Shown here in pieces: positions 1-64,000 of a stretch of DNA of 64,000 nucleotides. The stretch's first letter is position 1. Each line of letters opens with the position of its first letter. The notes beneath the pieces are model-generated. The model was given only the letters and a program-made list of their open reading frames with translations, was not told the origin of the DNA and did not search any database. Made by a program: the position numbers and the translations under genes. Origin of the DNA: Candidatus Latescibacterota bacterium (GTDB lineage Bacteria > Latescibacterota > UBA2968); NCBI GenBank assembly GCA_965198115.1, contig OZ240241.1:7296001-7360000 (forward strand). The letters are read 5' to 3'.

Positions 1-174
1 GCGATTAAGGATTTGCTGCCCCCCGCAGAGCCAGAGCAGCCGAGTTTCTTCGACGTGGATGTCTCGAAGCTTCCAGACGATGAAAAGATGGATGCGTATG
101 GAAGGGCACTCAGAAGGGCAGTTGATTCTGAGAAAGCTCGCGTCGAACCGGATGATCAGAAGGAGGGAAAGTGA
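1..174 (+). CDS. Hypothetical protein, 5'-truncated by window edge
   Basis: Frame 1 is open from base 1 (AIKDLLPPAEPEQPSFFDVDVSKLPDDEK...) to TGA at 172-174. Confidence 0.45.
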   Translation, partial: AIKDLLPPAEPEQPSFFDVDVSKLPDDEKMDAYGRALRRAVDSEKARVEPDDQKEGK

Positions 175-198
175 TGGACTTAGGCGCGAGGCTGCGGC

Positions 199-645
199 GT
201 GAGCCATTCCTACGGAAGCTCAACGATGCGTATCTGTGAGATAGCATCGAGGAGTTCGAGGCGATGTTGGGACGTAAGGATTCCGATCTCCCTCGTTCCT
301 ATTCGTTCTGGGTCGGAAACGAAGGTCCTCTCAGGCATCGCGTGCGAGGACCTGATGAACCTGATCCTCGCGTCTGGGATCTGTCTTGGCCTGCCAGATG
401 ACTGGGCGAGAGAAGATGCAGGAGGGATGAGGGTGACCATCACAGACGTCTGTTTCACCGGCGACGAGGACTTGTCGTATTCGATCTATGTCGCAGAGCG
501 CGAGATCTTGACGGGTCTGTCGAAGCTCGATGTGCAACAGATCATCCTGATGATCGCAACCATACTTCGACTCAAGGATTCCTGGCAGCAGCGACGGAGC
601 ACCGGCGTGAGGGTCACCGTCGAGGAAGATCCTTACAACTACTGA
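199..645 (+). CDS. Hypothetical phage/element-like protein (start possibly ATG near 226)
   Basis: 148-aa ORF in a co-oriented run of small ORFs; no recognisable motif. Confidence 0.45.
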   Translation: MSHSYGSSTMRICEIASRSSRRCWDVRIPISLVPIRSGSETKVLSGIACEDLMNLILASGICLGLPDDWAREDAGGMRVTITDVCFTGDEDLSYSIYVAEREILTGLSKLDVQQIILMIATILRLKDSWQQRRSTGVRVTVEEDPYNY

Positions 646-751
646 TGGTGCCCCTGGACAAACTGCGACTGAGGACGGACCTGCATCGATACACACGAGA
701 CCCGAATGGCTCGCCCCGTTTTGCCCACCAAAAACACCAACCTGGCGATCG

Positions 752-1171
752 TTGAGGATGAGGCGCCCCTTGACTACTGAAACTGACTTTGCCGATCCCG
801 TCAGGCTCCATAGTTACCGGTATCGAATGGGGAAGAACGAGGACGGAACGCTTCGGCTGTTCACAGCCTATCGATGCAGAGAGGGGCTGGTCTACGATGT
901 GTGTGCACACTCGGCAGAGGAGTTGTCAGCTTGCGTCCCGCCGAAGGCAGGGAAGAGATTGCTCAGGAAGCATCCAGTCGACTTCAAGGTCAGCCAGATG
1001 GCAAGCGACGCAATGGTGCTCGTCTTTGACCGCCGGAACCTGGGCAAGCTGGCAGGTTCTCTGCGGTTGCGCAAGAGACGCAGAGCGTCAACGGGAGAAC
1101 GTGCGAGGCTTTGCAGGATGACTATGAAGTACTCGCCGTTCTTAAACGGTCCGAACGCGTGCAGGGCATAG
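752..1171 (+). CDS. Hypothetical phage-like protein with basic C-terminus
   Basis: 139-aa ORF closely followed by the next ORF; ends in an Arg-rich stretch (LRLRKRRRAS). Confidence 0.5.
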   Translation: MRMRRPLTTETDFADPVRLHSYRYRMGKNEDGTLRLFTAYRCREGLVYDVCAHSAEELSACVPPKAGKRLLRKHPVDFKVSQMASDAMVLVFDRRNLGKLAGSLRLRKRRRASTGERARLCRMTMKYSPFLNGPNACRA

Positions 1172-1183
1172 GGGCTGAGAGGA

Positions 1184-1585
1184 ATGACGCAGCGACCGGA
1201 AGAGCCAGTGTTCCACGATGAGTGGATGCCAGTCCTGCTTTGCGACTGGCTGCCTGACACGACACTCGGTATGGCCGTCAGGATGCTGCGGAAGAAGTGG
1301 GGGATAACGGGTGGTCCCGACGATCTGAGCAGGATTACGCGGGAATGGGACCACGGTAAACGCAGGATTCTTCTAAGCGGATTAGCGGGCGATCTGTTTC
1401 AGCCGGGGCTTGACGGCGGATTCACCCACATTGTTCTGAGAGCGATGATGGACTACAGCCGTCCGGCCTACTTCTGCGCTACCCGATTTCCTGATAGGGT
1501 CGCTCAACTCAGAATTCTGTCGTGGCTCCCCCGCCACATCTGGTTGGGCCCTCACGTCACGAGCCACGAGGTGCTGGAACGGCTT
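1184..1585 (+). pseudogene. Degenerate DUF5131 (Gp37/Gp68)-like protein, truncated by an IS21 fragment
   Basis: [14 protein letters not shown]...IVLRAM...FCATRFPDR...[12 protein letters not shown] parallels the MIFVNSMSDLFH...LTKRAER...NVWMGVSV core of the DUF5131 copy at 15374-16035. GAGAGGA RBS upstream. Confidence 0.45.
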
Positions 1586-2285
1586 GGACTACGTGCCCAA
1601 GCTCTTCCGCGAACTCTCCGTGGCGCAGGCCGATGGCAGTCTCACTCGCTTGCTCAGAAAACTGGCACGAGCCGATCTCCTCGTCATCGACGACTGGGGC
1701 CTCTCACCCCTCCCGATCAGTATCGACTGTTCCTCGAGATCCTTGATGACCGCCAGGGCACCGGTGCCACCTTCATCACCAGTCAATACCCGGTCAACAC
1801 CTGGCACGAACTTGCCGGCGATCCCACCGTGGGCGACGCCATCCTCGACCGACTCGTCCACAACGCACACAAGCTCGAACTCAAAGGTGACTCGCTCCGA
1901 AAGAAGGGAGGCAAAACATGAAAAACATCCCAAGACGAAACGGGGAACACAGGTTAAGACCGCTGAGCGCAAAATCACCATGCCCGTCACCCCCGATATA
2001 CGAACAGCCCATCCACAGGGGGCTCGTTGCCTCCTCGCCTACATTCTGACACAGCAACAGGGCACCCTCGATCCCGATGCTGCCACCCCTCATACACCTA
2101 CGGAGGCTATCACCCGCCATACTGACAGACTCGGCTAAAAACACCGGGGCAAGACACACCGATTTCCACCTCAAAACTTGACCCAAAGTTACCACTCTCA
2201 CATCATCACAAACACCAGCGTCGCTTCGCTCCGATCAGTGGCAACTTTGAACCGAAAAGGGTGGAAACTTTCACCGAAATCCGCA
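1586..2285 (+). mobile_element. istB: IS21-family 3' remnant: frameshifted istB C-terminus plus right end
   Basis: [14 protein letters not shown] (Walker B) then [31 protein letters not shown] in a second frame. Terminus carries repeated GTGG(C/A)AACTTT...CCGAAA and ends ...CCGCA at 2285. Confidence 0.85.
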
Positions 2286-2492
2286 CTCTCCTTGGGCTCT
2301 GAGTTTCGAAGATTGCGAACTAAAAACGCTCGGTCTCATCAATCCCTCAAGACAAAAAGCCCGAACGCCAGGAAAGGGTCGTCTTGGGGACCCCAAACCT
2401 GAAATCCGGGCGCGGGATAAACCGATCCTCGTTACCCTAAATCACAGACATGTCGATCGACTCCTCAGATCCGATGATCTTGATGTTCGTTA

Positions 2493-3026
2493 CTATTCCT
2501 CTTTGAGATCGATGGTGCCAAATGACGGAGCTTTGATCAGATCAAGGACCTCGTTACCATTGAAATCCCTGACTCTCACAGTGTCGTCCGAATGATCTGC
2601 TGTGCGAGGCTTGCCGTTCTGCCTTACTACTCGCAGATCTACTGCACCGTCCTCCGGAGCACTTATCTGAAGAGCGAAAATGGAAAGGGTGAATACGATG
2701 GCCAGCATTCCACCGACCATCGCTCCAGCAGCGATGTAGAAAGTGGACAGAGCATCGCCCGAGACTTCAAACCAACGCGGAAGAATCAGTCCGATGAGGA
2801 CAGCAGTACCGAGAATGGCCGTTACACGCGAGCGGAGCTTGCGGAGACCCCACGAAAGGTTCACCACAACGAACTTGCGAGACCACTGAAGGTAGGGTAG
2901 AATCTTTAGGGCGCTTACGATAGTTCTAAGCTCAGTAGTGATTTTCTTGAGGAAGGCCTTGATCGACGGGCGGCGCAAGACCCGCTCTTCTATCTCTTCC
3001 CACCAATACGCCAAGTAGTCTCGCAC
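2493..3026 (-). CDS. Hypothetical membrane protein, probably truncated or chimeric
   Basis: Two hydrophobic helices (AILGTAVLIGLILP; AAGAMVGGMLAIVFTLSIFAL) followed by an abrupt change in composition. Confidence 0.4.
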   Translation of the reverse strand: MRDYLAYWWEEIEERVLRRPSIKAFLKKITTELRTIVSALKILPYLQWSRKFVVVNLSWGLRKLRSRVTAILGTAVLIGLILPRWFEVSGDALSTFYIAAGAMVGGMLAIVFTLSIFALQISAPEDGAVDLRVVRQNGKPRTADHSDDTVRVRDFNGNEVLDLIKAPSFGTIDLKEE

Positions 3027-3173
3027 GCCTAACCCCGAGTACCTTCACATAGCCCTTGGTTATTCCTGATCCCCCTACCCCTCCAACTCCTCTGCGATTG
3101 CGGTGAACTGCTCAAGCGCAGTCTGGAGGTCGTCGGCATTCTCTTGCCCGATGATTCCATCAACATCGGTACG

Positions 3174-5230
3174 TCACCCGGCGCGGTCCTGTATTCGCGG
3201 CTCCACATCCTTCAGCGTATCGAAAATCCCTTCGATCACACTCTCTTTCCCCGCGAACAATCCGTCCGGACCCCCGTCGTGCAGATTGCTGAACGGAGCC
3301 TCGTACAGAGTGGCCGCTTCCATCACACCCCGAGCGGTAAGCTGATCGATCACCATCTCGATGAAACGAATCTGTGGTGCTGTCAGGCTCCTATCGTGGA
3401 GAAATGAGGCGAATACCTCGTTCGCTGCGGCTCTGTCCATACCAACCAGACTACGTACGAAGTGCGCCAAAGACGGAGCACCGCTGCGAACAAGCAACCC
3501 CGAGAGTAAGGCATCGCCGTCGTCCTCACCGATCTCCTTGAGTGTTGCTTCCAATCCTTCGAGATCGGTTGCAGTGAGAGGCTGGTTCGTTCGAAGTCGA
3601 TGGATCACGATGTGATCGAGATGGTCGCGCAGGTAGTCTTCTACTTTCCTCTGATACTGCGGCCCCGTCATCTTTGGAATGTAAAGCGCTTCCTCCTCCC
3701 GCACGCTCAGGACTTCATCCATAAAGTCGGTGTAGACGATCTTGCGGTGCTTCTTATCAATGAATGGCACCAATCCACGAACCCGTAGCCGCAGGTCCTC
3801 CAGCGTCGTCACGTCGATCCCGTCCCAAAACGTGGTCTCCTGAATGTTGGCGAGATAGGCTGCCTCTGCCGCAACCGCAGGAATAGCCGTTTTCTCCTCC
3901 AGCATCATCGTGATCTCAATGACCCGCTGACGACGGTTCTCGAACGCAGTCTGGTCGTTCTCGGCCAAGGCAAGCTGCATCCGCAAGGCTGTAAGATCGA
4001 AGAGGCGGCATTCGATGTCGTCGGCCTCGATCTGGCTCGGTAGGTTTGCTATGTCACGATGCAACGTTTCCCGATCCGCTTCGTTCAGCGATTCCCACGT
4101 TCCCCGCTGCTGGAAATGCTCTACAGCCTCCAGATGTCCCCGTACGATGAAGTTATCCCGGTTCATCGCCGCGACCTCGGTGTACAAACCGTCGGTGAGA
4201 GAACCCTTCAGCGTGGCGTCGGGGTCCAACTCCGGAGTCTCGTGAACGTGTCCGAGCAGCTTGACCCGGGCTTGGAAAAGGCGCGTACCGATCGGAGTCG
4301 AGTCGTTGGCCTCGATGCCGTCCGGGTTCTCACGGAAAAAGTCGAAATTGAAACAGAAGTCGAAGACGCGGAAATCCTGCTTATCCTCTCCGGGTCCGAG
4401 GAGATCGGGGCACAGACGCGTGCCTCGACCGATCATCTGCCAAAACTTGATCTTCGAGTACACAGGCTTGAAGAATACCAGATTGACAACCTCGGGCACG
4501 TCGATGCCGGTGTCGAGCATGTCAACCGAGATCGCGATGTGTGGTGCTTTGTCCTTCTGTGAAAAGTCGTCGATCAAGCTCTGCGGATATTTCGCATAGT
4601 GGTCGATCACGCGGGCGAAATGACCCGCGTACTCCGGGTAGTGATGGTTGAAACGCTCCTCTATGAATTTCGCATGATCGTGGTTTCGGGCGAAGACGAT
4701 CGTTTTGCCGAGACGATCACCTGCATCCACCCGGTGACCGTTTTCCATCAGATGTTGCAGCACCTTGTCCACCGTGTCTTTGTTGAAGAGCCAGCTATTG
4801 ATCGCTGCGGAGTTGACACGGTCCGGGAGAGGATCGTCTGCGTCATCACCCCAATCGATGCTCTCCCACTCGTCCTTCTCTTCCTCACTGAGCGAGTCGT
4901 AGACGATTCCCTCTCGGGGAAAACGCAGATCGACTTGTTCCACCCGGGGCGGCACAAGGAAGCCATCGATGACCGCCGTTTCTAACTCATACGTGTCCGT
5001 TGGAACTCCGGGCTCCAAGTCGAACAGTTCGTAGGTGTTTCGATCCACCTGCTCCCGAGGCGTCGCCGTCAAGCCGACCAGCAGCGAGTCGAAATACCTG
5101 AAAATCTCGCGGTATCTCTGATAGACGGATCGGTGAGCCTCATCGATGATCACGAGATCGAAGTGACCCACGCCGAATCGTGCCTCGTTGCCCTTAGTCT
5201 CGTCGATCAGACCCATCATCGTGGGATAGG
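3174..5230 (-). pseudogene. hsdR: Type I restriction enzyme R subunit (EcoEI/EcoAI-like), N-terminally truncated
   Basis: IIDEAHRS, GLTATP, KTIVFA, SVDMLDTGIDVP and QMIGRGTR helicase motifs plus an EcoEI-R-like C-terminus. Nuclease domain and Walker A are absent. Confidence 0.9.
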
Positions 5231-5297
5231 GTGTCCTCAGCGATATTCAGGGCGGTTCTCCTTTCTCGTCCAGAATGATTGGGGACCATGTTCTGTG

Positions 5298-5434
5298 TCT
5301 GGGGGATGCCAACAACATCCCCCAGATTCTTATATCTTAAAATATAAACAATAGGTTAGAACCAATCAAGAAGAAAACTCATAATAACATATTGTTTTAT
5401 ATATAGTTATGGCCATTATGGCATAGGGCTTGTA
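5298..5434 (+). promoter_or_regulatory. Putative sigma-54 promoter architecture
   Basis: Palindrome TCTGGGGGATG-N7-CATCCCCCAGA (5298-5326), AT-rich IHF-like tract, then TGGCATAGGGCTTGTA (5419-5434; GG-N10-GT versus consensus GG-N10-GC). Confidence 0.4.
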
Positions 5435-5481
5435 GTAGGGGTGGGGGAACTGCTGCCGCGACCGGTCCGCGCCAGACGGTC

Positions 5482-6235
5482 ATGCTCGAGTATCCGGGTC
5501 CCGAAGACAGGAAACTTCGAGGCGCACTCTTCCTACCCTTACACCACCAACCTGGCGACCAATGCTCAACAGTGATTGAGGTATACTACGGGGCCATGCA
5601 GTCAGGTTATGTGAATGCGTTTGGAACCCATAACTCTGTGTGGCTCACAGCCTGTGGATACGGGATCTTCCTTCCTGATCTGCCCCGCCTTGGGTGTGGC
5701 CCTGCTGATGCAATTTCATCCCTTGTTGAGGCTGCAGCGGACGCAGTTGTGGAACAGGGATACGCCGATCCTGATGCACTGGGCCTGATCGGTGGGAGCC
5801 TCGGTGGTTACTCAGTGAACTGCACCATTACCCGGAGCACCAGGTTCAAGGCTGCTGTCGCAGTCGCGTCCTACAGCGATCTGGTGTCTTTCTCCCTGAC
5901 TCTGTCAGGAAACGCCGTTACGTTGGCTTGAGACGTACCCAATGGATCTGGGAGGGCCGCCTTGGGAGATTCCAGGTCAATACCTCGAAAATTCGCCCGT
6001 CACGCGACATTGAGATGACGTTACGACCCCTCTGCTCCTACTTCACGGTACAGCAGACAAAGCCGTACCAATCCACCAAGCTGAGGAGATCTATGCCGGC
6101 TTGTTGCGGCTTGGGAAGACCGCGTCTCTCGTTCAGTATCACGGCGAAGGACATTCACCCCTTGAATGGTCGGAAGACAACAAGAGGGACTACCGGGAGC
6201 GAATCTCTGGATGGTTTGATCGGTTCCTTAGATGA
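5482..6235 (+). pseudogene. S9 (prolyl oligopeptidase family) peptidase, C-terminal domain, disrupted
   Basis: GGSLGG nucleophile motif, then in another frame ENSP..*..TPLLLLHGTAD and YHGEGH. Frameshift near 5920 and in-frame TGA near 6011. Confidence 0.8.
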
Positions 6236-6267
6236 AGTCGGCGGTGCGACAAAAGAGGTAAAGGATC

Positions 6268-8685
6268 ATGTTTCGTAGCTATGTGAACATGGCGGTGCGT
6301 AGCCTGCTCCGTCATCCGGGTTACACCGGGATCAATATCCTGGGTTTATCGATGGGGATCGGCTGCTGTCTGCTGTTTCTGATGTTCGTGCAGCACGAGC
6401 TGTCGTACGACAGTTTCCACCAGAGGGCCGACCGAATTTATCGGGTTGTGGACCGTCTGGAATGGCAGAACGGAGAAGTAGACTACCTGAGTATGCAGCC
6501 GGTGGAGTTTGCCAATGAGGCACCGAAGCAGGTTGCGGGGATCGAGGCGGCATCAGGGTTCATCAAGACGTCAACAGGGGTGCGACACGAAGAGCGCGAG
6601 TTCGAGACAGCTGTGGGTCTGGTGCACGCAGATTTCCTCAACATCTTCTCCTTCGAGCTGCTAGCCGGTGAGCGCGAATCCGCCATCGGCGACCCATTGT
6701 CGGTCGTGATCGACGGGGATCTGGCAACACGCTTGTACGGGCTCCATCAGAAGGAATATCAAGAAGCGATTGGGAAGACACTGACCCTGGATGACGTCAG
6801 CGAGCGTGTGTTCACGGTGACCGGAGTAATGACGCCAGTCCCCCGAAACTCAAGCCTTCACTTTGAAGCGCTTGCGTCGATCGATCACCACAAGGGTTTC
6901 TCGATCAACAGAGACATCAGCGGCGCCGCTTCCACCTATGTCCTGTTGCGGGAGGGAACAAGCGCCTCGCTGGCCGAGTCGACTTTGGCGCCACTTCTTG
7001 AGTCCCTCCTTGCCCAGAGAATCGAGATCATGAGGACTTTCTCTGTCTGGGTTTTGGATAGATTCAGTCTCGAGCTCCAGCCTCTCCATGAGGTGTACCT
7101 GAACAAGATCGGAACGTGGAACTCCTATGAAAAGGAAGGCAGCGAGCTGGGGGCGCAGACGCTGGGCGGGATCGCATTGTTCGTTCTGTCTATTGGGTGT
7201 GTCAACTTTACCACGCTGGCAATTGCCCGAGCCTCGAGCCGAGTCCGAGAAGTCGGCATCCGGAAGATGCTTGGAGCAGGTCGCGGCCGAATCCGACGGC
7301 AGATGTGGGGAGAGGCAGTCATGCTGTGCTGCATCTCCCTTTGCGTCGGTGTCGTGTTCGCGGAGCTGGCTCTGCCAGCGTTCGAGGGCATTGTAAGACG
7401 CGATCTGTCTCTGCAGGACATTCCTATCTGGATTCAAGGATGGGGGTTGCTTGGCGTTTTGGTGCTGAGTGCCGGAATCGCTGGCTACCCAGCGATGCAG
7501 CTTTCGCGGGTAGAGCCAGCTGTCTCGGCGAAGGGGAAGTCGGGTTTGGGTACGCGAACTCGGGCTATCGGCGCGCTCGTGATTCTCCAATTCGCATTGA
7601 CTTCTGGTTTGATGGTCAGCGTCATACTGATGCGCGAGCAGCTGGCCTATGTGCTTACAAAAGACCTTGGATTTCAAAAGGAAGAGATCGCTGTTTTACC
7701 GACAGGGTCGGATTCGATCGGAGTTCGATACAAGATTTCGGTTCTGGCAAATCCGCTCGTCCAGGCTGCTACACTGAGCGATCGGGCGTTCACTGACGGT
7801 TGGAACACGAGGCAGATTGATCACCCGGACCGGACGCCAGGTAGTCACCTTGAGGTGAGGATCATCCGAGGGGATGCGGACTACCTCAAGACCTTGGGGA
7901 TACGTCAGCTTACTGGACGGAACTTTCGGACAGAGGAGGTTGCAGGAGTATCAAACGTTGTGCTGGTGAACGAGACGCTTGCGAGAGCCTTCGGGGAAAG
8001 AGGTCCGATTGGCGAGCAACTGGCTGGCCTCAAGATCGATGAGCGAGTAAACGAACCCGAGGTAATCGGAGTGATAGCTGATTATCACGTGAGTTCACTG
8101 CACTCCGTCATTCCGCCGACGGTGCTGCATCTGGGCCGGTACATGAATCGTGCGAAGCTGATCGCGCGGCTCGATCCAGCTAGGACGGAGGAAGCTCTCG
8201 CTCACATGAAGGAGACGTGGGACAAGGTCGTGGCCGAGAGGCCGTTCAACATCAGCTGGCTGGATGACAGACTGCGGAGCCAGTATCAGGATGAGCAACG
8301 GTGGGGGACGATCACGCGCTACGCGCTGGCGTTTGCGATCCTGATTTCCTGTCTTGGAATGATAGGGATGTCAGCGCTATCGAGCGATGAGCGCCGGAGA
8401 GAAGTAGCGGTGCGGAAGGTGCTCCGGGCGACCGTTCAGCAGGTGGTGTCCCTGCTCAATCGTGATTTCGTAAAGCTCGTTTTTGTGGCTAATATTCTCG
8501 CAGCGCTCCCTGCGTACTACGTGATGAGTCGTTGGCTCGATACCTTTGCCTATCGCGTCAACATAGGCTGGGAGTTATTCGGAATCGTTGCAGTGGTTTC
8601 ACTGGGGATTGCTGTGGCTGCGATTAGTGTGCAGACAGTAACAGCTGCCTTGGCAGACCCCGTTGTTGGCCTAAGACAAGAATGA
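6268..8685 (+). CDS. ABC transporter permease, duplicated MacB/FtsX type
   Basis: 805 aa with two periplasmic plus FtsX repeats; RVREVGIRKMLGA and RRREVAVRKVL motifs; DPVVGLRQE terminus. Confidence 0.93.
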   Translation: MFRSYVNMAVRSLLRHPGYTGINILGLSMGIGCCLLFLMFVQHELSYDSFHQRADRIYRVVDRLEWQNGEVDYLSMQPVEFANEAPKQVAGIEAASGFIKTSTGVRHEEREFETAVGLVHADFLNIFSFELLAGERESAIGDPLSVVIDGDLATRLYGLHQKEYQEAIGKTLTLDDVSERVFTVTGVMTPVPRNSSLHFEALASIDHHKGFSINRDISGAASTYVLLREGTSASLAESTLAPLLESLLAQRIEIMRTFSVWVLDRFSLELQPLHEVYLNKIGTWNSYEKEGSELGAQTLGGIALFVLSIGCVNFTTLAIARASSRVREVGIRKMLGAGRGRIRRQMWGEAVMLCCISLCVGVVFAELALPAFEGIVRRDLSLQDIPIWIQGWGLLGVLVLSAGIAGYPAMQLSRVEPAVSAKGKSGLGTRTRAIGALVILQFALTSGLMVSVILMREQLAYVLTKDLGFQKEEIAVLPTGSDSIGVRYKISVLANPLVQAATLSDRAFTDGWNTRQIDHPDRTPGSHLEVRIIRGDADYLKTLGIRQLTGRNFRTEEVAGVSNVVLVNETLARAFGERGPIGEQLAGLKIDERVNEPEVIGVIADYHVSSLHSVIPPTVLHLGRYMNRAKLIARLDPARTEEALAHMKETWDKVVAERPFNISWLDDRLRSQYQDEQRWGTITRYALAFAILISCLGMIGMSALSSDERRREVAVRKVLRATVQQVVSLLNRDFVKLVFVANILAALPAYYVMSRWLDTFAYRVNIGWELFGIVAVVSLGIAVAAISVQTVTAALADPVVGLRQE

Positions 8686-8714
8686 CTGAGAATCCCACCT
8701 GAGCGATATCCCTA

Positions 8715-9053
8715 GGAGCCTGTCGGAGTACCAGCCGGAGGAAGATTTCGTATTGTAGAAGTGCGATCAAGGTTCCGACTCTGAATTGGAGGTTTCCGTT
8801 GAGCACTTCTACTGGGTTTCGTGTCTACAATCCGGCTCAGTTGATGTTGCTGCCTCCGGATCTCCGGAGTTGGCTTCCCAAGGGTCATCCGACCTACTTC
8901 ATTCTGGATATCGTCGGACAACTTGATTTGTCCGCGATCTACGAGACCTACGATGGGTCTCAAGGTGGCCAGCCACCGTATGATCCCCGGATGATGGTGA
9001 GCCTACTGCTGTATGGTTACTGCGAAGGCATCAGGAGCTCCCGCAAGATCGAG
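8715..9053 (+). mobile_element. IS1182-family transposase 5' fragment
   Basis: QLMLLPPDLRSWLPKGH...GQPPYDPRMMVSLLLYGYCEGIRSSRKIE (DUF772-type N-terminus); truncated. Confidence 0.85.
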
Positions 9054-9074
9054 AGCCTTCAGCGCCCCTCCGGG

Positions 9075-9235
9075 GGGCTGTTCGGAAACCAGCCGCCCAC
9101 CCAGTACCAGGGAGCTGGGCACATGCCCGCCCCGGTGAGCCTGTCGCTCTTCCGTGTGCCGATAACGAGGCCCGCACACCTGCGTCCGCTCCGACTCAAG
9201 CACCTCAATGACGTGCGCCAACCCGGACACCAGAT
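9075..9235 (-). mobile_element. IS256-family transposase N-terminal fragment
   Basis: VLESERTQVCGPRYRHTEERQAHRGGHVPSSLVLGGRLV resembles IS256-family N-termini. Confidence 0.55.
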
Positions 9236-9263
9236 CGGATAGGCGCAGTAGTCAAGGTCGCAT

Positions 9264-9412
9264 TTGCTTCAGCCCGCGCCCCTGTTCGCACCGACCCCCA
9301 AGGCCGCCCGGCGCGTCCTGGAGTTTTTCACCGCCCAGATCAACAACGACCACACCCGCCGGGCCTACCTGAACGCCTCGCGGCGCTTCGCCGCCTGGTG
9401 CGACGCCCGTGG
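9264..9412 (+). pseudogene. Tyrosine recombinase N-terminal fragment (paralog of 11942-12982)
   Basis: LQPAPLFAPTPKAARRVLEFFTAQINNDHTRRAYL is nearly identical to the intact integrase. Confidence 0.85.
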
Positions 9413-9577
9413 CAAGTGGGACACATGGAGGTGGGACAACTCAGGCCCGCGCCAAGGCCGAGGGGATGACGCAGACAGATTTGCTGATTAACCTAATACT
9501 GACACATCAGGTGTAGGTGTAGGAATCCACCAAGACGGTAGGAAAGGAACTCGGCCCCCGGTCGAACGATCGGCGGC

Positions 9578-9723
9578 CTTTTCAGTCGGTACACGCTGCA
9601 CTTCATTGGCGTGAGGAATTCATCACGCAGGATCTCACCGGGATGCACCAGCGGCAGCTGCCGCCCCGACACCACGTCTGAGAAATCAACCGCTCCTCGG
9701 TCCATCTCCTCAATGGTAGTCAA
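9578..9723 (-). pseudogene. higA: HigA antitoxin, truncated
   Basis: VHPGEILRDEFLTPM motif directly after higB; HTH region lost. Confidence 0.8.
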
Positions 9724-9886
9724 CGATCTCGACCTCCCATGCTTCACCATCGCGCCACGCGAAACAGATACGCCATCGTTCGTTGACGCGAATGCTGTCG
9801 TGCCCGCGGCGGTCGCCCTTCAACGCCTCAAGCCGATTACCGGGCGGTGCTCTCAGATCATCCAGTCGGCCGGCGGCCTCGAGAAG
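9710..9886 (-). pseudogene. higB: HigB/RelE toxin, N-terminally truncated
   Basis: DLRAPPGNRLEALKGDRRG..SIRVNERWRICFAW...VEIVDYH. Confidence 0.88.
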
Positions 9887-10243
9887 GGCGATCTGCTCCT
9901 GCAGCGCGGTGAGCATCCCCTCCACATCAAGCCGCCGTCTCATCTGCGATCTGCCTAAGAGCCCCGCAGACGCGTGTCCGATTTTTCGTTCTCATCGTTC
10001 GCAATCCCGGCGATGACCTCGATGCGATCCCGGCGGTGCGTGAGCGGAATATCGGACAAGTCAACCCGAAATTCAGCCTTGCACCGGGCCTTCTCGGCCA
10101 GAAATGCATCATCTTTGAGCCAATTGTAAATTTTGGAACGCGTTACACCCATATTCCAACGCCATTTTTTTCGTGTTCTGGCCCGAGATCTCAAGCCTGG
10201 CGCACACATTGGGCGCACTCGATGTGCTTTCGGTGAGTGTCAT
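9887..10243 (-). pseudogene. HTH protein (phBC6A51/terminase-small-like), frameshifted paralog of 37423-37848
   Basis: GVTRSKIYNWLKDDAF, IPLTHRRDRIE and ALRQIADETAA are split over frames and match the 37.4 kb ORF. Confidence 0.7.
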
Positions 10244-10296
10244 GGCCCCTCTTTTTACGTCATTCTAACAACGGGTGCTTTTCGATGCCAAAATAT

Positions 10297-11717
10297 GGCT
10301 ATATCCGGATCTCTCAACGAGCTGAAGTGGGTGAAGGTGCCGTGGTTCCTGGCATGGGGGCGCGGTTAGCGTGTGCGGAACCTCTTCGGAATCTGCTCAG
10401 GGATGTTTATGTCTCCGACGGTAAGGAAGATCATATCGTTGAATGCGTCGAGTGTGCGGAATCCGCTGGCTCGGTTCTTGACGATTTGGACGATTCGGTT
10501 GAGGCCTTCGGCGATGGCGTTGGTAAGACGCGTGTTCACGAATGCGAGGACGCCGAAGAAGTGCTGTCGCAGGGTCCTGACGAACTTTCGCAGGGGTTCA
10601 AGTCGACTTCTGAGTGCGGACGTCGTCCAGCATTTCAGGAAGCGTTCGGCAGCCCAGGGCGCTTTGTATTCCCAGAACTGCTCGAACTCGTCCTTGAGTC
10701 TCCAGGCTCTATAGATTCGGTAGTTCGCCTTCTCCAGTGCTTTGAGTGTCCGAGTATCCCCTCTGGAGCGTGTCGCTGAGTGCCGGTAGAGGAGCCATCG
10801 GAGGCCCTTCATGGCTTTGCGCTCATCCGGGGCAGCTTTACGCCACTGGTCCTTACGGACCTCGTCAACGGCGGCATTGAGAGCCTTGACGATGTGAAAG
10901 CGATCGAGGACCAGCTTGGCATTCGGACAGTGTTCCTGGATGGCTCCGATGTAAGCTTCGCTCATGTCGCAGCAGGCCCCACTCGATCTTGGATCTCTGG
11001 TAGGGACTGAGAGCCTCTGTGAAGAACCGATCGATCGTTTTACGCGCCCTGCCGCGGCCAACCCACACCACGCAGGAGCGGTCCAGATCGTAAACGAGCG
11101 TGGCGTACCTGTGACGCTTGGCGTAGGAGATCTCGTCGATCCCGATGGTTTTGAGCCCTCGGATACGATGACCTTCACGAAGCCGCGTGATGGATCGGTG
11201 AAGGAGATCCGACAGCGTCGAGGCAGAGATGCGCAGTAACTCGGACGCCGCCTTCTGCGTCATGGTCTGGCAGTAGCGCAGCATGGCATACTCGAAGCGA
11301 TACGTCACCCGAGAGAACCGCTCCGCCCACGGAATCTCCTCGACCACACGACCGTGGGTAGGACACCGAATCTCCCGAGGATGGTAGAGAAGCCAGACCC
11401 TCCACCCGCACACCGGAATGTCACGCCACCGACGCGGATGGGGCATTGTGCGGACGATTTTACCTCGACGGCCGCACTCCGGACAACAACAACCATTCTT
11501 ATGTGGCTTTACGGCGATGACGAAACAGCTTCTCCCCTCAAACCACCAGCTGACAACACGGAACCCCTTGAATCTCAGCAGTTTCGATAGTAATCTGCTC
11601 CCGGTCATAGGTCGCACCCCCTTCGCTTTGATTGTCCTACACACACAACCAAGCGTAGGGAACGATCTATGACCTTGTCATTCTATAGTTTCACCGTTGA
11701 GAAACCCGGATAGAGCC
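10297..11717 (-). mobile_element. ISL3-family IS, complete ends, transposase frameshifted
   Basis: IRs GGCT(A/C)TATCCGG.T.TCTCAACG; 8-bp TSD CAAAATAT at 10289-10296 and 11718-11725; zf-ISL3, GIDE, LDRFH and EGLN motifs. One extra base near 10978 versus copy 2. Confidence 0.95.
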
Positions 11718-11883
11718 CAAAATATAGGCCCTTTGCCAGTGGTGGACTAGGATCCAGCGTTTTGGAATCAACTGGAATCGATTTATAGCCGGTCGAAATT
11801 AATTGTTGACAGCACCGATATCGAACACCTCGTGGCGCGATCCCGAGGTTCTGTGAGCGAGAAACGTTTTGCGTCTTCGGTTA

Positions 11884-11911
11884 GAGTGTGATAATCTCCT
11901 TTATCACACTC
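11884..11911. promoter_or_regulatory. Putative tyrosine-recombinase crossover site (11-6-11 palindrome)
   Basis: GAGTGTGATAA-TCTCCT-TTATCACACTC: perfect 11-bp arms and a 6-bp spacer, 30 bp upstream of the integrase start. Confidence 0.7.
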
Positions 11912-11941
11912 CAATATGACACCCAACGGGAGGCCCCGCGA

Positions 11942-12982
11942 ATGAACGACACCGGCTTCGACGGACAAAGAATCACGACCCCGGGCACCGGACTCACCCT
12001 CTCTCCGGCAAGCCCGCTGCAGCCAGCAGCCCTGTTCACCCCGACGCCCAAGGCCGCCCGGCGCTTCCTGGAGTTTTTCACCGCCCAGATCAACAACCCC
12101 CACACCCGCCGGGCCTACCTGAGTGCCGCGCGGCGTTTTGACGCCTGGTGCGAGGGCCGCGGCATCGTTCAGCTCACCGACGTGCAGGCCTTCCACGTCG
12201 CCGCCTTCATCAAGGATCTGCAGGGAGCGTTCTCCCCGCCCACCGTCAAGCAGCACCTGGCCGCTTTGCGCATGCTTTTTGACTGGCTGGTGACCGGCCA
12301 CGTTCTGGAGGTAAACCCCGCCCACGCCGTGCGCGGCCCCAAATACGTCGTCAGAAAAGGCAAGACGCCCGTCCTGACGGCCGGGGAAGCCCGCGAGCTG
12401 CTCGAGAGCATCGAGACGGTCCGCACGACGAAGCGCCAGGACGGAGTGGACGAGGAACCGTCCCTTGTCGGCCTGCGCGACCGCGCCTTCATCGGCGCCA
12501 TGGTCTACACCTTCGCCCGCGTCAACGCCGTGCTGAAGATGAAAGTCCGCGACTTCTTCGTGCAGGGCCGCCGCGGATGGGTGCGGCTGCACGAAAAAGG
12601 GGGCAAGGAGCATGAAGTCCCCTGCCACCACAACCTGGAGCGGTATCTGGACGAATACATCGCCGGCGCCGGCATCGCGGAGGACCTGGACGCGCCCTTG
12701 TTCCAGACCGCGGCCGGGAGAACGGGCCGGCTCACGGGCAACGCTCTGTGGCAGCAGGACGCCTACCGCATGATCCAACGGCGGGCAAAGGCCGCCGGCA
12801 TCCAGACCCGGATCGGCAACCACACCTTCCGCGCCACCGGCATCACCGCCTACCTGAAGAACAGCGGCACGCTCGAGACGGCGCAGCACATCGCCAACCA
12901 CGAGTCCCCACGGACCACCAAGCTCTACGACCGCCGGCAGGAGGAGATTTCTCTGGACGAGGTGGAACGGATTGCCATTTAA
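11942..12982 (+). CDS. Tyrosine recombinase/integrase
   Basis: Catalytic residues R (TFARV), K (HEKGGK), HxxR (HTFR), H (ANH) and Y (TKLY); GGGAGG RBS. Confidence 0.93.
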   Translation: MNDTGFDGQRITTPGTGLTLSPASPLQPAALFTPTPKAARRFLEFFTAQINNPHTRRAYLSAARRFDAWCEGRGIVQLTDVQAFHVAAFIKDLQGAFSPPTVKQHLAALRMLFDWLVTGHVLEVNPAHAVRGPKYVVRKGKTPVLTAGEARELLESIETVRTTKRQDGVDEEPSLVGLRDRAFIGAMVYTFARVNAVLKMKVRDFFVQGRRGWVRLHEKGGKEHEVPCHHNLERYLDEYIAGAGIAEDLDAPLFQTAAGRTGRLTGNALWQQDAYRMIQRRAKAAGIQTRIGNHTFRATGITAYLKNSGTLETAQHIANHESPRTTKLYDRRQEEISLDEVERIAI

Positions 12983-13039
12983 CCGGTTCCGTTCACTTGA
13001 CTGAGTCGGAACGTGCCGCTGGCAGGACGTGCGGTACCT

Positions 13040-13099
13040 GTTGAAGATCTGCTCCCACTTCGAGAAGGGCAGGTTGCTGGTGATCATGATCGTGCCGCG
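13040..13099 (-). mobile_element. istB: IS21 istB micro-fragment
   Basis: RGTIMITSNLPFSKWEQIF. Confidence 0.7.
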
Positions 13100-13385
13100 G
13101 AAAAGGGGTGCTGAACTTTATCAGGACTGTTGTTGACCCGGACGGGTCCAGGCTGGTACCCACCTGCTCGAGGTCGTCGACACCGAGCTCGCCGGTACCT
13201 GCCCAACCGGGCCGCTATGCGCCGGGGCCAGCTGGCCGCTCGTGGGGCCGTCGCCAAGTTGCGCTATGGTGCCTGACGGCCCGCCGCGCGACGGTTGCCC
13301 GATTCGTGCCGTGTGGTTGAAACCATGAACGGGGAGCAGATGCCGCGCTCACATCTCAATTAATGTATAGGGATTGTCAACTATT

Positions 13386-13952
13386 ATGAATCCGGCTGAC
13401 CCGAAGTGGCTTGAAATCCTTAAAGCGAGCGGTTGGCAGACAATCGGGCTCACCGTAGCTTTAGGCGTGTTCTTGGTGCTGATACGTACCGGTGTTATTC
13501 CAACGTCGGATATGTGGGTGGCCTTGCCAGCGTTAGGGGCTCTAATCTTCGGGGCGCTAGCCTTGGCGAGCATCGGCGATGCCCTGATAAAAGCAATTAA
13601 GCCGGCAGCAAGGATAGACCGCTGGCGACGCATACGGCTCGATCAGAAGTGTGCTGAGGCTTTCATACCGTACATGACTAAGAAAGACAAAGAGATCATC
13701 GGGTACTTGCTGCACCACAATCACAAGATGTTTCAGGCGGGACTGACCGGCGGCTACGCTGCGCCACTAATCTCGAAGGGGATCATTCGGCAAGACCTGC
13801 GACCGGGACAGGTCTTTGAGGAAGGGTGGGTGCCGTTCTCTGTGCCAGACCATATCTGGGCCGTATTGGAGAGGAATCGCGAATCATTCCCTTACACACC
13901 GCCCGAGGGAACAGCGGAACCACCCCCGTGGAAAGAACCGAACTACTGGTAG
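13386..13952 (+). CDS. Two-TM protein, possibly superinfection exclusion B (SieB)-like
   Basis: Two N-terminal TM helices, then MTKKDKEIIGYLL...LISKGII, reminiscent of the SieB C-terminal domain. Confidence 0.5.
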   Translation: MNPADPKWLEILKASGWQTIGLTVALGVFLVLIRTGVIPTSDMWVALPALGALIFGALALASIGDALIKAIKPAARIDRWRRIRLDQKCAEAFIPYMTKKDKEIIGYLLHHNHKMFQAGLTGGYAAPLISKGIIRQDLRPGQVFEEGWVPFSVPDHIWAVLERNRESFPYTPPEGTAEPPPWKEPNYW

Positions 13953-14076
13953 GGCATGGTATAGCCTTGCTCCGTCACCGACCCGTTTGGAGCACCCGAC
14001 CCTGGTCGCTATGGTCGGATCAGCCCCGTGACCAACCGAAACACGCGATCGGGCCACCGTCACCGGCGATCAATAG

Positions 14077-14316
14077 ATGATCGGGCACTTGCGGGGAAGA
14101 GATCGCAAACTGGAACTGCTTGGCTGGACCGGCCAGGACGCGGAATGGATCGCGCTCGTGTGCCTTCACAGCGGCGTCTTCACGCGGGCGCAGTTCTGTC
14201 ATTACTTTGATACTCAGCGAATGACAGCGGCGCGATTCGTGAAGACCTTGATCGAGCGTCGGGAGGCCGTCGAAACCGATGTAATTGCCTTTAACGGGGA
14301 AGGGAAGACGTGCCGG
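14077..14316 (+). pseudogene. Mobile-element hypothetical protein (wHTH-like), truncated
   Basis: GWTGQDAEWIALVCLHSGVFTRAQFCHYF; fused to an IS3 tail. Confidence 0.5.
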
Positions 14317-14457
14317 ATTATCTTCCAGTTCATCGAAGGATGGTACAACCCCCACCGACGTCACAAAGGCACCGGACAGAAATCACCCATCGAAAAGCTT
14401 CATCACCTACAACACGACCCAAGCCTGGAACTGTCCACTGGACCGGGGTAACTCCAT
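14317..14457 (+). mobile_element. IS3-family 3' end fragment
   Basis: IFQFIEGWYNPHRRH and terminal CTGTCCACTGGACCGGGGTAACTCCA. Confidence 0.75.
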
Positions 14458-14482
14458 ACATCCCAAGCCCAAAGAGCTCCTG

Positions 14483-15046
14483 ATGCCTCAGCGGCCAACA
14501 AGCATACTTACGACACTTGCCGTCTCCCTACTGGCCTTGACGCTAATCGCGCCTTGGGCGCTCGGGCAGGACCCGGACCCGATCACGGAAATCCGCCGCC
14601 TCGCCGAGCAGGGGGACGTTGATGCCCAATTCACCCTCGGGTTCAAGTACGCCAACGGCGAGGGCGTGCCGGAAAACGATGCCGAAGCCGTGCGTTGGTA
14701 CCGTCTGGCCGCCGACCAGGGTAACGCCGGTGCCCAAAACAACCTCGGTCTCATGTACGCCAACGGGCGGGGCGTAGCGCAAGACCTGGCCGAAGCCGTG
14801 AAGTGGTATCGGCTCGCCGCCGAGCAGGGGGACGCCATGGGCCAATACGCCCTCGGGTTCATGTACGACTACGGCGAGGGGTTACCGGATGATTACGTGC
14901 TCGCCTATGCCTGGTACAACCTTGCCGCCGCGCAAGGAAACGAGGTGGCTAGGAAGAACAAAGACAATCTCCGGACGCGCATGACCCCCGACCAAATCGC
15001 GCGGGCGCAAGAACTAAGCGCGACCCTTTTCGACCGCATCAACTAG
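14483..15046 (+). CDS. Secreted Sel1-repeat protein
   Basis: Signal peptide; repeats of AQxNLGxMYxNGxGV...EAVxWYRLAAxQG. Confidence 0.92.
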   Translation: MPQRPTSILTTLAVSLLALTLIAPWALGQDPDPITEIRRLAEQGDVDAQFTLGFKYANGEGVPENDAEAVRWYRLAADQGNAGAQNNLGLMYANGRGVAQDLAEAVKWYRLAAEQGDAMGQYALGFMYDYGEGLPDDYVLAYAWYNLAAAQGNEVARKNKDNLRTRMTPDQIARAQELSATLFDRIN

Positions 15047-15373
15047 CACTCGGGCTACCGGGGAGGTGAACGTTTCATGGACGGGGACATTGAAGAAATC
15101 GAGCAATTCCTGAACCAAGGAAGTACGCTCGCGTGGTTTCCTTGCCGAAAGTGCGCCCGAGGATGTGAGGGAAACCCTGAACAATTGCATTCTCAAACTG
15201 GACGCGGTGGCTAAGGGCAGCACGTTCCTGAGCCAGTACCCCTCCCGCAGCCGGCTCACCTTGTTCCTGTCGGGAACGTCCGCCCACCCGCGGTCCTTCA
15301 TCGCCTGATTGGCATACAGGACACTCAGACCGGTCATTCATTTCTCCCACTATTTATGAGTCACTTACGGGGC

Positions 15374-16035
15374 TTAGGCGCCGCTAGCCTTGATATCAGT
15401 GGGTACCGGGAACTGATCCCAGGTTCTGCCGTCCAGCGTGCGCCCGGTCTTCTTTTTGTTCATTCCACCCCACTGCTTGAAGTGGAATGCGACGCCAGCG
15501 CGAACGCACTGGTCTCGGATCGACCGCACCCAGTCCGGGCTTACTGGCCGGGCTCCCGGACCACTCTCTCCACCGGCGATGACCCAATCGATCCCCCCGG
15601 TGTTCAAACGATCTAACTGCCCAAGCAGAGGTTCGAGACTTAGAAACTTGACCGTCGCGCCGGCGCGACGCAGATGATCAATTCGAAACTGATAATCTGC
15701 ATTTTCTACGCTGACACCCATCCAGACGTTTCTCGACCATTCAAGGGCGTCCGATAATTCTTCCAGTCTCTCAGCCCGCTTCGTTAGGATTTGGTACGTG
15801 TGCTGGGAAGTCTCGCTCATTGTAGTGAACACCCGCTGTATGAACTCCAGTGGCACCGTTTCATGAAACAGGTCGGACATCGAGTTAACGAAGATCATTC
15901 GCCCCGTCTTCCACATGTCCGGGAGCTTCAGGCTCTCCTCATCGATCCGAACGACACCGTTCCACTTTGGCCGGCCACCGGAGACACGGGTTGTGCCCGC
16001 GTACTTGGGCTGTCCCATTGCCTCAAGCCGGCCGC
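15374..16035 (-). pseudogene. DUF5131 (phage Gp37/Gp68) protein lacking the N-terminal Cys motif
   Basis: FVNSMSDLFHE, LTKR, FLSLEPLLG, WVIAGGESG and FHFKQWGG present. Homology begins at RLEAMGQPKY; the Cys-containing start is missing. Confidence 0.88.
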
Positions 16036-16051
16036 CTTCACACCGCCCATC

Positions 16052-16465
16052 TCAATCCTTCCAGGGGTTCAAGAGGTCGGCACCCGTCGCGGCGAAGTCG
16101 GACTCGTTGCGGGTGACGATCGCGAACCGATGCCGAAGGGCGGTCGCGGCGATCAAGCCATCGATGGCGGGCATCGGTTTCTTCAGGCGGGCCATCAGCC
16201 GGCCCCATTCGTCCGCGACGCCTGTATCGATCGGCAGAACACGGTCTTCGAACCAGGCGGGCAACTCCGTTTCAAGCCACGCGGCTATCCTCGCGCGGCG
16301 GCGACTGCTCCCGAGCTTCTCAATTCCCTTGCGGATTTCGCCCAAGGTCAAGACGCTAACGAACAACGCCTCCGATGGCACCGCGTCGAACCATTCGGAT
16401 ACGCGGGGCGAAGGCCTCGGCTTGAGCAGTTCGGAAAGCGCGCAGGTATCGACCAGAAAGCTCAC
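16052..16465 (-). CDS. vapC: VapC PIN-domain toxin
   Basis: LVDTCALSE, LGEI, IDGLIAATA and VTRNESDF motifs. Confidence 0.93.
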   Translation of the reverse strand: MSFLVDTCALSELLKPRPSPRVSEWFDAVPSEALFVSVLTLGEIRKGIEKLGSSRRRARIAAWLETELPAWFEDRVLPIDTGVADEWGRLMARLKKPMPAIDGLIAATALRHRFAIVTRNESDFAATGADLLNPWKD

Positions 16466-16710
16466 AGTTCAACATCGCGCGGCAGCGACTGGTCGCGCTC
16501 GATGTTCAACTGGACCCCCGCCAGCGGTGAAGTCCGCAGAAACTCACCCAATGAGGGTTTCGACCGCTTGAGGCGGTCGTAATCATCCGCCGAAAGAACG
16601 ACGGCCGCTCGTCGTCCGCGGACGGTGATCGTCTGCGGACCGGTGGCGGCTGCACCGCGCACCAATTCACTGAAGCGCGCCTTGGCCTCCTGCAACTGCC
16701 AATTAGGCAT
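16462..16710 (-). CDS. Phd/YefM-family antitoxin
   Basis: WQLQEAKARFSELV..A...GPQTITVRG; 4-bp overlap with vapC. Confidence 0.92.
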   Translation of the reverse strand: MPNWQLQEAKARFSELVRGAAATGPQTITVRGRRAAVVLSADDYDRLKRSKPSLGEFLRTSPLAGVQLNIERDQSLPRDVEL

Positions 16711-16721
16711 GGCAAGCCTCC

Positions 16722-16750
16722 TCTAACTAGTAACTAGTCTGACTAGATTA
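16722..16750. promoter_or_regulatory. Probable TA operator
   Basis: AACTAGT-AACTAGT-CTGACTAG repeated palindromes just upstream of the antitoxin. Confidence 0.5.
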
Positions 16751-16785
16751 TTGCGAAACGAGTCCGGAAGCGCAAGAGTTCATGT

Positions 16786-16995
16786 TCACGCCGCTCGAGG
16801 CCGTCTGCTTCGTGACACCGCCCCGGCGTTACCGACCCGCAGTCCCTCGAAGACCGCCATGATCTGTCGTGCGCGGCGCTGGCGCACACGGAAGAGTTTC
16901 TCTACCGCCGCGTGGTCGAGGCGGGTGGATGTCATGGCCCGCAGGGCGCTGAGGATTTCGTCAAGTCGATGAAACCAGGCGGGTTGGGAGGGCAT
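16786..16995 (-). pseudogene. Small HTH-like protein, truncated; integrase-module partner
   Basis: MPSQPAWFHRLDEIL...AVEKLFRVRQRRARQIM with AAGGAG RBS. Confidence 0.5.
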
Positions 16996-17093
16996 GGGGG
17001 AAGCTCCTTCTCTACTATACGTTAGGGAGCGATCCGGCATTATGGCCTGCCCGGGAGCGGCGGGAGAGGGAGTTTATCATGCATGATAAAGGA

Positions 17094-17372
17094 GGTGGTC
17101 TCAACCCATCGACGCAACACTTTGCCTTGAAAGGAGGAGGTGGAGTGTATGCGGATGAAGCAAAGAGCTCGTCGCGGTTACACGCCGGCGGAACTGGAGG
17201 AGGTGTGGGACCGGTGGAAACGAGGGGAGTCGCTAAAGTCGATTGGACGCGTGTTTGGTAAACAGCCATCGTCTGTTTACCATCAGCTTGCTCCGTAAGG
17301 AGGCATCCGTCCTCGGCCACCACGCCGTTCATGTTTGGCAGCTGACGTTGTCGGAGCGCGAAGATCTCTCGA
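17094..17372 (+). mobile_element. IS30-family 5' fragment
   Basis: VWDRWKRGESLKSIGRVFGK.PSSVY...GGIRP...LTLSERE with an internal stop. Confidence 0.8.
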
Positions 17373-17392
17373 GGTAAACCCCGCCCACGCCG

Positions 17393-18478
17393 GGCAAGAC
17401 GGTCGGCGAGGTCTCGCGTGAGCTTGGCGTCAGCGAACAGACCTACTACCGGTGGCGCAAGGAATACGGCGGTATGGAGGTCGACCAGGTCCGCCGGCTG
17501 AAGGAGCTGGAGCAAGAGAACGGGCGTCTGAAACGTCTTGTGGCCGACCAGGCCCTGGATATCTCGATTCTCAAGGAGGTGTCCCGGGGAAACTTCTGAG
17601 CCCGACGCGGCGAAGGAAGGCGGTCGGGCACGTGCGTGAGGCCCTGGCTGTCTCGGAGCGTCGGGCGTGCCGTGTGCTGGGTCAGGTGCGCCGTACCCAG
17701 CGATACACGCTCAAGGTGGCGGACGGCGAGACCGTCCTGACCGCGAACATCGTCTCTCTGGCCAGCGAATATGGACGTTATGGCTACCGTCGAATCACGG
17801 CTCTTCTCAGGACCGATGGCTGGCGGGTGAACCACAAGCGGGTGGAGCGGATCTGGCGTCAGGAGGGGCTGAAGGTGCCCGCCAGGCAGCCGAAGCGGGG
17901 TCGACTTTGGCTCAACGACGGCTCCTGCATCAGACTCAGACCCGAGCATCGTAACCACGTCTGGGCCTACGACTTCGTGTTCGATCGCACACGTGAAGGG
18001 AGGCCGTTGAAGTTTCTGACAGTCGTGGATGAATACACGCGTGAGTGCCTGACCATCGAGGTCGCTCGCAAGCAAACATCACGGGACGTTCTGCGGACGT
18101 TGGCGAAGCTGATGCTGAGGTATGGTGTCCCGAAACACATCAGATCGGATAACGGGCCGGAGTTTGTAGCCAAAGCGGTTCGGGACTGGCTCTCGAGGTT
18201 GGAGGTCGGAACTTTGTTCATCGAGCCGGGCAGCCCGTGGGAGAACGGATACATCGAGAGCTTCAACGGGAAGCTCAGAGACGAGCTACTCAACGGTAAG
18301 ATCTTCACGACCTTGGAGGAGGCTAGGGTGTTGACCAAGTGGTGGCGCTGGCAGTACAATCACATCAGACCACACAGCTCATTGGGCTATCGCCCACCTG
18401 CACCTGAAGCGGTCACCAAACCGCTCACCGCAGCCATATCCTAACTCTGGATGTGGACACATAGATGGGGGCAGGTCA
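17393..18478 (+). mobile_element. IS3-family (IS407 group) element lacking its 5' end
   Basis: orfA tail; G GGA AAC slippery site at 17587-17593; orfB DDE (WAYDF, SDNGPEF, ENGYIESFNG); IR ...GGGGGCAGGTCA. Confidence 0.93.
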
Positions 18479-18535
18479 CTATTGCGTCCTGAACCTCTGC
18501 AGGATTATCTACAGACCTAACGCTGTGTCTGCATC

Positions 18536-18681
18536 GCATCGTTGCAAGTCCTTCGCCCACAACGACTTATCGCTCGCGGATTATATGCTGCGGCGGCCTG
18601 TTTCCGACGCGGATTGTATGTGGCGGCATACTTCTCCCGTCAGGCACCGGGCCGCCGCTGCGGCATACTTCTCCCGTCAGA
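18536..18681. repeat. Partial second copy of the 32.8 kb repeat array
   Basis: CGCGGATT(G/A)TATG x2 and CGGCATACTTCTCCCGTCAG x2; colinear with about 32773-32917. Confidence 0.85.
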
Positions 18682-18866
18682 TCGCAGTGTTGACCGACAT
18701 CGCTTCGGGCTGGACGGAGTGCCTGCCACTGCTCGTGCGAGAGCAGGGCTTGATATACATGTAACGAAAGCTACCCATGTCTGGCCCACTGAGGCTCGTG
18801 GCGGAGCGACTGGACCCTCCTACGGGTCTCTCTGGACGTATCCTGACAACTTCGAGGAGACAAGCG

Positions 18867-19166
18867 ATGTTCAGGAAGATTCTCACCGTGACGGCCCTGG
18901 CATTAATCCCTGGGGCATTAATCCTCGGGCTCGCCGGGCTCGCATTCTACAGGAAACGCAGGGAACCATAGGAAACACGAGGTTCGCTGGGAACCTTCGA
19001 CGAGACAGAGTTGAGCCGCAGGGCTCCGGGATGGGAAGAGTCGCCTGAGTCCGCTCAGTTCACTTTCGATCCACTCACAGAACCCGTCCCCGAACCGTCC
19101 ACCCTCCTCCTCCTCGGCATCGGCCTCGCGGGGCTGGCGGCTTACCGAAGGCGGAGAGCCGCCTAA
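18867..19166 (+). pseudogene. PEP-CTERM sorting-domain ORF with in-frame TAG
   Basis: RBS GAGGAGA; MFRKILTV...GLAGLAFYRKRREP*...[28 protein letters not shown], all in one frame. Confidence 0.7.
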
Positions 19167-19212
19167 TCTGACGTAGATCTTCGCAGGTCGGGGCTGCAAT
19201 TCGCTCACCTGC

Positions 19213-19580
19213 ACGTGAGGCCCCTAGTTGAAACTTAAAGGGCTCCAAACTTACGTTGTGGGTACGCGTGTGAGAGCGTGTACCCGTAAGAAAGGAGCCC
19301 ACGATGGAGAAGCTATTTGCAGGGGATGGCGAAGTCAAGGTTGGGTCAGACGTTATGGATTTGGAGACGCGTTTATCGGTGATCCGGGCGCTGATTCCGC
19401 TGGGTCTGGAGGCCGTTGCCGACGTGCTCCAGCAGGAGGTGGAGCAGCTCGCAGGCGTTCGGTATGCGCGTAAGGGTTCAGAGCAGTCGCATCGTCGATG
19501 GGGAAGCCAGAAAGGGTCCGTGTATCTGATGGACTAGAAGCTGCCGGTGGCCGTTCCCCGTGTGCGCGACGGGGACCTCC
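19213..19580 (+). mobile_element. IS256-family type B 5' fragment
   Basis: Left IR TAGTTGAAACTTAAAGGGCTCC; LQQEVEQLAGVRY..RWGSQKGSVY; internal TAG at 19535. Confidence 0.8.
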
Positions 19581-19736
19581 GAGTACGGGCGGGACTACCG
19601 GCTGGGCTACGGCCTGACGGTGCTCGAGAGCGGCGCCATGAGCTTCGAGCTGGGCCTGGAAGGCGCGCGCCGGGAGAGTTTGGGCCAGGGGGGCGCGGAA
19701 CACGGCGTTCAAGGCCGACTCATGGCGCGCTGGTAG
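19581..19736 (+). pseudogene. Autotransporter-like beta-barrel C-terminal fragment
   Basis: EYGRDYRLGYGLTVL...FELGLEGARRES...EHGVQGRLMARW* shows alternating beta-strand pattern and a terminal aromatic residue. Confidence 0.55.
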
Positions 19737-20083
19737 GTGCCCGGCCCGACAGCAGCAGTAGTCAACAAGACAACGGCGGCGGCCGCAGCGGGGAATCCCA
19801 TGAATGAGGCATGTCCCGCGCAACGGCATGAATCGGCCTACCCGCGCTCGGAACTGTTCGAGCGCCGTCGCCGGCGGATGGACGACCGAGCGGCGGTCTC
19901 TTTCCCAATCCACGCGAGATTCTATTTCCTTCCAGATGGCTTCGTGAGGGAAAGATCAGGACCAGGTGTCTAAATATATTAGTTGCTTGATTTGTTGGTC
20001 TTTGTCCGCCTGAATTCCTCAGAGGAGTGGTATTCTGCGACCAACTCCGCTACTTCTGCATATTCACGCGTCTCACGTTCCTC

Positions 20084-20380
20084 TCAGGCGCGAAAAGCCC
20101 CCAATGACTCTTTGAGGAATTTCGAAAAAGCGCCGTTACGCCCCGGGCTCCAATCTCCAATCCTCTTTCCATCTGCGTCTGTGAATTCGCCGCACAGGAT
20201 CATGACGAAGTCGACCAATGTCCAAAATCCTAGGCCCCCAAGAGTGAGAAGTTGAATGATCGCAGTCTTCGTCTTTCCTGCATAGAAGCGATGGCCTCCA
20301 AATCCCCCAAATAGGAAAGCAAGGAGCAAAGCTACCATCCGATTCTTGGAACTCATGGTAGTAACCCTACTTTCTTCCAT
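20084..20380 (-). CDS. TM2-domain membrane protein
   Basis: SKNRMVALLLAFLFGGFGGHRFYAGK...LLTLGGLGFWTLVDF...FTDADG. Confidence 0.85.
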   Translation of the reverse strand: MEESRVTTMSSKNRMVALLLAFLFGGFGGHRFYAGKTKTAIIQLLTLGGLGFWTLVDFVMILCGEFTDADGKRIGDWSPGRNGAFSKFLKESLGAFRA

Positions 20381-20451
20381 ATTCCTTCCCACTCCGATCC
20401 GAAAAGCTATTAACCCGTTTTTTTGGGTGCGGTGTTAGTTAGCTGGCTCGG

Positions 20452-20826
20452 TCAATTCGCATCGCCTTGAAACGGCAGGGTCTCGATGAAACGGGCCATC
20501 CGCGCAGCTTCTTGCGCCGTTAAGTCTACTGGGAGTTCAACAGTAACGGACTGATCGGATCGTAGGCGAAATGTGTGCTTGAAGAGGCTATTACCTCCGT
20601 TTTCTTCTCCCTTTTCCTCCTGAGATACTTCTTCGACTTGTTCAGTTTCACCAGCTGCTGCCTGCCCAACTCCAACCATCTGAACATCCCATTCAAAGCG
20701 TGACGTCCACCCTTTTCTCCCAACCGTGAAACTTCCGCAACCGCAATCTTCCAACTTCCGAAACACCCTGATGACGTCTCCCCGATAAACATTTTGACCC
20801 TCGTTCAAGAGATTCCAGTGAATTCG
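20452..20826 (-). pseudogene. Hypothetical protein, 5' end cut by IS256-B left end
   Basis: Protein-like ORF (GRKGWTSRFEW; HTFRLR..VELPVDLTAQEAARMARFIETLP) abutting the IR at 20827. Confidence 0.55.
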
Positions 20827-20864
20827 GTGAGGTCCCTATCCTAGTTGAAACTTAAAGGGCTCCA
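20827..20864 (+). mobile_element. Isolated IS256-B left IR
   Basis: GGTGAGGTCCCTATCCTAGTTGAAACTTAAAGGGCTCC. Confidence 0.8.
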
Positions 20865-21398
20865 GTAGCCATAACGTCCATATTCGCTGGCCAGAGAGAC
20901 GATGTTCGCGGTCAGGACGGTCTCGCCGTCCGCCACCTTGAGCGTGTATCGCTGGGTACGGCGCACCTGACCCAGCACACGGCACGCCCGACGCTCCGAG
21001 ACAGCCAGGGCCTCACGCACGTGCCCGACCGCCTTCCTTCGCCGCGTCGGGCTCAGAAGTTTCCCCGGGACACCTCCTTGAGAATCGAGATATCCAGGGC
21101 CTGGTCGGCCACAAGACGTTTCAGACGCCCGTTCTCTTGCTCCAGCTCCTTCAGCCGGCGGACCTGGTCGACCTCCATACCGCCGTATTCCTTGCGCCAC
21201 CGGTAGTAGGTCTGTTCGCTGACGCCAAGCTCACGCGAGACCTCGCCGACCGTCTTGCCTTCCGAATATACGAATCTCTGCCTGACGGAGATGTCCGATG
21301 ATCTGCTCCGCTGTGTATCGCTTCCTGGCCATTCGGCCCCCTTTCTATGTTCCGATATCCTAACTTTAGGAATGGGAACAATCCAGGGGGGCAGGTCA
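20865..21398 (-). mobile_element. IS3-family 5' half (same element as 17393-18478)
   Basis: IR TGACCTGCCCCCC at 21398; matches copy 1 over the shared region. Confidence 0.92.
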
Positions 21399-21490
21399 TG
21401 AGGATGTGGGCAAAACGAGCAGCGTGCGCTACAGTGGTTTGTCAGCTCAATTTCGACCGTGTGCGGCTCCGGACTAGGTGGGTAATCCAT
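21399..21490 (-). pseudogene. Radical SAM protein N-terminus, truncated by IS3
   Basis: PHTVEIELTNHCSARCSFCP (CxxxCxxC); starts 11 bp after the serS stop with an AAGGGG RBS. Confidence 0.85.
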
Positions 21491-21501
21491 TAACGTCCCC
21501 T

Positions 21502-22740
21502 TTACCTTTTAATCTTCGTCATCCCATTGAGGTGGGACACGAGCGGTGGCGGAACGACGATCGAACCATCCGGTTCTTGGTAGTTCTCGATAATGACTGC
21601 GATCAAGCGGTCACAGAACCCAGTTGCAGATATAGTGTGAGGAAAGCCTCGTTCTTGTCCCACTTTGTAACGTATATTTCCACGACGAGTCTGGTAATCA
21701 CCCAGATTCGTATCTGAAGTCATCTCCCTGTAACGTGCCTGGTTGGGGAGCCACGCTTCAGTATCGTATTTAATCATGCCGGCAGCTGACAGATCCCCAG
21801 ACGAGGTGAGGACAACCCGGAATGGGATTTCAAGCTCCTGCATCAACCATTCAGCATTCTCTAGGCAACGCTGGTGCCATTCCTCCGATTCCGACGGATG
21901 ACAATACACAATCTGCTCCAGCTTATAGAACTGATGCACCCTGATGATGCCAGCGGTATCTCGTCCGTAGCTTCCTGCTTCGGTACGAAAACACATGGAG
22001 TCACCTAGGTATAATTTCGGTAACGACGTGAGCATTTCGTCCATATGGAGACCGAGAAGAATCTGTTCGCTCGTGCCAATTAGCGATAGGTCTTCTCCAG
22101 AAATGCGGAAGTTTTCTTTCTCCGAAAATGGCAGATAACCCGAACAGAACAGAGTCTGATCTTTAGCCAAGTACGGCGGAGAAATCAGTTCGAAACCTTG
22201 GATGTTGGCGCGTTCGTAGAACATCCGCATGAGCCCCATTCTCATGAGGACGGCTTCGTTCTTAAGGCAGTAAAACCGGGATTTAGCTGCATTGACGGCC
22301 CTGGGTATATCCAAAAGATCTAACGCGGCCCCGATTTCTCCATGTGGCCGGGGGGAAAAACTAAAGGATGGTGGCGAGCCAACGGTCCTAACGACGGTGT
22401 TCGCCTCTTCCCCACCAACTGGGACGCGGGGATCGAGAAGATTAGGGACCCAACTTAGCCGTTCCTTCAACTCGCGTTCCACTTTGTCGAGATCCCGAGA
22501 CAGATGTGATTCTTCTTTCTTCAATCGTTTGACTTCCTCCCGCCGCTCGATGTTTTCTCCGGAGCTCCACGACTTCGAGACTTCCTTGATTTGTTGACGT
22601 AGTGAATCCGCTTTCGAAATTAGCAACCGCCGTTCTCGGTCAAGCATCGCGATTGCATCGACATCAATGTCAGCACCCCGGGCTACACAATTAGCGCGGA
22701 TTTTCTCAAGTTCATGCCGAATTAGCTTAATATCTATCAT
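21502..22740 (-). CDS. serS: Seryl-tRNA synthetase, divergent accessory paralog
   Basis: MIDIKLIR coiled-coil arm, [44 protein letters not shown] and [15 protein letters not shown]. Confidence 0.92.
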
Positions 22741-22795
22741 TGTTGTAGCGAATATTGGGTACTATGTGAGACAGGACTGGACGACAAGAGTCATT

Positions 22796-24169
22796 GAGCT
22801 CAGGTCAATAGGTGTGTAAAAGAAATCAGGCGGCCATCTTCCCGGCTTCGACCTGCGGTTCGGTTGAGTGTTTCTGATCGTAGACTTGTTGTAGCAAGTG
22901 TGGCGCGGTGAGTTTCCTGAATCGGCTCTCTGCGACCTTGAGCGTACGCCAGATGAGAGCCGTGGCGTTCCTGACTTTCTTGAATCGCCTGGCGGCGTTT
23001 GTGCGAAGCCGAACGGAAGCAAAGGGGCTCTCGACGACGTTCGTGGTTCTCAGGTGTTTCCAGTGTTCCTTCGGGAAGTCGTAGAACGTGACCATCCGAT
23101 CCCAGTCTCTTTCGAGCGTCTCCACGGCGGCAGGGAACTGTGAGCGATACCGTGCGGCAAAGCGTTTCCGGAGCTTCTCGGCCTCCTTTTTCGTGCCGGC
23201 ATAGGGGATCTGGACGAGCAGTGCGCGGGCTTCAGCCTGTGCACGCTTGGCGACCTTGTCGAGCACGTTGAGGATCTTGTGGTTCCAGCACCGTTGTTGC
23301 CGGCTCTCTGGCCAGACCTGATCAACGGCCGCCCAGATGCCCATATTCCCGTCCGCGGCGATCAGGACAGGATGTTCGAGCCCGCGATCCCGGAGATCCC
23401 GGAGCACCGTGAGCCAGGATTCTGTAGACTCTCGATAACCGGGTTCTATCGCCAGGATCTCCTTGCTGCCGTCGCTCATCGCGCCGATCACGACCAGCAG
23501 ACACGCCTTCTCGCGCTCGAGCCCGGCTTTGACGTAGATGCCATCAGCCCAGGCGTAGACCAGTTCGCGATTATCCAGACGCCTTTCTTTCCAGTCCTGG
23601 AAGTCGACCTCCCACTTCCCTCGAAGACGAGCGATCGAGGTCGGCGAAAGCGGCGCGCCATCACCGAGCAGCGCACGCAAAGACAACTCGAAGTCGCCCT
23701 GGGAGAGACCGTGGAGATAAAGGTCGGGAAGCAGATCTCCAATGGCCCTGGTTCTCCGGGCGAACAGGGGGAGGATGCGGCTTTCAAACCGCTCTTCCAG
23801 ACCACGAACCCGGGGACGCCGGACCTTGATCGTTCCGCAGCTCGTCGAGAGACGCCGGGGCTTGCCGTAGCCGTTCCTGTAGCCCGTGGAGCTATCGACC
23901 TCGGCTCGGCGCTCATACCACGACCGGCCCAAGAACGCGGTCGCCTCCTCCTCCAGAATGGACTGGAACCGGCCCTGGATCTCTTCACGGATCCAATCGT
24001 CAACCGTCTCCCACGTCGGCATGGACTTCAATGGGGCTCTATGCGTATGTTCCTTCACGGCGATCCTCCTTCCCAACCGGGCCTCTCACCCGGTTTTGTG
24101 TGAATCAACTATCTCACGGGAAGGGTAGGGTCGCCCTTTCTCTTTTTCCACACCTTTTGATTATAGCTC
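22796..24169 (-). mobile_element. IS256-family type A, intact, copy 1 (transposase 22826-24076)
   Basis: 1374 bp; TSD GAGTCATT at 22788-22795 and 24170-24177; DDE motifs (WADG, ADG, RTTNVVES). Confidence 0.96.
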
Positions 24170-24628
24170 GAGTCATTCCACAATTCATGCTTCCCCCAAT
24201 TGAGTCCGAGTGCCTTCCAACACAATGCCGTCTGTGAAACGACAGATCGTAGCATTGCCGTCATTTACTCTCTCGGGTCCCTTTTCTATCTTTCGTTGCA
24301 GATGTGTTGTGTCGAGGGGAGGGATCTGAAACTACCCAAGCTGTGATTTAAGAATCCATATACGGATCCTGCCATGGCGGTGAGGTATTTTGAGGGACGA
24401 GATTTCCCCACCAAATTGTGCCCCATCAAGATTTGATTTCGATTGCTAAACATCGTTCGCTTCGTTTTAGAACTATGAGATTGGTTGACATCCAGAAGGG
24501 AATCCATACGCCTTCGTGTTCCACTGTAGGGTTGCGCAAAAGTGCTGGTACATCTATCTCCTTCCGTCCTTCGATTACTACTCTACCTAATTCCTCACAC
24601 ATCCCCGAATCCACAACGTAGTAGTGCC

Positions 24629-26002
24629 GAGCTATAATCAAAAGGTGTGGAAAAAGAGAAAGGGCGACCCTACCCTTCCCGTGAGATAGTTGATTCACAC
24701 AAAACCGGGTGAGAGGCCCGGTTGGGAAGGAGGATCGCCGTGAAGGAACATACGCATAGAGCCCCATTGAAGTCCATGCCGACGTGGGAGACGGTTGACG
24801 ATTGGATCCGTGAAGAGATCCAGGGCCGGTTCCAGTCCATTCTGGAGGAGGAGGCGACCGCGTTCTTGGGCCGGTCGTGGTATGAGCGCCGAGCCGAGGT
24901 CGATAGCTCCACGGGCTACAGGAACGGCTACGGCAAGCCCCGGCGTCTCTCGACGAGCTGCGGAACGATCAAGGTCCGGCGTCCCCGGGTTCGTGGTCTG
25001 GAAGAGCGGTTTGAAAGCCGCATCCTCCCCCTGTTCGCCCGGAGAACCAGGGCCATTGGAGATCTGCTTCCCGACCTTTATCTCCACGGTCTCTCCCAGG
25101 GCGACTTCGAGTTGTCTTTGCGTGCGCTGCTCGGTGATGGCGCGCCGCTTTCGCCGACCTCGATCGCTCGTCTTCGAGGGAAGTGGGAGGTCGACTTCCA
25201 GGACTGGAAAGAAAGGCGTCTGGATAATCGCGAACTGGTCTACGCCTGGGCTGATGGCATCTACGTCAAAGCCGGGCTCGAGCGCGAGAAGGCGTGTCTG
25301 CTGGTCGTGATCGGCGCGATGAGCGACGGCAGCAAGGAGATCCTGGCGATAGAACCCGGTTATCGAGAGTCTACAGAATCCTGGCTCACGGTGCTCCGGG
25401 ATCTCCGGGATCGCGGGCTCGAACATCCTGTCCTGATCGCCGCGGACGGGAATATGGGCATCTGGGCGGCCGTTGATCAGGTCTGGCCAGAGAGCCGGCA
25501 ACAACGGTGCTGGAACCACAAGATCCTCAACGTGCTCGACAAGGTCGCCAAGCGTGCACAGGCTGAAGCCCGCGCACTGCTCGTCCAGATCCCCTATGCC
25601 GGCACGAAAAAGGAGGCCGAGAAGCTCCGGAAACGCTTTGCCGCACGGTATCGCTCACAGTTCCCTGCCGCCGTGGAGACGCTCGAAAGAGACTGGGATC
25701 GGATGGTCACGTTCTACGACTTCCCGAAGGAACACTGGAAACACCTGAGAACCACGAACGTCGTCGAGAGCCCCTTTGCTTCCGTTCGGCTTCGCACAAA
25801 CGCCGCCAGGCGATTCAAGAAAGTCAGGAACGCCACGACTCTCATCTGGCGTACGCTCAAGGTCGCAGAGAGCCGATTCAGGAAACTCACCGCGCCACAC
25901 TTGCTACAACAAGTCTACGATCAGAAACACTCAACCGGACCGCAGGTCGAAGCCGGGAAGATGGCCGCCTGATTTCTTTTACACACCTATTGACCTGAAC
26001 TC
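24629..26002 (+). mobile_element. IS256-family type A, intact, copy 2 (transposase 24722-25972)
   Basis: 1374 bp; flanking GTAGTGCC at 24621-24628 and 26004-26011 (or a 9-bp duplication with one mismatch). Confidence 0.96.
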
Positions 26003-26196
26003 GGTAGTGCCTTCGAAACTTCTTCAATCCAATACTCCTGTTTCTGTTCGTTGACGTGCCAATGCCCACCTTGTCCGGGGGGGGCAGCCGTCATAATAAC
26101 ACGACTTGGCCTGAATCTGACAATATTGCGGATGAATTCATCAGAGTACTCTTCCTCGATGTGTTCAGCAACCTCTATGGAAAGAACAGTATCGGC

Positions 26197-27591
26197 GGTG
26201 TTGTGCCTATCGTAGTTGAAACTTAGAGGGCTCCAAACTTACGTTGGGTAGACGTGTAGGAGCGTATACCCGTAAGAAAGGAGCCCAGATGGAGAAGCTA
26301 TTTGTAAGCGATGGTGAAGTCAAGGTTGAGGGCGATGTCATCGATTTGGAGACGCGTTTGTCGGTGATCCAGGCGTTGATCCCGTTGGGTCTGGAGGCAG
26401 TGGCAGACCTCCTCCAGCAGGAGGTCGAGCAGCTCGCAGGCGTTCGGTATGCGCGCAAAGGTTCGGAGCAGGCGCATCGTCGGTGGGGGGTGTGTCCAGA
26501 GATTTGTGTAACTGGTGACACGATTACTTTAACGGGACACGATCTTCGAACATGATGGCGAACCGGTTGATGGCCCCATTCCAATCATTCAGTGGCCGGG
26601 TCCATCGTTTGGAGATGTTTCGGATCGCCAGATACAGGAGTTTGATGGCGGCCTGATCATTCGGGAACGCGCCTCTGTTCTTCGTGACTTTCCGGAGCGA
26701 TGCGTTCATTGACTCGATGGCGTTCGTCGTGTAGATCACCTTCCGGATCTCTGGTGGGTAGGCGAAGAACGGGGTTCCAGGAGCGTCCCCTCGACGACTA
26801 CGGCTTCGTGACCCTCTTCATTGACGGAAAGAGCTTTGCCGACGAAGAGATCGTGATCGCTCTGGGGGTCACGATGGACGGCCAGAAGATCCCCCTGGGC
26901 TTCGTCGAATCGGCGACGGAGAACGAACGGATCTGCCGCCAGCTGATCCAGGACCTCATCCGGAGAGGCCTGTGCTACGATCAAGGCCTCCTCGTTGTGC
27001 TTGACGGCTCAAAGGGGCTCCGCAGTGCCGTCACCAAAGCCCTCAAAGGGTATGTGCGCGTGCATCGCTGTCAGTGGCACAAGCGCGAGAATGTCGTCAG
27101 CTATCTCCCGGAGAGGGAACGTCCAAGAGTTCGACGGAAGCTCCAGAAAGCCTATGACTGCGACACCTACGAGGAGGCAAAGGCCGCACTCGAATCACTT
27201 AAACCCGAACTGAAGCTGATGAATCAGTCTGCCGTAACGAGCCTCGAGGAAGGCCTGGAGGAAACCCTGACCCTCCACCGGCTGGGTATGCTCCCGTTCC
27301 TGAAACGAAGCTTCCGAACCACCAACTGCATCGAAGCCCTCAACAGCAGGACCGGCGAGCTCACTCGGAAGGTCAGACGCTGGAACAACTCTCCCCAGAG
27401 ACACAGATGGGTGGCTGCCGCACTCCTCGACATCGAACCTCGCCTGCGACGCGTGAGCGGATACAAACATCTTCCCCTACTCAGGCAAGCACTGAACAAA
27501 GATCTGAATCTCGACAACGAACAGAATGCTCAAAAGAGAGCCTGACCAAACTACGGGGCCCGATGAGTTTCAACTGACTATGGGACTTGAC
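26197..27591 (+). mobile_element. IS256-family type B, disrupted by an opposite-strand IS256 fragment
   Basis: Left IR at 26197 and right IR ...TTTCAACTGACTATGGGACTTGACC; FIDGK, LDGSKG, RCQWHK and RTTNCIE motifs. Confidence 0.88.
26488..26780 (-). mobile_element. Canonical IS256 3' fragment (type D)
   Basis: YPPEIRKVIYTTNAIESMNASLRKVTKNRGAFPND; end TTACACAAATCTCTGGACACACCC. Confidence 0.88.
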
Positions 27592-27865
27592 CCCGGGGGC
27601 CTATAACCCTGTCTTAGTCTTAAAACCAGTTTCACAGCCCCAGACTGTGATATAACTCTCTCACTGGCACTGGTACAAAATATCGGTCTGGTCAATGACT
27701 GAAGAGGTTGGTAGAAGAAGGCATTCAGGTTACCAGCCGCCGTCGGCCAAAGTTGCAACACAACCCACCCCTCCCTCTGAAAGACTGCCACCGACGGGCC
27801 GGCTTCTTGATCCTACCGCCCCGGTGGCCAACCACGATCCGTCGACCCGGCTCTACATGTCGGCT

Positions 27866-28744
27866 TCAGAACACGTAGCGCAAAGATACCCGAAGTCCAT
27901 GATTCGATAGATTCGCTCGGGTTTTGGCAAGGTCAAACTCCAGCGGGTCGCGACTTCCGTCGCGCCAGACAACCCGGCCTTTGGCCTGGCCGGTCTCCAC
28001 GGTACCGGAATCCGTGTAACGCCAGGCAAGATTCAGCGTTACCCTCTCCCCCAGCGATTTTGCAACTCCCGCAGCCAGCATCCAGGCAAAATTAACCTGT
28101 TCTCCGCCGGGAACGACGGTGGTCGTCTTCGGGAACTCCATGAGAGTTTCATCAATATTGACGCGGGACAGGCCACCACCACCCCCGATAAACGGCCTGA
28201 GGGGCCCGAGTCGAGGCAGGCCGACTTCGGTCAGATCCCAGTACGCAGCCAGCAAGCCGTGCAGTGAGGACAAATCCGCTGAAACATCCTGCCTGTCGGT
28301 GGTTTGTACAAAATTGGAGAGACCCTTGAAGGAAAACCTCGGGTGGTACTCAATAACAGCTTCCAGCCGAAGGGCAGGCGTCATGGCATAGCCGAACCCG
28401 AGATCGAAACCGGTCATTGTTCCGAAATCGCCACGTGCACTCAACGGGGTGCCGTCAAGGCCCTCCCCGCAGCCATAAAGAGCCGCCGGAGAGGTAATCG
28501 AGCAGTTCTTGTCCTGGAACCGCGTTTCTTCCGACCAGTCGAACACAACTCCAGTCACGAAATAGAATCTTGCCGAAGCGGCGGCCGTGTCGGAGACAGG
28601 CGGTGTGGGAGTCCGGCCGGGTGGCGTGGATGCGTCTTCACCTCTGGTATCGGTGGTTTGTGCGCATGTAATAACCGGAATGACCGCCACCATAATAGCC
28701 GCAACAAAGGCTGTCCGAGTCCATGATTCAAGAAAACCGATCAT
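27866..28744 (-). CDS. Outer-membrane beta-barrel protein (opacity-porin-like)
   Basis: Signal peptide; LRLEA, PFIGGGGG, FAWMLAAGV and LAWRYTDSG strands; C-terminal LRYVF. Confidence 0.8.
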   Translation of the reverse strand: MIGFLESWTRTAFVAAIMVAVIPVITCAQTTDTRGEDASTPPGRTPTPPVSDTAAASARFYFVTGVVFDWSEETRFQDKNCSITSPAALYGCGEGLDGTPLSARGDFGTMTGFDLGFGYAMTPALRLEAVIEYHPRFSFKGLSNFVQTTDRQDVSADLSSLHGLLAAYWDLTEVGLPRLGPLRPFIGGGGGLSRVNIDETLMEFPKTTTVVPGGEQVNFAWMLAAGVAKSLGERVTLNLAWRYTDSGTVETGQAKGRVVWRDGSRDPLEFDLAKTRANLSNHGLRVSLRYVF

Positions 28745-28948
28745 CGGTTTATCTGTGAATCTCCAGGCTTTCCGCCACCCACCGATTTGTTGTCCTGATC
28801 CGCCATGTTAGAGGGTGCCCTGTTCTTGCTTCTCGGTGATGCGGCGCTGGATCAAGACGTTGATCTCCTCGGCCATTTTGGTCTTGCGCATGACGCAGCA
28901 TGGTTATCCGCAGGAACATCTTTGTGGTCTTCCAACTCGATTGCCTAG

Positions 28949-29318
28949 CCTGAATCATGCATGAATTTGAGTTTAGGTTGTTTTGGAGTGATGTGATCAC
29001 GCACAGGATTTGTTCTCGGCTTCTTCGGATGTCCAAGGTCCCGTAAGCGGTCTCTACGAGTCGCAAGAGTCACGATTTTCGTCCGGAACAGGTGTTGTTT
29101 TGCGACGTGTACATAGCTGTCCCCGGTATAGATCGGCGTTGTTACTGCGTGTTCGTTTCGAGCCTGGTGATGATTGACACCAAGACGTTTTTGAGTGGAT
29201 ACGATGTTGGAAAATGGAATCGGATTCTTCGTGCGCTTTCAATGACTCTCGCGCCGATTTTGAGGAAACGGTTCTGTATCGTGTTGACCTGAGGTTTGGT
29301 CCACGCGGTGCCCTTGAG
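28949..29318 (-). mobile_element. IS1380-family 3' fragment
   Basis: TIQNRFLKIGARVIESARRIRFHFPTSYP; end next to CTAG; matches the copy at 39199-39643. Confidence 0.85.
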
Positions 29319-30075
29319 CTTTGCCGACGAAGAGATCGTGATCGCTCCGGGCGTCACGACGGACGGCCAGAAGATCCCCCTGGGCTTCGTCGAATCGGCG
29401 ACGGAGAACGAACGGATCTGCCGTCAGCTGATCCAGGATCTCATCCGGAGAGGCCTGTGCTACGACCAGGGCCTTCTCGTTGTGCTGGACGGCTCAAAGG
29501 GACTCCGCAGTGCCGTCACCAAAGCCCTCAAAGGGGATGTGTGCGTGCATCGCTGTCAGTGGCACAAGCGCGAGAACGTCGTCAGCTACCTCCCGGAGGC
29601 AGAACGTCCAAGAGTTCGACGGAAACTTCAGAAAGCCTATGACTGCGACACCTACGAGGAGGCAAAGGCCGCACTCGAATCACTCAAACCCGAACTCAAG
29701 CTGATGAATCAGTCTGCCGTGGCAAGCCTCGAGGAAGGACTGGAGGAAACCCTGACCCTCCACCGGCTGGGGATGCTCCCGTTCTTGAAGCGAAGCTTCC
29801 GAACCACCAATTGCATCGAGGCGCTCAACAGCATGACCGGCAACCTGATACGGAAGGTCAACCGCTGGAACAACTCTCCTCAGCGACACAGATGGGTCGC
29901 GGCCGCACTCCTCGACATCGAACCACGCCTGCGACGCGTGAGCGGATACAAACACCTCCCGCTGCTCAGGCAAGCACTGAAAAACAACCTGAATCTCGGC
30001 GACAATCAAGATGCTCGGCAGAGAGCATGAATACCACGGAGCCCGATGAGTTTCAACTGACTATGGGACTTGACC
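29316..30075 (+). mobile_element. IS256-family type B 3' part
   Basis: Near-identical to about 26831-27591; right IR ends at 30075. Confidence 0.88.
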
Positions 30076-30403
30076 GTATCGGCCTTCTATCCCGACAGCT
30101 GAGGACTAACCGAATAATAGGGAAATCCTTTGCAGTGGCAAGGGGAGAAAACTCACTACCGCGTAGACCATGCTTCCCCATAGTTTTGCAGAAGAGTCGT
30201 CCCGCAATGATGCTTCAAAGCGCGTCTCCACGCTCTAACGAACAACCTATCCATCTCGCCCATAAATTGCCGGACAAACCCACCCGCAGGAAGGAAACGA
30301 AGGCAACCTTCTTCGATATGAGCCCAAGATTGATCGCGACCTGCCTCACGGTCACCTTCCAATCTTAGGTCCATCACCTGAACGACATTCCATAAGTAGA
30401 TTC

Positions 30404-31777
30404 GAGCTATAATCAAAAGGTGTGGAAAAAGAGAAAGGGCGACCCTACCCTTCCCGTGAGATAGTTGATTCACACAAAACCGGGTGAGAGGCCCGGTTGG
30501 GAAGGAGGATCGCCGTGAAGGAACATACGCATAGAGCCCCATTGAAGTCCATGCCGACGTGGGAGACGGTTGACGATTGGATCCGTGAAGAGATCCAGGG
30601 CCGGTTCCAGTCCATTCTGGAGGAGGAGGCGACCGCGTTCTTGGGCCGGTCGTGGTATGAGCGCCGAGCCGAGGTTGATAGCTCCAGGGGCTACAGGAAC
30701 GGCTACGGCAAGCCCCGGCGTCTCTCGACGAGCTGCGGAACGATCAAGGTCCGGCGTCCCCGGGTTCGTGGTCTGGAAGAGCGGTTTGAAAGCCGCATCC
30801 TCCCCCTGTTCGCCCGGAGAACCAGGGCCATTGGAGATCTGCTTCCCGACCTTTATCTCCACGGTCTCTCCCAGGGCGACTTCGAGTTGTCTTTGCGTGC
30901 GCTGCTCGGTGATGGCGCGCCGCTTTCGCCGACCTCGATCGCTCGTCTTCGAGGGAAGTGGGAGGTCGACTTCCAGGACTGGAAAGAAAGGCGTCTGGAT
31001 AATCGCGAACTGGTCTACGCCTGGGCTGATGGCATCTACGTCAAAGCCGGGCTCGAGCGCGAGAAGGCGTGTCTGCTGGTCGTGATCGGCGCGATGAGCG
31101 ACGGCAGCAAGGAGATCCTGGCGATAGAACCCGGTTATCGAGAGTCTACAGAATCCTGGCTCACGGTGCTCCGGGATCTCCGGGATCGCGGGCTCGAACA
31201 TCCTGTCCTGATCGCCGCGGACGGGAATATGGGCATCTGGGCGGCCGTTGATCAGGTCTGGCCAGAGAGCCGGCAACAACGGTGCTGGAACCACAAGATC
31301 CTCAACGTGCTCGACAAGGTCGCCAAGCGTGCACAGGCTGAAGCCCGCGCACTGCTCGTCCAGATCCCCTATGCCGGCACGAAAAAGGAGGCCGAGAAGC
31401 TCCGGAAACGCTTTGCCGCACGGTATCGCTCACAGTTCCCTGCCGCCGTGGAGACGCTCGAAAGAGACTGGGATCGGATGGTCACGTTCTACGACTTCCC
31501 GAAGGAACACTGGAAACACCTGAGAACCACGAACGTCGTCGAGAGCCCCTTTGCTTCCGTTCGGCTTCGCACAAACGCCGCCAGGCGATTCAAGAAAGTC
31601 AGGAACGCCACGACTCTCATCTGGCGTACGCTCAAGGTCGCAGAGAGCCGATTCAGGAAACTCACCGCGCCACACTTGCTACAACAAGTCTACGATCAGA
31701 AACACTCAACCGGACCGCAGGTCGAAGCCGGGAAGATGGCCGCCTGATTTCTTTTACACACCTATTGACCTGAACTC
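30404..31777 (+). mobile_element. IS256-family type A, intact, copy 3 (transposase 30497-31747)
   Basis: 1374 bp; TSD GTAGATTC at 30396-30403 and 31778-31785. Confidence 0.96.
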
Positions 31778-31832
31778 GTAGATTCTGCGATATCCGATTC
31801 TTCCGCTGAAAACGTGTCACCACATAGACTCA

Positions 31833-32763
31833 TCACTCAATTCTTAAATCGTACCTTTGGAATGTCTCCTTAAGAAATTCATCATTCTTCCCCTTTCGGA
31901 TATTGACCCACTTAAGCGCCCTCCGTCCTGTACCGAAAACAGGGGGGAAGTCATCGTGCTTCGGTTCGAGCTTAAGGCAACGTGTGCCCTTAAGTCATGA
32001 CTTTAAACCATATGTCGTCGGCAGTGGGAGCGAGTTCCCTCATCGCTGTTTCATCGTGGACTTCGCGGGACAAGGATAGTGGTGGGTACAGCACGCCGTC
32101 CCTTCCTGTTGGGAACAACGATAGACTAGGTCCCCGTCCGGTATGTTCTGGCCATTCTGTGTAGGGCAGAAGATTGCCGTCCGGATCACACGACATTGTC
32201 CACCCACGATAGCACACAATGCACGACGGGTACCCAAGGTGGGTAAGGTATAGCTTCTCTAGCCAACTTCTCGGATAGACAACGTCATCATCCGCTGTAA
32301 CGATGACTTCCTTCGGATATTCTCGCAGAGCAGGAAGTAGCTTGGTATGTGGGCCTACATCTTGCGTCCACTTAACACTTAGACCTCTCTTCGACAGCCT
32401 CATTAGATTTGCCATTCTGTCAGATGTTGGCTTTAGGATAGGATCCGACTCCGATAACCATAAGATGAGAACATCTGGTTTTAGAGATTGACGGAGCAAT
32501 GACTCCAAAGCTACGTGTGCCCGACCCACACGGTCTGAAGTGGTTGTAAGACTGACTACAAGCAGCCTCCTGTCCTGGCTCGTAGTGTCGACTCCGACCG
32601 TACTGCACCAACGTCCGGCGACCGGGAGGATGAGCCCTTGCGCTAGCCCCACAGCCAGTCTTCGGCACTTCTTGACGGCCCGAAGTGCAGTCTCGGAAGT
32701 ACTCGCCCCCCGTTTCCTCAGTGTTCTTTTCGCTCTCAAGGCTCTCTGAGGACCTATCGCCAT
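31833..32763 (-). pseudogene. GT-A fold glycosyltransferase with frameshifted C-terminus
   Basis: VVSLTT, ESLLRQSLKPD, IVTADDDVVYP (DxD), FPTGRDGVLYPP and APTADDIWF; tail ALKWVN..KNDEFL lies in another frame. Confidence 0.85.
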
Positions 32764-32772
32764 AGCGACATA

Positions 32773-33177
32773 GCATCGTTGCAAGCCCTTCGCCTGCAAC
32801 GACTTATCGCTCGCGGATTGTATGTGGCAGCGGCCTGTTTCCGACGCGGATTGTATGCTGCGGCATACTTCTCCCGTCAGACGCCGGGCGGCGCTGCGGC
32901 ATACTTCTTCCGTCAGACTGCATCACCGGCGCACAGGCCTCTGTCGGTGCCCAGTCCGCCAGGACGCACTGCCTGACGCGGATTCTATGTGTCGCAGCAG
33001 GTAGCCTGACGCGGATTGTATGGCGCAGCGGCGTCAGCCTGACGCGGATTGTATCCGTGCGCATAGATTGCGCGTGTCTCGGCGAGCGGCGGCAGGGGTG
33101 ACATGAGAGTACAAAAAATATCCGTCAGATTTTTCCTGTGAGCCTCCGGGTACAAAAAATATCCGTCAGATTTTTCT
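32773..33177. repeat. Iteron-like repeat array
   Basis: (CTGA)CGCGGATT(G/C)TATG at 32812/32845 and 32971/33004/33037 (33-bp period); inverted variants near 32857/32893; 27-bp direct repeat at 33109/33150. Confidence 0.85.
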
Positions 33178-33488
33178 CTCCCGCCGTGAAACAGGTTGAC
33201 GGCACGATGGTTATTCTCGGACTACGTAGGCACTGGAAACGGCTTCTGGACCGCACTGTCGGGTTGCCGTTTTTTTGTTGGTAATACGGCTTGATGTGTG
33301 CTATTGGGTCAGATTAACCCCTTGAAGCCGAATAAGACGATCTGGGGCCTTCAATTCACAAGAACCATAGATTTCCCTTGTTTGTACCGGATCGTGGCTT
33401 AAAACAGCTGTACGGCTGTCTGGAGGGGTACAAGCGAAAACCCCCCAAGAAAGGTTACCTGAGGGCCTCACTTCAAGTACCGATTGGA

Positions 33489-35031
33489 TTATGACTTCGG
33501 ATTCAACGGATTTTCCCACGAAGGCGGCAAAGGAAGTGGTCTGCGGATTTTCGGTTTACGTCTTTGTGTACGGGGCAGACCCACAGGGTCCTGTGACTGT
33601 TCTCCGTCGGGAGACAAGTTCACCAGTGAGGGTGCCCTGTCCTGGACTGTTACGTTATCCACTGCCATGTAGGGCCTTGCGCCCGTCGTATTCTCCGGGT
33701 CCGTAATGACCGTTACGTCGAATGTCTTCCGGCTCGCGCAGACCTTTAATCGCGACATCGAATGCCGCATCAGGGTGCTGCTGTCGTTGTCGAAGAAATC
33801 CACGATTCGCGCCGACTTGTGCTTGCCTGTACCGGACGCACGAAGTACCCGGCCGATCCGCTGAATCATCATCTTGTCTGACTTCATCCCGCCTGCAACA
33901 ATCAGAGTGTCCAGTGATGGAATGTCCACACCTTCGCCCAGGATGGTTCCCACGATGCACAGGAGCTTCTTCTTCTCGAACGCCTTGATCGTGGCTGTGC
34001 GCTCCTGTGCCGTAGACTTCCCATGAAGGAACACGCAACCGGGAATCATATTGCTGAGTACGGACCCATGCTGCTCGATCTGCCCGCCTTCATGTCCTCT
34101 GCCGCTATTTTGGCGATCATGGCGTTGCGCCGTGCGTTTCCGAGCAGGTCCTGTTCGTACTTCTTGTGCCACGGCCGCCGGTTCCTGATTGAAGTGGTGC
34201 GGATGAACACTTCGTGGAATTCCACTGCGGGACGCGACACAGGATGCCTCGCTCGACGAGCTCGTCGGTACCCACATTGGAGATCACGCGGCCCGTTGCC
34301 GCTTCGAGGAGTCTTCTTCCAGCCTCGCCCTCTTCTCCGGGTGTAGCGGTAAATCCTATCCGGTACCAGGCGTCGGACATCTGTACCAGCCGGTACCACG
34401 TATTGCCGTTCGCGTTCGGGGACTTCGCTACGTGGTGACACTCGTCCACGATGATGCAGCCTGCGTCAGAAAGCAGGTCTTGCACTTCGGATGTATCTTT
34501 TCTTTTCCAGAGTATTTGGGCCGTGCATACGACGAGCGGCTTGTGCGGCTCCCACTTTCCGCCCCCGCACCGGCCGATGTGCTCGGCGGATATGATCTCC
34601 GCCAGGTCTCTGGCCGTCTGTACGAGCAGCGTCCGGTTCGGCACAAAGTAGATCGTGCGCCTGCATATCTTCTGGATGGTTACGGCAGCAGTGGCCGTCT
34701 TGCCCGATCCTGTGGCATGGTTGACAATACCCCTTCCCTCCGACAGTGCGGCCTCCGATGCTTCGATCTGATAGTCTCGCAGGTGCATGGTAGTCTTGCC
34801 GAACTGGTAGGAAGAGTGTACGTCCTTCCGCATATCCATGACACGCGAACTGAATCCAGCCTTGTCCAGTGCGGCCACGATGCCGGGCGTCCACCCGGAC
34901 GGAAAGGCTCCGGTGCGCCGAGACAGGTAGCAGGCATGCTTGGGATTGGCGACGGACTTCCTTCTTCGCCGGTCGTAGTAGAAGTCCGTCCACTTGATCG
35001 TGCATACGCGCCTGATGACCCTCAGGGCCAT
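33489..35031 (-). pseudogene. SF2 helicase, UvsW/phage-like, with two frameshifts
   Basis: LRDYQ, ATGSGKT, VDECHH and GFTATP; later ILGEGVDIP, QRIGRVLR and IVDFFD...RHS..R in other frames. Confidence 0.88.
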
Positions 35032-35857
35032 CGCACTGTCCGTGGCGACGATCGAGTACGAGTTGTAGAGTGCGATCCTTACGTCAGGTATGTCAGAAAT
35101 TCTCCCGTATACAAGGTAGAAAGTGTCGTAAAGTGTGTCATATAGGTAATGACTTACAGAGGATCATGGCATAGCCAGTTCGTTCTTGTCATGGGACCTG
35201 TGTGAACCAGAGAGCGCGTCTCCTGCGTCGAAAACACTTCATGAAGAAAATATACGCATCTCCGTAAAGATCGTGGCCCAGGAGGCCCGACAGGGCGCAC
35301 AGGGTATGGAAACGCCCGGACTCTTGTCCTTCGATCTGGAAACGGAGCGTCCCTTTGGTGGTTTTTCCTTGCCTTTCACAGGCTAAAAACAGGTCCCTGA
35401 GTAAAAAAATCCTTTTTTGTAAGAATAGCCCTGATTGGACTTGCGTCCGGTTTTTCTTTCGAAAAAGAAGAAATATGAAAATAATTCGGACCACCGTCCG
35501 TTTCAGGCGTATTCTAATCAAAAACGAAAAAAAAGAAGGGGGGGACGATTCCCAGCGTACCATACGTCAAATACGTTACAGATCAAAAGCGGTACGACAT
35601 GAAAAGCCGTACGACGTTCAAGGGAAAAACCAAAGACCCCTTGAACTACAATTTTCTACGAAAATTGTATCCCGTCATGCGCGCGCGAGGATTTTTTCGA
35701 AACGCCGGTACGTTCACCTCAAATATCCTGACTGGCTGTCCACCGGAAGGATGCCGATGCCGTTTGATCGTGTTCTGGACCATACGGGAGCCACAGGGAG
35801 CCTTTCGGGCTTCTGGGTGAGTAGATTGCCGTTTCGATGCTTCAATGGCCTTAAAAA

Positions 35858-36838
35858 GGCTCTATCCGGGTTTCTCAACGGTGAAACTATAGAATGACAA
35901 GGTCATAGATCGTTCCCTACGCTTGGTTGTGTGTGTAGGACAATCAAAGCGAAGGGGGTGCGACCTATGACCGGGAGCAGATTACTATCGAAACTGCTGA
36001 GATTCAAGGGGTTCCGTGTTGTCAGCTGGTGGTTTGAGGGGAGAAGCTGTTTCGTCATCGCCGTAAAGCCACATAAGAATGGTTGTTGTTGTCTGGAGTG
36101 CGGCCGTCGAGGTAAAATCGTCCGCACAATGCCCCATCCGCGTCGGTGGCGTGACATTCCGGTGTGCGGGTGGAGGGTCTGGCTTCTCTACCATCCTCGG
36201 GAGATTCGGTGTCCTACCCACGGTCGTGTGGTCGAGGAGATTCCGTGGGCGGAGCGGTTCTCTCGGGTGACGTATCGCTTCGAGTATGCCATGCTGCGCT
36301 ACTGCCAGACCATGACGCAGAAGGCGGCGTCCGAGTTACTGCGCATCTCTGCCTCGACGCTGTCGGATCTCCTTCACCGATCCATCACGCGGCTTCGTGA
36401 AGGTCATCGTATCCGAGGGCTCAAAACCATCGGGATCGACGAGATCTCCTACGCCAAGCGTCACAGGTACGCCACGCTCGTTTACGATCTGGACCGCTCC
36501 TGCGTGGTGTGGGTTGGCCGCGGCAGGGCGCGTAAAACGATCGATCGGTTCTTCACAGAGGCTCTCAGTCCCTACCAGAGATCCAAGATCGAGTGGGCCT
36601 GCTGCGACATGAGCGAAGCTTACATCGGAGCCATCCAGGAACACTGTCCGAATGCCAAGCTGGTCCTCGATCGCTTTCACATCGTCAAGGCTCTCAATGC
36701 CGCCGTTGACGAGGTCCGTAAGGACCAGTGGCGTAAAGCTGCCCCGGATGAGCGCAAAGCCATGAAGGGCCTCCGATGGCTCCTCTACCGGCACTCAGCG
36801 ACACGCTCCAGAGGGGATACTCGGACACTCAAAGCACT
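35858..36838 (+). mobile_element. ISL3 copy 2, 3'-truncated
   Basis: Same left IR and near-identical sequence to 10297-11717. Confidence 0.93.
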
Positions 36839-37140
36839 TCCTGGAGCGCACCCTTTCGAGCACGAACGTCATCGAAAACCTGATCGGACAGTTGCGCCAA
36901 CTCTCAGGCCGCGTCAAGCGATGGAAGAGCGGCCGCATGATCCTGCGCTGGAGCGCCGCCGGTGCCTTGGAAGCCGAACGGGGCTTCCGGCGACTCAAGG
37001 GCTACCGCCAGATGACCAAGCTTGTGGTCGCCCTTCAGACGCACGATGCCGCCCTCGACGGGAACGTTGAAGGACGCCCTGCAGCCGCCTGAAACCATCA
37101 CATGCCGCTGCCCAATTTCAACAGCGAAAAAGACATTGCC
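36839..37140 (+). mobile_element. IS256-family type C 3' fragment
   Basis: STNVIENL...VKRWKSGRMILRWSAAGALEAERGFRRLKG; end TTTCAACAGCGAAAAAGACATTGCC. Confidence 0.82.
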
Positions 37141-37422
37141 CATCTCTCCAGGAGCAGATTGGGAATCTTGAGCGCCAGATCGCCGGCGAAGCGAAGCGCC
37201 CCCGCCGGCAGTTTTCCACAGCCTCCCGGGAGCGTAACCGTGGGCACAGTGGCCGAAACGGAATTTGCCTCACTGAGCAATGTGAATCACGTGACGCTTG
37301 ACGTGTCAATGTCCCCTGATTGCCCGAAACCTACTTCGGAAGTGGATGTTCTTGGGAATCCATACTAACCAGCTTTACACTTGAGACTGTCGTCGAACCT
37401 GAAATCGTAGGAGGGAACACCG

Positions 37423-37848
37423 ATGCAACTGACCGACGAGCATTACGCGGCAGCGGTGATTATCCACGAGTGTGAGCTCGCAGGAACCCCGGTCAAGGAG
37501 ATGGCGAGCAGGATTGGGGTGTCCCGCCAAACATTATACAACTGGTTTCGCGATCCTCAATTTGTTGCTCTTCACAAAGGTCAGCAGAAGAATTGGGAAC
37601 GCAGGATCAGTCACATCACACTCACCTACAGACGCGCCCGGCTCGAAAAGCTGGATGCGATGGCCCGCGACCCGAAGGAGTCCAGTTCGATAGTTCTCCG
37701 GGCCCTGAAGCAGATCGCCGACGAGACAGCTGCCGACACCGCAGGGATGCTCGAAGACCTGATGGAGCAGATCGCGGACCTTGAGCGCAGGGTGAGGAAT
37801 CCCACCAAGAGGGGGCGGGTAGGTGAGATTCAGGACCTGTCAGAGTAG
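37423..37848 (+). CDS. HTH protein (phBC6A51/terminase small subunit-like)
   Basis: GGAGGG RBS; KEMASRIGVSRQTLYNWFRDPQF helix-turn-helix followed by a helical C-terminus. Confidence 0.7.
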   Translation: MQLTDEHYAAAVIIHECELAGTPVKEMASRIGVSRQTLYNWFRDPQFVALHKGQQKNWERRISHITLTYRRARLEKLDAMARDPKESSSIVLRALKQIADETAADTAGMLEDLMEQIADLERRVRNPTKRGRVGEIQDLSE

Positions 37849-38329
37849 CGGAAGACTTCGACCGTCCTATCGCGAACGTCATCCACCGTCGCATACCGAT
37901 CCTGCCGCAGCTTGAGCTTGGGCGGCACACAGCCCCTTTGCTGGACAGGATTGTCACATACCAGAATCCATCGTGGCCATCCCAGATGTGGATGTCGTAG
38001 GATCTGCCGTTGTGCCGGAACGGTGCTGGTAGTGGCAAAGAGAAACCCTTTTCTCGTGTGATGAGAGAGGGGTTCGTTATTGTAGACACTTTGGATGTAG
38101 CTGCCAGGGCCGGCCTGGGGCGGCGTTGGAGCACCGATAACCGTCGTGGTCAGTCAGTACCTGGACCGACCCACGGCTCTCAGCAAGGCGTTATCGGGAC
38201 GCTCCTGGCCCGTTGATTGATGGAGCGGATAAGACAGTACTCGTGAATCGGGAATTTTGTGACCGATAATCATTAGGCGTGTATCGGGAGTCGGGGTGGA
38301 TGTGTCTGGGGTGGGATTCCTGGTACACG

Positions 38330-39124
38330 ACATTGAACTGAGCCGCGGTCTATGGGTATTGGATAAGGTGATTCTGGGCTGGTTGAGTCGAGAAAGAGGG
38401 GTATTGCCGTATCCCGGAGCGCAGAACGGGGCTTACTAGCCTGTCGAGAAGGACTGTGTCGTTAGTGGGAGCCAAGGGTCTGGACGCACCTGTGGTGTTG
38501 AGAGGTGGGAGATCGGGATGTCGGAGGCTTTTTGAATGGTTCTACGCTGCCGCGGCCGTTCTGGGCACTTCTGGCGGTCGTTGCGGCGGGAGGCCCTCGA
38601 TAAGCATCATGGGCCCACAGTTGCTGCAGACACGGACATCGACCCCGGCGACGCGCAGAAGCAGGTCCTGCCAGGACGTCTCTGTCTGGGAAGTGCTGGA
38701 AGTCCAGATGGTCAGCAGCAGCGCTCTACATTGGCGCAGCTTTCTGCCGCTGCGGTTGCTGAGAATACCGTAGTGCCGGATCTTGACGAACCCGTCGGGC
38801 AGAACGTGGAGCAGGAAACGTCTCATGAACTCAAGGACGTCCAGGCTCATCGTGGCGTGGCGATTGGTCTCTTGAGATGCTCGGTACCGGAACCGAACGT
38901 GTGTGTCGTCGTGGGCAATTAGGCGATGGTTCGAGATGGCAATGCGGTGGGTGTATCGACTCAGATAGGCCACGACGTGTTCGGCATTGTGGAACGGAGG
39001 CTTGCAGTAGACGATCCATTCTTTCCGGTAGAGGTCGTCCAGGAGCCGGGCATCGAATGAATGCTAGCCTCCTGCTACGAAGCAGATGCCGGAGTTTGTC
39101 GAGGAACTTGCCGCGAAAGAGCAC
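38330..39124 (-). mobile_element. IS91-family (Y2) transposase 3' remnant with ori-like end
   Basis: LFRGKFL; YLSRYTHRIAISNHRL; EFMRRFLLHVLPDGFVKIRHYGILSNR; downstream CCCATAGACCGCGGCTCAGTTCAA. Confidence 0.85.
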
Positions 39125-39198
39125 AACGAACAGAATGCTCGGCAGAGAGCATGAATACCACGGAGCCCGATGAGTTTCAACTGACTATGGGACTTGAC
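39125..39198 (+). mobile_element. Isolated IS256-B right end
   Basis: GGAGCCCGATGAGTTTCAACTGACTATGGGACTTGACC. Confidence 0.85.
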
Positions 39199-39643
39199 CT
39201 TGAAGCCAACCAGTTCCGACTCTTTCTACACAGTGCTGCATACGCCTTGCTTCACGCACTCCGATCACAGGGACTCAAGGGCACCGCGTGGACCAAACCT
39301 CAGGTCAACACGATACAGAACCGTTTCCTCAAAATCGGCGCGAGAGTCATTGAAAGCGCACGAAGAATCCGATTCCATTTTCCAACATCGTATCCACTCA
39401 AAAACGTCTTGGTGTCAATCATCACCAGGCTCGAAACGAACACGCAGTAACAACGCCGATCTATACCGGGGACAGCTATGTACACGTCGCAAAACAACAC
39501 CTGTTCCGGACGAAAATCGTGACTCTTGCGACTCGTAGAGACCGCTTACGGGACCTTGGACATCCGAAGAAGCCGAGAACAAATCCTGTGCGTGATCACA
39601 TCACTCCAAAACAACCTAAACTCAAATTCATGCATGATTCAGG
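39199..39643 (+). mobile_element. IS1380-family 3' fragment
   Basis: EANQFRLFLHSAAYALL...LKIGARV; followed by CTAG. Confidence 0.88.
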
Positions 39644-39698
39644 CTAGGGGCCTGTCACGAAATTAGTAATTGACCTTGTGCTGCCAGAACAGAGCGGC

Positions 39699-39774
39699 GT
39701 CAGTTCGAGCGTAGTCGAGAACACGCCCAATAAGGAGCCGCGAATCGGGACTTCTCGACTCCGCTCGAAGTGAC
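39699..39774. repeat. REP-like inverted repeat pair
   Basis: GTCAGTTCGAGCGTAGTCGAGAA ... TTCTCGACTCCGCTCGAAGTGAC (23-bp arms, 2 mismatches). Confidence 0.8.
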
Positions 39775-39847
39775 CCTGCTTCCTGTCATTCTACAGTGCG
39801 ACTTACGTGCCACCCCGCTAGACAAAAACGAAGGCTGAGAGGAGACA

Positions 39848-40900
39848 ATGATGCAATATCACGCTGCCCTGATCGGGTGCGGACGTATGGGTGCGACGAT
39901 CGACGATGAAGTCGCCGATCGCCCTAACAGTGAGAGATGGATCCCGTTCTCCCACGCAGCAGCTGCGGTCGCGTGCGAGAGAACGGATCTGATCGCGGTT
40001 TCGGACGTGTTCGAGGAAAAAGCTGAGTCGATTCGCGACAGGTATGATGTTCCCGTTTGCTATACCGACTTTCGTGAGATGATCGACAAGGAGTCGCCTG
40101 ACATTGTCTGCGTGGCGACACGCCCAGCCACACACGAAGAGATCGTCGTCCACGCTGCCGAAGTGGGCGTCAGAGGGATCTATTGTGAGAAACCGCTCTG
40201 TTGTTCGATGGCCGAAGCCGATCGGATGGTGGACGCCGTAGAACGTTACGGGGTCAAGTTCAACTATGGCACCCAACGGAGATTCGCCCCTGCGTACAAG
40301 CTGATGCGAAAACTTATCGATGACGGTGAGCTGGGGGATATCGAGGCGGTGATCGTTCAGCAGGGCGTTGGGTCGGCTCTTTGGGGGCTGACACACGGTG
40401 CAGATATGATGCAGTTCCTCGCGAGGGACTCTGACATCGAGTTCGTTCAGGGTGCGATCGCCGTCGAAGAGGGGAACTGGGACGGCAATCGACTGAACAT
40501 CGATCCCGGTATCGTGTCGGGGTTCGTCCAGTTCGAGGGTGGGGCGCGAGGATATTTTACGGCTGGAACGGGGACCGAATTCGAGGTGAGCGGATCGGAA
40601 GGCAAGCTGCGCACGTTCGACGACGGGGTGACGATTTCACTTCGGAAGGAAGTCGAAGGTGGATATCCCATGGCAACCGAGCCTTTCCCGGATTACCAGC
40701 TCGAAAGCGGAACGCCCCACGGGATTCGAGATATTGCAGAGGCTTTGGACGAGGATCGTGAGACGCAGGGCCCGATTCAGCTCGCCCGCGCGAGCCAGGA
40801 AATGCTGATGGGCTTCATCGAATCACACCGTCTGGGAGGTAAGAGGGTGTCGATTCCGATGGAAAACCGGGATCTTTACGTGGGCAGGGAAAACTGGTGA
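39848..40900 (+). CDS. Gfo/Idh/MocA oxidoreductase
   Basis: IGCGRMG Rossmann motif, CEKP and QRRF. Confidence 0.92.
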   Translation: MMQYHAALIGCGRMGATIDDEVADRPNSERWIPFSHAAAAVACERTDLIAVSDVFEEKAESIRDRYDVPVCYTDFREMIDKESPDIVCVATRPATHEEIVVHAAEVGVRGIYCEKPLCCSMAEADRMVDAVERYGVKFNYGTQRRFAPAYKLMRKLIDDGELGDIEAVIVQQGVGSALWGLTHGADMMQFLARDSDIEFVQGAIAVEEGNWDGNRLNIDPGIVSGFVQFEGGARGYFTAGTGTEFEVSGSEGKLRTFDDGVTISLRKEVEGGYPMATEPFPDYQLESGTPHGIRDIAEALDEDRETQGPIQLARASQEMLMGFIESHRLGGKRVSIPMENRDLYVGRENW

Positions 40901-40939
40901 AGCAAATCGAAGCGGGAGGGAAAACAGGAGGGTCAACCG

Positions 40940-41236
40940 ATGAAACTGAACATCAAGGCGTTCACGATTGCGGCCGGCTTGATTTGGGGAGGGGCGGTGC
41001 TGACGGTCGCGCTCACGAGCTTGGTTTGGGACGGGTACGGCGTGGCGTTTCTCCAGGTGGTGGCCTCCATCTACCCTGGGTATGACGGGTCGGCCACGTT
41101 CGGAGGGGTCGTGGTCGCCACGCTTTATGCCCTGGTCGACGGCGGTTTTGCGGCACTCATCTTTGCCGCGATCTACAATCTGCTGGCTGATCGATTCGGA
41201 TCCGAATCGTCGGGCGAGGCCACAGTAAGCGCATAG
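40940..41236 (+). CDS. Small two-TM membrane protein
   Basis: AGGAGG RBS; hydrophobic segments around ASIYPGY. Confidence 0.75.
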   Translation: MKLNIKAFTIAAGLIWGGAVLTVALTSLVWDGYGVAFLQVVASIYPGYDGSATFGGVVVATLYALVDGGFAALIFAAIYNLLADRFGSESSGEATVSA

Positions 41237-41276
41237 TTCTCGTTGCGAAACTGTAGAGCAAGATCGAGTGCCGCGG

Positions 41277-41610
41277 TTAACCGCGCCACGCTGGTTGGGT
41301 GACGTGCAGGAGATACGCTCGCTCGGCTACTGTGATCACCGCACGCGTTCCCTTTTCGATGTAGCCCAGGTCTCCCGGACCGCGTCTGACTCGGCGCCTC
41401 GACCTCCTGAACTTGAAGGGATCCGTCCAGCACGTAAAAGACTTCGTTGTAATCGAAGGTCCATTCGAACCGGCTCGGCGCCACGTATTCTGTGAAGCCG
41501 GCCGCCAGACAGTCGTCTTTTCCCACGATGGGATCGGACACGTGTACCTTTGCGCCTACGACATCGAACGGCTTTAGATCCCTCCGGTCCGACCTCACGA
41601 TTCGAACCAT
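41277..41610 (-). pseudogene. EutQ-like cupin with apparent frameshift
   Basis: AAGFTEY...FEWTFDYNEVFYVLDGSL; the C-terminal strand continues in another frame. Confidence 0.7.
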
Positions 41611-41626
41611 TCCTTCCGCCTCGTTT

Positions 41627-42928
41627 TCAATTGAATTGGGGCAGCCACTCCGCGTGGACGGCCAGGTATTCGTCCAGGATGCTCTCGGCCGTTTCGATGT
41701 CGTTGATCACGGGATCTGCGAGCAGCGACTGTAAGGCGATGGCTCTGTCGCCCGTCACAGCTGCGTCAACGGCCAGCTCCGCCACGTGCACTTGGTTGCT
41801 GCACCAGGCTGCGATCTGTGATGGCAGATTCCCGAACTTGACCCCGTCAGGGCCATTCGTACCGACGATCGCGGGTACCTCGACGATGACGTCTTGAGGT
41901 AGATTCGAGATGTAATCGTTATTTGGGATGTTGAGCGCGAGCTCCGACGTGTCGAGCCCGTCGCGAATGGCCAGAAGGACGTGAATTGCCCGTTCTCCGG
42001 ATCCTCCACGTAGGCTGTCGATCGATCGACTGCCGTCGATCATCTCCGAGATTTCACCCCACATCGTCTCTCGTCGCGTGTCTTCACCGTCCCAGTGCAG
42101 AAGCCAGTGGTCGTGGTCGTATTTCTGCCACGATTCATATGCCCGGACGTGCATGAAAGGGAGATACTCCCCGACGTGGTCGTCGCTCGGGAAGGGCATA
42201 AAACCAAAAGTACGAAACAGATCCGACCAGAGATGTCGCTTGTCGGGATCGTGATCCGCGGCCTTTTCGCGGAGCAACGGGTAGACATCCTCACCAGTGA
42301 CCTTCGAGCGAACCTCCATGACCCAGTGGAAATGATTCAGACCCGCCGCTCGGATGTCGAGGTCATCAGGATCGCGATCCAGGAGCTCTCCGATGAGGCC
42401 GTACGGTTGACCCTATGCCGTGGCAGAAACCGATGGTCTTAACCGAGGTGTACTTGGTGACACCCCTGCAGATCCGGGGCAACGGGTTTGTGTAGTTGAG
42501 AAACAGGCATCGAGACAGTATGTCTCGACCTTGCGAGCGACGTCGAGAACAAGCGGGACGGTTCGGAGTGTGTGTGCAAGTCCACCCGGACCACCGTTTT
42601 CTCCGAGGACCTGCATGACGCCGTACTTGTGAGGGATTTGCATGTCCAGCTGCCAGAGCCGGTCGCGGTTCGCCTCGATCATGGAGATGACGAAGTCGGA
42701 ACCGGGAAGAGCCTCCACGAGGTCCGTCGTGGCATGAATGCGGAATCCAGCGGACCACTCCTCGTTCATCCGCATTGCCAACGACAACATCGGCTCGAGG
42801 GCCTCGGTTCGGATGTCAACAAGATGCAGTTCGCTCCCCGACAACTCGTACCGCGAAAGGATATCTCCGAGGGTCCTGGGTCCAAAGCTTGCACTTCCGA
42901 TACCGACCACGACAATTTTAACGCTCAC
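41627..42928 (-). pseudogene. GH4 alpha-galactosidase-like enzyme with apparent frameshifts
   Basis: VVGIGSASFG, GENGGPGG, NYTNP, GFCHG, AAGLNHFHW and NIPN..ISNLP..VIVEVP spread over three frames. Confidence 0.85.
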
Positions 42929-42942
42929 GTGAGGTTCCTTTC

Positions 42943-44157
42943 TCAGAGCCAGTGGGCGAAAGGCCACAGGGTGGCGGAACGGGTGAAGGTCGTGTCCAAC
43001 AGCACGTCCGTTTCCTCTATCGGATCGTGACCGTATCGACGCACGAATTCCGCTTCGATCTGCTGTTCCAATTCTGTCGGCTCCCCTAGTGGCAGCGAGA
43101 CCCACTGATTTCCGCGTCGCGCGCTTTCCCGAATGGCCAGACAGAGCTCGTAGTCCTTGAGACCGTTCCGGACACCGTAGCGCGGCGACCCTCCGCGCGT
43201 GATCGCGTCGTGAAAGCCGACCAGGATGCTCGCCTTCGAGACGTCGTCGGGCGAACCAATCCGATAGGACACGTAGGGGTTTTCCCAGACAACGGGCGGA
43301 TCGGTTTCGACGCGTACCTCTTCCAGCACGCGTTCTCCCTCGATTTCGATGTAGCGTTCGACGATGTCGTAGGCATCCGATCGATTTTGTCGATACAACG
43401 TAAGCCGGTCTCCAAACAGATGACCCTTCGGTCCCTCGATCTGCCAGCCCGTCGGATAGGCGTGCTGTGTCGACGGGAAAACGCGGGGCGGTTTCTCGAA
43501 CAGGCATACGGCTCCGCCCGCGAACTCGATCACGGCGGATTCCCATTGAATCGTCGATTCCGGCTCGCCGCCGTAGGCGACATACGGTTCCGTATCGACT
43601 TCGCCGACGTAACCCAGAACGCGTGTCGCATCCCCCTCGAGTAGCGCCCGTAGGCCGCTGAATCCGTGGTATTGGCCGGTCAGATACGACAGACGGGCGT
43701 GTGAGACCTTTCCGAGCAGCCCGGTCTCGACGACACGTTGCTTGAGTTGTTCCTTTGGCCAGAGCCAGACCTGCTCGCCCACCTCCCAGAGGACGCTGTT
43801 TTCTTCGCACGTGCGCGTGATGGCGTCTGCGTATCTCCGCGTCAGCGCAACGGGGATTTCGGTGATGACGTGTGCCCCCTGCCGCGCGGCAGTGAGCGCT
43901 ATGACGATATGGGAGTCTTTCGGCGTCAGGGACAGCACGACATCCGGCTGCTCGTTGTCGAAGAGTGAGCGCGCATCCGCATAGCAGGCTCCGATCGGGA
44001 ACGTGTCCGCCACTTCAGCCAGAACGTCAGGATCGCGATCGCAGACGGCGGCCAACTCGTAGTGGTCAGTCAGCCTGGCGATGGTCGAGAGGTATTGACG
44101 GGCTCGAGCGTCCGGTGTGGTACCTACGCCGAGGACGGCGATACGTAGCTTCGTCAT
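42943..44157 (-). CDS. Gfo/Idh/MocA oxidoreductase
   Basis: LRIAVLGVG, AVCDRD and HVITEIP (EKP variant). Confidence 0.85.
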   Translation of the reverse strand: MTKLRIAVLGVGTTPDARARQYLSTIARLTDHYELAAVCDRDPDVLAEVADTFPIGACYADARSLFDNEQPDVVLSLTPKDSHIVIALTAARQGAHVITEIPVALTRRYADAITRTCEENSVLWEVGEQVWLWPKEQLKQRVVETGLLGKVSHARLSYLTGQYHGFSGLRALLEGDATRVLGYVGEVDTEPYVAYGGEPESTIQWESAVIEFAGGAVCLFEKPPRVFPSTQHAYPTGWQIEGPKGHLFGDRLTLYRQNRSDAYDIVERYIEIEGERVLEEVRVETDPPVVWENPYVSYRIGSPDDVSKASILVGFHDAITRGGSPRYGVRNGLKDYELCLAIRESARRGNQWVSLPLGEPTELEQQIEAEFVRRYGHDPIEETDVLLDTTFTRSATLWPFAHWL

Positions 44158-44271
44158 CGGACTGCACGGCCTCCTCTCTTTACGATTCGTAAGGTTGTTA
44201 GAAACCGCTGGCCAGTTGGATCGGACTCAGGGCATATTGGTCGTTCCGGTAATCAACGCGGGAGCCCTGCA

Positions 44272-46284
44272 ATGTCGATTCAAGTGAATCCTCAAAACCT
44301 TCCTTTGGAAGACGAGCAGCCGGAGGCGGCTGCGACCATCACGACCCGATCTTTGCTTGTTGGTTTGGCGATGGCTGTGTGCGTCGGTCTCTGGCCGGCC
44401 TATTCCGACCTCGTTCTCCACTCTACACGCGCCGACCACGCCCACCTTTCGATGGCGATGCTCATCCCCTTCGTCTTCCTGCTGCTGGTCAACATTCCGC
44501 TGGAGCGCTGGGGCGTCGGTTTCTCACCATCAGAACTGATTACCATCTGCTGCATCGGTCTGGTGGCGTCGTGTATGCAGGGGGAGTGGCTTTCCAACAA
44601 TTTTCTGGAAATGCTCTCCATGCCGTATTACTTCGCCTCGCCCGAAAATCGCTTTGAAGAGCTGCTTCTGCCCCATCTGCCCACGTGGACAACCGTATCC
44701 GATCGACAGGCTGTGACCGGCTTTTTCGAGGGGCTGCTTCCCGGCGATCCCTTCCCCTGGCGCCACTGGATCTCGCCGCTGTTCTGGTGGTTCGCATTGA
44801 TCGGCGCCATCCTGACGATCAACCTCTGCCTGAGCGTTCTTCTTCGCAAGCAGTGGACGCAATACGAACGTCTCGCCTTTCCGGTTGCGACCGCCCTTCT
44901 GGAGTTGACGGGGGTCTCCGGCACCCGAGGCACGCTCTCGACTCTGGCTCGCAATAAGCTCTTTCGGATGGGATTCGTCATCACGTTGGCGATCATCTGC
45001 TGGAACATCTTTACGTGGTTCACGGTCAATGTGCCGATGACGCCGATTCTGAGTGGCCGACATTCCCGCGGGATCATCCCGACGGCGCCGGGGTTTCCGA
45101 GCATTGTGACGACGTTCGTCCTGCTCAATTTCACGCTGGGATACTTTACCAAGTTGGAGGTGCTTTTCAGTCTGTGGTTCTTCCACCTCCTGGCCGGCAT
45201 CCAGCGAGGAATCCTTCATCGCGTCGGTCTGGACGTCGGCCCATCGGATCCGTGGGCTTCCGGTCATCCGGTCATCGGTTGGCAGACTTTCGGGGGCATG
45301 GTTGTTTTTGTCTGCTGGGGGTTCTGGATCGCCCGGTCTCACTTCCGGGATGTTTTTCGCAAGGTGTTTTTGGGCGATGAGCGTGTGGATGACTCGGAAG
45401 AGCTGATGTCCTACCGGACGACCGTCTGGCTGTTGATTGGATGTACCGCGTTTGTCTTTTTCTGGCTTCACCTGGCTGGCATGGGATGGGGACCGGTCCT
45501 GGCCTTCTGCTTTTCCACGCTGATCATCTACATTGGCGTGGCGCGGATCCTGGCCGAAAGTGGGCTCGTCTACCTTCGCGGTCCCATTACGCCACAGGCT
45601 TTCACGTGGCACACGTTCGGTATCGCGGGTCTGGGTCCCGCTGGCGCCGCTGTCCTGACACTTACGAACGCTTTTGTGAGTGAAGGAAAGACCTTCGCGA
45701 TTACGCAGATGGCACACGTTCCCCGGCTGGGGATGGCCATGGCACGTCGGAGTCGGAGAATTCTGGCACCGGCCGTCCTGCTCGGGTGCGGGATTGGTCT
45801 TGCGGCCGTCGTCGCGTTTACGCTCTACCAGGGCTACCACGGGATGGGCAGTTATAACTTCGGCACGCACAGCTTCAAAGGAATCGGTGTCAAGAACGCG
45901 GCCGGATTCAGCCGCCTGGCTGTCGGACGCATTCAGGAAGGCGTTTCGGGCACGGATGGATATCGACTGCTTTTCATGGGTATGGGAGGTGCCTTTGTTG
46001 CCCTGGTCTATTTCCTGAGATACCGATTTCCCGGTTTTCCCATCAACCCCATCGGATATCCCATCTGTGCGATGGTGGACATGCAGGACACCGTGGTCAC
46101 CATTTTCGGCATCTGGTTCATCAAGAGCATCATTCTCAAGGTGGGTGGCCTGGAGAGCTATCGTCGTGCTGCGCCCTTTTTCCTGGGCATGATGATGGGC
46201 TACATCACAGGCGTTGCCTTCGGCGTGATCGCGGACTTCTTCTGGTTCCCGGGGATGGGCCACGAGATTCACGCCGATCCCTGA
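44272..46284 (+). CDS. Polytopic membrane protein, DUF6785/DUF6784 (putative peptide-transporter-like)
   Basis: Many TMs; LRKQW..ERLAFP, EELMSYR, RILAESG and K.GG..YR.A.PFFLG motifs. Confidence 0.8.
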   Translation: MSIQVNPQNLPLEDEQPEAAATITTRSLLVGLAMAVCVGLWPAYSDLVLHSTRADHAHLSMAMLIPFVFLLLVNIPLERWGVGFSPSELITICCIGLVASCMQGEWLSNNFLEMLSMPYYFASPENRFEELLLPHLPTWTTVSDRQAVTGFFEGLLPGDPFPWRHWISPLFWWFALIGAILTINLCLSVLLRKQWTQYERLAFPVATALLELTGVSGTRGTLSTLARNKLFRMGFVITLAIICWNIFTWFTVNVPMTPILSGRHSRGIIPTAPGFPSIVTTFVLLNFTLGYFTKLEVLFSLWFFHLLAGIQRGILHRVGLDVGPSDPWASGHPVIGWQTFGGMVVFVCWGFWIARSHFRDVFRKVFLGDERVDDSEELMSYRTTVWLLIGCTAFVFFWLHLAGMGWGPVLAFCFSTLIIYIGVARILAESGLVYLRGPITPQAFTWHTFGIAGLGPAGAAVLTLTNAFVSEGKTFAITQMAHVPRLGMAMARRSRRILAPAVLLGCGIGLAAVVAFTLYQGYHGMGSYNFGTHSFKGIGVKNAAGFSRLAVGRIQEGVSGTDGYRLLFMGMGGAFVALVYFLRYRFPGFPINPIGYPICAMVDMQDTVVTIFGIWFIKSIILKVGGLESYRRAAPFFLGMMMGYITGVAFGVIADFFWFPGMGHEIHADP

Positions 46285-46304
46285 GATCTCGACGCGAAGC
46301 GAAA

Positions 46305-47408
46305 CTACAGCATCTGAGCCCTCAGCCGATCCTCATCGATTTCCATGCCCAATCCCGGGCCGTCGGGGACGACGATGTGCCCTTCCTCGTACCGAACCTT
46401 TTCCTTCACCACCTGCTCCTGGTAGACGAGCGGACCGGCAGGATAACACGGCAAATCGACGTTGGGCATCGCGGCCAAGAAGTGCGCTCTGGCGGCCGTT
46501 CCGATGGATAGCTCGACTGTGCTGCCGTGAAGCACTTTGATGCCGAACATTTCACCGAGTGCGAAGATTTTGACACACTCGGTGATCCCATCCCAGTCGA
46601 CGCCCACGTTGAAAATATCGACCGCGTTGTTGCGCGCAAGGCCGACACCGATCGCCGTGCTGCCGACGTGTTCGCTGATCGGCACGTCGACCGCTTCCTT
46701 GACCCTCATAAAGTCTTCCGGCGGAGCGAAGTGTCTGCCCTTCACGGGAGACTCGAACAGATTCGGGCCGTAGTGGGCGAAGCGCTTGATGACTTCGATG
46801 CCCTCCTCGATTTCGAACCGACCGCTCATATCCATGGCGTTGATCAGGACGTCCTGGCCCCACCGTCGCCGCAGTTCGGTCAGGAAGTAATCGTCCATAT
46901 CCAGATTCGCGCCAAAGTAATAGCGGATCGTCGGGTGCCCTTCTTCGAGACGGCGCTCAACGCGACCCAGGTTCGCTTCTGCATCCGGCTTCGTTCTCGC
47001 CGCCCCGAGGGGATAGGCGAACGGGATCCGGTCCCTGTATTTCCCGCCGAGCAGTTGATGCACGGGAATATCAAGCGCTTTCCCCATTGCGTCGTACATC
47101 GAGATCTCGATGCCGCAAATGACCTGATGATCCCATTCCTGCTTCTTGAGGTCGACGAGGATTGCGGTGCGGTCGAATGGACTCCGCCCAACCAGAATAG
47201 GTTCGAGTCGGGTGTGCAGCTTTTTCACGTAATCGGGCGTCGGGTCGAAGGGGACGTCCGACATCTCGCCCAGTCCGACGATGTCGGCATCGGTGTGGAG
47301 CCGAACGATCACGTGCTCGGAAACCGACTTCTCGGGGTCGGACGGGCACGTTTTGCCCATCTCACGGGTTGAGAAGATAGGAATGAGTTCAAGATTTGTG
47401 ATTTTCAT
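46305..47408 (-). CDS. Enolase superfamily (MLE-like) enzyme
   Basis: GLGE, DAMGK...PVHQLLGG, ESP, GSTVELSIGTAA and VPDGPGLG. Confidence 0.88.
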   Translation of the reverse strand: MKITNLELIPIFSTREMGKTCPSDPEKSVSEHVIVRLHTDADIVGLGEMSDVPFDPTPDYVKKLHTRLEPILVGRSPFDRTAILVDLKKQEWDHQVICGIEISMYDAMGKALDIPVHQLLGGKYRDRIPFAYPLGAARTKPDAEANLGRVERRLEEGHPTIRYYFGANLDMDDYFLTELRRRWGQDVLINAMDMSGRFEIEEGIEVIKRFAHYGPNLFESPVKGRHFAPPEDFMRVKEAVDVPISEHVGSTAIGVGLARNNAVDIFNVGVDWDGITECVKIFALGEMFGIKVLHGSTVELSIGTAARAHFLAAMPNVDLPCYPAGPLVYQEQVVKEKVRYEEGHIVVPDGPGLGMEIDEDRLRAQML

Positions 47409-47477
47409 GGGAGCCTCCAGGCAATGGACAACAACGAGTGCCGAATTCCGAGTAGGGAGTGACGAGTGATGAGGGGT

Positions 47478-49112
47478 CTATTTAACGATCGGCAAGACGA
47501 GGTACGATGGATTCTCCCGATCGTGGAAGATCGCTTGGTCGGCGGTGACGTAGTCCGCGTTTCGCTCGTTGTCACCGCCTGTGTTCAGGTTCCGGCTGAG
47601 GCGCGGGAAATTACTGCTGCTGACGGCGAGGGCGATGCAGTGCCCGGGCTGAAACTCGTTGCTGGTCGACCAGAGGTCGATTTCGAACCGGACCGGTTCG
47701 CCGGGTGTCAGTAGCTCGGTCCGGTCCATTCCGTCCCGGTAGCGGGCACGTACGACGCCGTCGGACAAGAGACGGGCGTTGCCATCCGGCGCGATGTCCA
47801 TCAGCTTCGCCGTAAAGTCGGTGTCGACGGCGGAAGACGATCCGAAAAGGACCAACTTCAGTGGGCCGGTAACTTCCAGAGGAGCGCTGAAAGGTTCACT
47901 TGCGTAGACGAGCACGTCGTCACGGTATAGGGTGATCTGCTGGTCTCTCGGGCCGCGTCGCATCGGGAGGACCCTGGCTGGTCCCGAATTGGCACCACCC
48001 CACGTGGGGACGGGGTTCGCCGGGTCGTAGGTGAAGTGGTCGGGCGGTTCATCCCCGGGCTCGTCCGTCGTCAGCGTTCCGCGTACCCACCCTCCGTGGA
48101 CGTTCCCCTCGCTGTGCAGGTAGAATTTCGTTTCTACAGCACGGTCGAGCGGCCACGACGTCTCGTCACGCCACTCGTTTCTGCCCATCACGAAGATCTG
48201 GACGCGAGGCGGAGTCTGGGCCGATTCGTTTTCCTTCACGTGGCGATCGAAGAAGGCAAGATCCGCGGCATGATGGTCTCGCCTGGAGCCGGGCCCGAAA
48301 TCGTAGTCGGGTATGATGTCGGGATCGCAACTGTGGTCCCAGGGTCCGATGACGAGGTGGGTATTCTGCTTCTGTTCCTCGGTTCCGTGCGTCATCGTGT
48401 GCGTGAAAAAGTCGATCGGCCCGGTCCCGCAGTGATCGTACCAGCCTGTGACCATCAGGTTGGGGGTTTTCAGGCTTTCAAACTGCTCTGGATCCACCTG
48501 GGTGAAGTAGTTCTGGTGCGGGGAGGTGAGGACATCGTGGTAGAGCTCGACCGGGCCACCGAGGTCGTCCAGGATGCTTGTCGCGGGGAGTTTGCCGAGG
48601 TGGGGGAGCCAGTCGGTCTCCTCGTAGGACCGCAGCTCGGGCCCGCTCTGCGCGTAGAAGTACCACATCGGGATTTGGTGAAGCATGAAGGACCCACCGA
48701 GTCGACTGAACATGCCGTAGGGCAGCACCTGAGGGCACATTGCACGATGCGCGGGATGGGCGAGGAAGGCCGTTGCCGACTGAACGCGCGCGAGGGCCGA
48801 GCCGCCAAACGTACCGATTCGACCGTTGCACCAGTCCTGCCCGACCATCCATTCCATCGTGTCGTAGCCATCTTCGGGGAAATCGTGGCGACCGGTCGGC
48901 CCGCCTTCCGACTTGTGACGTCCGCGCACGTTCTGCGCGAGGACGGCGTAACCCTCCTCGACGAAGGCCTCGCAACGATCGGTGACGCGATCCGTCCCAT
49001 ACATACATCGGACCATCAGGCTCGAGAACGGTCCATTGCCCTCAGGCAGGTAAACAAAGCTTTGCAAACGAATGCCGTCCCGCGTGGGGATCATAACTTC
49101 CTGAGGGCTCAT
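47478..49112 (-). CDS. CocE/NonD family hydrolase
   Basis: IPTRDG, RGRHKSEG, GGSA (nucleophile), TGWYD, IGPWDH, FTYDP and SSSNFPR. Confidence 0.92.
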   Translation of the reverse strand: MSPQEVMIPTRDGIRLQSFVYLPEGNGPFSSLMVRCMYGTDRVTDRCEAFVEEGYAVLAQNVRGRHKSEGGPTGRHDFPEDGYDTMEWMVGQDWCNGRIGTFGGSALARVQSATAFLAHPAHRAMCPQVLPYGMFSRLGGSFMLHQIPMWYFYAQSGPELRSYEETDWLPHLGKLPATSILDDLGGPVELYHDVLTSPHQNYFTQVDPEQFESLKTPNLMVTGWYDHCGTGPIDFFTHTMTHGTEEQKQNTHLVIGPWDHSCDPDIIPDYDFGPGSRRDHHAADLAFFDRHVKENESAQTPPRVQIFVMGRNEWRDETSWPLDRAVETKFYLHSEGNVHGGWVRGTLTTDEPGDEPPDHFTYDPANPVPTWGGANSGPARVLPMRRGPRDQQITLYRDDVLVYASEPFSAPLEVTGPLKLVLFGSSSAVDTDFTAKLMDIAPDGNARLLSDGVVRARYRDGMDRTELLTPGEPVRFEIDLWSTSNEFQPGHCIALAVSSSNFPRLSRNLNTGGDNERNADYVTADQAIFHDRENPSYLVLPIVK

Positions 49113-49266
49113 ACGGAATCAGTCCTTGCTTACAAGATTCCCGGCGTCAGTTCGAGCGCGAGTCGAGAACTCGCCCCTGGCCCTACTTGGAACGACTTCT
49201 CGGCGGAGTCTATCCCGAACGAAGTCAAGAGGCAGTGATGTTGCTATATGCCTGTTAGACAGAGCA

Positions 49267-50274
49267 CTACAGTTCTAGAATCTGTACCCACATAGGCTTC
49301 TCGCCGAGGGGATAGGTCTTCAGCGGCGCCAAACCGCCGTCTTCCTCGATCCGATAGGACGCGAGCGTGTCCGATCCTTGACCGGCGGCGTAGAGAAACG
49401 AATCTGTCGGGTCGATGTTGAAGACACGAGGTGTCGGTTCGGTCGGCGTCTGGCCGAGGGCGGTGACGGCGCCCGTGTTCTGGTCGATCGCGAATCCGGC
49501 GATGCTGTCGTGCCCTCTGTTGGTCAGGTAGACGAACTTTCCGGACGAGGTGATCCGGATCTGGGCATTCGAGTTCTTTCCGTCGTAGCCGTCAGGCAGC
49601 GTAGAAACGGTCTGAAACGCCTCGAGCGTCCCGGCCGAGACATCCAGGTTGTAAGCCGTGACGGCCGAGCCCTGCTCGTTCGACGTATAAAGCACGTCCA
49701 GGTTGGGATGGTAACAGTAGTGACGCGGCCCCTGGCCAGGATAGCCATCCACCTTCGGGACATCATTCGGGGTCAGCTTGCCAGTCGCCTCATCGAACAG
49801 GAACTGGTAGATCGCGTTGGAGTCCTGAACGTGAGGGAGAAAATAGAACCGATTCGAAGGATGGGTCATCACGCAATGGGCGCCGAGCAGGGTGTGGGTC
49901 CAATCCGGTGGTCCTGTCGCGATCCGGTCATTCCCGATCGGATGCACGCCGATTCGCCGTCCCTGATAATGCGCTGAAAGAACCCACTTTCCACCCCTGT
50001 CGACGGCAATACAGCAGGGATCTACTTCCAAGGGCGCGGGACTCCCTCGAAGCGACAGCTCGCCCGAGCTGCTATCGATCTGCAGGGTCGCGAGTCCTGG
50101 CTCCGCACGCAGACCCACATACATGAACGCCTGGTCGGTGCTCACAGCCAGATTTGACGGCCCACCTGCGATCGCGGTTTCCCGAAGCAGATCCAACTCT
50201 CCGGATGCGGGGTCCATCGAATAGGTGAGGATCTTGTGTTCACCGGCGATCACGACATACGCGTAATAGGCCAT
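49267..50274 (-). CDS. Lactonase, 7-bladed propeller (Pgl/YbhE-like)
   Basis: AHCV, GPRH..HP, LYTSNE, TNRGHDSI, TPR.F and PMWV motifs. Confidence 0.9.
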   Translation of the reverse strand: MAYYAYVVIAGEHKILTYSMDPASGELDLLRETAIAGGPSNLAVSTDQAFMYVGLRAEPGLATLQIDSSSGELSLRGSPAPLEVDPCCIAVDRGGKWVLSAHYQGRRIGVHPIGNDRIATGPPDWTHTLLGAHCVMTHPSNRFYFLPHVQDSNAIYQFLFDEATGKLTPNDVPKVDGYPGQGPRHYCYHPNLDVLYTSNEQGSAVTAYNLDVSAGTLEAFQTVSTLPDGYDGKNSNAQIRITSSGKFVYLTNRGHDSIAGFAIDQNTGAVTALGQTPTEPTPRVFNIDPTDSFLYAAGQGSDTLASYRIEEDGGLAPLKTYPLGEKPMWVQILEL

Positions 50275-50344
50275 CCATTTTCCTCACGAAGGAAAAGCGC
50301 CACTGAGGACACTGACTGCCAGCCGATTTGCGATCGACAAAGGA

Positions 50345-50372
50345 GTCCCCGTGCGGAGCACGGGGACGAGCG
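50345..50372. repeat. Palindromic repeat, copy 1
   Basis: GTCCCCGTGC-GGA-GCACGGGGAC-GAGCG. Confidence 0.75.
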
Positions 50373-50480
50373 CGGCGCTTTGTAAAAGAATGAGTAATGC
50401 GCTTCGCTCGCCCCTGGGCTCTGCCGGGGCACTGTGTGCTGACGAATGGTTGATGTGGCTCCCTGGAACGACTCTACGAA

Positions 50481-51356
50481 TCATCCCCCAACAATCTGTG
50501 GTGACGCGTAAAGCTCTGGTCGTGCCTCGTTCGCAGTAAAGCAACCCGATGATCGCGCTGCCTCGATGAAATCTCTCGAGACTTCGGTCACAATCATGCC
50601 TTCCAGCGGCGCGTGCTCGTCGATGAACTGGCCGTTCGGATCGATCGCGAAGGCGAGCCCCGGGAACCAGGCGTTGCCGCTCTTTCCTGCCTGGTTGGCG
50701 TAGAAAATGTAGAGCGCATTGTCCACGGCCCTGGCAGGCAGGACCTGTGCGGCGAGTTGTCGATGCTCAGTGGCCTGTTCGGTCTGATCGCCGTCCGGAG
50801 AGACGTTGTCAGCACGGCCGCTCGCACCCACGGCGAGCAGGAAGAAATCCGCACCCTCCTTTGCAGCGGTTCTGAAGATTTCGGGAAACCTCAAGTCGTA
50901 GCAGATCCCCACGCCGAAGGTCCAGCCCTGCGATGTCACGACGGGGAGCTGGCTCCCTGGCTCGAACCATGTCCTCTCGGTTTCATTCGGGATGTGCAGT
51001 TTGGTGAAGGTCGCGAGGTAGCCATTGGGACCGACGATGTAGGCACTGTTTCGATAGCGCTCACCCGCCGGCTCGATCGTACCGACGATGAGGGTCATGT
51101 CGAGCTCACGGCAGAGCGATTCGAGGAAAGAGACTGAATGCTCGGCCGCACTCTCGGCGATCCGCATCGCCTCTTCTGCGGCTATGTCCGATTTGTTCAT
51201 CGAACCCGTGATGCACTCTTCTGGAAAGAGCGCGAACGTGGCACCCTGCTTCTGCGCTTCCCTCGACCACTCTGCAATGCGGTCGAGATTGGTCTTGGGA
51301 TCGCCCATGGCGCTGTGCATGGCGATCGATGCTACGCGAGTTGTTGTGCTACTCAT
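50481..51356 (-). CDS. Carbon-nitrogen hydrolase (nitrilase family)
   Basis: FPE, KLH and GICYDLRFPE catalytic triad motifs. Confidence 0.92.
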   Translation of the reverse strand: MSSTTTRVASIAMHSAMGDPKTNLDRIAEWSREAQKQGATFALFPEECITGSMNKSDIAAEEAMRIAESAAEHSVSFLESLCRELDMTLIVGTIEPAGERYRNSAYIVGPNGYLATFTKLHIPNETERTWFEPGSQLPVVTSQGWTFGVGICYDLRFPEIFRTAAKEGADFFLLAVGASGRADNVSPDGDQTEQATEHRQLAAQVLPARAVDNALYIFYANQAGKSGNAWFPGLAFAIDPNGQFIDEHAPLEGMIVTEVSRDFIEAARSSGCFTANEARPELYASPQIVGG

Positions 51357-51438
51357 AGAAGTCTCTTTTGATTGAGAACACTCACTCGCGCCGTCACACT
51401 GAGCGGAGTCGAAGTGCGGGTCATCACCATTCCTTTTT

Positions 51439-51467
51439 CGTCCCCGTGCTGAGCACGGGGACGAGCG
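51439..51467. repeat. Palindromic repeat, copy 2
   Basis: CGTCCCCGTGCT-G-AGCACGGGGACG-AGCG. Confidence 0.75.
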
Positions 51468-51518
51468 ACCTTCCTCGATCATAGTGGATGGTGTGGAGGA
51501 GCCCACCATCAGATGTGC

Positions 51519-52724
51519 TCACCCCGCGTCCGGACGCTTGATAAACCTCTCCCCACCCTTCAACCAATTGCCGGCGTGGATGCCCGGGTTGAATTCGTAG
51601 AGAGATTCTAAACCTTCGAGTGTCTCAAGACTCCCAATCTCTCGGAATACGTCTTCACCAGGGTCGTGCAGGTTGAATGTGTAGATACCCGAGACGCCAG
51701 CCTCCCAAGCGTTGGCCGCTTCTCCGCGCCAGATCGGGCCGAATAACGGATGTCCGCGCGCCATCCATCCGCCGGTTTCCTTGAGTGATTCAGGGTCGAG
51801 GAAGCTGCTTCGCTTCAGGCGAGAGGCGCTGATGCACGCATAGGTGGGCACGTCGTGACGCTTGCCCAGCTCTGCCCAGTTCTCCCACGGTTCCAGATGG
51901 TCGTAGCCGCCGCCGGCGACGATATCCACCAGATCTTCTGTCATCCAGCGCTCGATGTCGAAACCGATGGCTTTGGAATAGCCGACCGAGTCGAAGACGC
52001 GAACGACAATCAACAATGGGCGGCCCCGTTGCCGATCGACTTCGTCCGTCATACGCCGAACACGGGTGAGGAGATCGGTCATAAGGTCGCAGTGATCCTG
52101 GGTGACGGGGTCACCGGTCATCTGGGGACGAAAGTAATGGGGGTGGCGATAGAAATCGAGGTCGATGCCGTCGACGTCGTAATTCGTGCAGATGTCTTCG
52201 ATGACGCGAAACACTTTTTCTCGAACGAGGTCCTTCCCGTAGTCGAGACCCGACCACCTTCCACCTCCGTAGGGAGGAACCTCACCTGGTTTACCGAGGA
52301 GACAATCGGGGTGATCCTTCTTCCACTGGGGGAAAAATTCGGGTCGCTTGGCGTCGTGTGTGTCATTCATTCGAAACGACCGGAAAATTTCTATCCCGTT
52401 TGCGCGGCCGAAGTCGATCTTGAGCTGCAGGCCATCGTAACCCTGATCTTTCAGCGCCTTCGCCCAGTCGTGGACGGGTCCGCCCCCCAGGGACAGGTCG
52501 TACGATTCCCGATCCGGGTCGAGCTCGAAGAATTCTCCGGCCGTATTGTCGAGGATGGCGTCGACCTGAGATCCACCGAGAGGCCCGACCCGATACTTGA
52601 GGAAATTCTCGGGCGTCCTCGGCTCATCGTCCGGTGTCCGGGTCGTATCACCGCCGTCCGTGTTCATGAGGATGCGGCGAGGTCGGCGGGCTTCGCGTCG
52701 TCTTTGTTCGATGAACTCATCCAT
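51519..52724 (-). CDS. GHL10-like TIM-barrel protein
   Basis: SFRMNDTH, YDVDGIDLDF.R and GVSGIYTFN motifs. Confidence 0.7.
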   Translation of the reverse strand: MDEFIEQRRREARRPRRILMNTDGGDTTRTPDDEPRTPENFLKYRVGPLGGSQVDAILDNTAGEFFELDPDRESYDLSLGGGPVHDWAKALKDQGYDGLQLKIDFGRANGIEIFRSFRMNDTHDAKRPEFFPQWKKDHPDCLLGKPGEVPPYGGGRWSGLDYGKDLVREKVFRVIEDICTNYDVDGIDLDFYRHPHYFRPQMTGDPVTQDHCDLMTDLLTRVRRMTDEVDRQRGRPLLIVVRVFDSVGYSKAIGFDIERWMTEDLVDIVAGGGYDHLEPWENWAELGKRHDVPTYACISASRLKRSSFLDPESLKETGGWMARGHPLFGPIWRGEAANAWEAGVSGIYTFNLHDPGEDVFREIGSLETLEGLESLYEFNPGIHAGNWLKGGERFIKRPDAG

Positions 52725-52739
52725 GACAGACAGGAATCC

Positions 52740-53867
52740 TCACTCAGGCTTCAGCCAGCGCCCTCTACGATCCCGGGCGTAGACAAATTGGCTGTCGTAA
52801 CGTTCGTCCCGGGTGTAACCCGAGTGGCCGCTTATCAGTTCGACCGCATAGGACTCGACCGCATCGTCGACGATGTCGATTCCGAGGCCGGGGCCCTCGG
52901 GAATCTTGATGTAGCTGTCGACGACCTCGGGCTGTGGCGCCATGATTTCGTAACGATAATGGGCATCGCCCGTGCGATGTTCCCAGATCAGGAAATTTGG
53001 TATTGTCGCGCAGAGGTGCAGGGAAGCGATTTCTCCGATCGGACCGAGCGAGCCGTCGTGCGGGGCGAACTGGATGTAGTGGGCTTCGGCCATGCCGGCA
53101 AGTTTCTTCATTTGGGTCAGTCCGCCGAATCGACCCGCATCGGGCTGGATCACGTCGACGATCTCTCGTTCGATCAACTCCTTGGCGCCGTAGATGAAAG
53201 CAAGTCGCTCACCGGCTGCGAGCGGGACGTTGATGGCCTCCGAGATGCGGGCAAGGGCATCCGGGTTTTCCGGAGCGACGGGCTCTTCGTAAAAGAAGAT
53301 GCCGTAGTCCTCGAGCACACGACCCATCGAAATGGCATCGCGTGTGGTCATCCAGGGCGGGCCGTGCAGATCGGCCATGATGTCGACGTCATCTCCGACT
53401 TCTGCCCGCATGTCGGCCACGCGCTTGGCCGCGCCTTCGACCCCGCCCATCTTCAGACCATTGTAGCCTTCATCGACCAACGCACGGGCCTTCTCCGGCG
53501 TGTCGGCGTGGGTGTAGCATCGGAGGGTTTCGCGCATCCGACCGCCCAACAGCTGCCAGACCGGCATGTCGAACGCTTTCCCCTTGATGTCCCAGAGGGC
53601 GGTTTCGATGGCCGCCATAGCGCCGCCCGCCACGATACCTGTCATGGCGTGCGACTGGAGAAACATCTTGCTCCAGCAGCGCTCGATGTTGAACGGGTCT
53701 TCACCGATGATGACCGTGGCCTTGTTGTGGATTTCGGTCTGTATGGCAGGCATGGCCGTGGCTTCCCCTACACCGTAGATACCCTCGTCCGTGAATACGC
53801 GGCAGAACAGGAATTTTCGTCCACCAGGCTCGCCGGCGGTGTAGGTCTTTACTTCTGTGATTTTCAT
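52740..53867 (-). CDS. Mandelate racemase/DgoD-like acid-sugar dehydratase, paralog 1
   Basis: GVGEA, ALWDIKGK, DLHG, YEEP, GER, QPD, APH and WEH. Confidence 0.92.
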   Translation of the reverse strand: MKITEVKTYTAGEPGGRKFLFCRVFTDEGIYGVGEATAMPAIQTEIHNKATVIIGEDPFNIERCWSKMFLQSHAMTGIVAGGAMAAIETALWDIKGKAFDMPVWQLLGGRMRETLRCYTHADTPEKARALVDEGYNGLKMGGVEGAAKRVADMRAEVGDDVDIMADLHGPPWMTTRDAISMGRVLEDYGIFFYEEPVAPENPDALARISEAINVPLAAGERLAFIYGAKELIEREIVDVIQPDAGRFGGLTQMKKLAGMAEAHYIQFAPHDGSLGPIGEIASLHLCATIPNFLIWEHRTGDAHYRYEIMAPQPEVVDSYIKIPEGPGLGIDIVDDAVESYAVELISGHSGYTRDERYDSQFVYARDRRGRWLKPE

Positions 53868-53951
53868 GACGTCCTCATTCCAGAGAAGAGGTTGTTCAAG
53901 AATCGCGGGTTGGTCGTCGTGGAGGCCATCCGACTGGTCAGAGAAAGCGAG

Positions 53952-55076
53952 TCACTCCGGGCGGAGCCAGCGTGCCCTTGGGAAACGTGCGTAAACATAT
54001 TGAGCTTTGTAGGTGTCGTCCTGAGCGTATGAGATGAAACCTCCCACCAGGTCACAAGCATACTGTTCGATCGCTTCGTCGACGAGGTCGACGCCCAGTC
54101 CGGGTCCTTCCGGGATGGTGATGTAGCTGTCGACGACCTCTGGTTGGGGCTCCATGACTTCATATCGGATCTGAACGTCTCCAGTCATGTGCTCCCAGAT
54201 GAGAAAGTTGGGAATCGCCGAACACAGGTGCAGCGAAGCGATCTCGCCCACGGGCCCAAGGGATCCGTCGTGGGGTGCGAACTGGATGTAGTGCGCCTCG
54301 GCCATGCCGGCCAGCTTCTTCAGTTGTGTGAGACCGCCAAAGCGACCCGCGTCGGGCTGGATGACATCGACGATTTCCCGTTCGATCAGTTCTCGTGCGC
54401 CGTAGATGTAGGCGAGACGTTCGCCAGCCGCGAGCGGAATGTTGATGGCGTCGGAGACACGGGCCATGGCCTCGACGTTCTCGGGGGCGACGGGTTCCTC
54501 GTAGAAGAAGACGCCGAACTCTTCGAGTCTCCTGCCCATCGAGATGGCATCGCGAGTCGTCATCCACGGCATGCCGTGCAGGTCGACCATGATGTCGATG
54601 TCGTCGCCCACTTCGTTGCGTATCGCGGTGATATCCCGGATGCAGTGTTCGATCCCTCCCATTTTGAGTCCGGTGTAACCCTCATCGACGACTTCGCGTG
54701 CCCGCTCAGCCGTTTCGGCGTGGGTGTAGGCACGGAGGCTTTCCCGCATTCGGCCACCGAGGAGCTGCCAAACGGGCATGCCGAAGGCCTTTCCCTTGAT
54801 GTCCCAGAGGGCCGTCTCGATAGCCGACATCGCGCCTGCCCCGACGATGCCGGACATCCCGTGGGTCATCAGGAACATCTTGCTCCAACAGCGCTCGATA
54901 TTGAAGGGGTCTTCGCCGATGAGGACGTTGCCCTTCTGATGAATCTCCGTCTGGATGCTTGGCCAGGCGGAGGCCTCGCCTACTCCGTAAATGCCTTCAT
55001 CGGTGAACACTCTGCAGAACAGGAAGTTTCGTCCGTTCTGACCGACGGAGTAGGTCTTGACTTCGGTGATCTTCAT
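53952..55076 (-). CDS. Mandelate racemase/DgoD-like dehydratase, paralog 2
   Basis: Same motifs; highly similar to its neighbours. Confidence 0.92.
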   Translation of the reverse strand: MKITEVKTYSVGQNGRNFLFCRVFTDEGIYGVGEASAWPSIQTEIHQKGNVLIGEDPFNIERCWSKMFLMTHGMSGIVGAGAMSAIETALWDIKGKAFGMPVWQLLGGRMRESLRAYTHAETAERAREVVDEGYTGLKMGGIEHCIRDITAIRNEVGDDIDIMVDLHGMPWMTTRDAISMGRRLEEFGVFFYEEPVAPENVEAMARVSDAINIPLAAGERLAYIYGARELIEREIVDVIQPDAGRFGGLTQLKKLAGMAEAHYIQFAPHDGSLGPVGEIASLHLCSAIPNFLIWEHMTGDVQIRYEVMEPQPEVVDSYITIPEGPGLGVDLVDEAIEQYACDLVGGFISYAQDDTYKAQYVYARFPRARWLRPE

Positions 55077-55165
55077 GGGGGCCCTCATTCAAGAACGCGT
55101 TCTTCAACCATCATGTGGATGGTCGTCCTGACACCATCCGACTCCGGGTCAATGAGGATGCGGAT

Positions 55166-56334
55166 TCACTCCGGCGGAGCCAGCGCGCTCTCGGGAAACG
55201 TGCGTAGACATACTGCGCGTTGTAGGTGTTGTCCTGGGTGTAGCCAGCGAAACTGACGAGATCGGTTGCGTATTTCTCGACGGCGTCATCGACGAGGTCG
55301 ACCCCCAGTCCGGGTCCGTCCGGAATGACCATGTAGCCGTCCACGACCTCCGGCTGTGGGGCCATGATCTCGTAGCGACACTGAACGTCCATGGTCAAAT
55401 GCTCCCAGATAAGGAAATTGGGGATCGCAGAACACAGGTGGAGGGACGCGATTTCCCCCACGGGTCCGAGGGAGCCGTCGTGGGGCGCGACCTGGATGTA
55501 GTGTGCCTCGGCCATGCCCGCCAGCTTTTTCAGTTGAGAGAAACCCCCGAAGCGCCCTGCGTCGGGTTGAATGACGTCGACGATTTCTCGCTCGATCAGT
55601 TCACGCGCACCGTAGATGTAGGCGAGCCGCTCGCCGGCTGCCAGCGGGATATTGATCGCGTCGGAAACGCGGGCGAGGGCCTCGACGTTTTCTGGGGCGA
55701 CCGGTTCTTCATAAAAGAAAACACCGAACTCTTCGAGTCTCCGGCCCATCGAAATGGCATCGCGCGTCGTCATCCACGGCATGCCGTGCAGGTCGACCAT
55801 GATGTCGATGTCGTCTCCGACTTCCTTCCGAACCGCGGTGATATTGCGGACAATGTGTTCGATTCCGCCCATCTTGAGCGCACCATAGCCCTCATCCACG
55901 AGCTCTCGTGCTTTCTCGGCTAAAGCCATCGTTTCGCGACGACCCTCAAGATCGTGCCACGCGTGCCCGAGGGCGGCGTGCGTGTAGCAACGAAGCCGCT
56001 CACGCATCCGGCCGCCCAGAAGCTGCCAGACGGGCATCCCGAATGCCTTTCCCTTGAGGTCCCACAGAGCCGTCTCGATGGCCGACATGGCTCCTGCGCC
56101 GACGATGCCGGACATGCCGTGGGTCATCAGGAACATCTTGCTCCAACAGCGCTCGATGTTGAACGGGTCTTCACCAATGATGACGTTTGCCTTTTGATGA
56201 ATCTCGGTCTGGATGCTGGGCCAGGCCGAAGCTTCACCGAGTCCATAGAGCCCTTCGTCCGTGAAGACTTTGCAGAACAGGAAGTTCCGGCCTCGTTCTC
56301 CTGGTGTGTAGGTTTTGACTTCGGTGATTTTCAT
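55166..56334 (-). CDS. Mandelate racemase/DgoD-like dehydratase, paralog 3
   Basis: Same motifs. A 1-bp loss at WLR(P)E* extends the called ORF to 55111. Confidence 0.9.
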
Positions 56335-56450
56335 GACGTACCCGATCGCCTTTTGAAGGGAACCACAGAAAACACGGAAGGGTGGGTGCTACGGGAATCC
56401 AGGCCCTATTCGGGAAAATGAATGGGATGTCGGGAAAAGTAGAGCAGTCT

Positions 56451-57236
56451 TTAGGCCTTCTCGAAGACGCAGCCGTGGAAAAGCGACCGTCGCTCCGGTG
56501 ACAGACGCTCGTAGAAAGACCTATGATAACTGAAGTGTTCGTCGTTGGCGAGCATCCAGGGATGCTCGTAGGCGTAGTAGAGCATCAGGCGTTTGCCATT
56601 CGATTTGGTGAATGGACCACGGGTATGCCAGACGGCGTTGTGAAACATGACAGCCGTGCCAGCGGGAACGCAGACCTGGAAGGCACCTGGGATCGAGTCG
56701 AAGCCTTCGAGTTGACCATGGTCTGGATCCGCATCAGCTCTATGTGACCCTGGGACCAGGGTGAGATTGCCCTGATCGGGTTGGGTCATGTCGGAAAGGA
56801 AATAAGCGATTTTGAGCTGGAGGTGGGGGATGCCGGGTCGGAGCTCGCGGTAGCCGGAATCGTGGCCGTCGATGTGCCATCCGGGTGGGCGATCTGGCGT
56901 GGGTTCGGTTTCCCAGTACGCGTCGGAAGCGTGGAAATGGGGCTGCGGGTTGAGGAGCCCACGCACGTAGGGCATGATCGGAGGATGGTCGATGAGTTCC
57001 GTGAAGAGAGGATCGTCGTTGAGGATGTGGAAGATGCGCGTGTTAGCGCCAGCGATCTGCGTGCGTCCCTGATGCGGCTGGCCCCCCTCGTGCATGCAAC
57101 GACGGCGCTCGATCACAGCGTGAAGCCGATCGGTCAGGCACTCTACGAGATCTGGGGCCAAGACTCCCTCGACGACGAGGTAACCGTCGCGTTCGAACGC
57201 CTCGTGCTCAGTTTGGGTCAGATGTGCGTCGCTCAT
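56451..57236 (-). CDS. Phytanoyl-CoA dioxygenase family (Fe/2OG)
   Basis: FERDGYLVV, WHID, LVPGSH and WH..R motifs. Confidence 0.9.
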   Translation of the reverse strand: MSDAHLTQTEHEAFERDGYLVVEGVLAPDLVECLTDRLHAVIERRRCMHEGGQPHQGRTQIAGANTRIFHILNDDPLFTELIDHPPIMPYVRGLLNPQPHFHASDAYWETEPTPDRPPGWHIDGHDSGYRELRPGIPHLQLKIAYFLSDMTQPDQGNLTLVPGSHRADADPDHGQLEGFDSIPGAFQVCVPAGTAVMFHNAVWHTRGPFTKSNGKRLMLYYAYEHPWMLANDEHFSYHRSFYERLSPERRSLFHGCVFEKA

Positions 57237-57405
57237 GAATCCTACTATCGCTCGTCAGTGCTCATGCTCCGAACTGGAGTTCACGGAGAGAAGCCGAAGC
57301 AAAGCCCACCGCTCATCCCGAGTGACCATCTTGCTACGCCGGCAACGCGGAGCTGCTCAAAGAAGACAGAGTAAGGTCGTATCGAAGGACGAACGGTGTC
57401 ACACC

Positions 57406-58566
57406 CTACACCGCAATTGCCTCCACCCATTTCATATCAATATCCTGACCGAACCCCGGCGCATCGCTGGGAACCAGCGATCCATCCTCGATGACCTGTG
57501 TGCCCGGAATGGCCACCATGTCTTCCAGCTTGACGCCCGGTGCAGAGACGCCTCCTGATCGTTCGCCCCACGGGATAGCGGGCATCGCATAGGCGAGGTG
57601 CTGGCCGTATGGCCAGTTCATGCCGCCGTGCGTGATGACGGAGAGGCCAGCTGCTTCGGCCATGTGACAGATTCGTACGCCGCACGAGATGCCACCCGTC
57701 CAGAGCAGATCCGGCTGCAGGATGTCGACGTATTTCTTCTGGATGGCGGACGAAAATGTCTGAGGAAGATACCAGTGTTCGCCGGTTGCCAGACCTGACC
57801 ACGGGAGGCGTTCGCGAACCTGTGCGAATCCTTCGAAGTCTTCAGGCATGAGGTAATCCTCGATCCACTTGAGCCTGTAGGGTCTCAGGGCTTCGGCAAC
57901 TCGGACCGTGTATTCGACGTCCAGCGCCATCCAGCAGTCCAGCATGAGTTCCACGTCGTCGCCCATCAGCTTTCGAGCAGCGACGACCTGGTCCTCCGTC
58001 TTTCGGATGCCCTCCAGACCGTCAACCGGACTGTACTGCATGGGCAGCTTGATCGCTTTGAATCCAAGCTCGAGATACCATTCGACGTCGAAGCCAGTGG
58101 CGTAGCAGGTGATCGTTTCTTTCTGCGGTCCGCCGAGGAGTTCGTAGACGGGCCGGCCAAGGATTTTCCCTTTCAGATCCCACAGCGCCAGATCGACGGC
58201 GCTGATGGCGTAGCTGCCCATCCCATAGCCACCGTAGACGGATGCGATTCGACACATGACGTCGAATGCCTTCTCGGTCGCCATGCAGTTCTCGCCTTCG
58301 AGATGGGGGGCGAAGTGGTCGTTGATGATCCGGACGACGGGGGCGGAAAAGGCGGACACGCCGAAACCGAACGTGCCGTCTTCGGCAGTGACGACACAGG
58401 CCGTGCTTCGCCACGGTGGTGTCCAGGACGAGCGCTTGCCCTGATAGGCCGGATAGCGCGCCATCGGACTGGCAGGCTCCCGGCCCTCGTGGAGGTAGCG
58501 GTTGCGCGGTTTCGCGCCGCCTTTCCGATAGTCGGCTTCGAATGCCTCGATCGATTTGATTTTCAT
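57406..58566 (-). CDS. L-rhamnonate dehydratase-like enzyme (RhmD subgroup)
   Basis: PMARYP..R.SW, LMLDCWM, KWIED, TGEH and QPD..W.GG motifs. Confidence 0.85.
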   Translation of the reverse strand: MKIKSIEAFEADYRKGGAKPRNRYLHEGREPASPMARYPAYQGKRSSWTPPWRSTACVVTAEDGTFGFGVSAFSAPVVRIINDHFAPHLEGENCMATEKAFDVMCRIASVYGGYGMGSYAISAVDLALWDLKGKILGRPVYELLGGPQKETITCYATGFDVEWYLELGFKAIKLPMQYSPVDGLEGIRKTEDQVVAARKLMGDDVELMLDCWMALDVEYTVRVAEALRPYRLKWIEDYLMPEDFEGFAQVRERLPWSGLATGEHWYLPQTFSSAIQKKYVDILQPDLLWTGGISCGVRICHMAEAAGLSVITHGGMNWPYGQHLAYAMPAIPWGERSGGVSAPGVKLEDMVAIPGTQVIEDGSLVPSDAPGFGQDIDMKWVEAIAV

Positions 58567-58598
58567 CTTTTCACGAAAGGAAAATACCCCGCTGAGTT

Positions 58599-58626
58599 GT
58601 AGGGACGGTTCGCGAACCGTCCCTAC
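58599..58626. repeat. GTAG-type REP palindrome
   Basis: Perfect 28-bp palindrome GTAGGGACGGTTCGCGAACCGTCCCTAC. Confidence 0.85.
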
Positions 58627-58643
58627 TCGGACCTGGGGGAGAG

Positions 58644-59654
58644 CTACTCACTATCTACGACCTGCATTGCGGCGTGGATGTAGCCGTAGCTGTAGCCGAA
58701 GCCGACTTCGCGCGGGGCGGGACCCGAGAGTACGGGGACGTGGTCGGGCATGATCATGTAGGGATAGCCCACTTCCTTATAGACACGCAGCGCATCGATC
58801 ATGTCGATGTCGCCCTCGTCGGGGAAAACCTCGGAGAAGTCATTGAGGCCGCCCTTGATGTTCCGAAAGTGGACATTGAAGATCTTCTTCCGCTCGCCGA
58901 ACCAGCGGATGACGTCGAAGATCTCTTCACCGGGGTTTTCGAGCGCTTCTGACATGCAACCCTGGCAGAAGTTCAGGCCGTTGTAGTCGCTGTCGTACAT
59001 CTGAACGAACTTCTTGAAGCCCTCGGGCATGCCAAGTGGGCGCGCAACCTCTCGGTAGGTGTTGTTCATGCCGATGCCAGGGTCGGATGGATGGCAACAC
59101 ATCTGGATCTTGTGCTCTTCGGCTACGGGAATCACTTTCTGCAGCCAGTAGTCGATGCGTTCCCACATCGTGTCCAGATCCGCTGCGCCACCTTCGAATT
59201 CTCCCGACGAGTGATCCATCTCGTCGAACTTGAACGTGGAGAGGCTGGCGCCGCCGCGACCCGTCGTACGTTCGGTTCTCATGTGGCCGAGAACGGTAAT
59301 GTTGTACTGGAGCCCCCGTAGACCGGCTTCGTTGGCCATCTTGATGACTTCGTGCACGCGATCGATCGCACGTTCACGTTCATCGCTCGCCCCGAGGAAG
59401 ATGACACCGGCGTAGTTGTCGTTCGCACGTTCATCGAGGTTGCCGGATATGGCGGGGCGCCCTCGCAGCGGCAGATGTGTCAGTTCCATGTTGATACCGA
59501 ACTTCGCGCACTGTTCACGCATGCGTACGAATGTATCCGTCGTCCATTCGGTCCACGGTTCCGCCGGGGTGATGTCGACATTGTTGACGCCGAGCTGCGA
59601 CAGGACCTGCAGGTCCTCGTCCGTTCTGAAACCACCTTGCGTACCGATGTACAT
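58644..59654 (-). CDS. uxuA: Mannonate dehydratase (UxuA-like), paralog 1
   Basis: GRGGA, IPVAEE, HPSDP, NGLNFCQG, VHFRN, DEGDIDM and PDHVP. Confidence 0.85.
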   Translation of the reverse strand: MYIGTQGGFRTDEDLQVLSQLGVNNVDITPAEPWTEWTTDTFVRMREQCAKFGINMELTHLPLRGRPAISGNLDERANDNYAGVIFLGASDERERAIDRVHEVIKMANEAGLRGLQYNITVLGHMRTERTTGRGGASLSTFKFDEMDHSSGEFEGGAADLDTMWERIDYWLQKVIPVAEEHKIQMCCHPSDPGIGMNNTYREVARPLGMPEGFKKFVQMYDSDYNGLNFCQGCMSEALENPGEEIFDVIRWFGERKKIFNVHFRNIKGGLNDFSEVFPDEGDIDMIDALRVYKEVGYPYMIMPDHVPVLSGPAPREVGFGYSYGYIHAAMQVVDSE

Positions 59655-59786
59655 TATTCCTCCTGGTAACGATGAATCAGAGACTTCCAACGCAGAGAAC
59701 GCGGAGATTTCCGGTCATAGACCGGAACCAGATAGAGACGCATAACCACGCCTGCTCGCCTCTTCGCCCGCTCCCTTTACAGGCTA

Positions 59787-60794
59787 CTAGTTATCGACCA
59801 CCTGCATCGCGGCGTGGATGTAGCCGTAGGCGTAGGCCATTCCGACCTCTCGGGGGGCGGGGCCAGTCATCCTCGGTACGTGATCGGGCATGACCATGTA
59901 TTCGTAGCCAACGTCCTTGTAGACCTGGAGCGCCTTCAGCATGTCGATATCGCCTTCGTCAGGGAAGACTTCGACAAAGTCATTGAGTCCACCCTTGATG
60001 TTCCGGAAGTGGACGTTGAAGATCTTCTTCCGTTCGCCGAAATAGCGGATGACGTCGAAGATCTCCTCGCCTGGATTTTCGAGCGCCTCGGACATGCAGC
60101 CCTGGCAGAAATTGAGTCCGTTGTAGGAACTGTCGTAGAGTTCTATGAATCTCTTGAATCCTTCGGGCATCCCCATAGGCCGAGCGACCCCGCGATAAGT
60201 GTTGTCCATCCCGATGCCGGGATCGGACGGGTGACAGCCCATCTGCACTTTGTACTCCTCGGCGACGGGGATCACTTTCTGCAGCCAGTAGTCGATCCGC
60301 TCGAGCATCGTGTCCGTGTCCGCAGCGCCTTGTTCGAACTCTCCCTTCGACTGATCGAGCTTGTCGAACACGAACGTCGACAGCCCGGCGCCGCCGCGGC
60401 CCGTCGTGGATTCGGTCCGCATGTGACCGAGGATGGTGATGTTATACATGAGGCCGCGCAATCCGGCCTCCCCGGCCATTCGGATGGTGTCGCAAACGCG
60501 ATCGATGGCGCGCTCACGTTCGTCGCTTGGACCAAGGAAGATCGCGCCTCCCTCGTTCTCGTTCTTGGGGTTGTCAAGGTTTCCGGGGATCGCGACTCGC
60601 CCCGACAGCGGCAGGTGCATCATTTCCATGCTGATCCCGTAGCTGTCGCACTTCTCGCGCATGGAGACCAGCAACTCCGTCGACCAGTCGGCCCACGGCT
60701 CAGTCGGACTCTGGGCGATGTGATTCACACCCAGTTGTGATAGGACTTTGAGCTCTTCGTCTTCGTGGGGGACACCCTGTGTACCGATGTACAT
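59787..60794 (-). CDS. uxuA: UxuA-like dehydratase, paralog 2
   Basis: Same motifs as paralog 1. Confidence 0.85.
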   Translation of the reverse strand: MYIGTQGVPHEDEELKVLSQLGVNHIAQSPTEPWADWSTELLVSMREKCDSYGISMEMMHLPLSGRVAIPGNLDNPKNENEGGAIFLGPSDERERAIDRVCDTIRMAGEAGLRGLMYNITILGHMRTESTTGRGGAGLSTFVFDKLDQSKGEFEQGAADTDTMLERIDYWLQKVIPVAEEYKVQMGCHPSDPGIGMDNTYRGVARPMGMPEGFKRFIELYDSSYNGLNFCQGCMSEALENPGEEIFDVIRYFGERKKIFNVHFRNIKGGLNDFVEVFPDEGDIDMLKALQVYKDVGYEYMVMPDHVPRMTGPAPREVGMAYAYGYIHAAMQVVDN

Positions 60795-61048
60795 GTCTAT
60801 CGCGCTCCTTTAAGCTAAGGATCGCCGTAATGCGAGTATCATTTGGTTCAGCGATTGAGTTGTCAGAGTCCCCTCCTGGGGAGGGGACCAGTGTTCAGGG
60901 TTGCGCTCTGCTCGAATCGTTTTCGCTATCCTGCTCCGAAGCTCCTCCAGTCACGAGAGGGGATCCCTCGGCACATTCAATGTTTCGGTGATTGGGCGCC
61001 TCTCCATTCCTAAAGGTGCCTCGGGATGACAGCCGACTGCGTCGGCTG

Positions 61049-62062
61049 TCACTTCTCTCCCACAGCCTGCAGCATGGCGTGGATATACCCGAACGTGTAG
61101 GCGAACGCGACTTTGCCGGGTTCGGGGCCAGAGATCCCGGGAACGTGGTCGGGCATGACCATGTGGGGATAGTCCACATCCTTGAGTGCCTGCATGACCT
61201 TGAGCATGTCGACATGGCCTTCATCCGGAAAGACTTCGACGAAATTGCGAAGCCCGCCTCTGATGTTTCGGTAATGGATGTTGAAGATCTTTTTCCGCTC
61301 ACCGAAGTAGCGAATGACGTCGTAGACATTCTCGCCCGGGTTTTCGAGCGCTTCCGACATGCAGCCGACGCAGAAGTTGATGCCGTTGTAGGGGCTGTCA
61401 TAGAGGTCAACCATCTTCTTGAATCCTTCGACCATGCCCATCACGCGTTCGACGCCGCGATATGTCGTCCCTACGCCTATGCCGGGATCCGACGGGTGAC
61501 ACGCCATCTGGACTTTATGCTCCTCCGCAACGGGGATGACGCGCTGAAGCCAGTGGTCGATGCGCTCCCACATCTCATCCTCGTCGGCAGCTCCGTCCTC
61601 GAACTCGGTGTCCTTAGCTCCCAGTGGATCGCCGGCGCGGCCTTTTTCGACAAACTCGTCATAGTTGAACGTGGATAGGCGTGCCCCGCCGCGCCCGGTC
61701 GTGCTCGTCGTCCGCATGTGGCCTAGGGGCGTGGCGTTGTAGTTGAGGCCCCTCAGACCCGCCTCGCTGGCCATCCTGATGATGTCGCAGACGAGATCGA
61801 TCTGGCGTTCCCGCTCGTCGCTCGGTCCGTGGAAGACCTTTCCGGTGACGGGATCGTTCATCGAGTTGCCCGAGCTGATGACGTGGGTCATCTCCATGTT
61901 GATTCCGAATTTGCCGCACCGTTCGCGGTGGCTCGTCAGGAGATCAGTCGTCCACTCGTTCTGGGGTTCCTTCGGCGTCGTGTCGATGTTGTTGACGCCC
62001 AGCTGCGAGAGCTGAATGAGGTCGTGATCTTCTGGAAAACTGCCTTGTGTTCCGATATACAT
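61049..62062 (-). CDS. uxuA: UxuA-like dehydratase, paralog 3
   Basis: Same motifs (IHYRN variant). Confidence 0.85.
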   Translation of the reverse strand: MYIGTQGSFPEDHDLIQLSQLGVNNIDTTPKEPQNEWTTDLLTSHRERCGKFGINMEMTHVISSGNSMNDPVTGKVFHGPSDERERQIDLVCDIIRMASEAGLRGLNYNATPLGHMRTTSTTGRGGARLSTFNYDEFVEKGRAGDPLGAKDTEFEDGAADEDEMWERIDHWLQRVIPVAEEHKVQMACHPSDPGIGVGTTYRGVERVMGMVEGFKKMVDLYDSPYNGINFCVGCMSEALENPGENVYDVIRYFGERKKIFNIHYRNIRGGLRNFVEVFPDEGHVDMLKVMQALKDVDYPHMVMPDHVPGISGPEPGKVAFAYTFGYIHAMLQAVGEK

Positions 62063-62386
62063 CTATTCCTCCTGCTTATGAGAGCATATGCAACTACGAA
62101 ATGGACACTAAGTGATCACGAAGCCGCCTGGGAGTAGATTGTCATCCCGAAGCAGATTTAGACGAAGTACGAGCGTCGGTTACGTACTAACTGAGTCTCC
62201 TGAGGGATCCCTCATCACGGGCAGCAGTCCTGCTTACACCTCCTGCTTCTGGGCCCCTCCAGCCACGAAGAGGGATTCCTCGGCACGTCAGTGTTTCCAC
62301 ATTAGGTATCGCAGCCCGCTTCCGATCGTGCCTCGGAATGACAGCCGCCGAGGCAGTGTGGGAATCCTTTATCACCTCGTCGGCTG

Positions 62387-63400
62387 TCACTTAGCTCCTA
62401 CTGCCTGCAGCATTGCGTGGATGTAGCCGAAGGTGTAGGCGATCGCGACTTTGCCCGGCTCGGGGCCGGAGATCCCGGGAACGTGGTCGGGCATGATCAT
62501 GTAGGGATAATCCACGTCCTTCAGCGTTTGGAGAGCCTTCAGCATGTCGACGTCGCCCTCGTCGGGGAAGACCTCGACGAATTTGCGGAGCCCGCCTTTG
62601 ATGTTCCGGTAGTGGATGTTGAAGATCTTCTTCCGTTCGCCGAAGTAGCGGATGACGTCGTAGACATCCTCGCCAGGGTTCTCGAGCTGTTCGGACATGC
62701 ACCCGACGCAGAAGTTGATGCCGTTGTAAGGGCTGTCGTAGAGGTCGACCAATTTCTTGAAGCCTTCGCTCATGCCCATGACTCGATCGACGCCTCGATA
62801 GATCTCGCCGACACCGATGCCGGGATCGGCAGGGTGGCACGCGAGCTGAACCTTGTACTCCTCCGCGACGGGAACAACGCGCTGCAACCAGTAGTTGATG
62901 CGCTCCCACATTTCGTCTGCATCCGCGGGCCCATCCTGAAACTCGCTGAAGCGAGTCTCTTCGGGTTCACGCTCTGAGCCCTTGTCGAGCAACTCTGCGT
63001 AATCGAAGGTCGAGAGGCTGGCGCCGCCCCGACCAGTCGTACGGGCGGTTCGAAGATGGCCGAGGATCGTGATGTTGTAATTGAGGCCGCGTATACCGGC
63101 CTGACCGGCCGTGCGAATGACGTCACACGCGAGATCGAGTTGACGCTCGCGTTCGTCGCTGGGTTTTAGAAAAATGGCACCCGTCTCTTCGTTCCGAAGC
63201 GCATTCCCGGAACCGATCAAATGCATCATCTCCAGCCTGACGTCGAACTTGGCACAGCGCTCGATGTAGCTGGTCAGCAGGTCGACCGTCCACTCCTTTA
63301 GTGGTTCGGTTGGTGTGGTGTCGATGTTGTTGACACCCAGTTGGGATAGCTGGACGAGATTTTCTTCTTCGGGTCGAATGCCCTGGGTGCCGATGTACAT
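62387..63400 (-). CDS. uxuA: UxuA-like dehydratase, paralog 4
   Basis: Same motifs (HPADP, IHYRN). Confidence 0.85.
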   Translation of the reverse strand: MYIGTQGIRPEEENLVQLSQLGVNNIDTTPTEPLKEWTVDLLTSYIERCAKFDVRLEMMHLIGSGNALRNEETGAIFLKPSDERERQLDLACDVIRTAGQAGIRGLNYNITILGHLRTARTTGRGGASLSTFDYAELLDKGSEREPEETRFSEFQDGPADADEMWERINYWLQRVVPVAEEYKVQLACHPADPGIGVGEIYRGVDRVMGMSEGFKKLVDLYDSPYNGINFCVGCMSEQLENPGEDVYDVIRYFGERKKIFNIHYRNIKGGLRKFVEVFPDEGDVDMLKALQTLKDVDYPYMIMPDHVPGISGPEPGKVAIAYTFGYIHAMLQAVGAK

Positions 63401-63445
63401 AGCTACTCCTTGGGAGAGGTCAGAGGTCTGAAATCTCGAAAAGCG

Positions 63446-64000
63446 TCAGGCGCCCTCGACGGCCTTTTTGAGTTCTTCGCCGCTGGTGTTCCAGTAGGAA
63501 TACAGAACGGAGATATCGACGCCCATGTTGAAGTGGCGGACGCCCATATCGAGGTACTCCTTGGCGTCGTCCGGCGACGTGATTTCAGCGCGCGGCTGGA
63601 CTCCCATGGACAGTGCGGTCTTGAAGACCTCGGCTTTTGCATCGCCGATGGAAGGATCGTCTCGCTTGCCCGCCAGTCCGACGCTCATCGAATAGTCTGA
63701 TGGACCCCACTGGACCATGTCCACGCCCTTCACGGAGAGTATGGCCTCTAGGTTTTCGACCGCTTCGCCCTTCTCGATCATCAGGTTGACGACCGTGTTC
63801 CGCATGGCATCGACGTAGGCGGGCCCACCCCCATACCCCATGTAACAATTGCGCCGCATGTAGGAGCTGTAGCGACCGTTGTCCTCAGGTGTGTCGGGAG
63901 TGGTGATTCGTACGCACGTTTCGGCGTCTTCAGCGGTGCGGCAATCCGTAAAGAGGATGGCACCAAACCCGGAGCCGATGGCGCGCTGTGAGAGGTAATG
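63446..64000 (-). CDS. HpcH/HpaI aldolase family, 5' end outside window
   Basis: QRAIGSGF, LMIEK..AVENLEAILSV.GVDMVQWGPSDYSMS. Confidence 0.85.
   Translation of the reverse strand, partial: HYLSQRAIGSGFGAILFTDCRTAEDAETCVRITTPDTPEDNGRYSSYMRRNCYMGYGGGPAYVDAMRNTVVNLMIEKGEAVENLEAILSVKGVDMVQWGPSDYSMSVGLAGKRDDPSIGDAKAEVFKTALSMGVQPRAEITSPDDAKEYLDMGVRHFNMGVDISVLYSYWNTSGEELKKAVEGA

What the first reader, a model, noticed from the sequence alone, without database searches (positions are those of the whole stretch)
21399..32763. Hidden operon: glycosyltransferase, methyltransferase, divergent SerRS and radical SAM, recovered by excising four insertions
Seen: three IS256-A copies and one 3.9-kb composite each have their own TSD (GAGTCATT, GTAGTGCC, GTATCGGC, GTAGATTC). 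Removing them joins AT-richer, minus-strand pieces into GT-A glycosyltransferase, class I MTase (SIEVAEH / PGQGGHWHVNEQ type), SerRS and a CxxxCxxC radical SAM gene starting 11 bp after serS. Known: accessory SerRS paralogs supply Ser-tRNA in biosynthesis (valanimycin VlmL) or confer self-resistance (albomycin AbmK). Inference: this is a horizontally acquired cluster for seryl or other aminoacyl decoration of a glycan, or for an aaRS-inhibitor-type metabolite. I know of no described system with this combination. Only serS remains intact.
Basis: partly seen in the sequence, partly recalled or inferred. Interest (0 to 1): 0.75.

Follow-up and report, generated by a model that had tools for sequence, protein, structure and literature searches.

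The report
Decayed island with spare serine synthetase
This is a wrecked patch of foreign DNA in which jumping genes have cut up three already broken sugar-coat and radical-SAM genes around one intact spare serine-tRNA-charging gene, which likely works only as a second ordinary synthetase, so a new pathway is possible but not shown.

Summary
The four 8-bp target duplications, the intact 412-aa serS and the CxxxCxxC stub 11 bp after it are real, and the genome has a separate housekeeping serS (34% identical). The DNA is foreign (50% GC against 59%) and lies in an IS-rich island beside tRNA-Val and an integrase. But excision does not recover an operon. The glycosyltransferase is frameshifted, the methyltransferase lacks its N-terminal half and is frameshifted, and the radical SAM gene is a 31-codon stub whose remainder was not found in the genome. 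The SerRS keeps its catalytic residues and belongs to a rare, patchy clade with its own motifs. Synteny did not recur: 0 of 84 serS loci carry this glycosyltransferase or methyltransferase family, and 0 of 25 clade loci have a radical SAM gene directly downstream. Relatives of those two genes sit in ordinary polysaccharide clusters. A different branch of the clade does sit in a SAM-synthetase/AlaRS-core/radical-SAM module, like one this scan noted on other DNA; that module's synthetase and AlaRS-core genes were not found here. Verdict: decayed island cargo with a spare SerRS; the proposed four-gene system is unproven (about 20%).

The parts
20865..21398 (-). IS3-family remnant (5' part) that truncates the radical SAM gene; itself cut by an IS256-type end at 20826-20864
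   Evidence: 99-100% match to other IS3 copies, left end at 21398; HTH_Tnp_1 and IS3 hits
21399..21490 (-). Radical SAM gene stub, about 31 codons, with CxxxCxxC
   Evidence: Sequence; PF04055 positions 1-17 at E 0.18, below cut-off; remainder not found in genome
21502..22740 (-). Intact second seryl-tRNA synthetase, 412 aa, of a rare clade
   Evidence: TIGR00414 358.5 bits over cut-off 301.65; 34% to housekeeping SerRS; tree; motifs
22796..24169 (-). IS256-family copy 1, duplication GAGTCATT at 22788-22795 and 24170-24177, 55 bp upstream of serS
24178..24425 (.). Unassignable DNA between methyltransferase stop and serS
   Evidence: No Pfam hit in six frames at E up to 1
24426..24628 (-). Methyltransferase 3' piece
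   Evidence: 45% to P0242 residues 194-255, in a different frame from the middle piece
24629..26003 (+). IS256-family copy 2, duplication GTAGTGCC
26012..26196 (-). Methyltransferase middle piece (SIEVAEH, PGQGGHWHVNEQ) with a frameshift near 26020
   Evidence: 70% to P0242 residues 137-199; 3600 representatives at E up to 0.001
26197..30075 (+). 3.9-kb composite: second IS256-family element in two partial copies, nested IS pieces and a cargo gene; duplication GTATCGGC
27866..28744 (-). Outer-membrane beta-barrel-like cargo gene inside the composite
   Evidence: PF13505 E 1.1e-5, just under cut-off; 76% paralogue elsewhere in the genome
30084..30403 (.). Unassignable decayed DNA where the methyltransferase 5' half would be expected
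   Evidence: No match to methyltransferase profile or homologues; no Pfam hit
30404..31777 (+). IS256-family copy 3, duplication GTAGATTC
31833..32763 (-). GT-A-type glycosyltransferase pseudogene, frameshifted near 31993
   Evidence: 46% and 38% to P0122 in two frames; PF00535 19.2 bits, under cut-off 23.3; same letters in public contigs
32751..32892 (.). Dispersed repeat overlapping the glycosyltransferase start; second copy at 18514-18655

Best explanation
This is decayed cargo on a foreign, IS-filled island: broken glycosyltransferase, methyltransferase and radical SAM genes, likely left from a surface-polysaccharide cluster, surround one intact foreign seryl-tRNA synthetase that likely acts, if expressed, as a redundant second enzyme charging tRNA-Ser. 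Shown: the breaks, the insertions, the foreign composition, the separate housekeeping serS and the conserved catalytic residues. Inferred sequence of events: an AT-richer block entered with the element integrated at tRNA-Val; frameshifts and deletions killed the glycan genes; a recent IS256 burst then hit the dead DNA and an IS3 insertion with deletion removed most of the radical SAM gene. serS belongs to a clade that moves as a single gene into many settings. It survives either by chance or because an altered second SerRS gives some tolerance to seryl-adenylate mimics (untested). No pathway survives at this locus.
For: Breaks that no insertion explains: glycosyltransferase frameshift, methyltransferase frameshift and missing 5' half. 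The glycosyltransferase frameshift region is letter-identical in contigs of runs X1 and X3. IS256-A has 133 full copies at mean 99.7% identity. Repeat-rich island from about 6 kb before the window to about 39 kb, starting at tRNA-Val plus a tyrosine-integrase-like gene. 3 of 3 annotated glycosyltransferase-relative regions are polysaccharide clusters (a fourth had no annotation). Methyltransferase relatives are fused to GT2, GT-like, TylF or radical SAM/SPASM domains and one annotated relative lies among glycosyltransferases. 0 of 84 serS loci (L003-L086) hold either family, and 0 of 14 glycosyltransferase or methyltransferase loci hold serS. Clade members occur alone or in housekeeping settings such as greA-lysS-serS. 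Residues T223, E225, R252, E254, F271, E275, E339, T373 and R378 match the clade consensus in 114-115 of 115 proteins and line up with S. aureus and A. aeolicus SerRS.
Against: All four genes are co-oriented, and serS and the glycosyltransferase share GC3 (0.535 and 0.525 against 0.746 for housekeeping serS), which fits arrival as one block. The 11-bp gap and ribosome-site-like run suggest serS and the radical SAM gene were co-transcribed. One branch of the clade is tied to a biosynthetic module. serS alone is unbroken, which may mean selection; yet it departs from 6 of 105 conserved columns, more than 91 of the other 114 clade proteins. The synteny sample has no close relative, and many loci are short or near-duplicates.
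Confidence: 0.5

Rival explanations
1. serS and the radical SAM gene were the head of a seryl-metabolite module like AbmK/AbmF or AcmD/AcmF. SerRS supplied seryl-AMP or Ser-tRNA and self-protection, the transferase and other genes were lost downstream of the IS3 remnant, and the glycan genes are unrelated neighbours.
For: 11-bp gap with ribosome-site-like run. Loci L011 and L012 carry a clade SerRS with archaeal-type SAM synthetase, AlaRS-core-like protein, radical SAM, DegT aminotransferase and GT4. 3 of 11 AlaRS-core-like proteins share exact contig length and source with a clade SerRS, against 0.06 expected. About 300 bp of unassigned DNA separates the methyltransferase from serS.
Against: The module-linked SerRSs fall in a different branch from the window protein. 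0 of 25 clade loci have a CxxxCxxC frame within 600 nt downstream of serS. No PF01941 and no AlaRS-core-like match in the genome. The stub matches the L011/L012 enzymes only over the generic motif.
Confidence: 0.25
2. One reading: the four genes were one operon in which SerRS fed Ser-tRNA to decorate a surface glycan built and modified by the glycosyltransferase, methyltransferase and radical SAM enzyme.
For: Same strand, same low GC and GC3; none of the three testable genes has a close match in the rest of the phylum, which fits one arrival. One methyltransferase relative is fused to radical SAM/SPASM (P0279). One glycosyltransferase relative shares contig length 2583 and source with a clade SerRS.
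Against: That single match is what chance gives (1 seen, 0.78 expected). No synteny in 84 serS loci or 14 glycan-gene loci. No aminoacyl transferase recognised among 48 window ORFs or pieces scanned. Unassignable DNA lies at two of the three gene junctions, so the present order may result from deletions.
Confidence: 0.2
3. The breaks are assembly or sequencing errors in a repeat-rich region and the genes are intact in the organism.
For: The region is dense with near-identical repeats; the run that matches best may be the source sample.
Against: Four exact duplication pairs. Contigs of X1 match 21369-22822, 24143-24627, 30049-30430 and 31750-32859 with no difference or gap, and X3 matches the last two. 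A missing half gene is not a base-calling error.
Confidence: 0.03

Closest known systems
Bacterial-type seryl-tRNA synthetase (TIGR00414; A. aeolicus 2DQ3, S. aureus 6R1N)
   Same: Full-length two-domain enzyme over the curated cut-off; TxE, motif 2 and motif 3 residues conserved.
   Different: Clade-specific motifs GTSEQ, TS(N/D)TN and HTISATG in place of PTAE, SSCSN and HTLNGSG; second copy on an island.
AbmK, the in-cluster SerRS of albomycin biosynthesis (PMC9032320, PMC8323819; passages read)
   Same: A divergent second SerRS, about one-third identical to the housekeeping copy, next to radical SAM and methyltransferase genes.
   Different: AbmK works with AbmF, AbmH, AbmD and an NRPS; nothing of that kind was recognised here. 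The methyltransferase is of a glycan-cluster type and is dead. Orthology to AbmK could not be tested.
VlmL of valanimycin biosynthesis (PMC9032320, PMC12945691; passages read)
   Same: In-cluster SerRS that could supply Ser-tRNA.
   Different: Needs the GNAT-fold transferase VlmA; no GNAT hit among the window ORFs scanned.
AcmD/AcmF of ascamycin biosynthesis (PMC12945691; passages read) and the SAM-synthetase/AlaRS-core/SerRS module of earlier finding e1-2041672
   Same: Another branch of this SerRS clade sits with an AlaRS-core-like protein, archaeal-type SAM synthetase and radical SAM enzyme (L011, L012).
   Different: Those partners were not found in this genome and the window protein is on a different branch.
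Pseudogene decay of genomic-island cargo under IS256 expansion
   Same: Mutator-family transposase, 8-bp duplications, over 100 near-identical copies, nested insertions.
   Different: Nothing different in kind.

Membership tests
Bacterial-type SerRS | TIGR00414 above cut-off, with coiled-coil arm and class II core | tested here: met
   358.5 bits against 301.65; PF02403 and PF00587 over cut-off
Bacterial-type SerRS | Serine-binding TxE, motif 2 Arg/Glu/Phe/Glu, motif 3 Arg | tested here: met
   T223, E225, R252, E254, F271, E275, E339, R378; roles from bioRxiv 10.1101/586255 passages; canonical Asn of motif 3 is Ser371
Bacterial-type SerRS | Charges tRNA-Ser with serine | not testable with these tools
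   Needs an assay
AbmK-type self-resistance SerRS | Divergent second copy beside a separate housekeeping serS | tested here: met
   34% identity
AbmK-type self-resistance SerRS | Lies in a cluster with PLP enzymes, AbmF-like ligase and siderophore NRPS | tested here: not met
   No such Pfam hit among 48 window ORFs or pieces; AbmF itself was not available as a query
AbmK-type self-resistance SerRS | Sequence orthology to AbmK | not tested
   No AbmK sequence was obtained from any tool; the primary paper is not held
AbmK-type self-resistance SerRS | Insensitive to SB-217452 | not testable with these tools
   Needs an assay
VlmL-type Ser-tRNA supplier | Neighbouring tRNA-dependent GNAT-fold seryl transferase | tested here: not met
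   None among ORFs scanned; DNA downstream of the stub is lost
SAM-synthetase/AlaRS-core/SerRS module | Archaeal-type SAM synthetase (PF01941) | tested here: not met
   0 matches in G000; control rang in 4 of 14 genomes, all archaea
SAM-synthetase/AlaRS-core/SerRS module | AlaRS-core-like protein | tested here: not met
   No tblastn hit at E 1e-3 with 2 and then 11 queries
Class I SAM methyltransferase (PF13489-like) | SAM-binding motif I in the N-terminal half | tested here: not met
   Profile positions 1-96 have no match in six frames; a remnant of the family, not a working member
GT-A glycosyltransferase | DxD motif and GT2-like profile | tested here: inconclusive
   ADDD present; PF00535 19.2 bits under cut-off 23.3; 3 of 4 homologues scanned pass narrowly; frameshifted
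Radical SAM superfamily | CxxxCxxC motif | tested here: met
   Sequence; PF04055 1-17 at E 0.18
Radical SAM superfamily | Complete barrel domain | tested here: not met
   Cut after about 31 codons; no continuation recognised beside 10 IS3-type right-end matches, judged by eye, and no close match to the stub elsewhere
IS256 family | Mutator-type transposase, imperfect terminal repeats, 8-9 bp duplication | tested here: met
   PF00872 205.7 bits; ends and duplications; 96 of 133 full copies show 8-9 bp duplications

The most novel reading that the evidence does not exclude
The four genes are the ruin of an undescribed operon in which a mobile SerRS subfamily with an altered serine pocket (GTSEQ / TSNTN / HTISATG) supplied activated serine for decorating a surface glycan, together with a radical SAM enzyme. 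The same subfamily would be recruited elsewhere to housekeeping and to small-molecule modules.
Probability: 0.2. Interest if true: 0.65.

Novelty: new member of a known kind. Interest (0 to 1): 0.27.

Why it matters
As it stands the locus is a neat but ordinary record of island decay. The reusable result is the SerRS clade: about 130 sequences with three diagnostic motifs, scattered over Patescibacteria, Haliangiales, Streptomyces, Anoxybacter, Gemmatimonadaceae and Sphingomonas, and tied in one branch to AlaRS-core transferase modules. It is a usable bait for resistance-guided mining of seryl metabolites. If the glycan link proved true it would add tRNA-dependent seryl decoration of a polysaccharide, for which my searches found no paper.

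Tried and rejected
Genome-collection scan with the single protein returned only four 33-36% housekeeping-type hits, so named genomes of the clade could not be fetched. Viral contigs and plasmids (best 38%) hold no clade member. No clade member at the threshold in 401 Planctomycetota, 299 scored Mycoplasmatota (2 not scored) or 401 Pseudomonadota genomes sampled; these samples had no positive control. A deletion right after an apparent 'VGIEG' motif was considered; frameshift-aware alignment gave shuffle-level scores, so it is not claimed. The 2583-bp contig-length match between P0193 and P0025 is at chance level. No Rfam family or tRNA in the window. No sigma-70-like promoter on the serS strand in 21300-24700. 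No RNA holder listed. No empty-site allele and no continuation of the radical SAM gene among the listed contig pieces; the lists were cut. ESM Atlas added nothing beyond SerRS and weak radical SAM leads. No right-hand attachment repeat of tRNA-Val was seen near the island's other end. A maximum-likelihood tree did not finish; the FastTree result is used. Five clade metagenome records are not held for whole-record search. Paper searches with no usable hit on this clade or gene combination. No structure or complex prediction was run.
Full report
Observation. The four duplications are exact pairs at the stated places. Three 1.37-kb elements encode a Mutator-type transposase; the genome has 133 full copies at mean 99.7% identity, of which 76 show an 8-bp, 20 a 9-bp, 4 a 7-bp and 33 no duplication in a test that allowed one base of slack. 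The 3.9-kb composite has the left and right ends of a second IS256-family element, nested IS pieces and a beta-barrel-like cargo gene; most simply it is one insertion later enlarged by recombination with another copy (inference). The passenger DNA is 50.2% GC over 3331 bp; 0.3% of 1400-bp genome windows are as low.

What excision gives. serS (21502-22740) is whole and needed no excision. The glycosyltransferase is not split by an insertion but is frameshifted near 31993: homologue P0122 aligns at 46% over residues 14-225 in one frame and 38% over 227-276 in another. The methyltransferase aligns to P0242 at 70% (137-199) and, after a frameshift near 26020, at 45% (194-255). A profile of 91 homologues matches only positions 97-203 of 232, and the 367 bp upstream scored 20-29 against shuffled means of 24-27 for 6 of 6 homologue N-termini; the SAM-binding half is gone. 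The radical SAM gene ends after about 31 codons at an IS3 remnant; no close match to the stub exists elsewhere in the genome, and no continuation was recognised by eye beside the other IS3 right ends. Two stretches of about 300-370 bp between the genes have no Pfam hit in the 12 frames tested. Contigs of run X1 match 21369-22822, 24143-24627, 30049-30430 and 31750-32859 without a difference, and X3 matches the last two; X1 and X3 are one sample and may be the source, so this argues against base errors but is not independent. X2, a second sample of the same study, holds identical serS pieces at low depth.

Setting. Repeat coverage is raised from about 6 kb before the window to about 39 kb into it. 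The stretch starts at tRNA-Val(TAC) followed by a tyrosine-integrase-like gene (PF00589 26.8 bits, cut-off 27.1) and an HTH gene. It also holds IstB, EcoEI-type restriction and SF2 helicase pieces. This is an integrative island in decay (inference). The host lineage was not determined.

The SerRS. It passes TIGR00414 and is 34% identical to an intact serS at G000:6945002-6946273. Only G000 has two serS among 31 related genomes, and only G000 has this type among 168 genomes of the phylum. Its GC3 is 0.535 against 0.746 for the housekeeping gene. Its best relatives are 46-64% identical over full length and come from Haliangium, Streptomyces, Anoxybacter, Gemmatimonadaceae, Elusimicrobia, Sphingomonas and Patescibacteria (only the 7997 best candidates were scored). 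In a FastTree tree of 140 rows (115 of 120 hits kept, those of 380 aa or more, plus 25 locus proteins) 131 form one clade (SH 99) with Patescibacteria near the base under a midpoint root; the window protein is sister to a Gemmatimonadaceae protein and P0024. The root and direction of transfer were not tested. The clade reads GTSEQ, TS(N/D)TN and HTISATG where other SerRSs read PTAE, SSCSN and HTLNGSG, and keeps the TxE, motif 2 and motif 3 residues; their roles are taken from passages of bioRxiv 10.1101/586255, mapped through S. aureus numbering. The window protein departs from 6 of 105 conserved columns, more than 91 of the other 114, a weak hint of relaxed selection.

Synteny. A metagenome scan gave 80 loci, 25 of them at 43% identity or more; several are near-duplicates or short. 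None of the 25 has a CxxxCxxC frame within 600 nt downstream of serS (two have under 600 nt of flank). None of 84 serS loci matches full-length glycosyltransferase or methyltransferase homologues, and none of 14 loci of those families holds serS. Contexts seen: greA-lysS-serS in L024 and L027; unrelated neighbours in L007, L008, L021, L022 and L029; the end of a StiP/ter-type cluster in L014, L016 and L018; a RiPP-type radical SAM gene 3 kb upstream on the other strand in L023. In L011 and L012 serS adjoins an archaeal-type SAM synthetase, an AlaRS-core-like protein, a radical SAM enzyme, a DegT aminotransferase and a GT4. 3 of 11 AlaRS-core-like homologues share exact contig length and source with a clade SerRS (0.06 expected), against 1 of 119 glycosyltransferase homologues (0.78 expected). 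Those module-linked SerRSs are in a 31-row branch apart from the window's 70-row branch, and neither partner was found in G000. Earlier AI notes e1-2041672 and e1-2041673 described a similar module on other DNA; they prompted this check and are leads, not support.

The glycan genes. The glycosyltransferase has 464 relatives at E up to 0.001; 3 of 3 annotated regions inspected are capsule or exopolysaccharide clusters. The methyltransferase piece has 3600 relatives; of 16 scanned, 3 are fused to GT2 domains, 1 to a GT-like domain, 1 to TylF and 1 to radical SAM/SPASM. So the radical SAM stub may belong with the glycan genes rather than with serS. Neither gene has a close match in the phylum apart from one 31% methyltransferase hit.

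Mechanism. Most likely (0.5) nothing here works except possibly serS, as a redundant second synthetase carried in with a glycan-cluster fragment. Expression is unknown: an IS sits 55 bp upstream, no promoter-like site was found on that strand and serS has no clear ribosome site.

Known systems. AbmK supplies seryl-adenylate to AbmF and confers immunity, and VlmL serves valanimycin synthesis (PMC9032320, passages; PMC8323819, passages and section 9). AcmF is a truncated AlaRS-like transferase (PMC12945691, passages). Duplicated resistant synthetases of about 30% identity are a known kind (PMC9437257, passages). The window enzyme resembles these as a divergent second copy but lacks their partners, and orthology to AbmK or VlmL is untested. 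Searches returned no paper on this clade or gene combination (listings only); most subscription papers are not searched, and no supplements were read.

Verdict. Real features, overstated reconstruction. New member of a known kind; interest 0.27.

Noticed in passing
L011:509-7700 and L012:393-10999: Clade SerRS beside archaeal-type SAM synthetase, AlaRS-core-like protein, radical SAM, DegT aminotransferase and GT4; L012 adds an Stf0 sulfotransferase and a UDP-GlcNAc 2-epimerase. An intact candidate seryl-metabolite module, more promising than the window locus.
   Followed up: partly
G000:C1:2870558-2872531 (outside the window): Array of 20 tRNA genes in 2 kb, including tRNA-Ile(TAT) and an extra tRNA-Ser(TGA).
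   Followed up: no
G000:C1:7290888-7294970 (L104:4888-8970): tRNA-Val(TAC), tyrosine-integrase-like gene and HTH gene mark the likely left end of the island; partial tRNA-Val copies occur at several other genome sites.
   Followed up: partly
window 18514-18686 and 32751-33091: Dispersed 150-250 bp repeat with internal CGCGGATT units, found at about six genome sites, some near SF2 helicase copies; it brackets 14.2 kb that includes the locus.
   Followed up: partly
whole genome: Massive IS expansion: 228 ISL3, 133 IS256-A, 75 IS256-B and 42 copies of a further IS piece at 90% of query length or more.
   Followed up: no
window 52700-63400: Tandem paralogue runs: mandelate-racemase/enolase-family genes and UxuA-like mannonate dehydratase genes at about 1.2-kb spacing.
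   Followed up: no
window 19973-20825: TM2-domain gene and a 118-aa ORF are duplicated at 99.7% elsewhere in the genome.
   Followed up: no
L013-L020: One subclade of this SerRS follows a StiP/phosphoribosyltransferase/C-C lyase (ter-type) cluster in GC-rich soil contigs.
   Followed up: no
L023:10001-11246: A clade serS at 65% identity is itself split into two frames.
   Followed up: no
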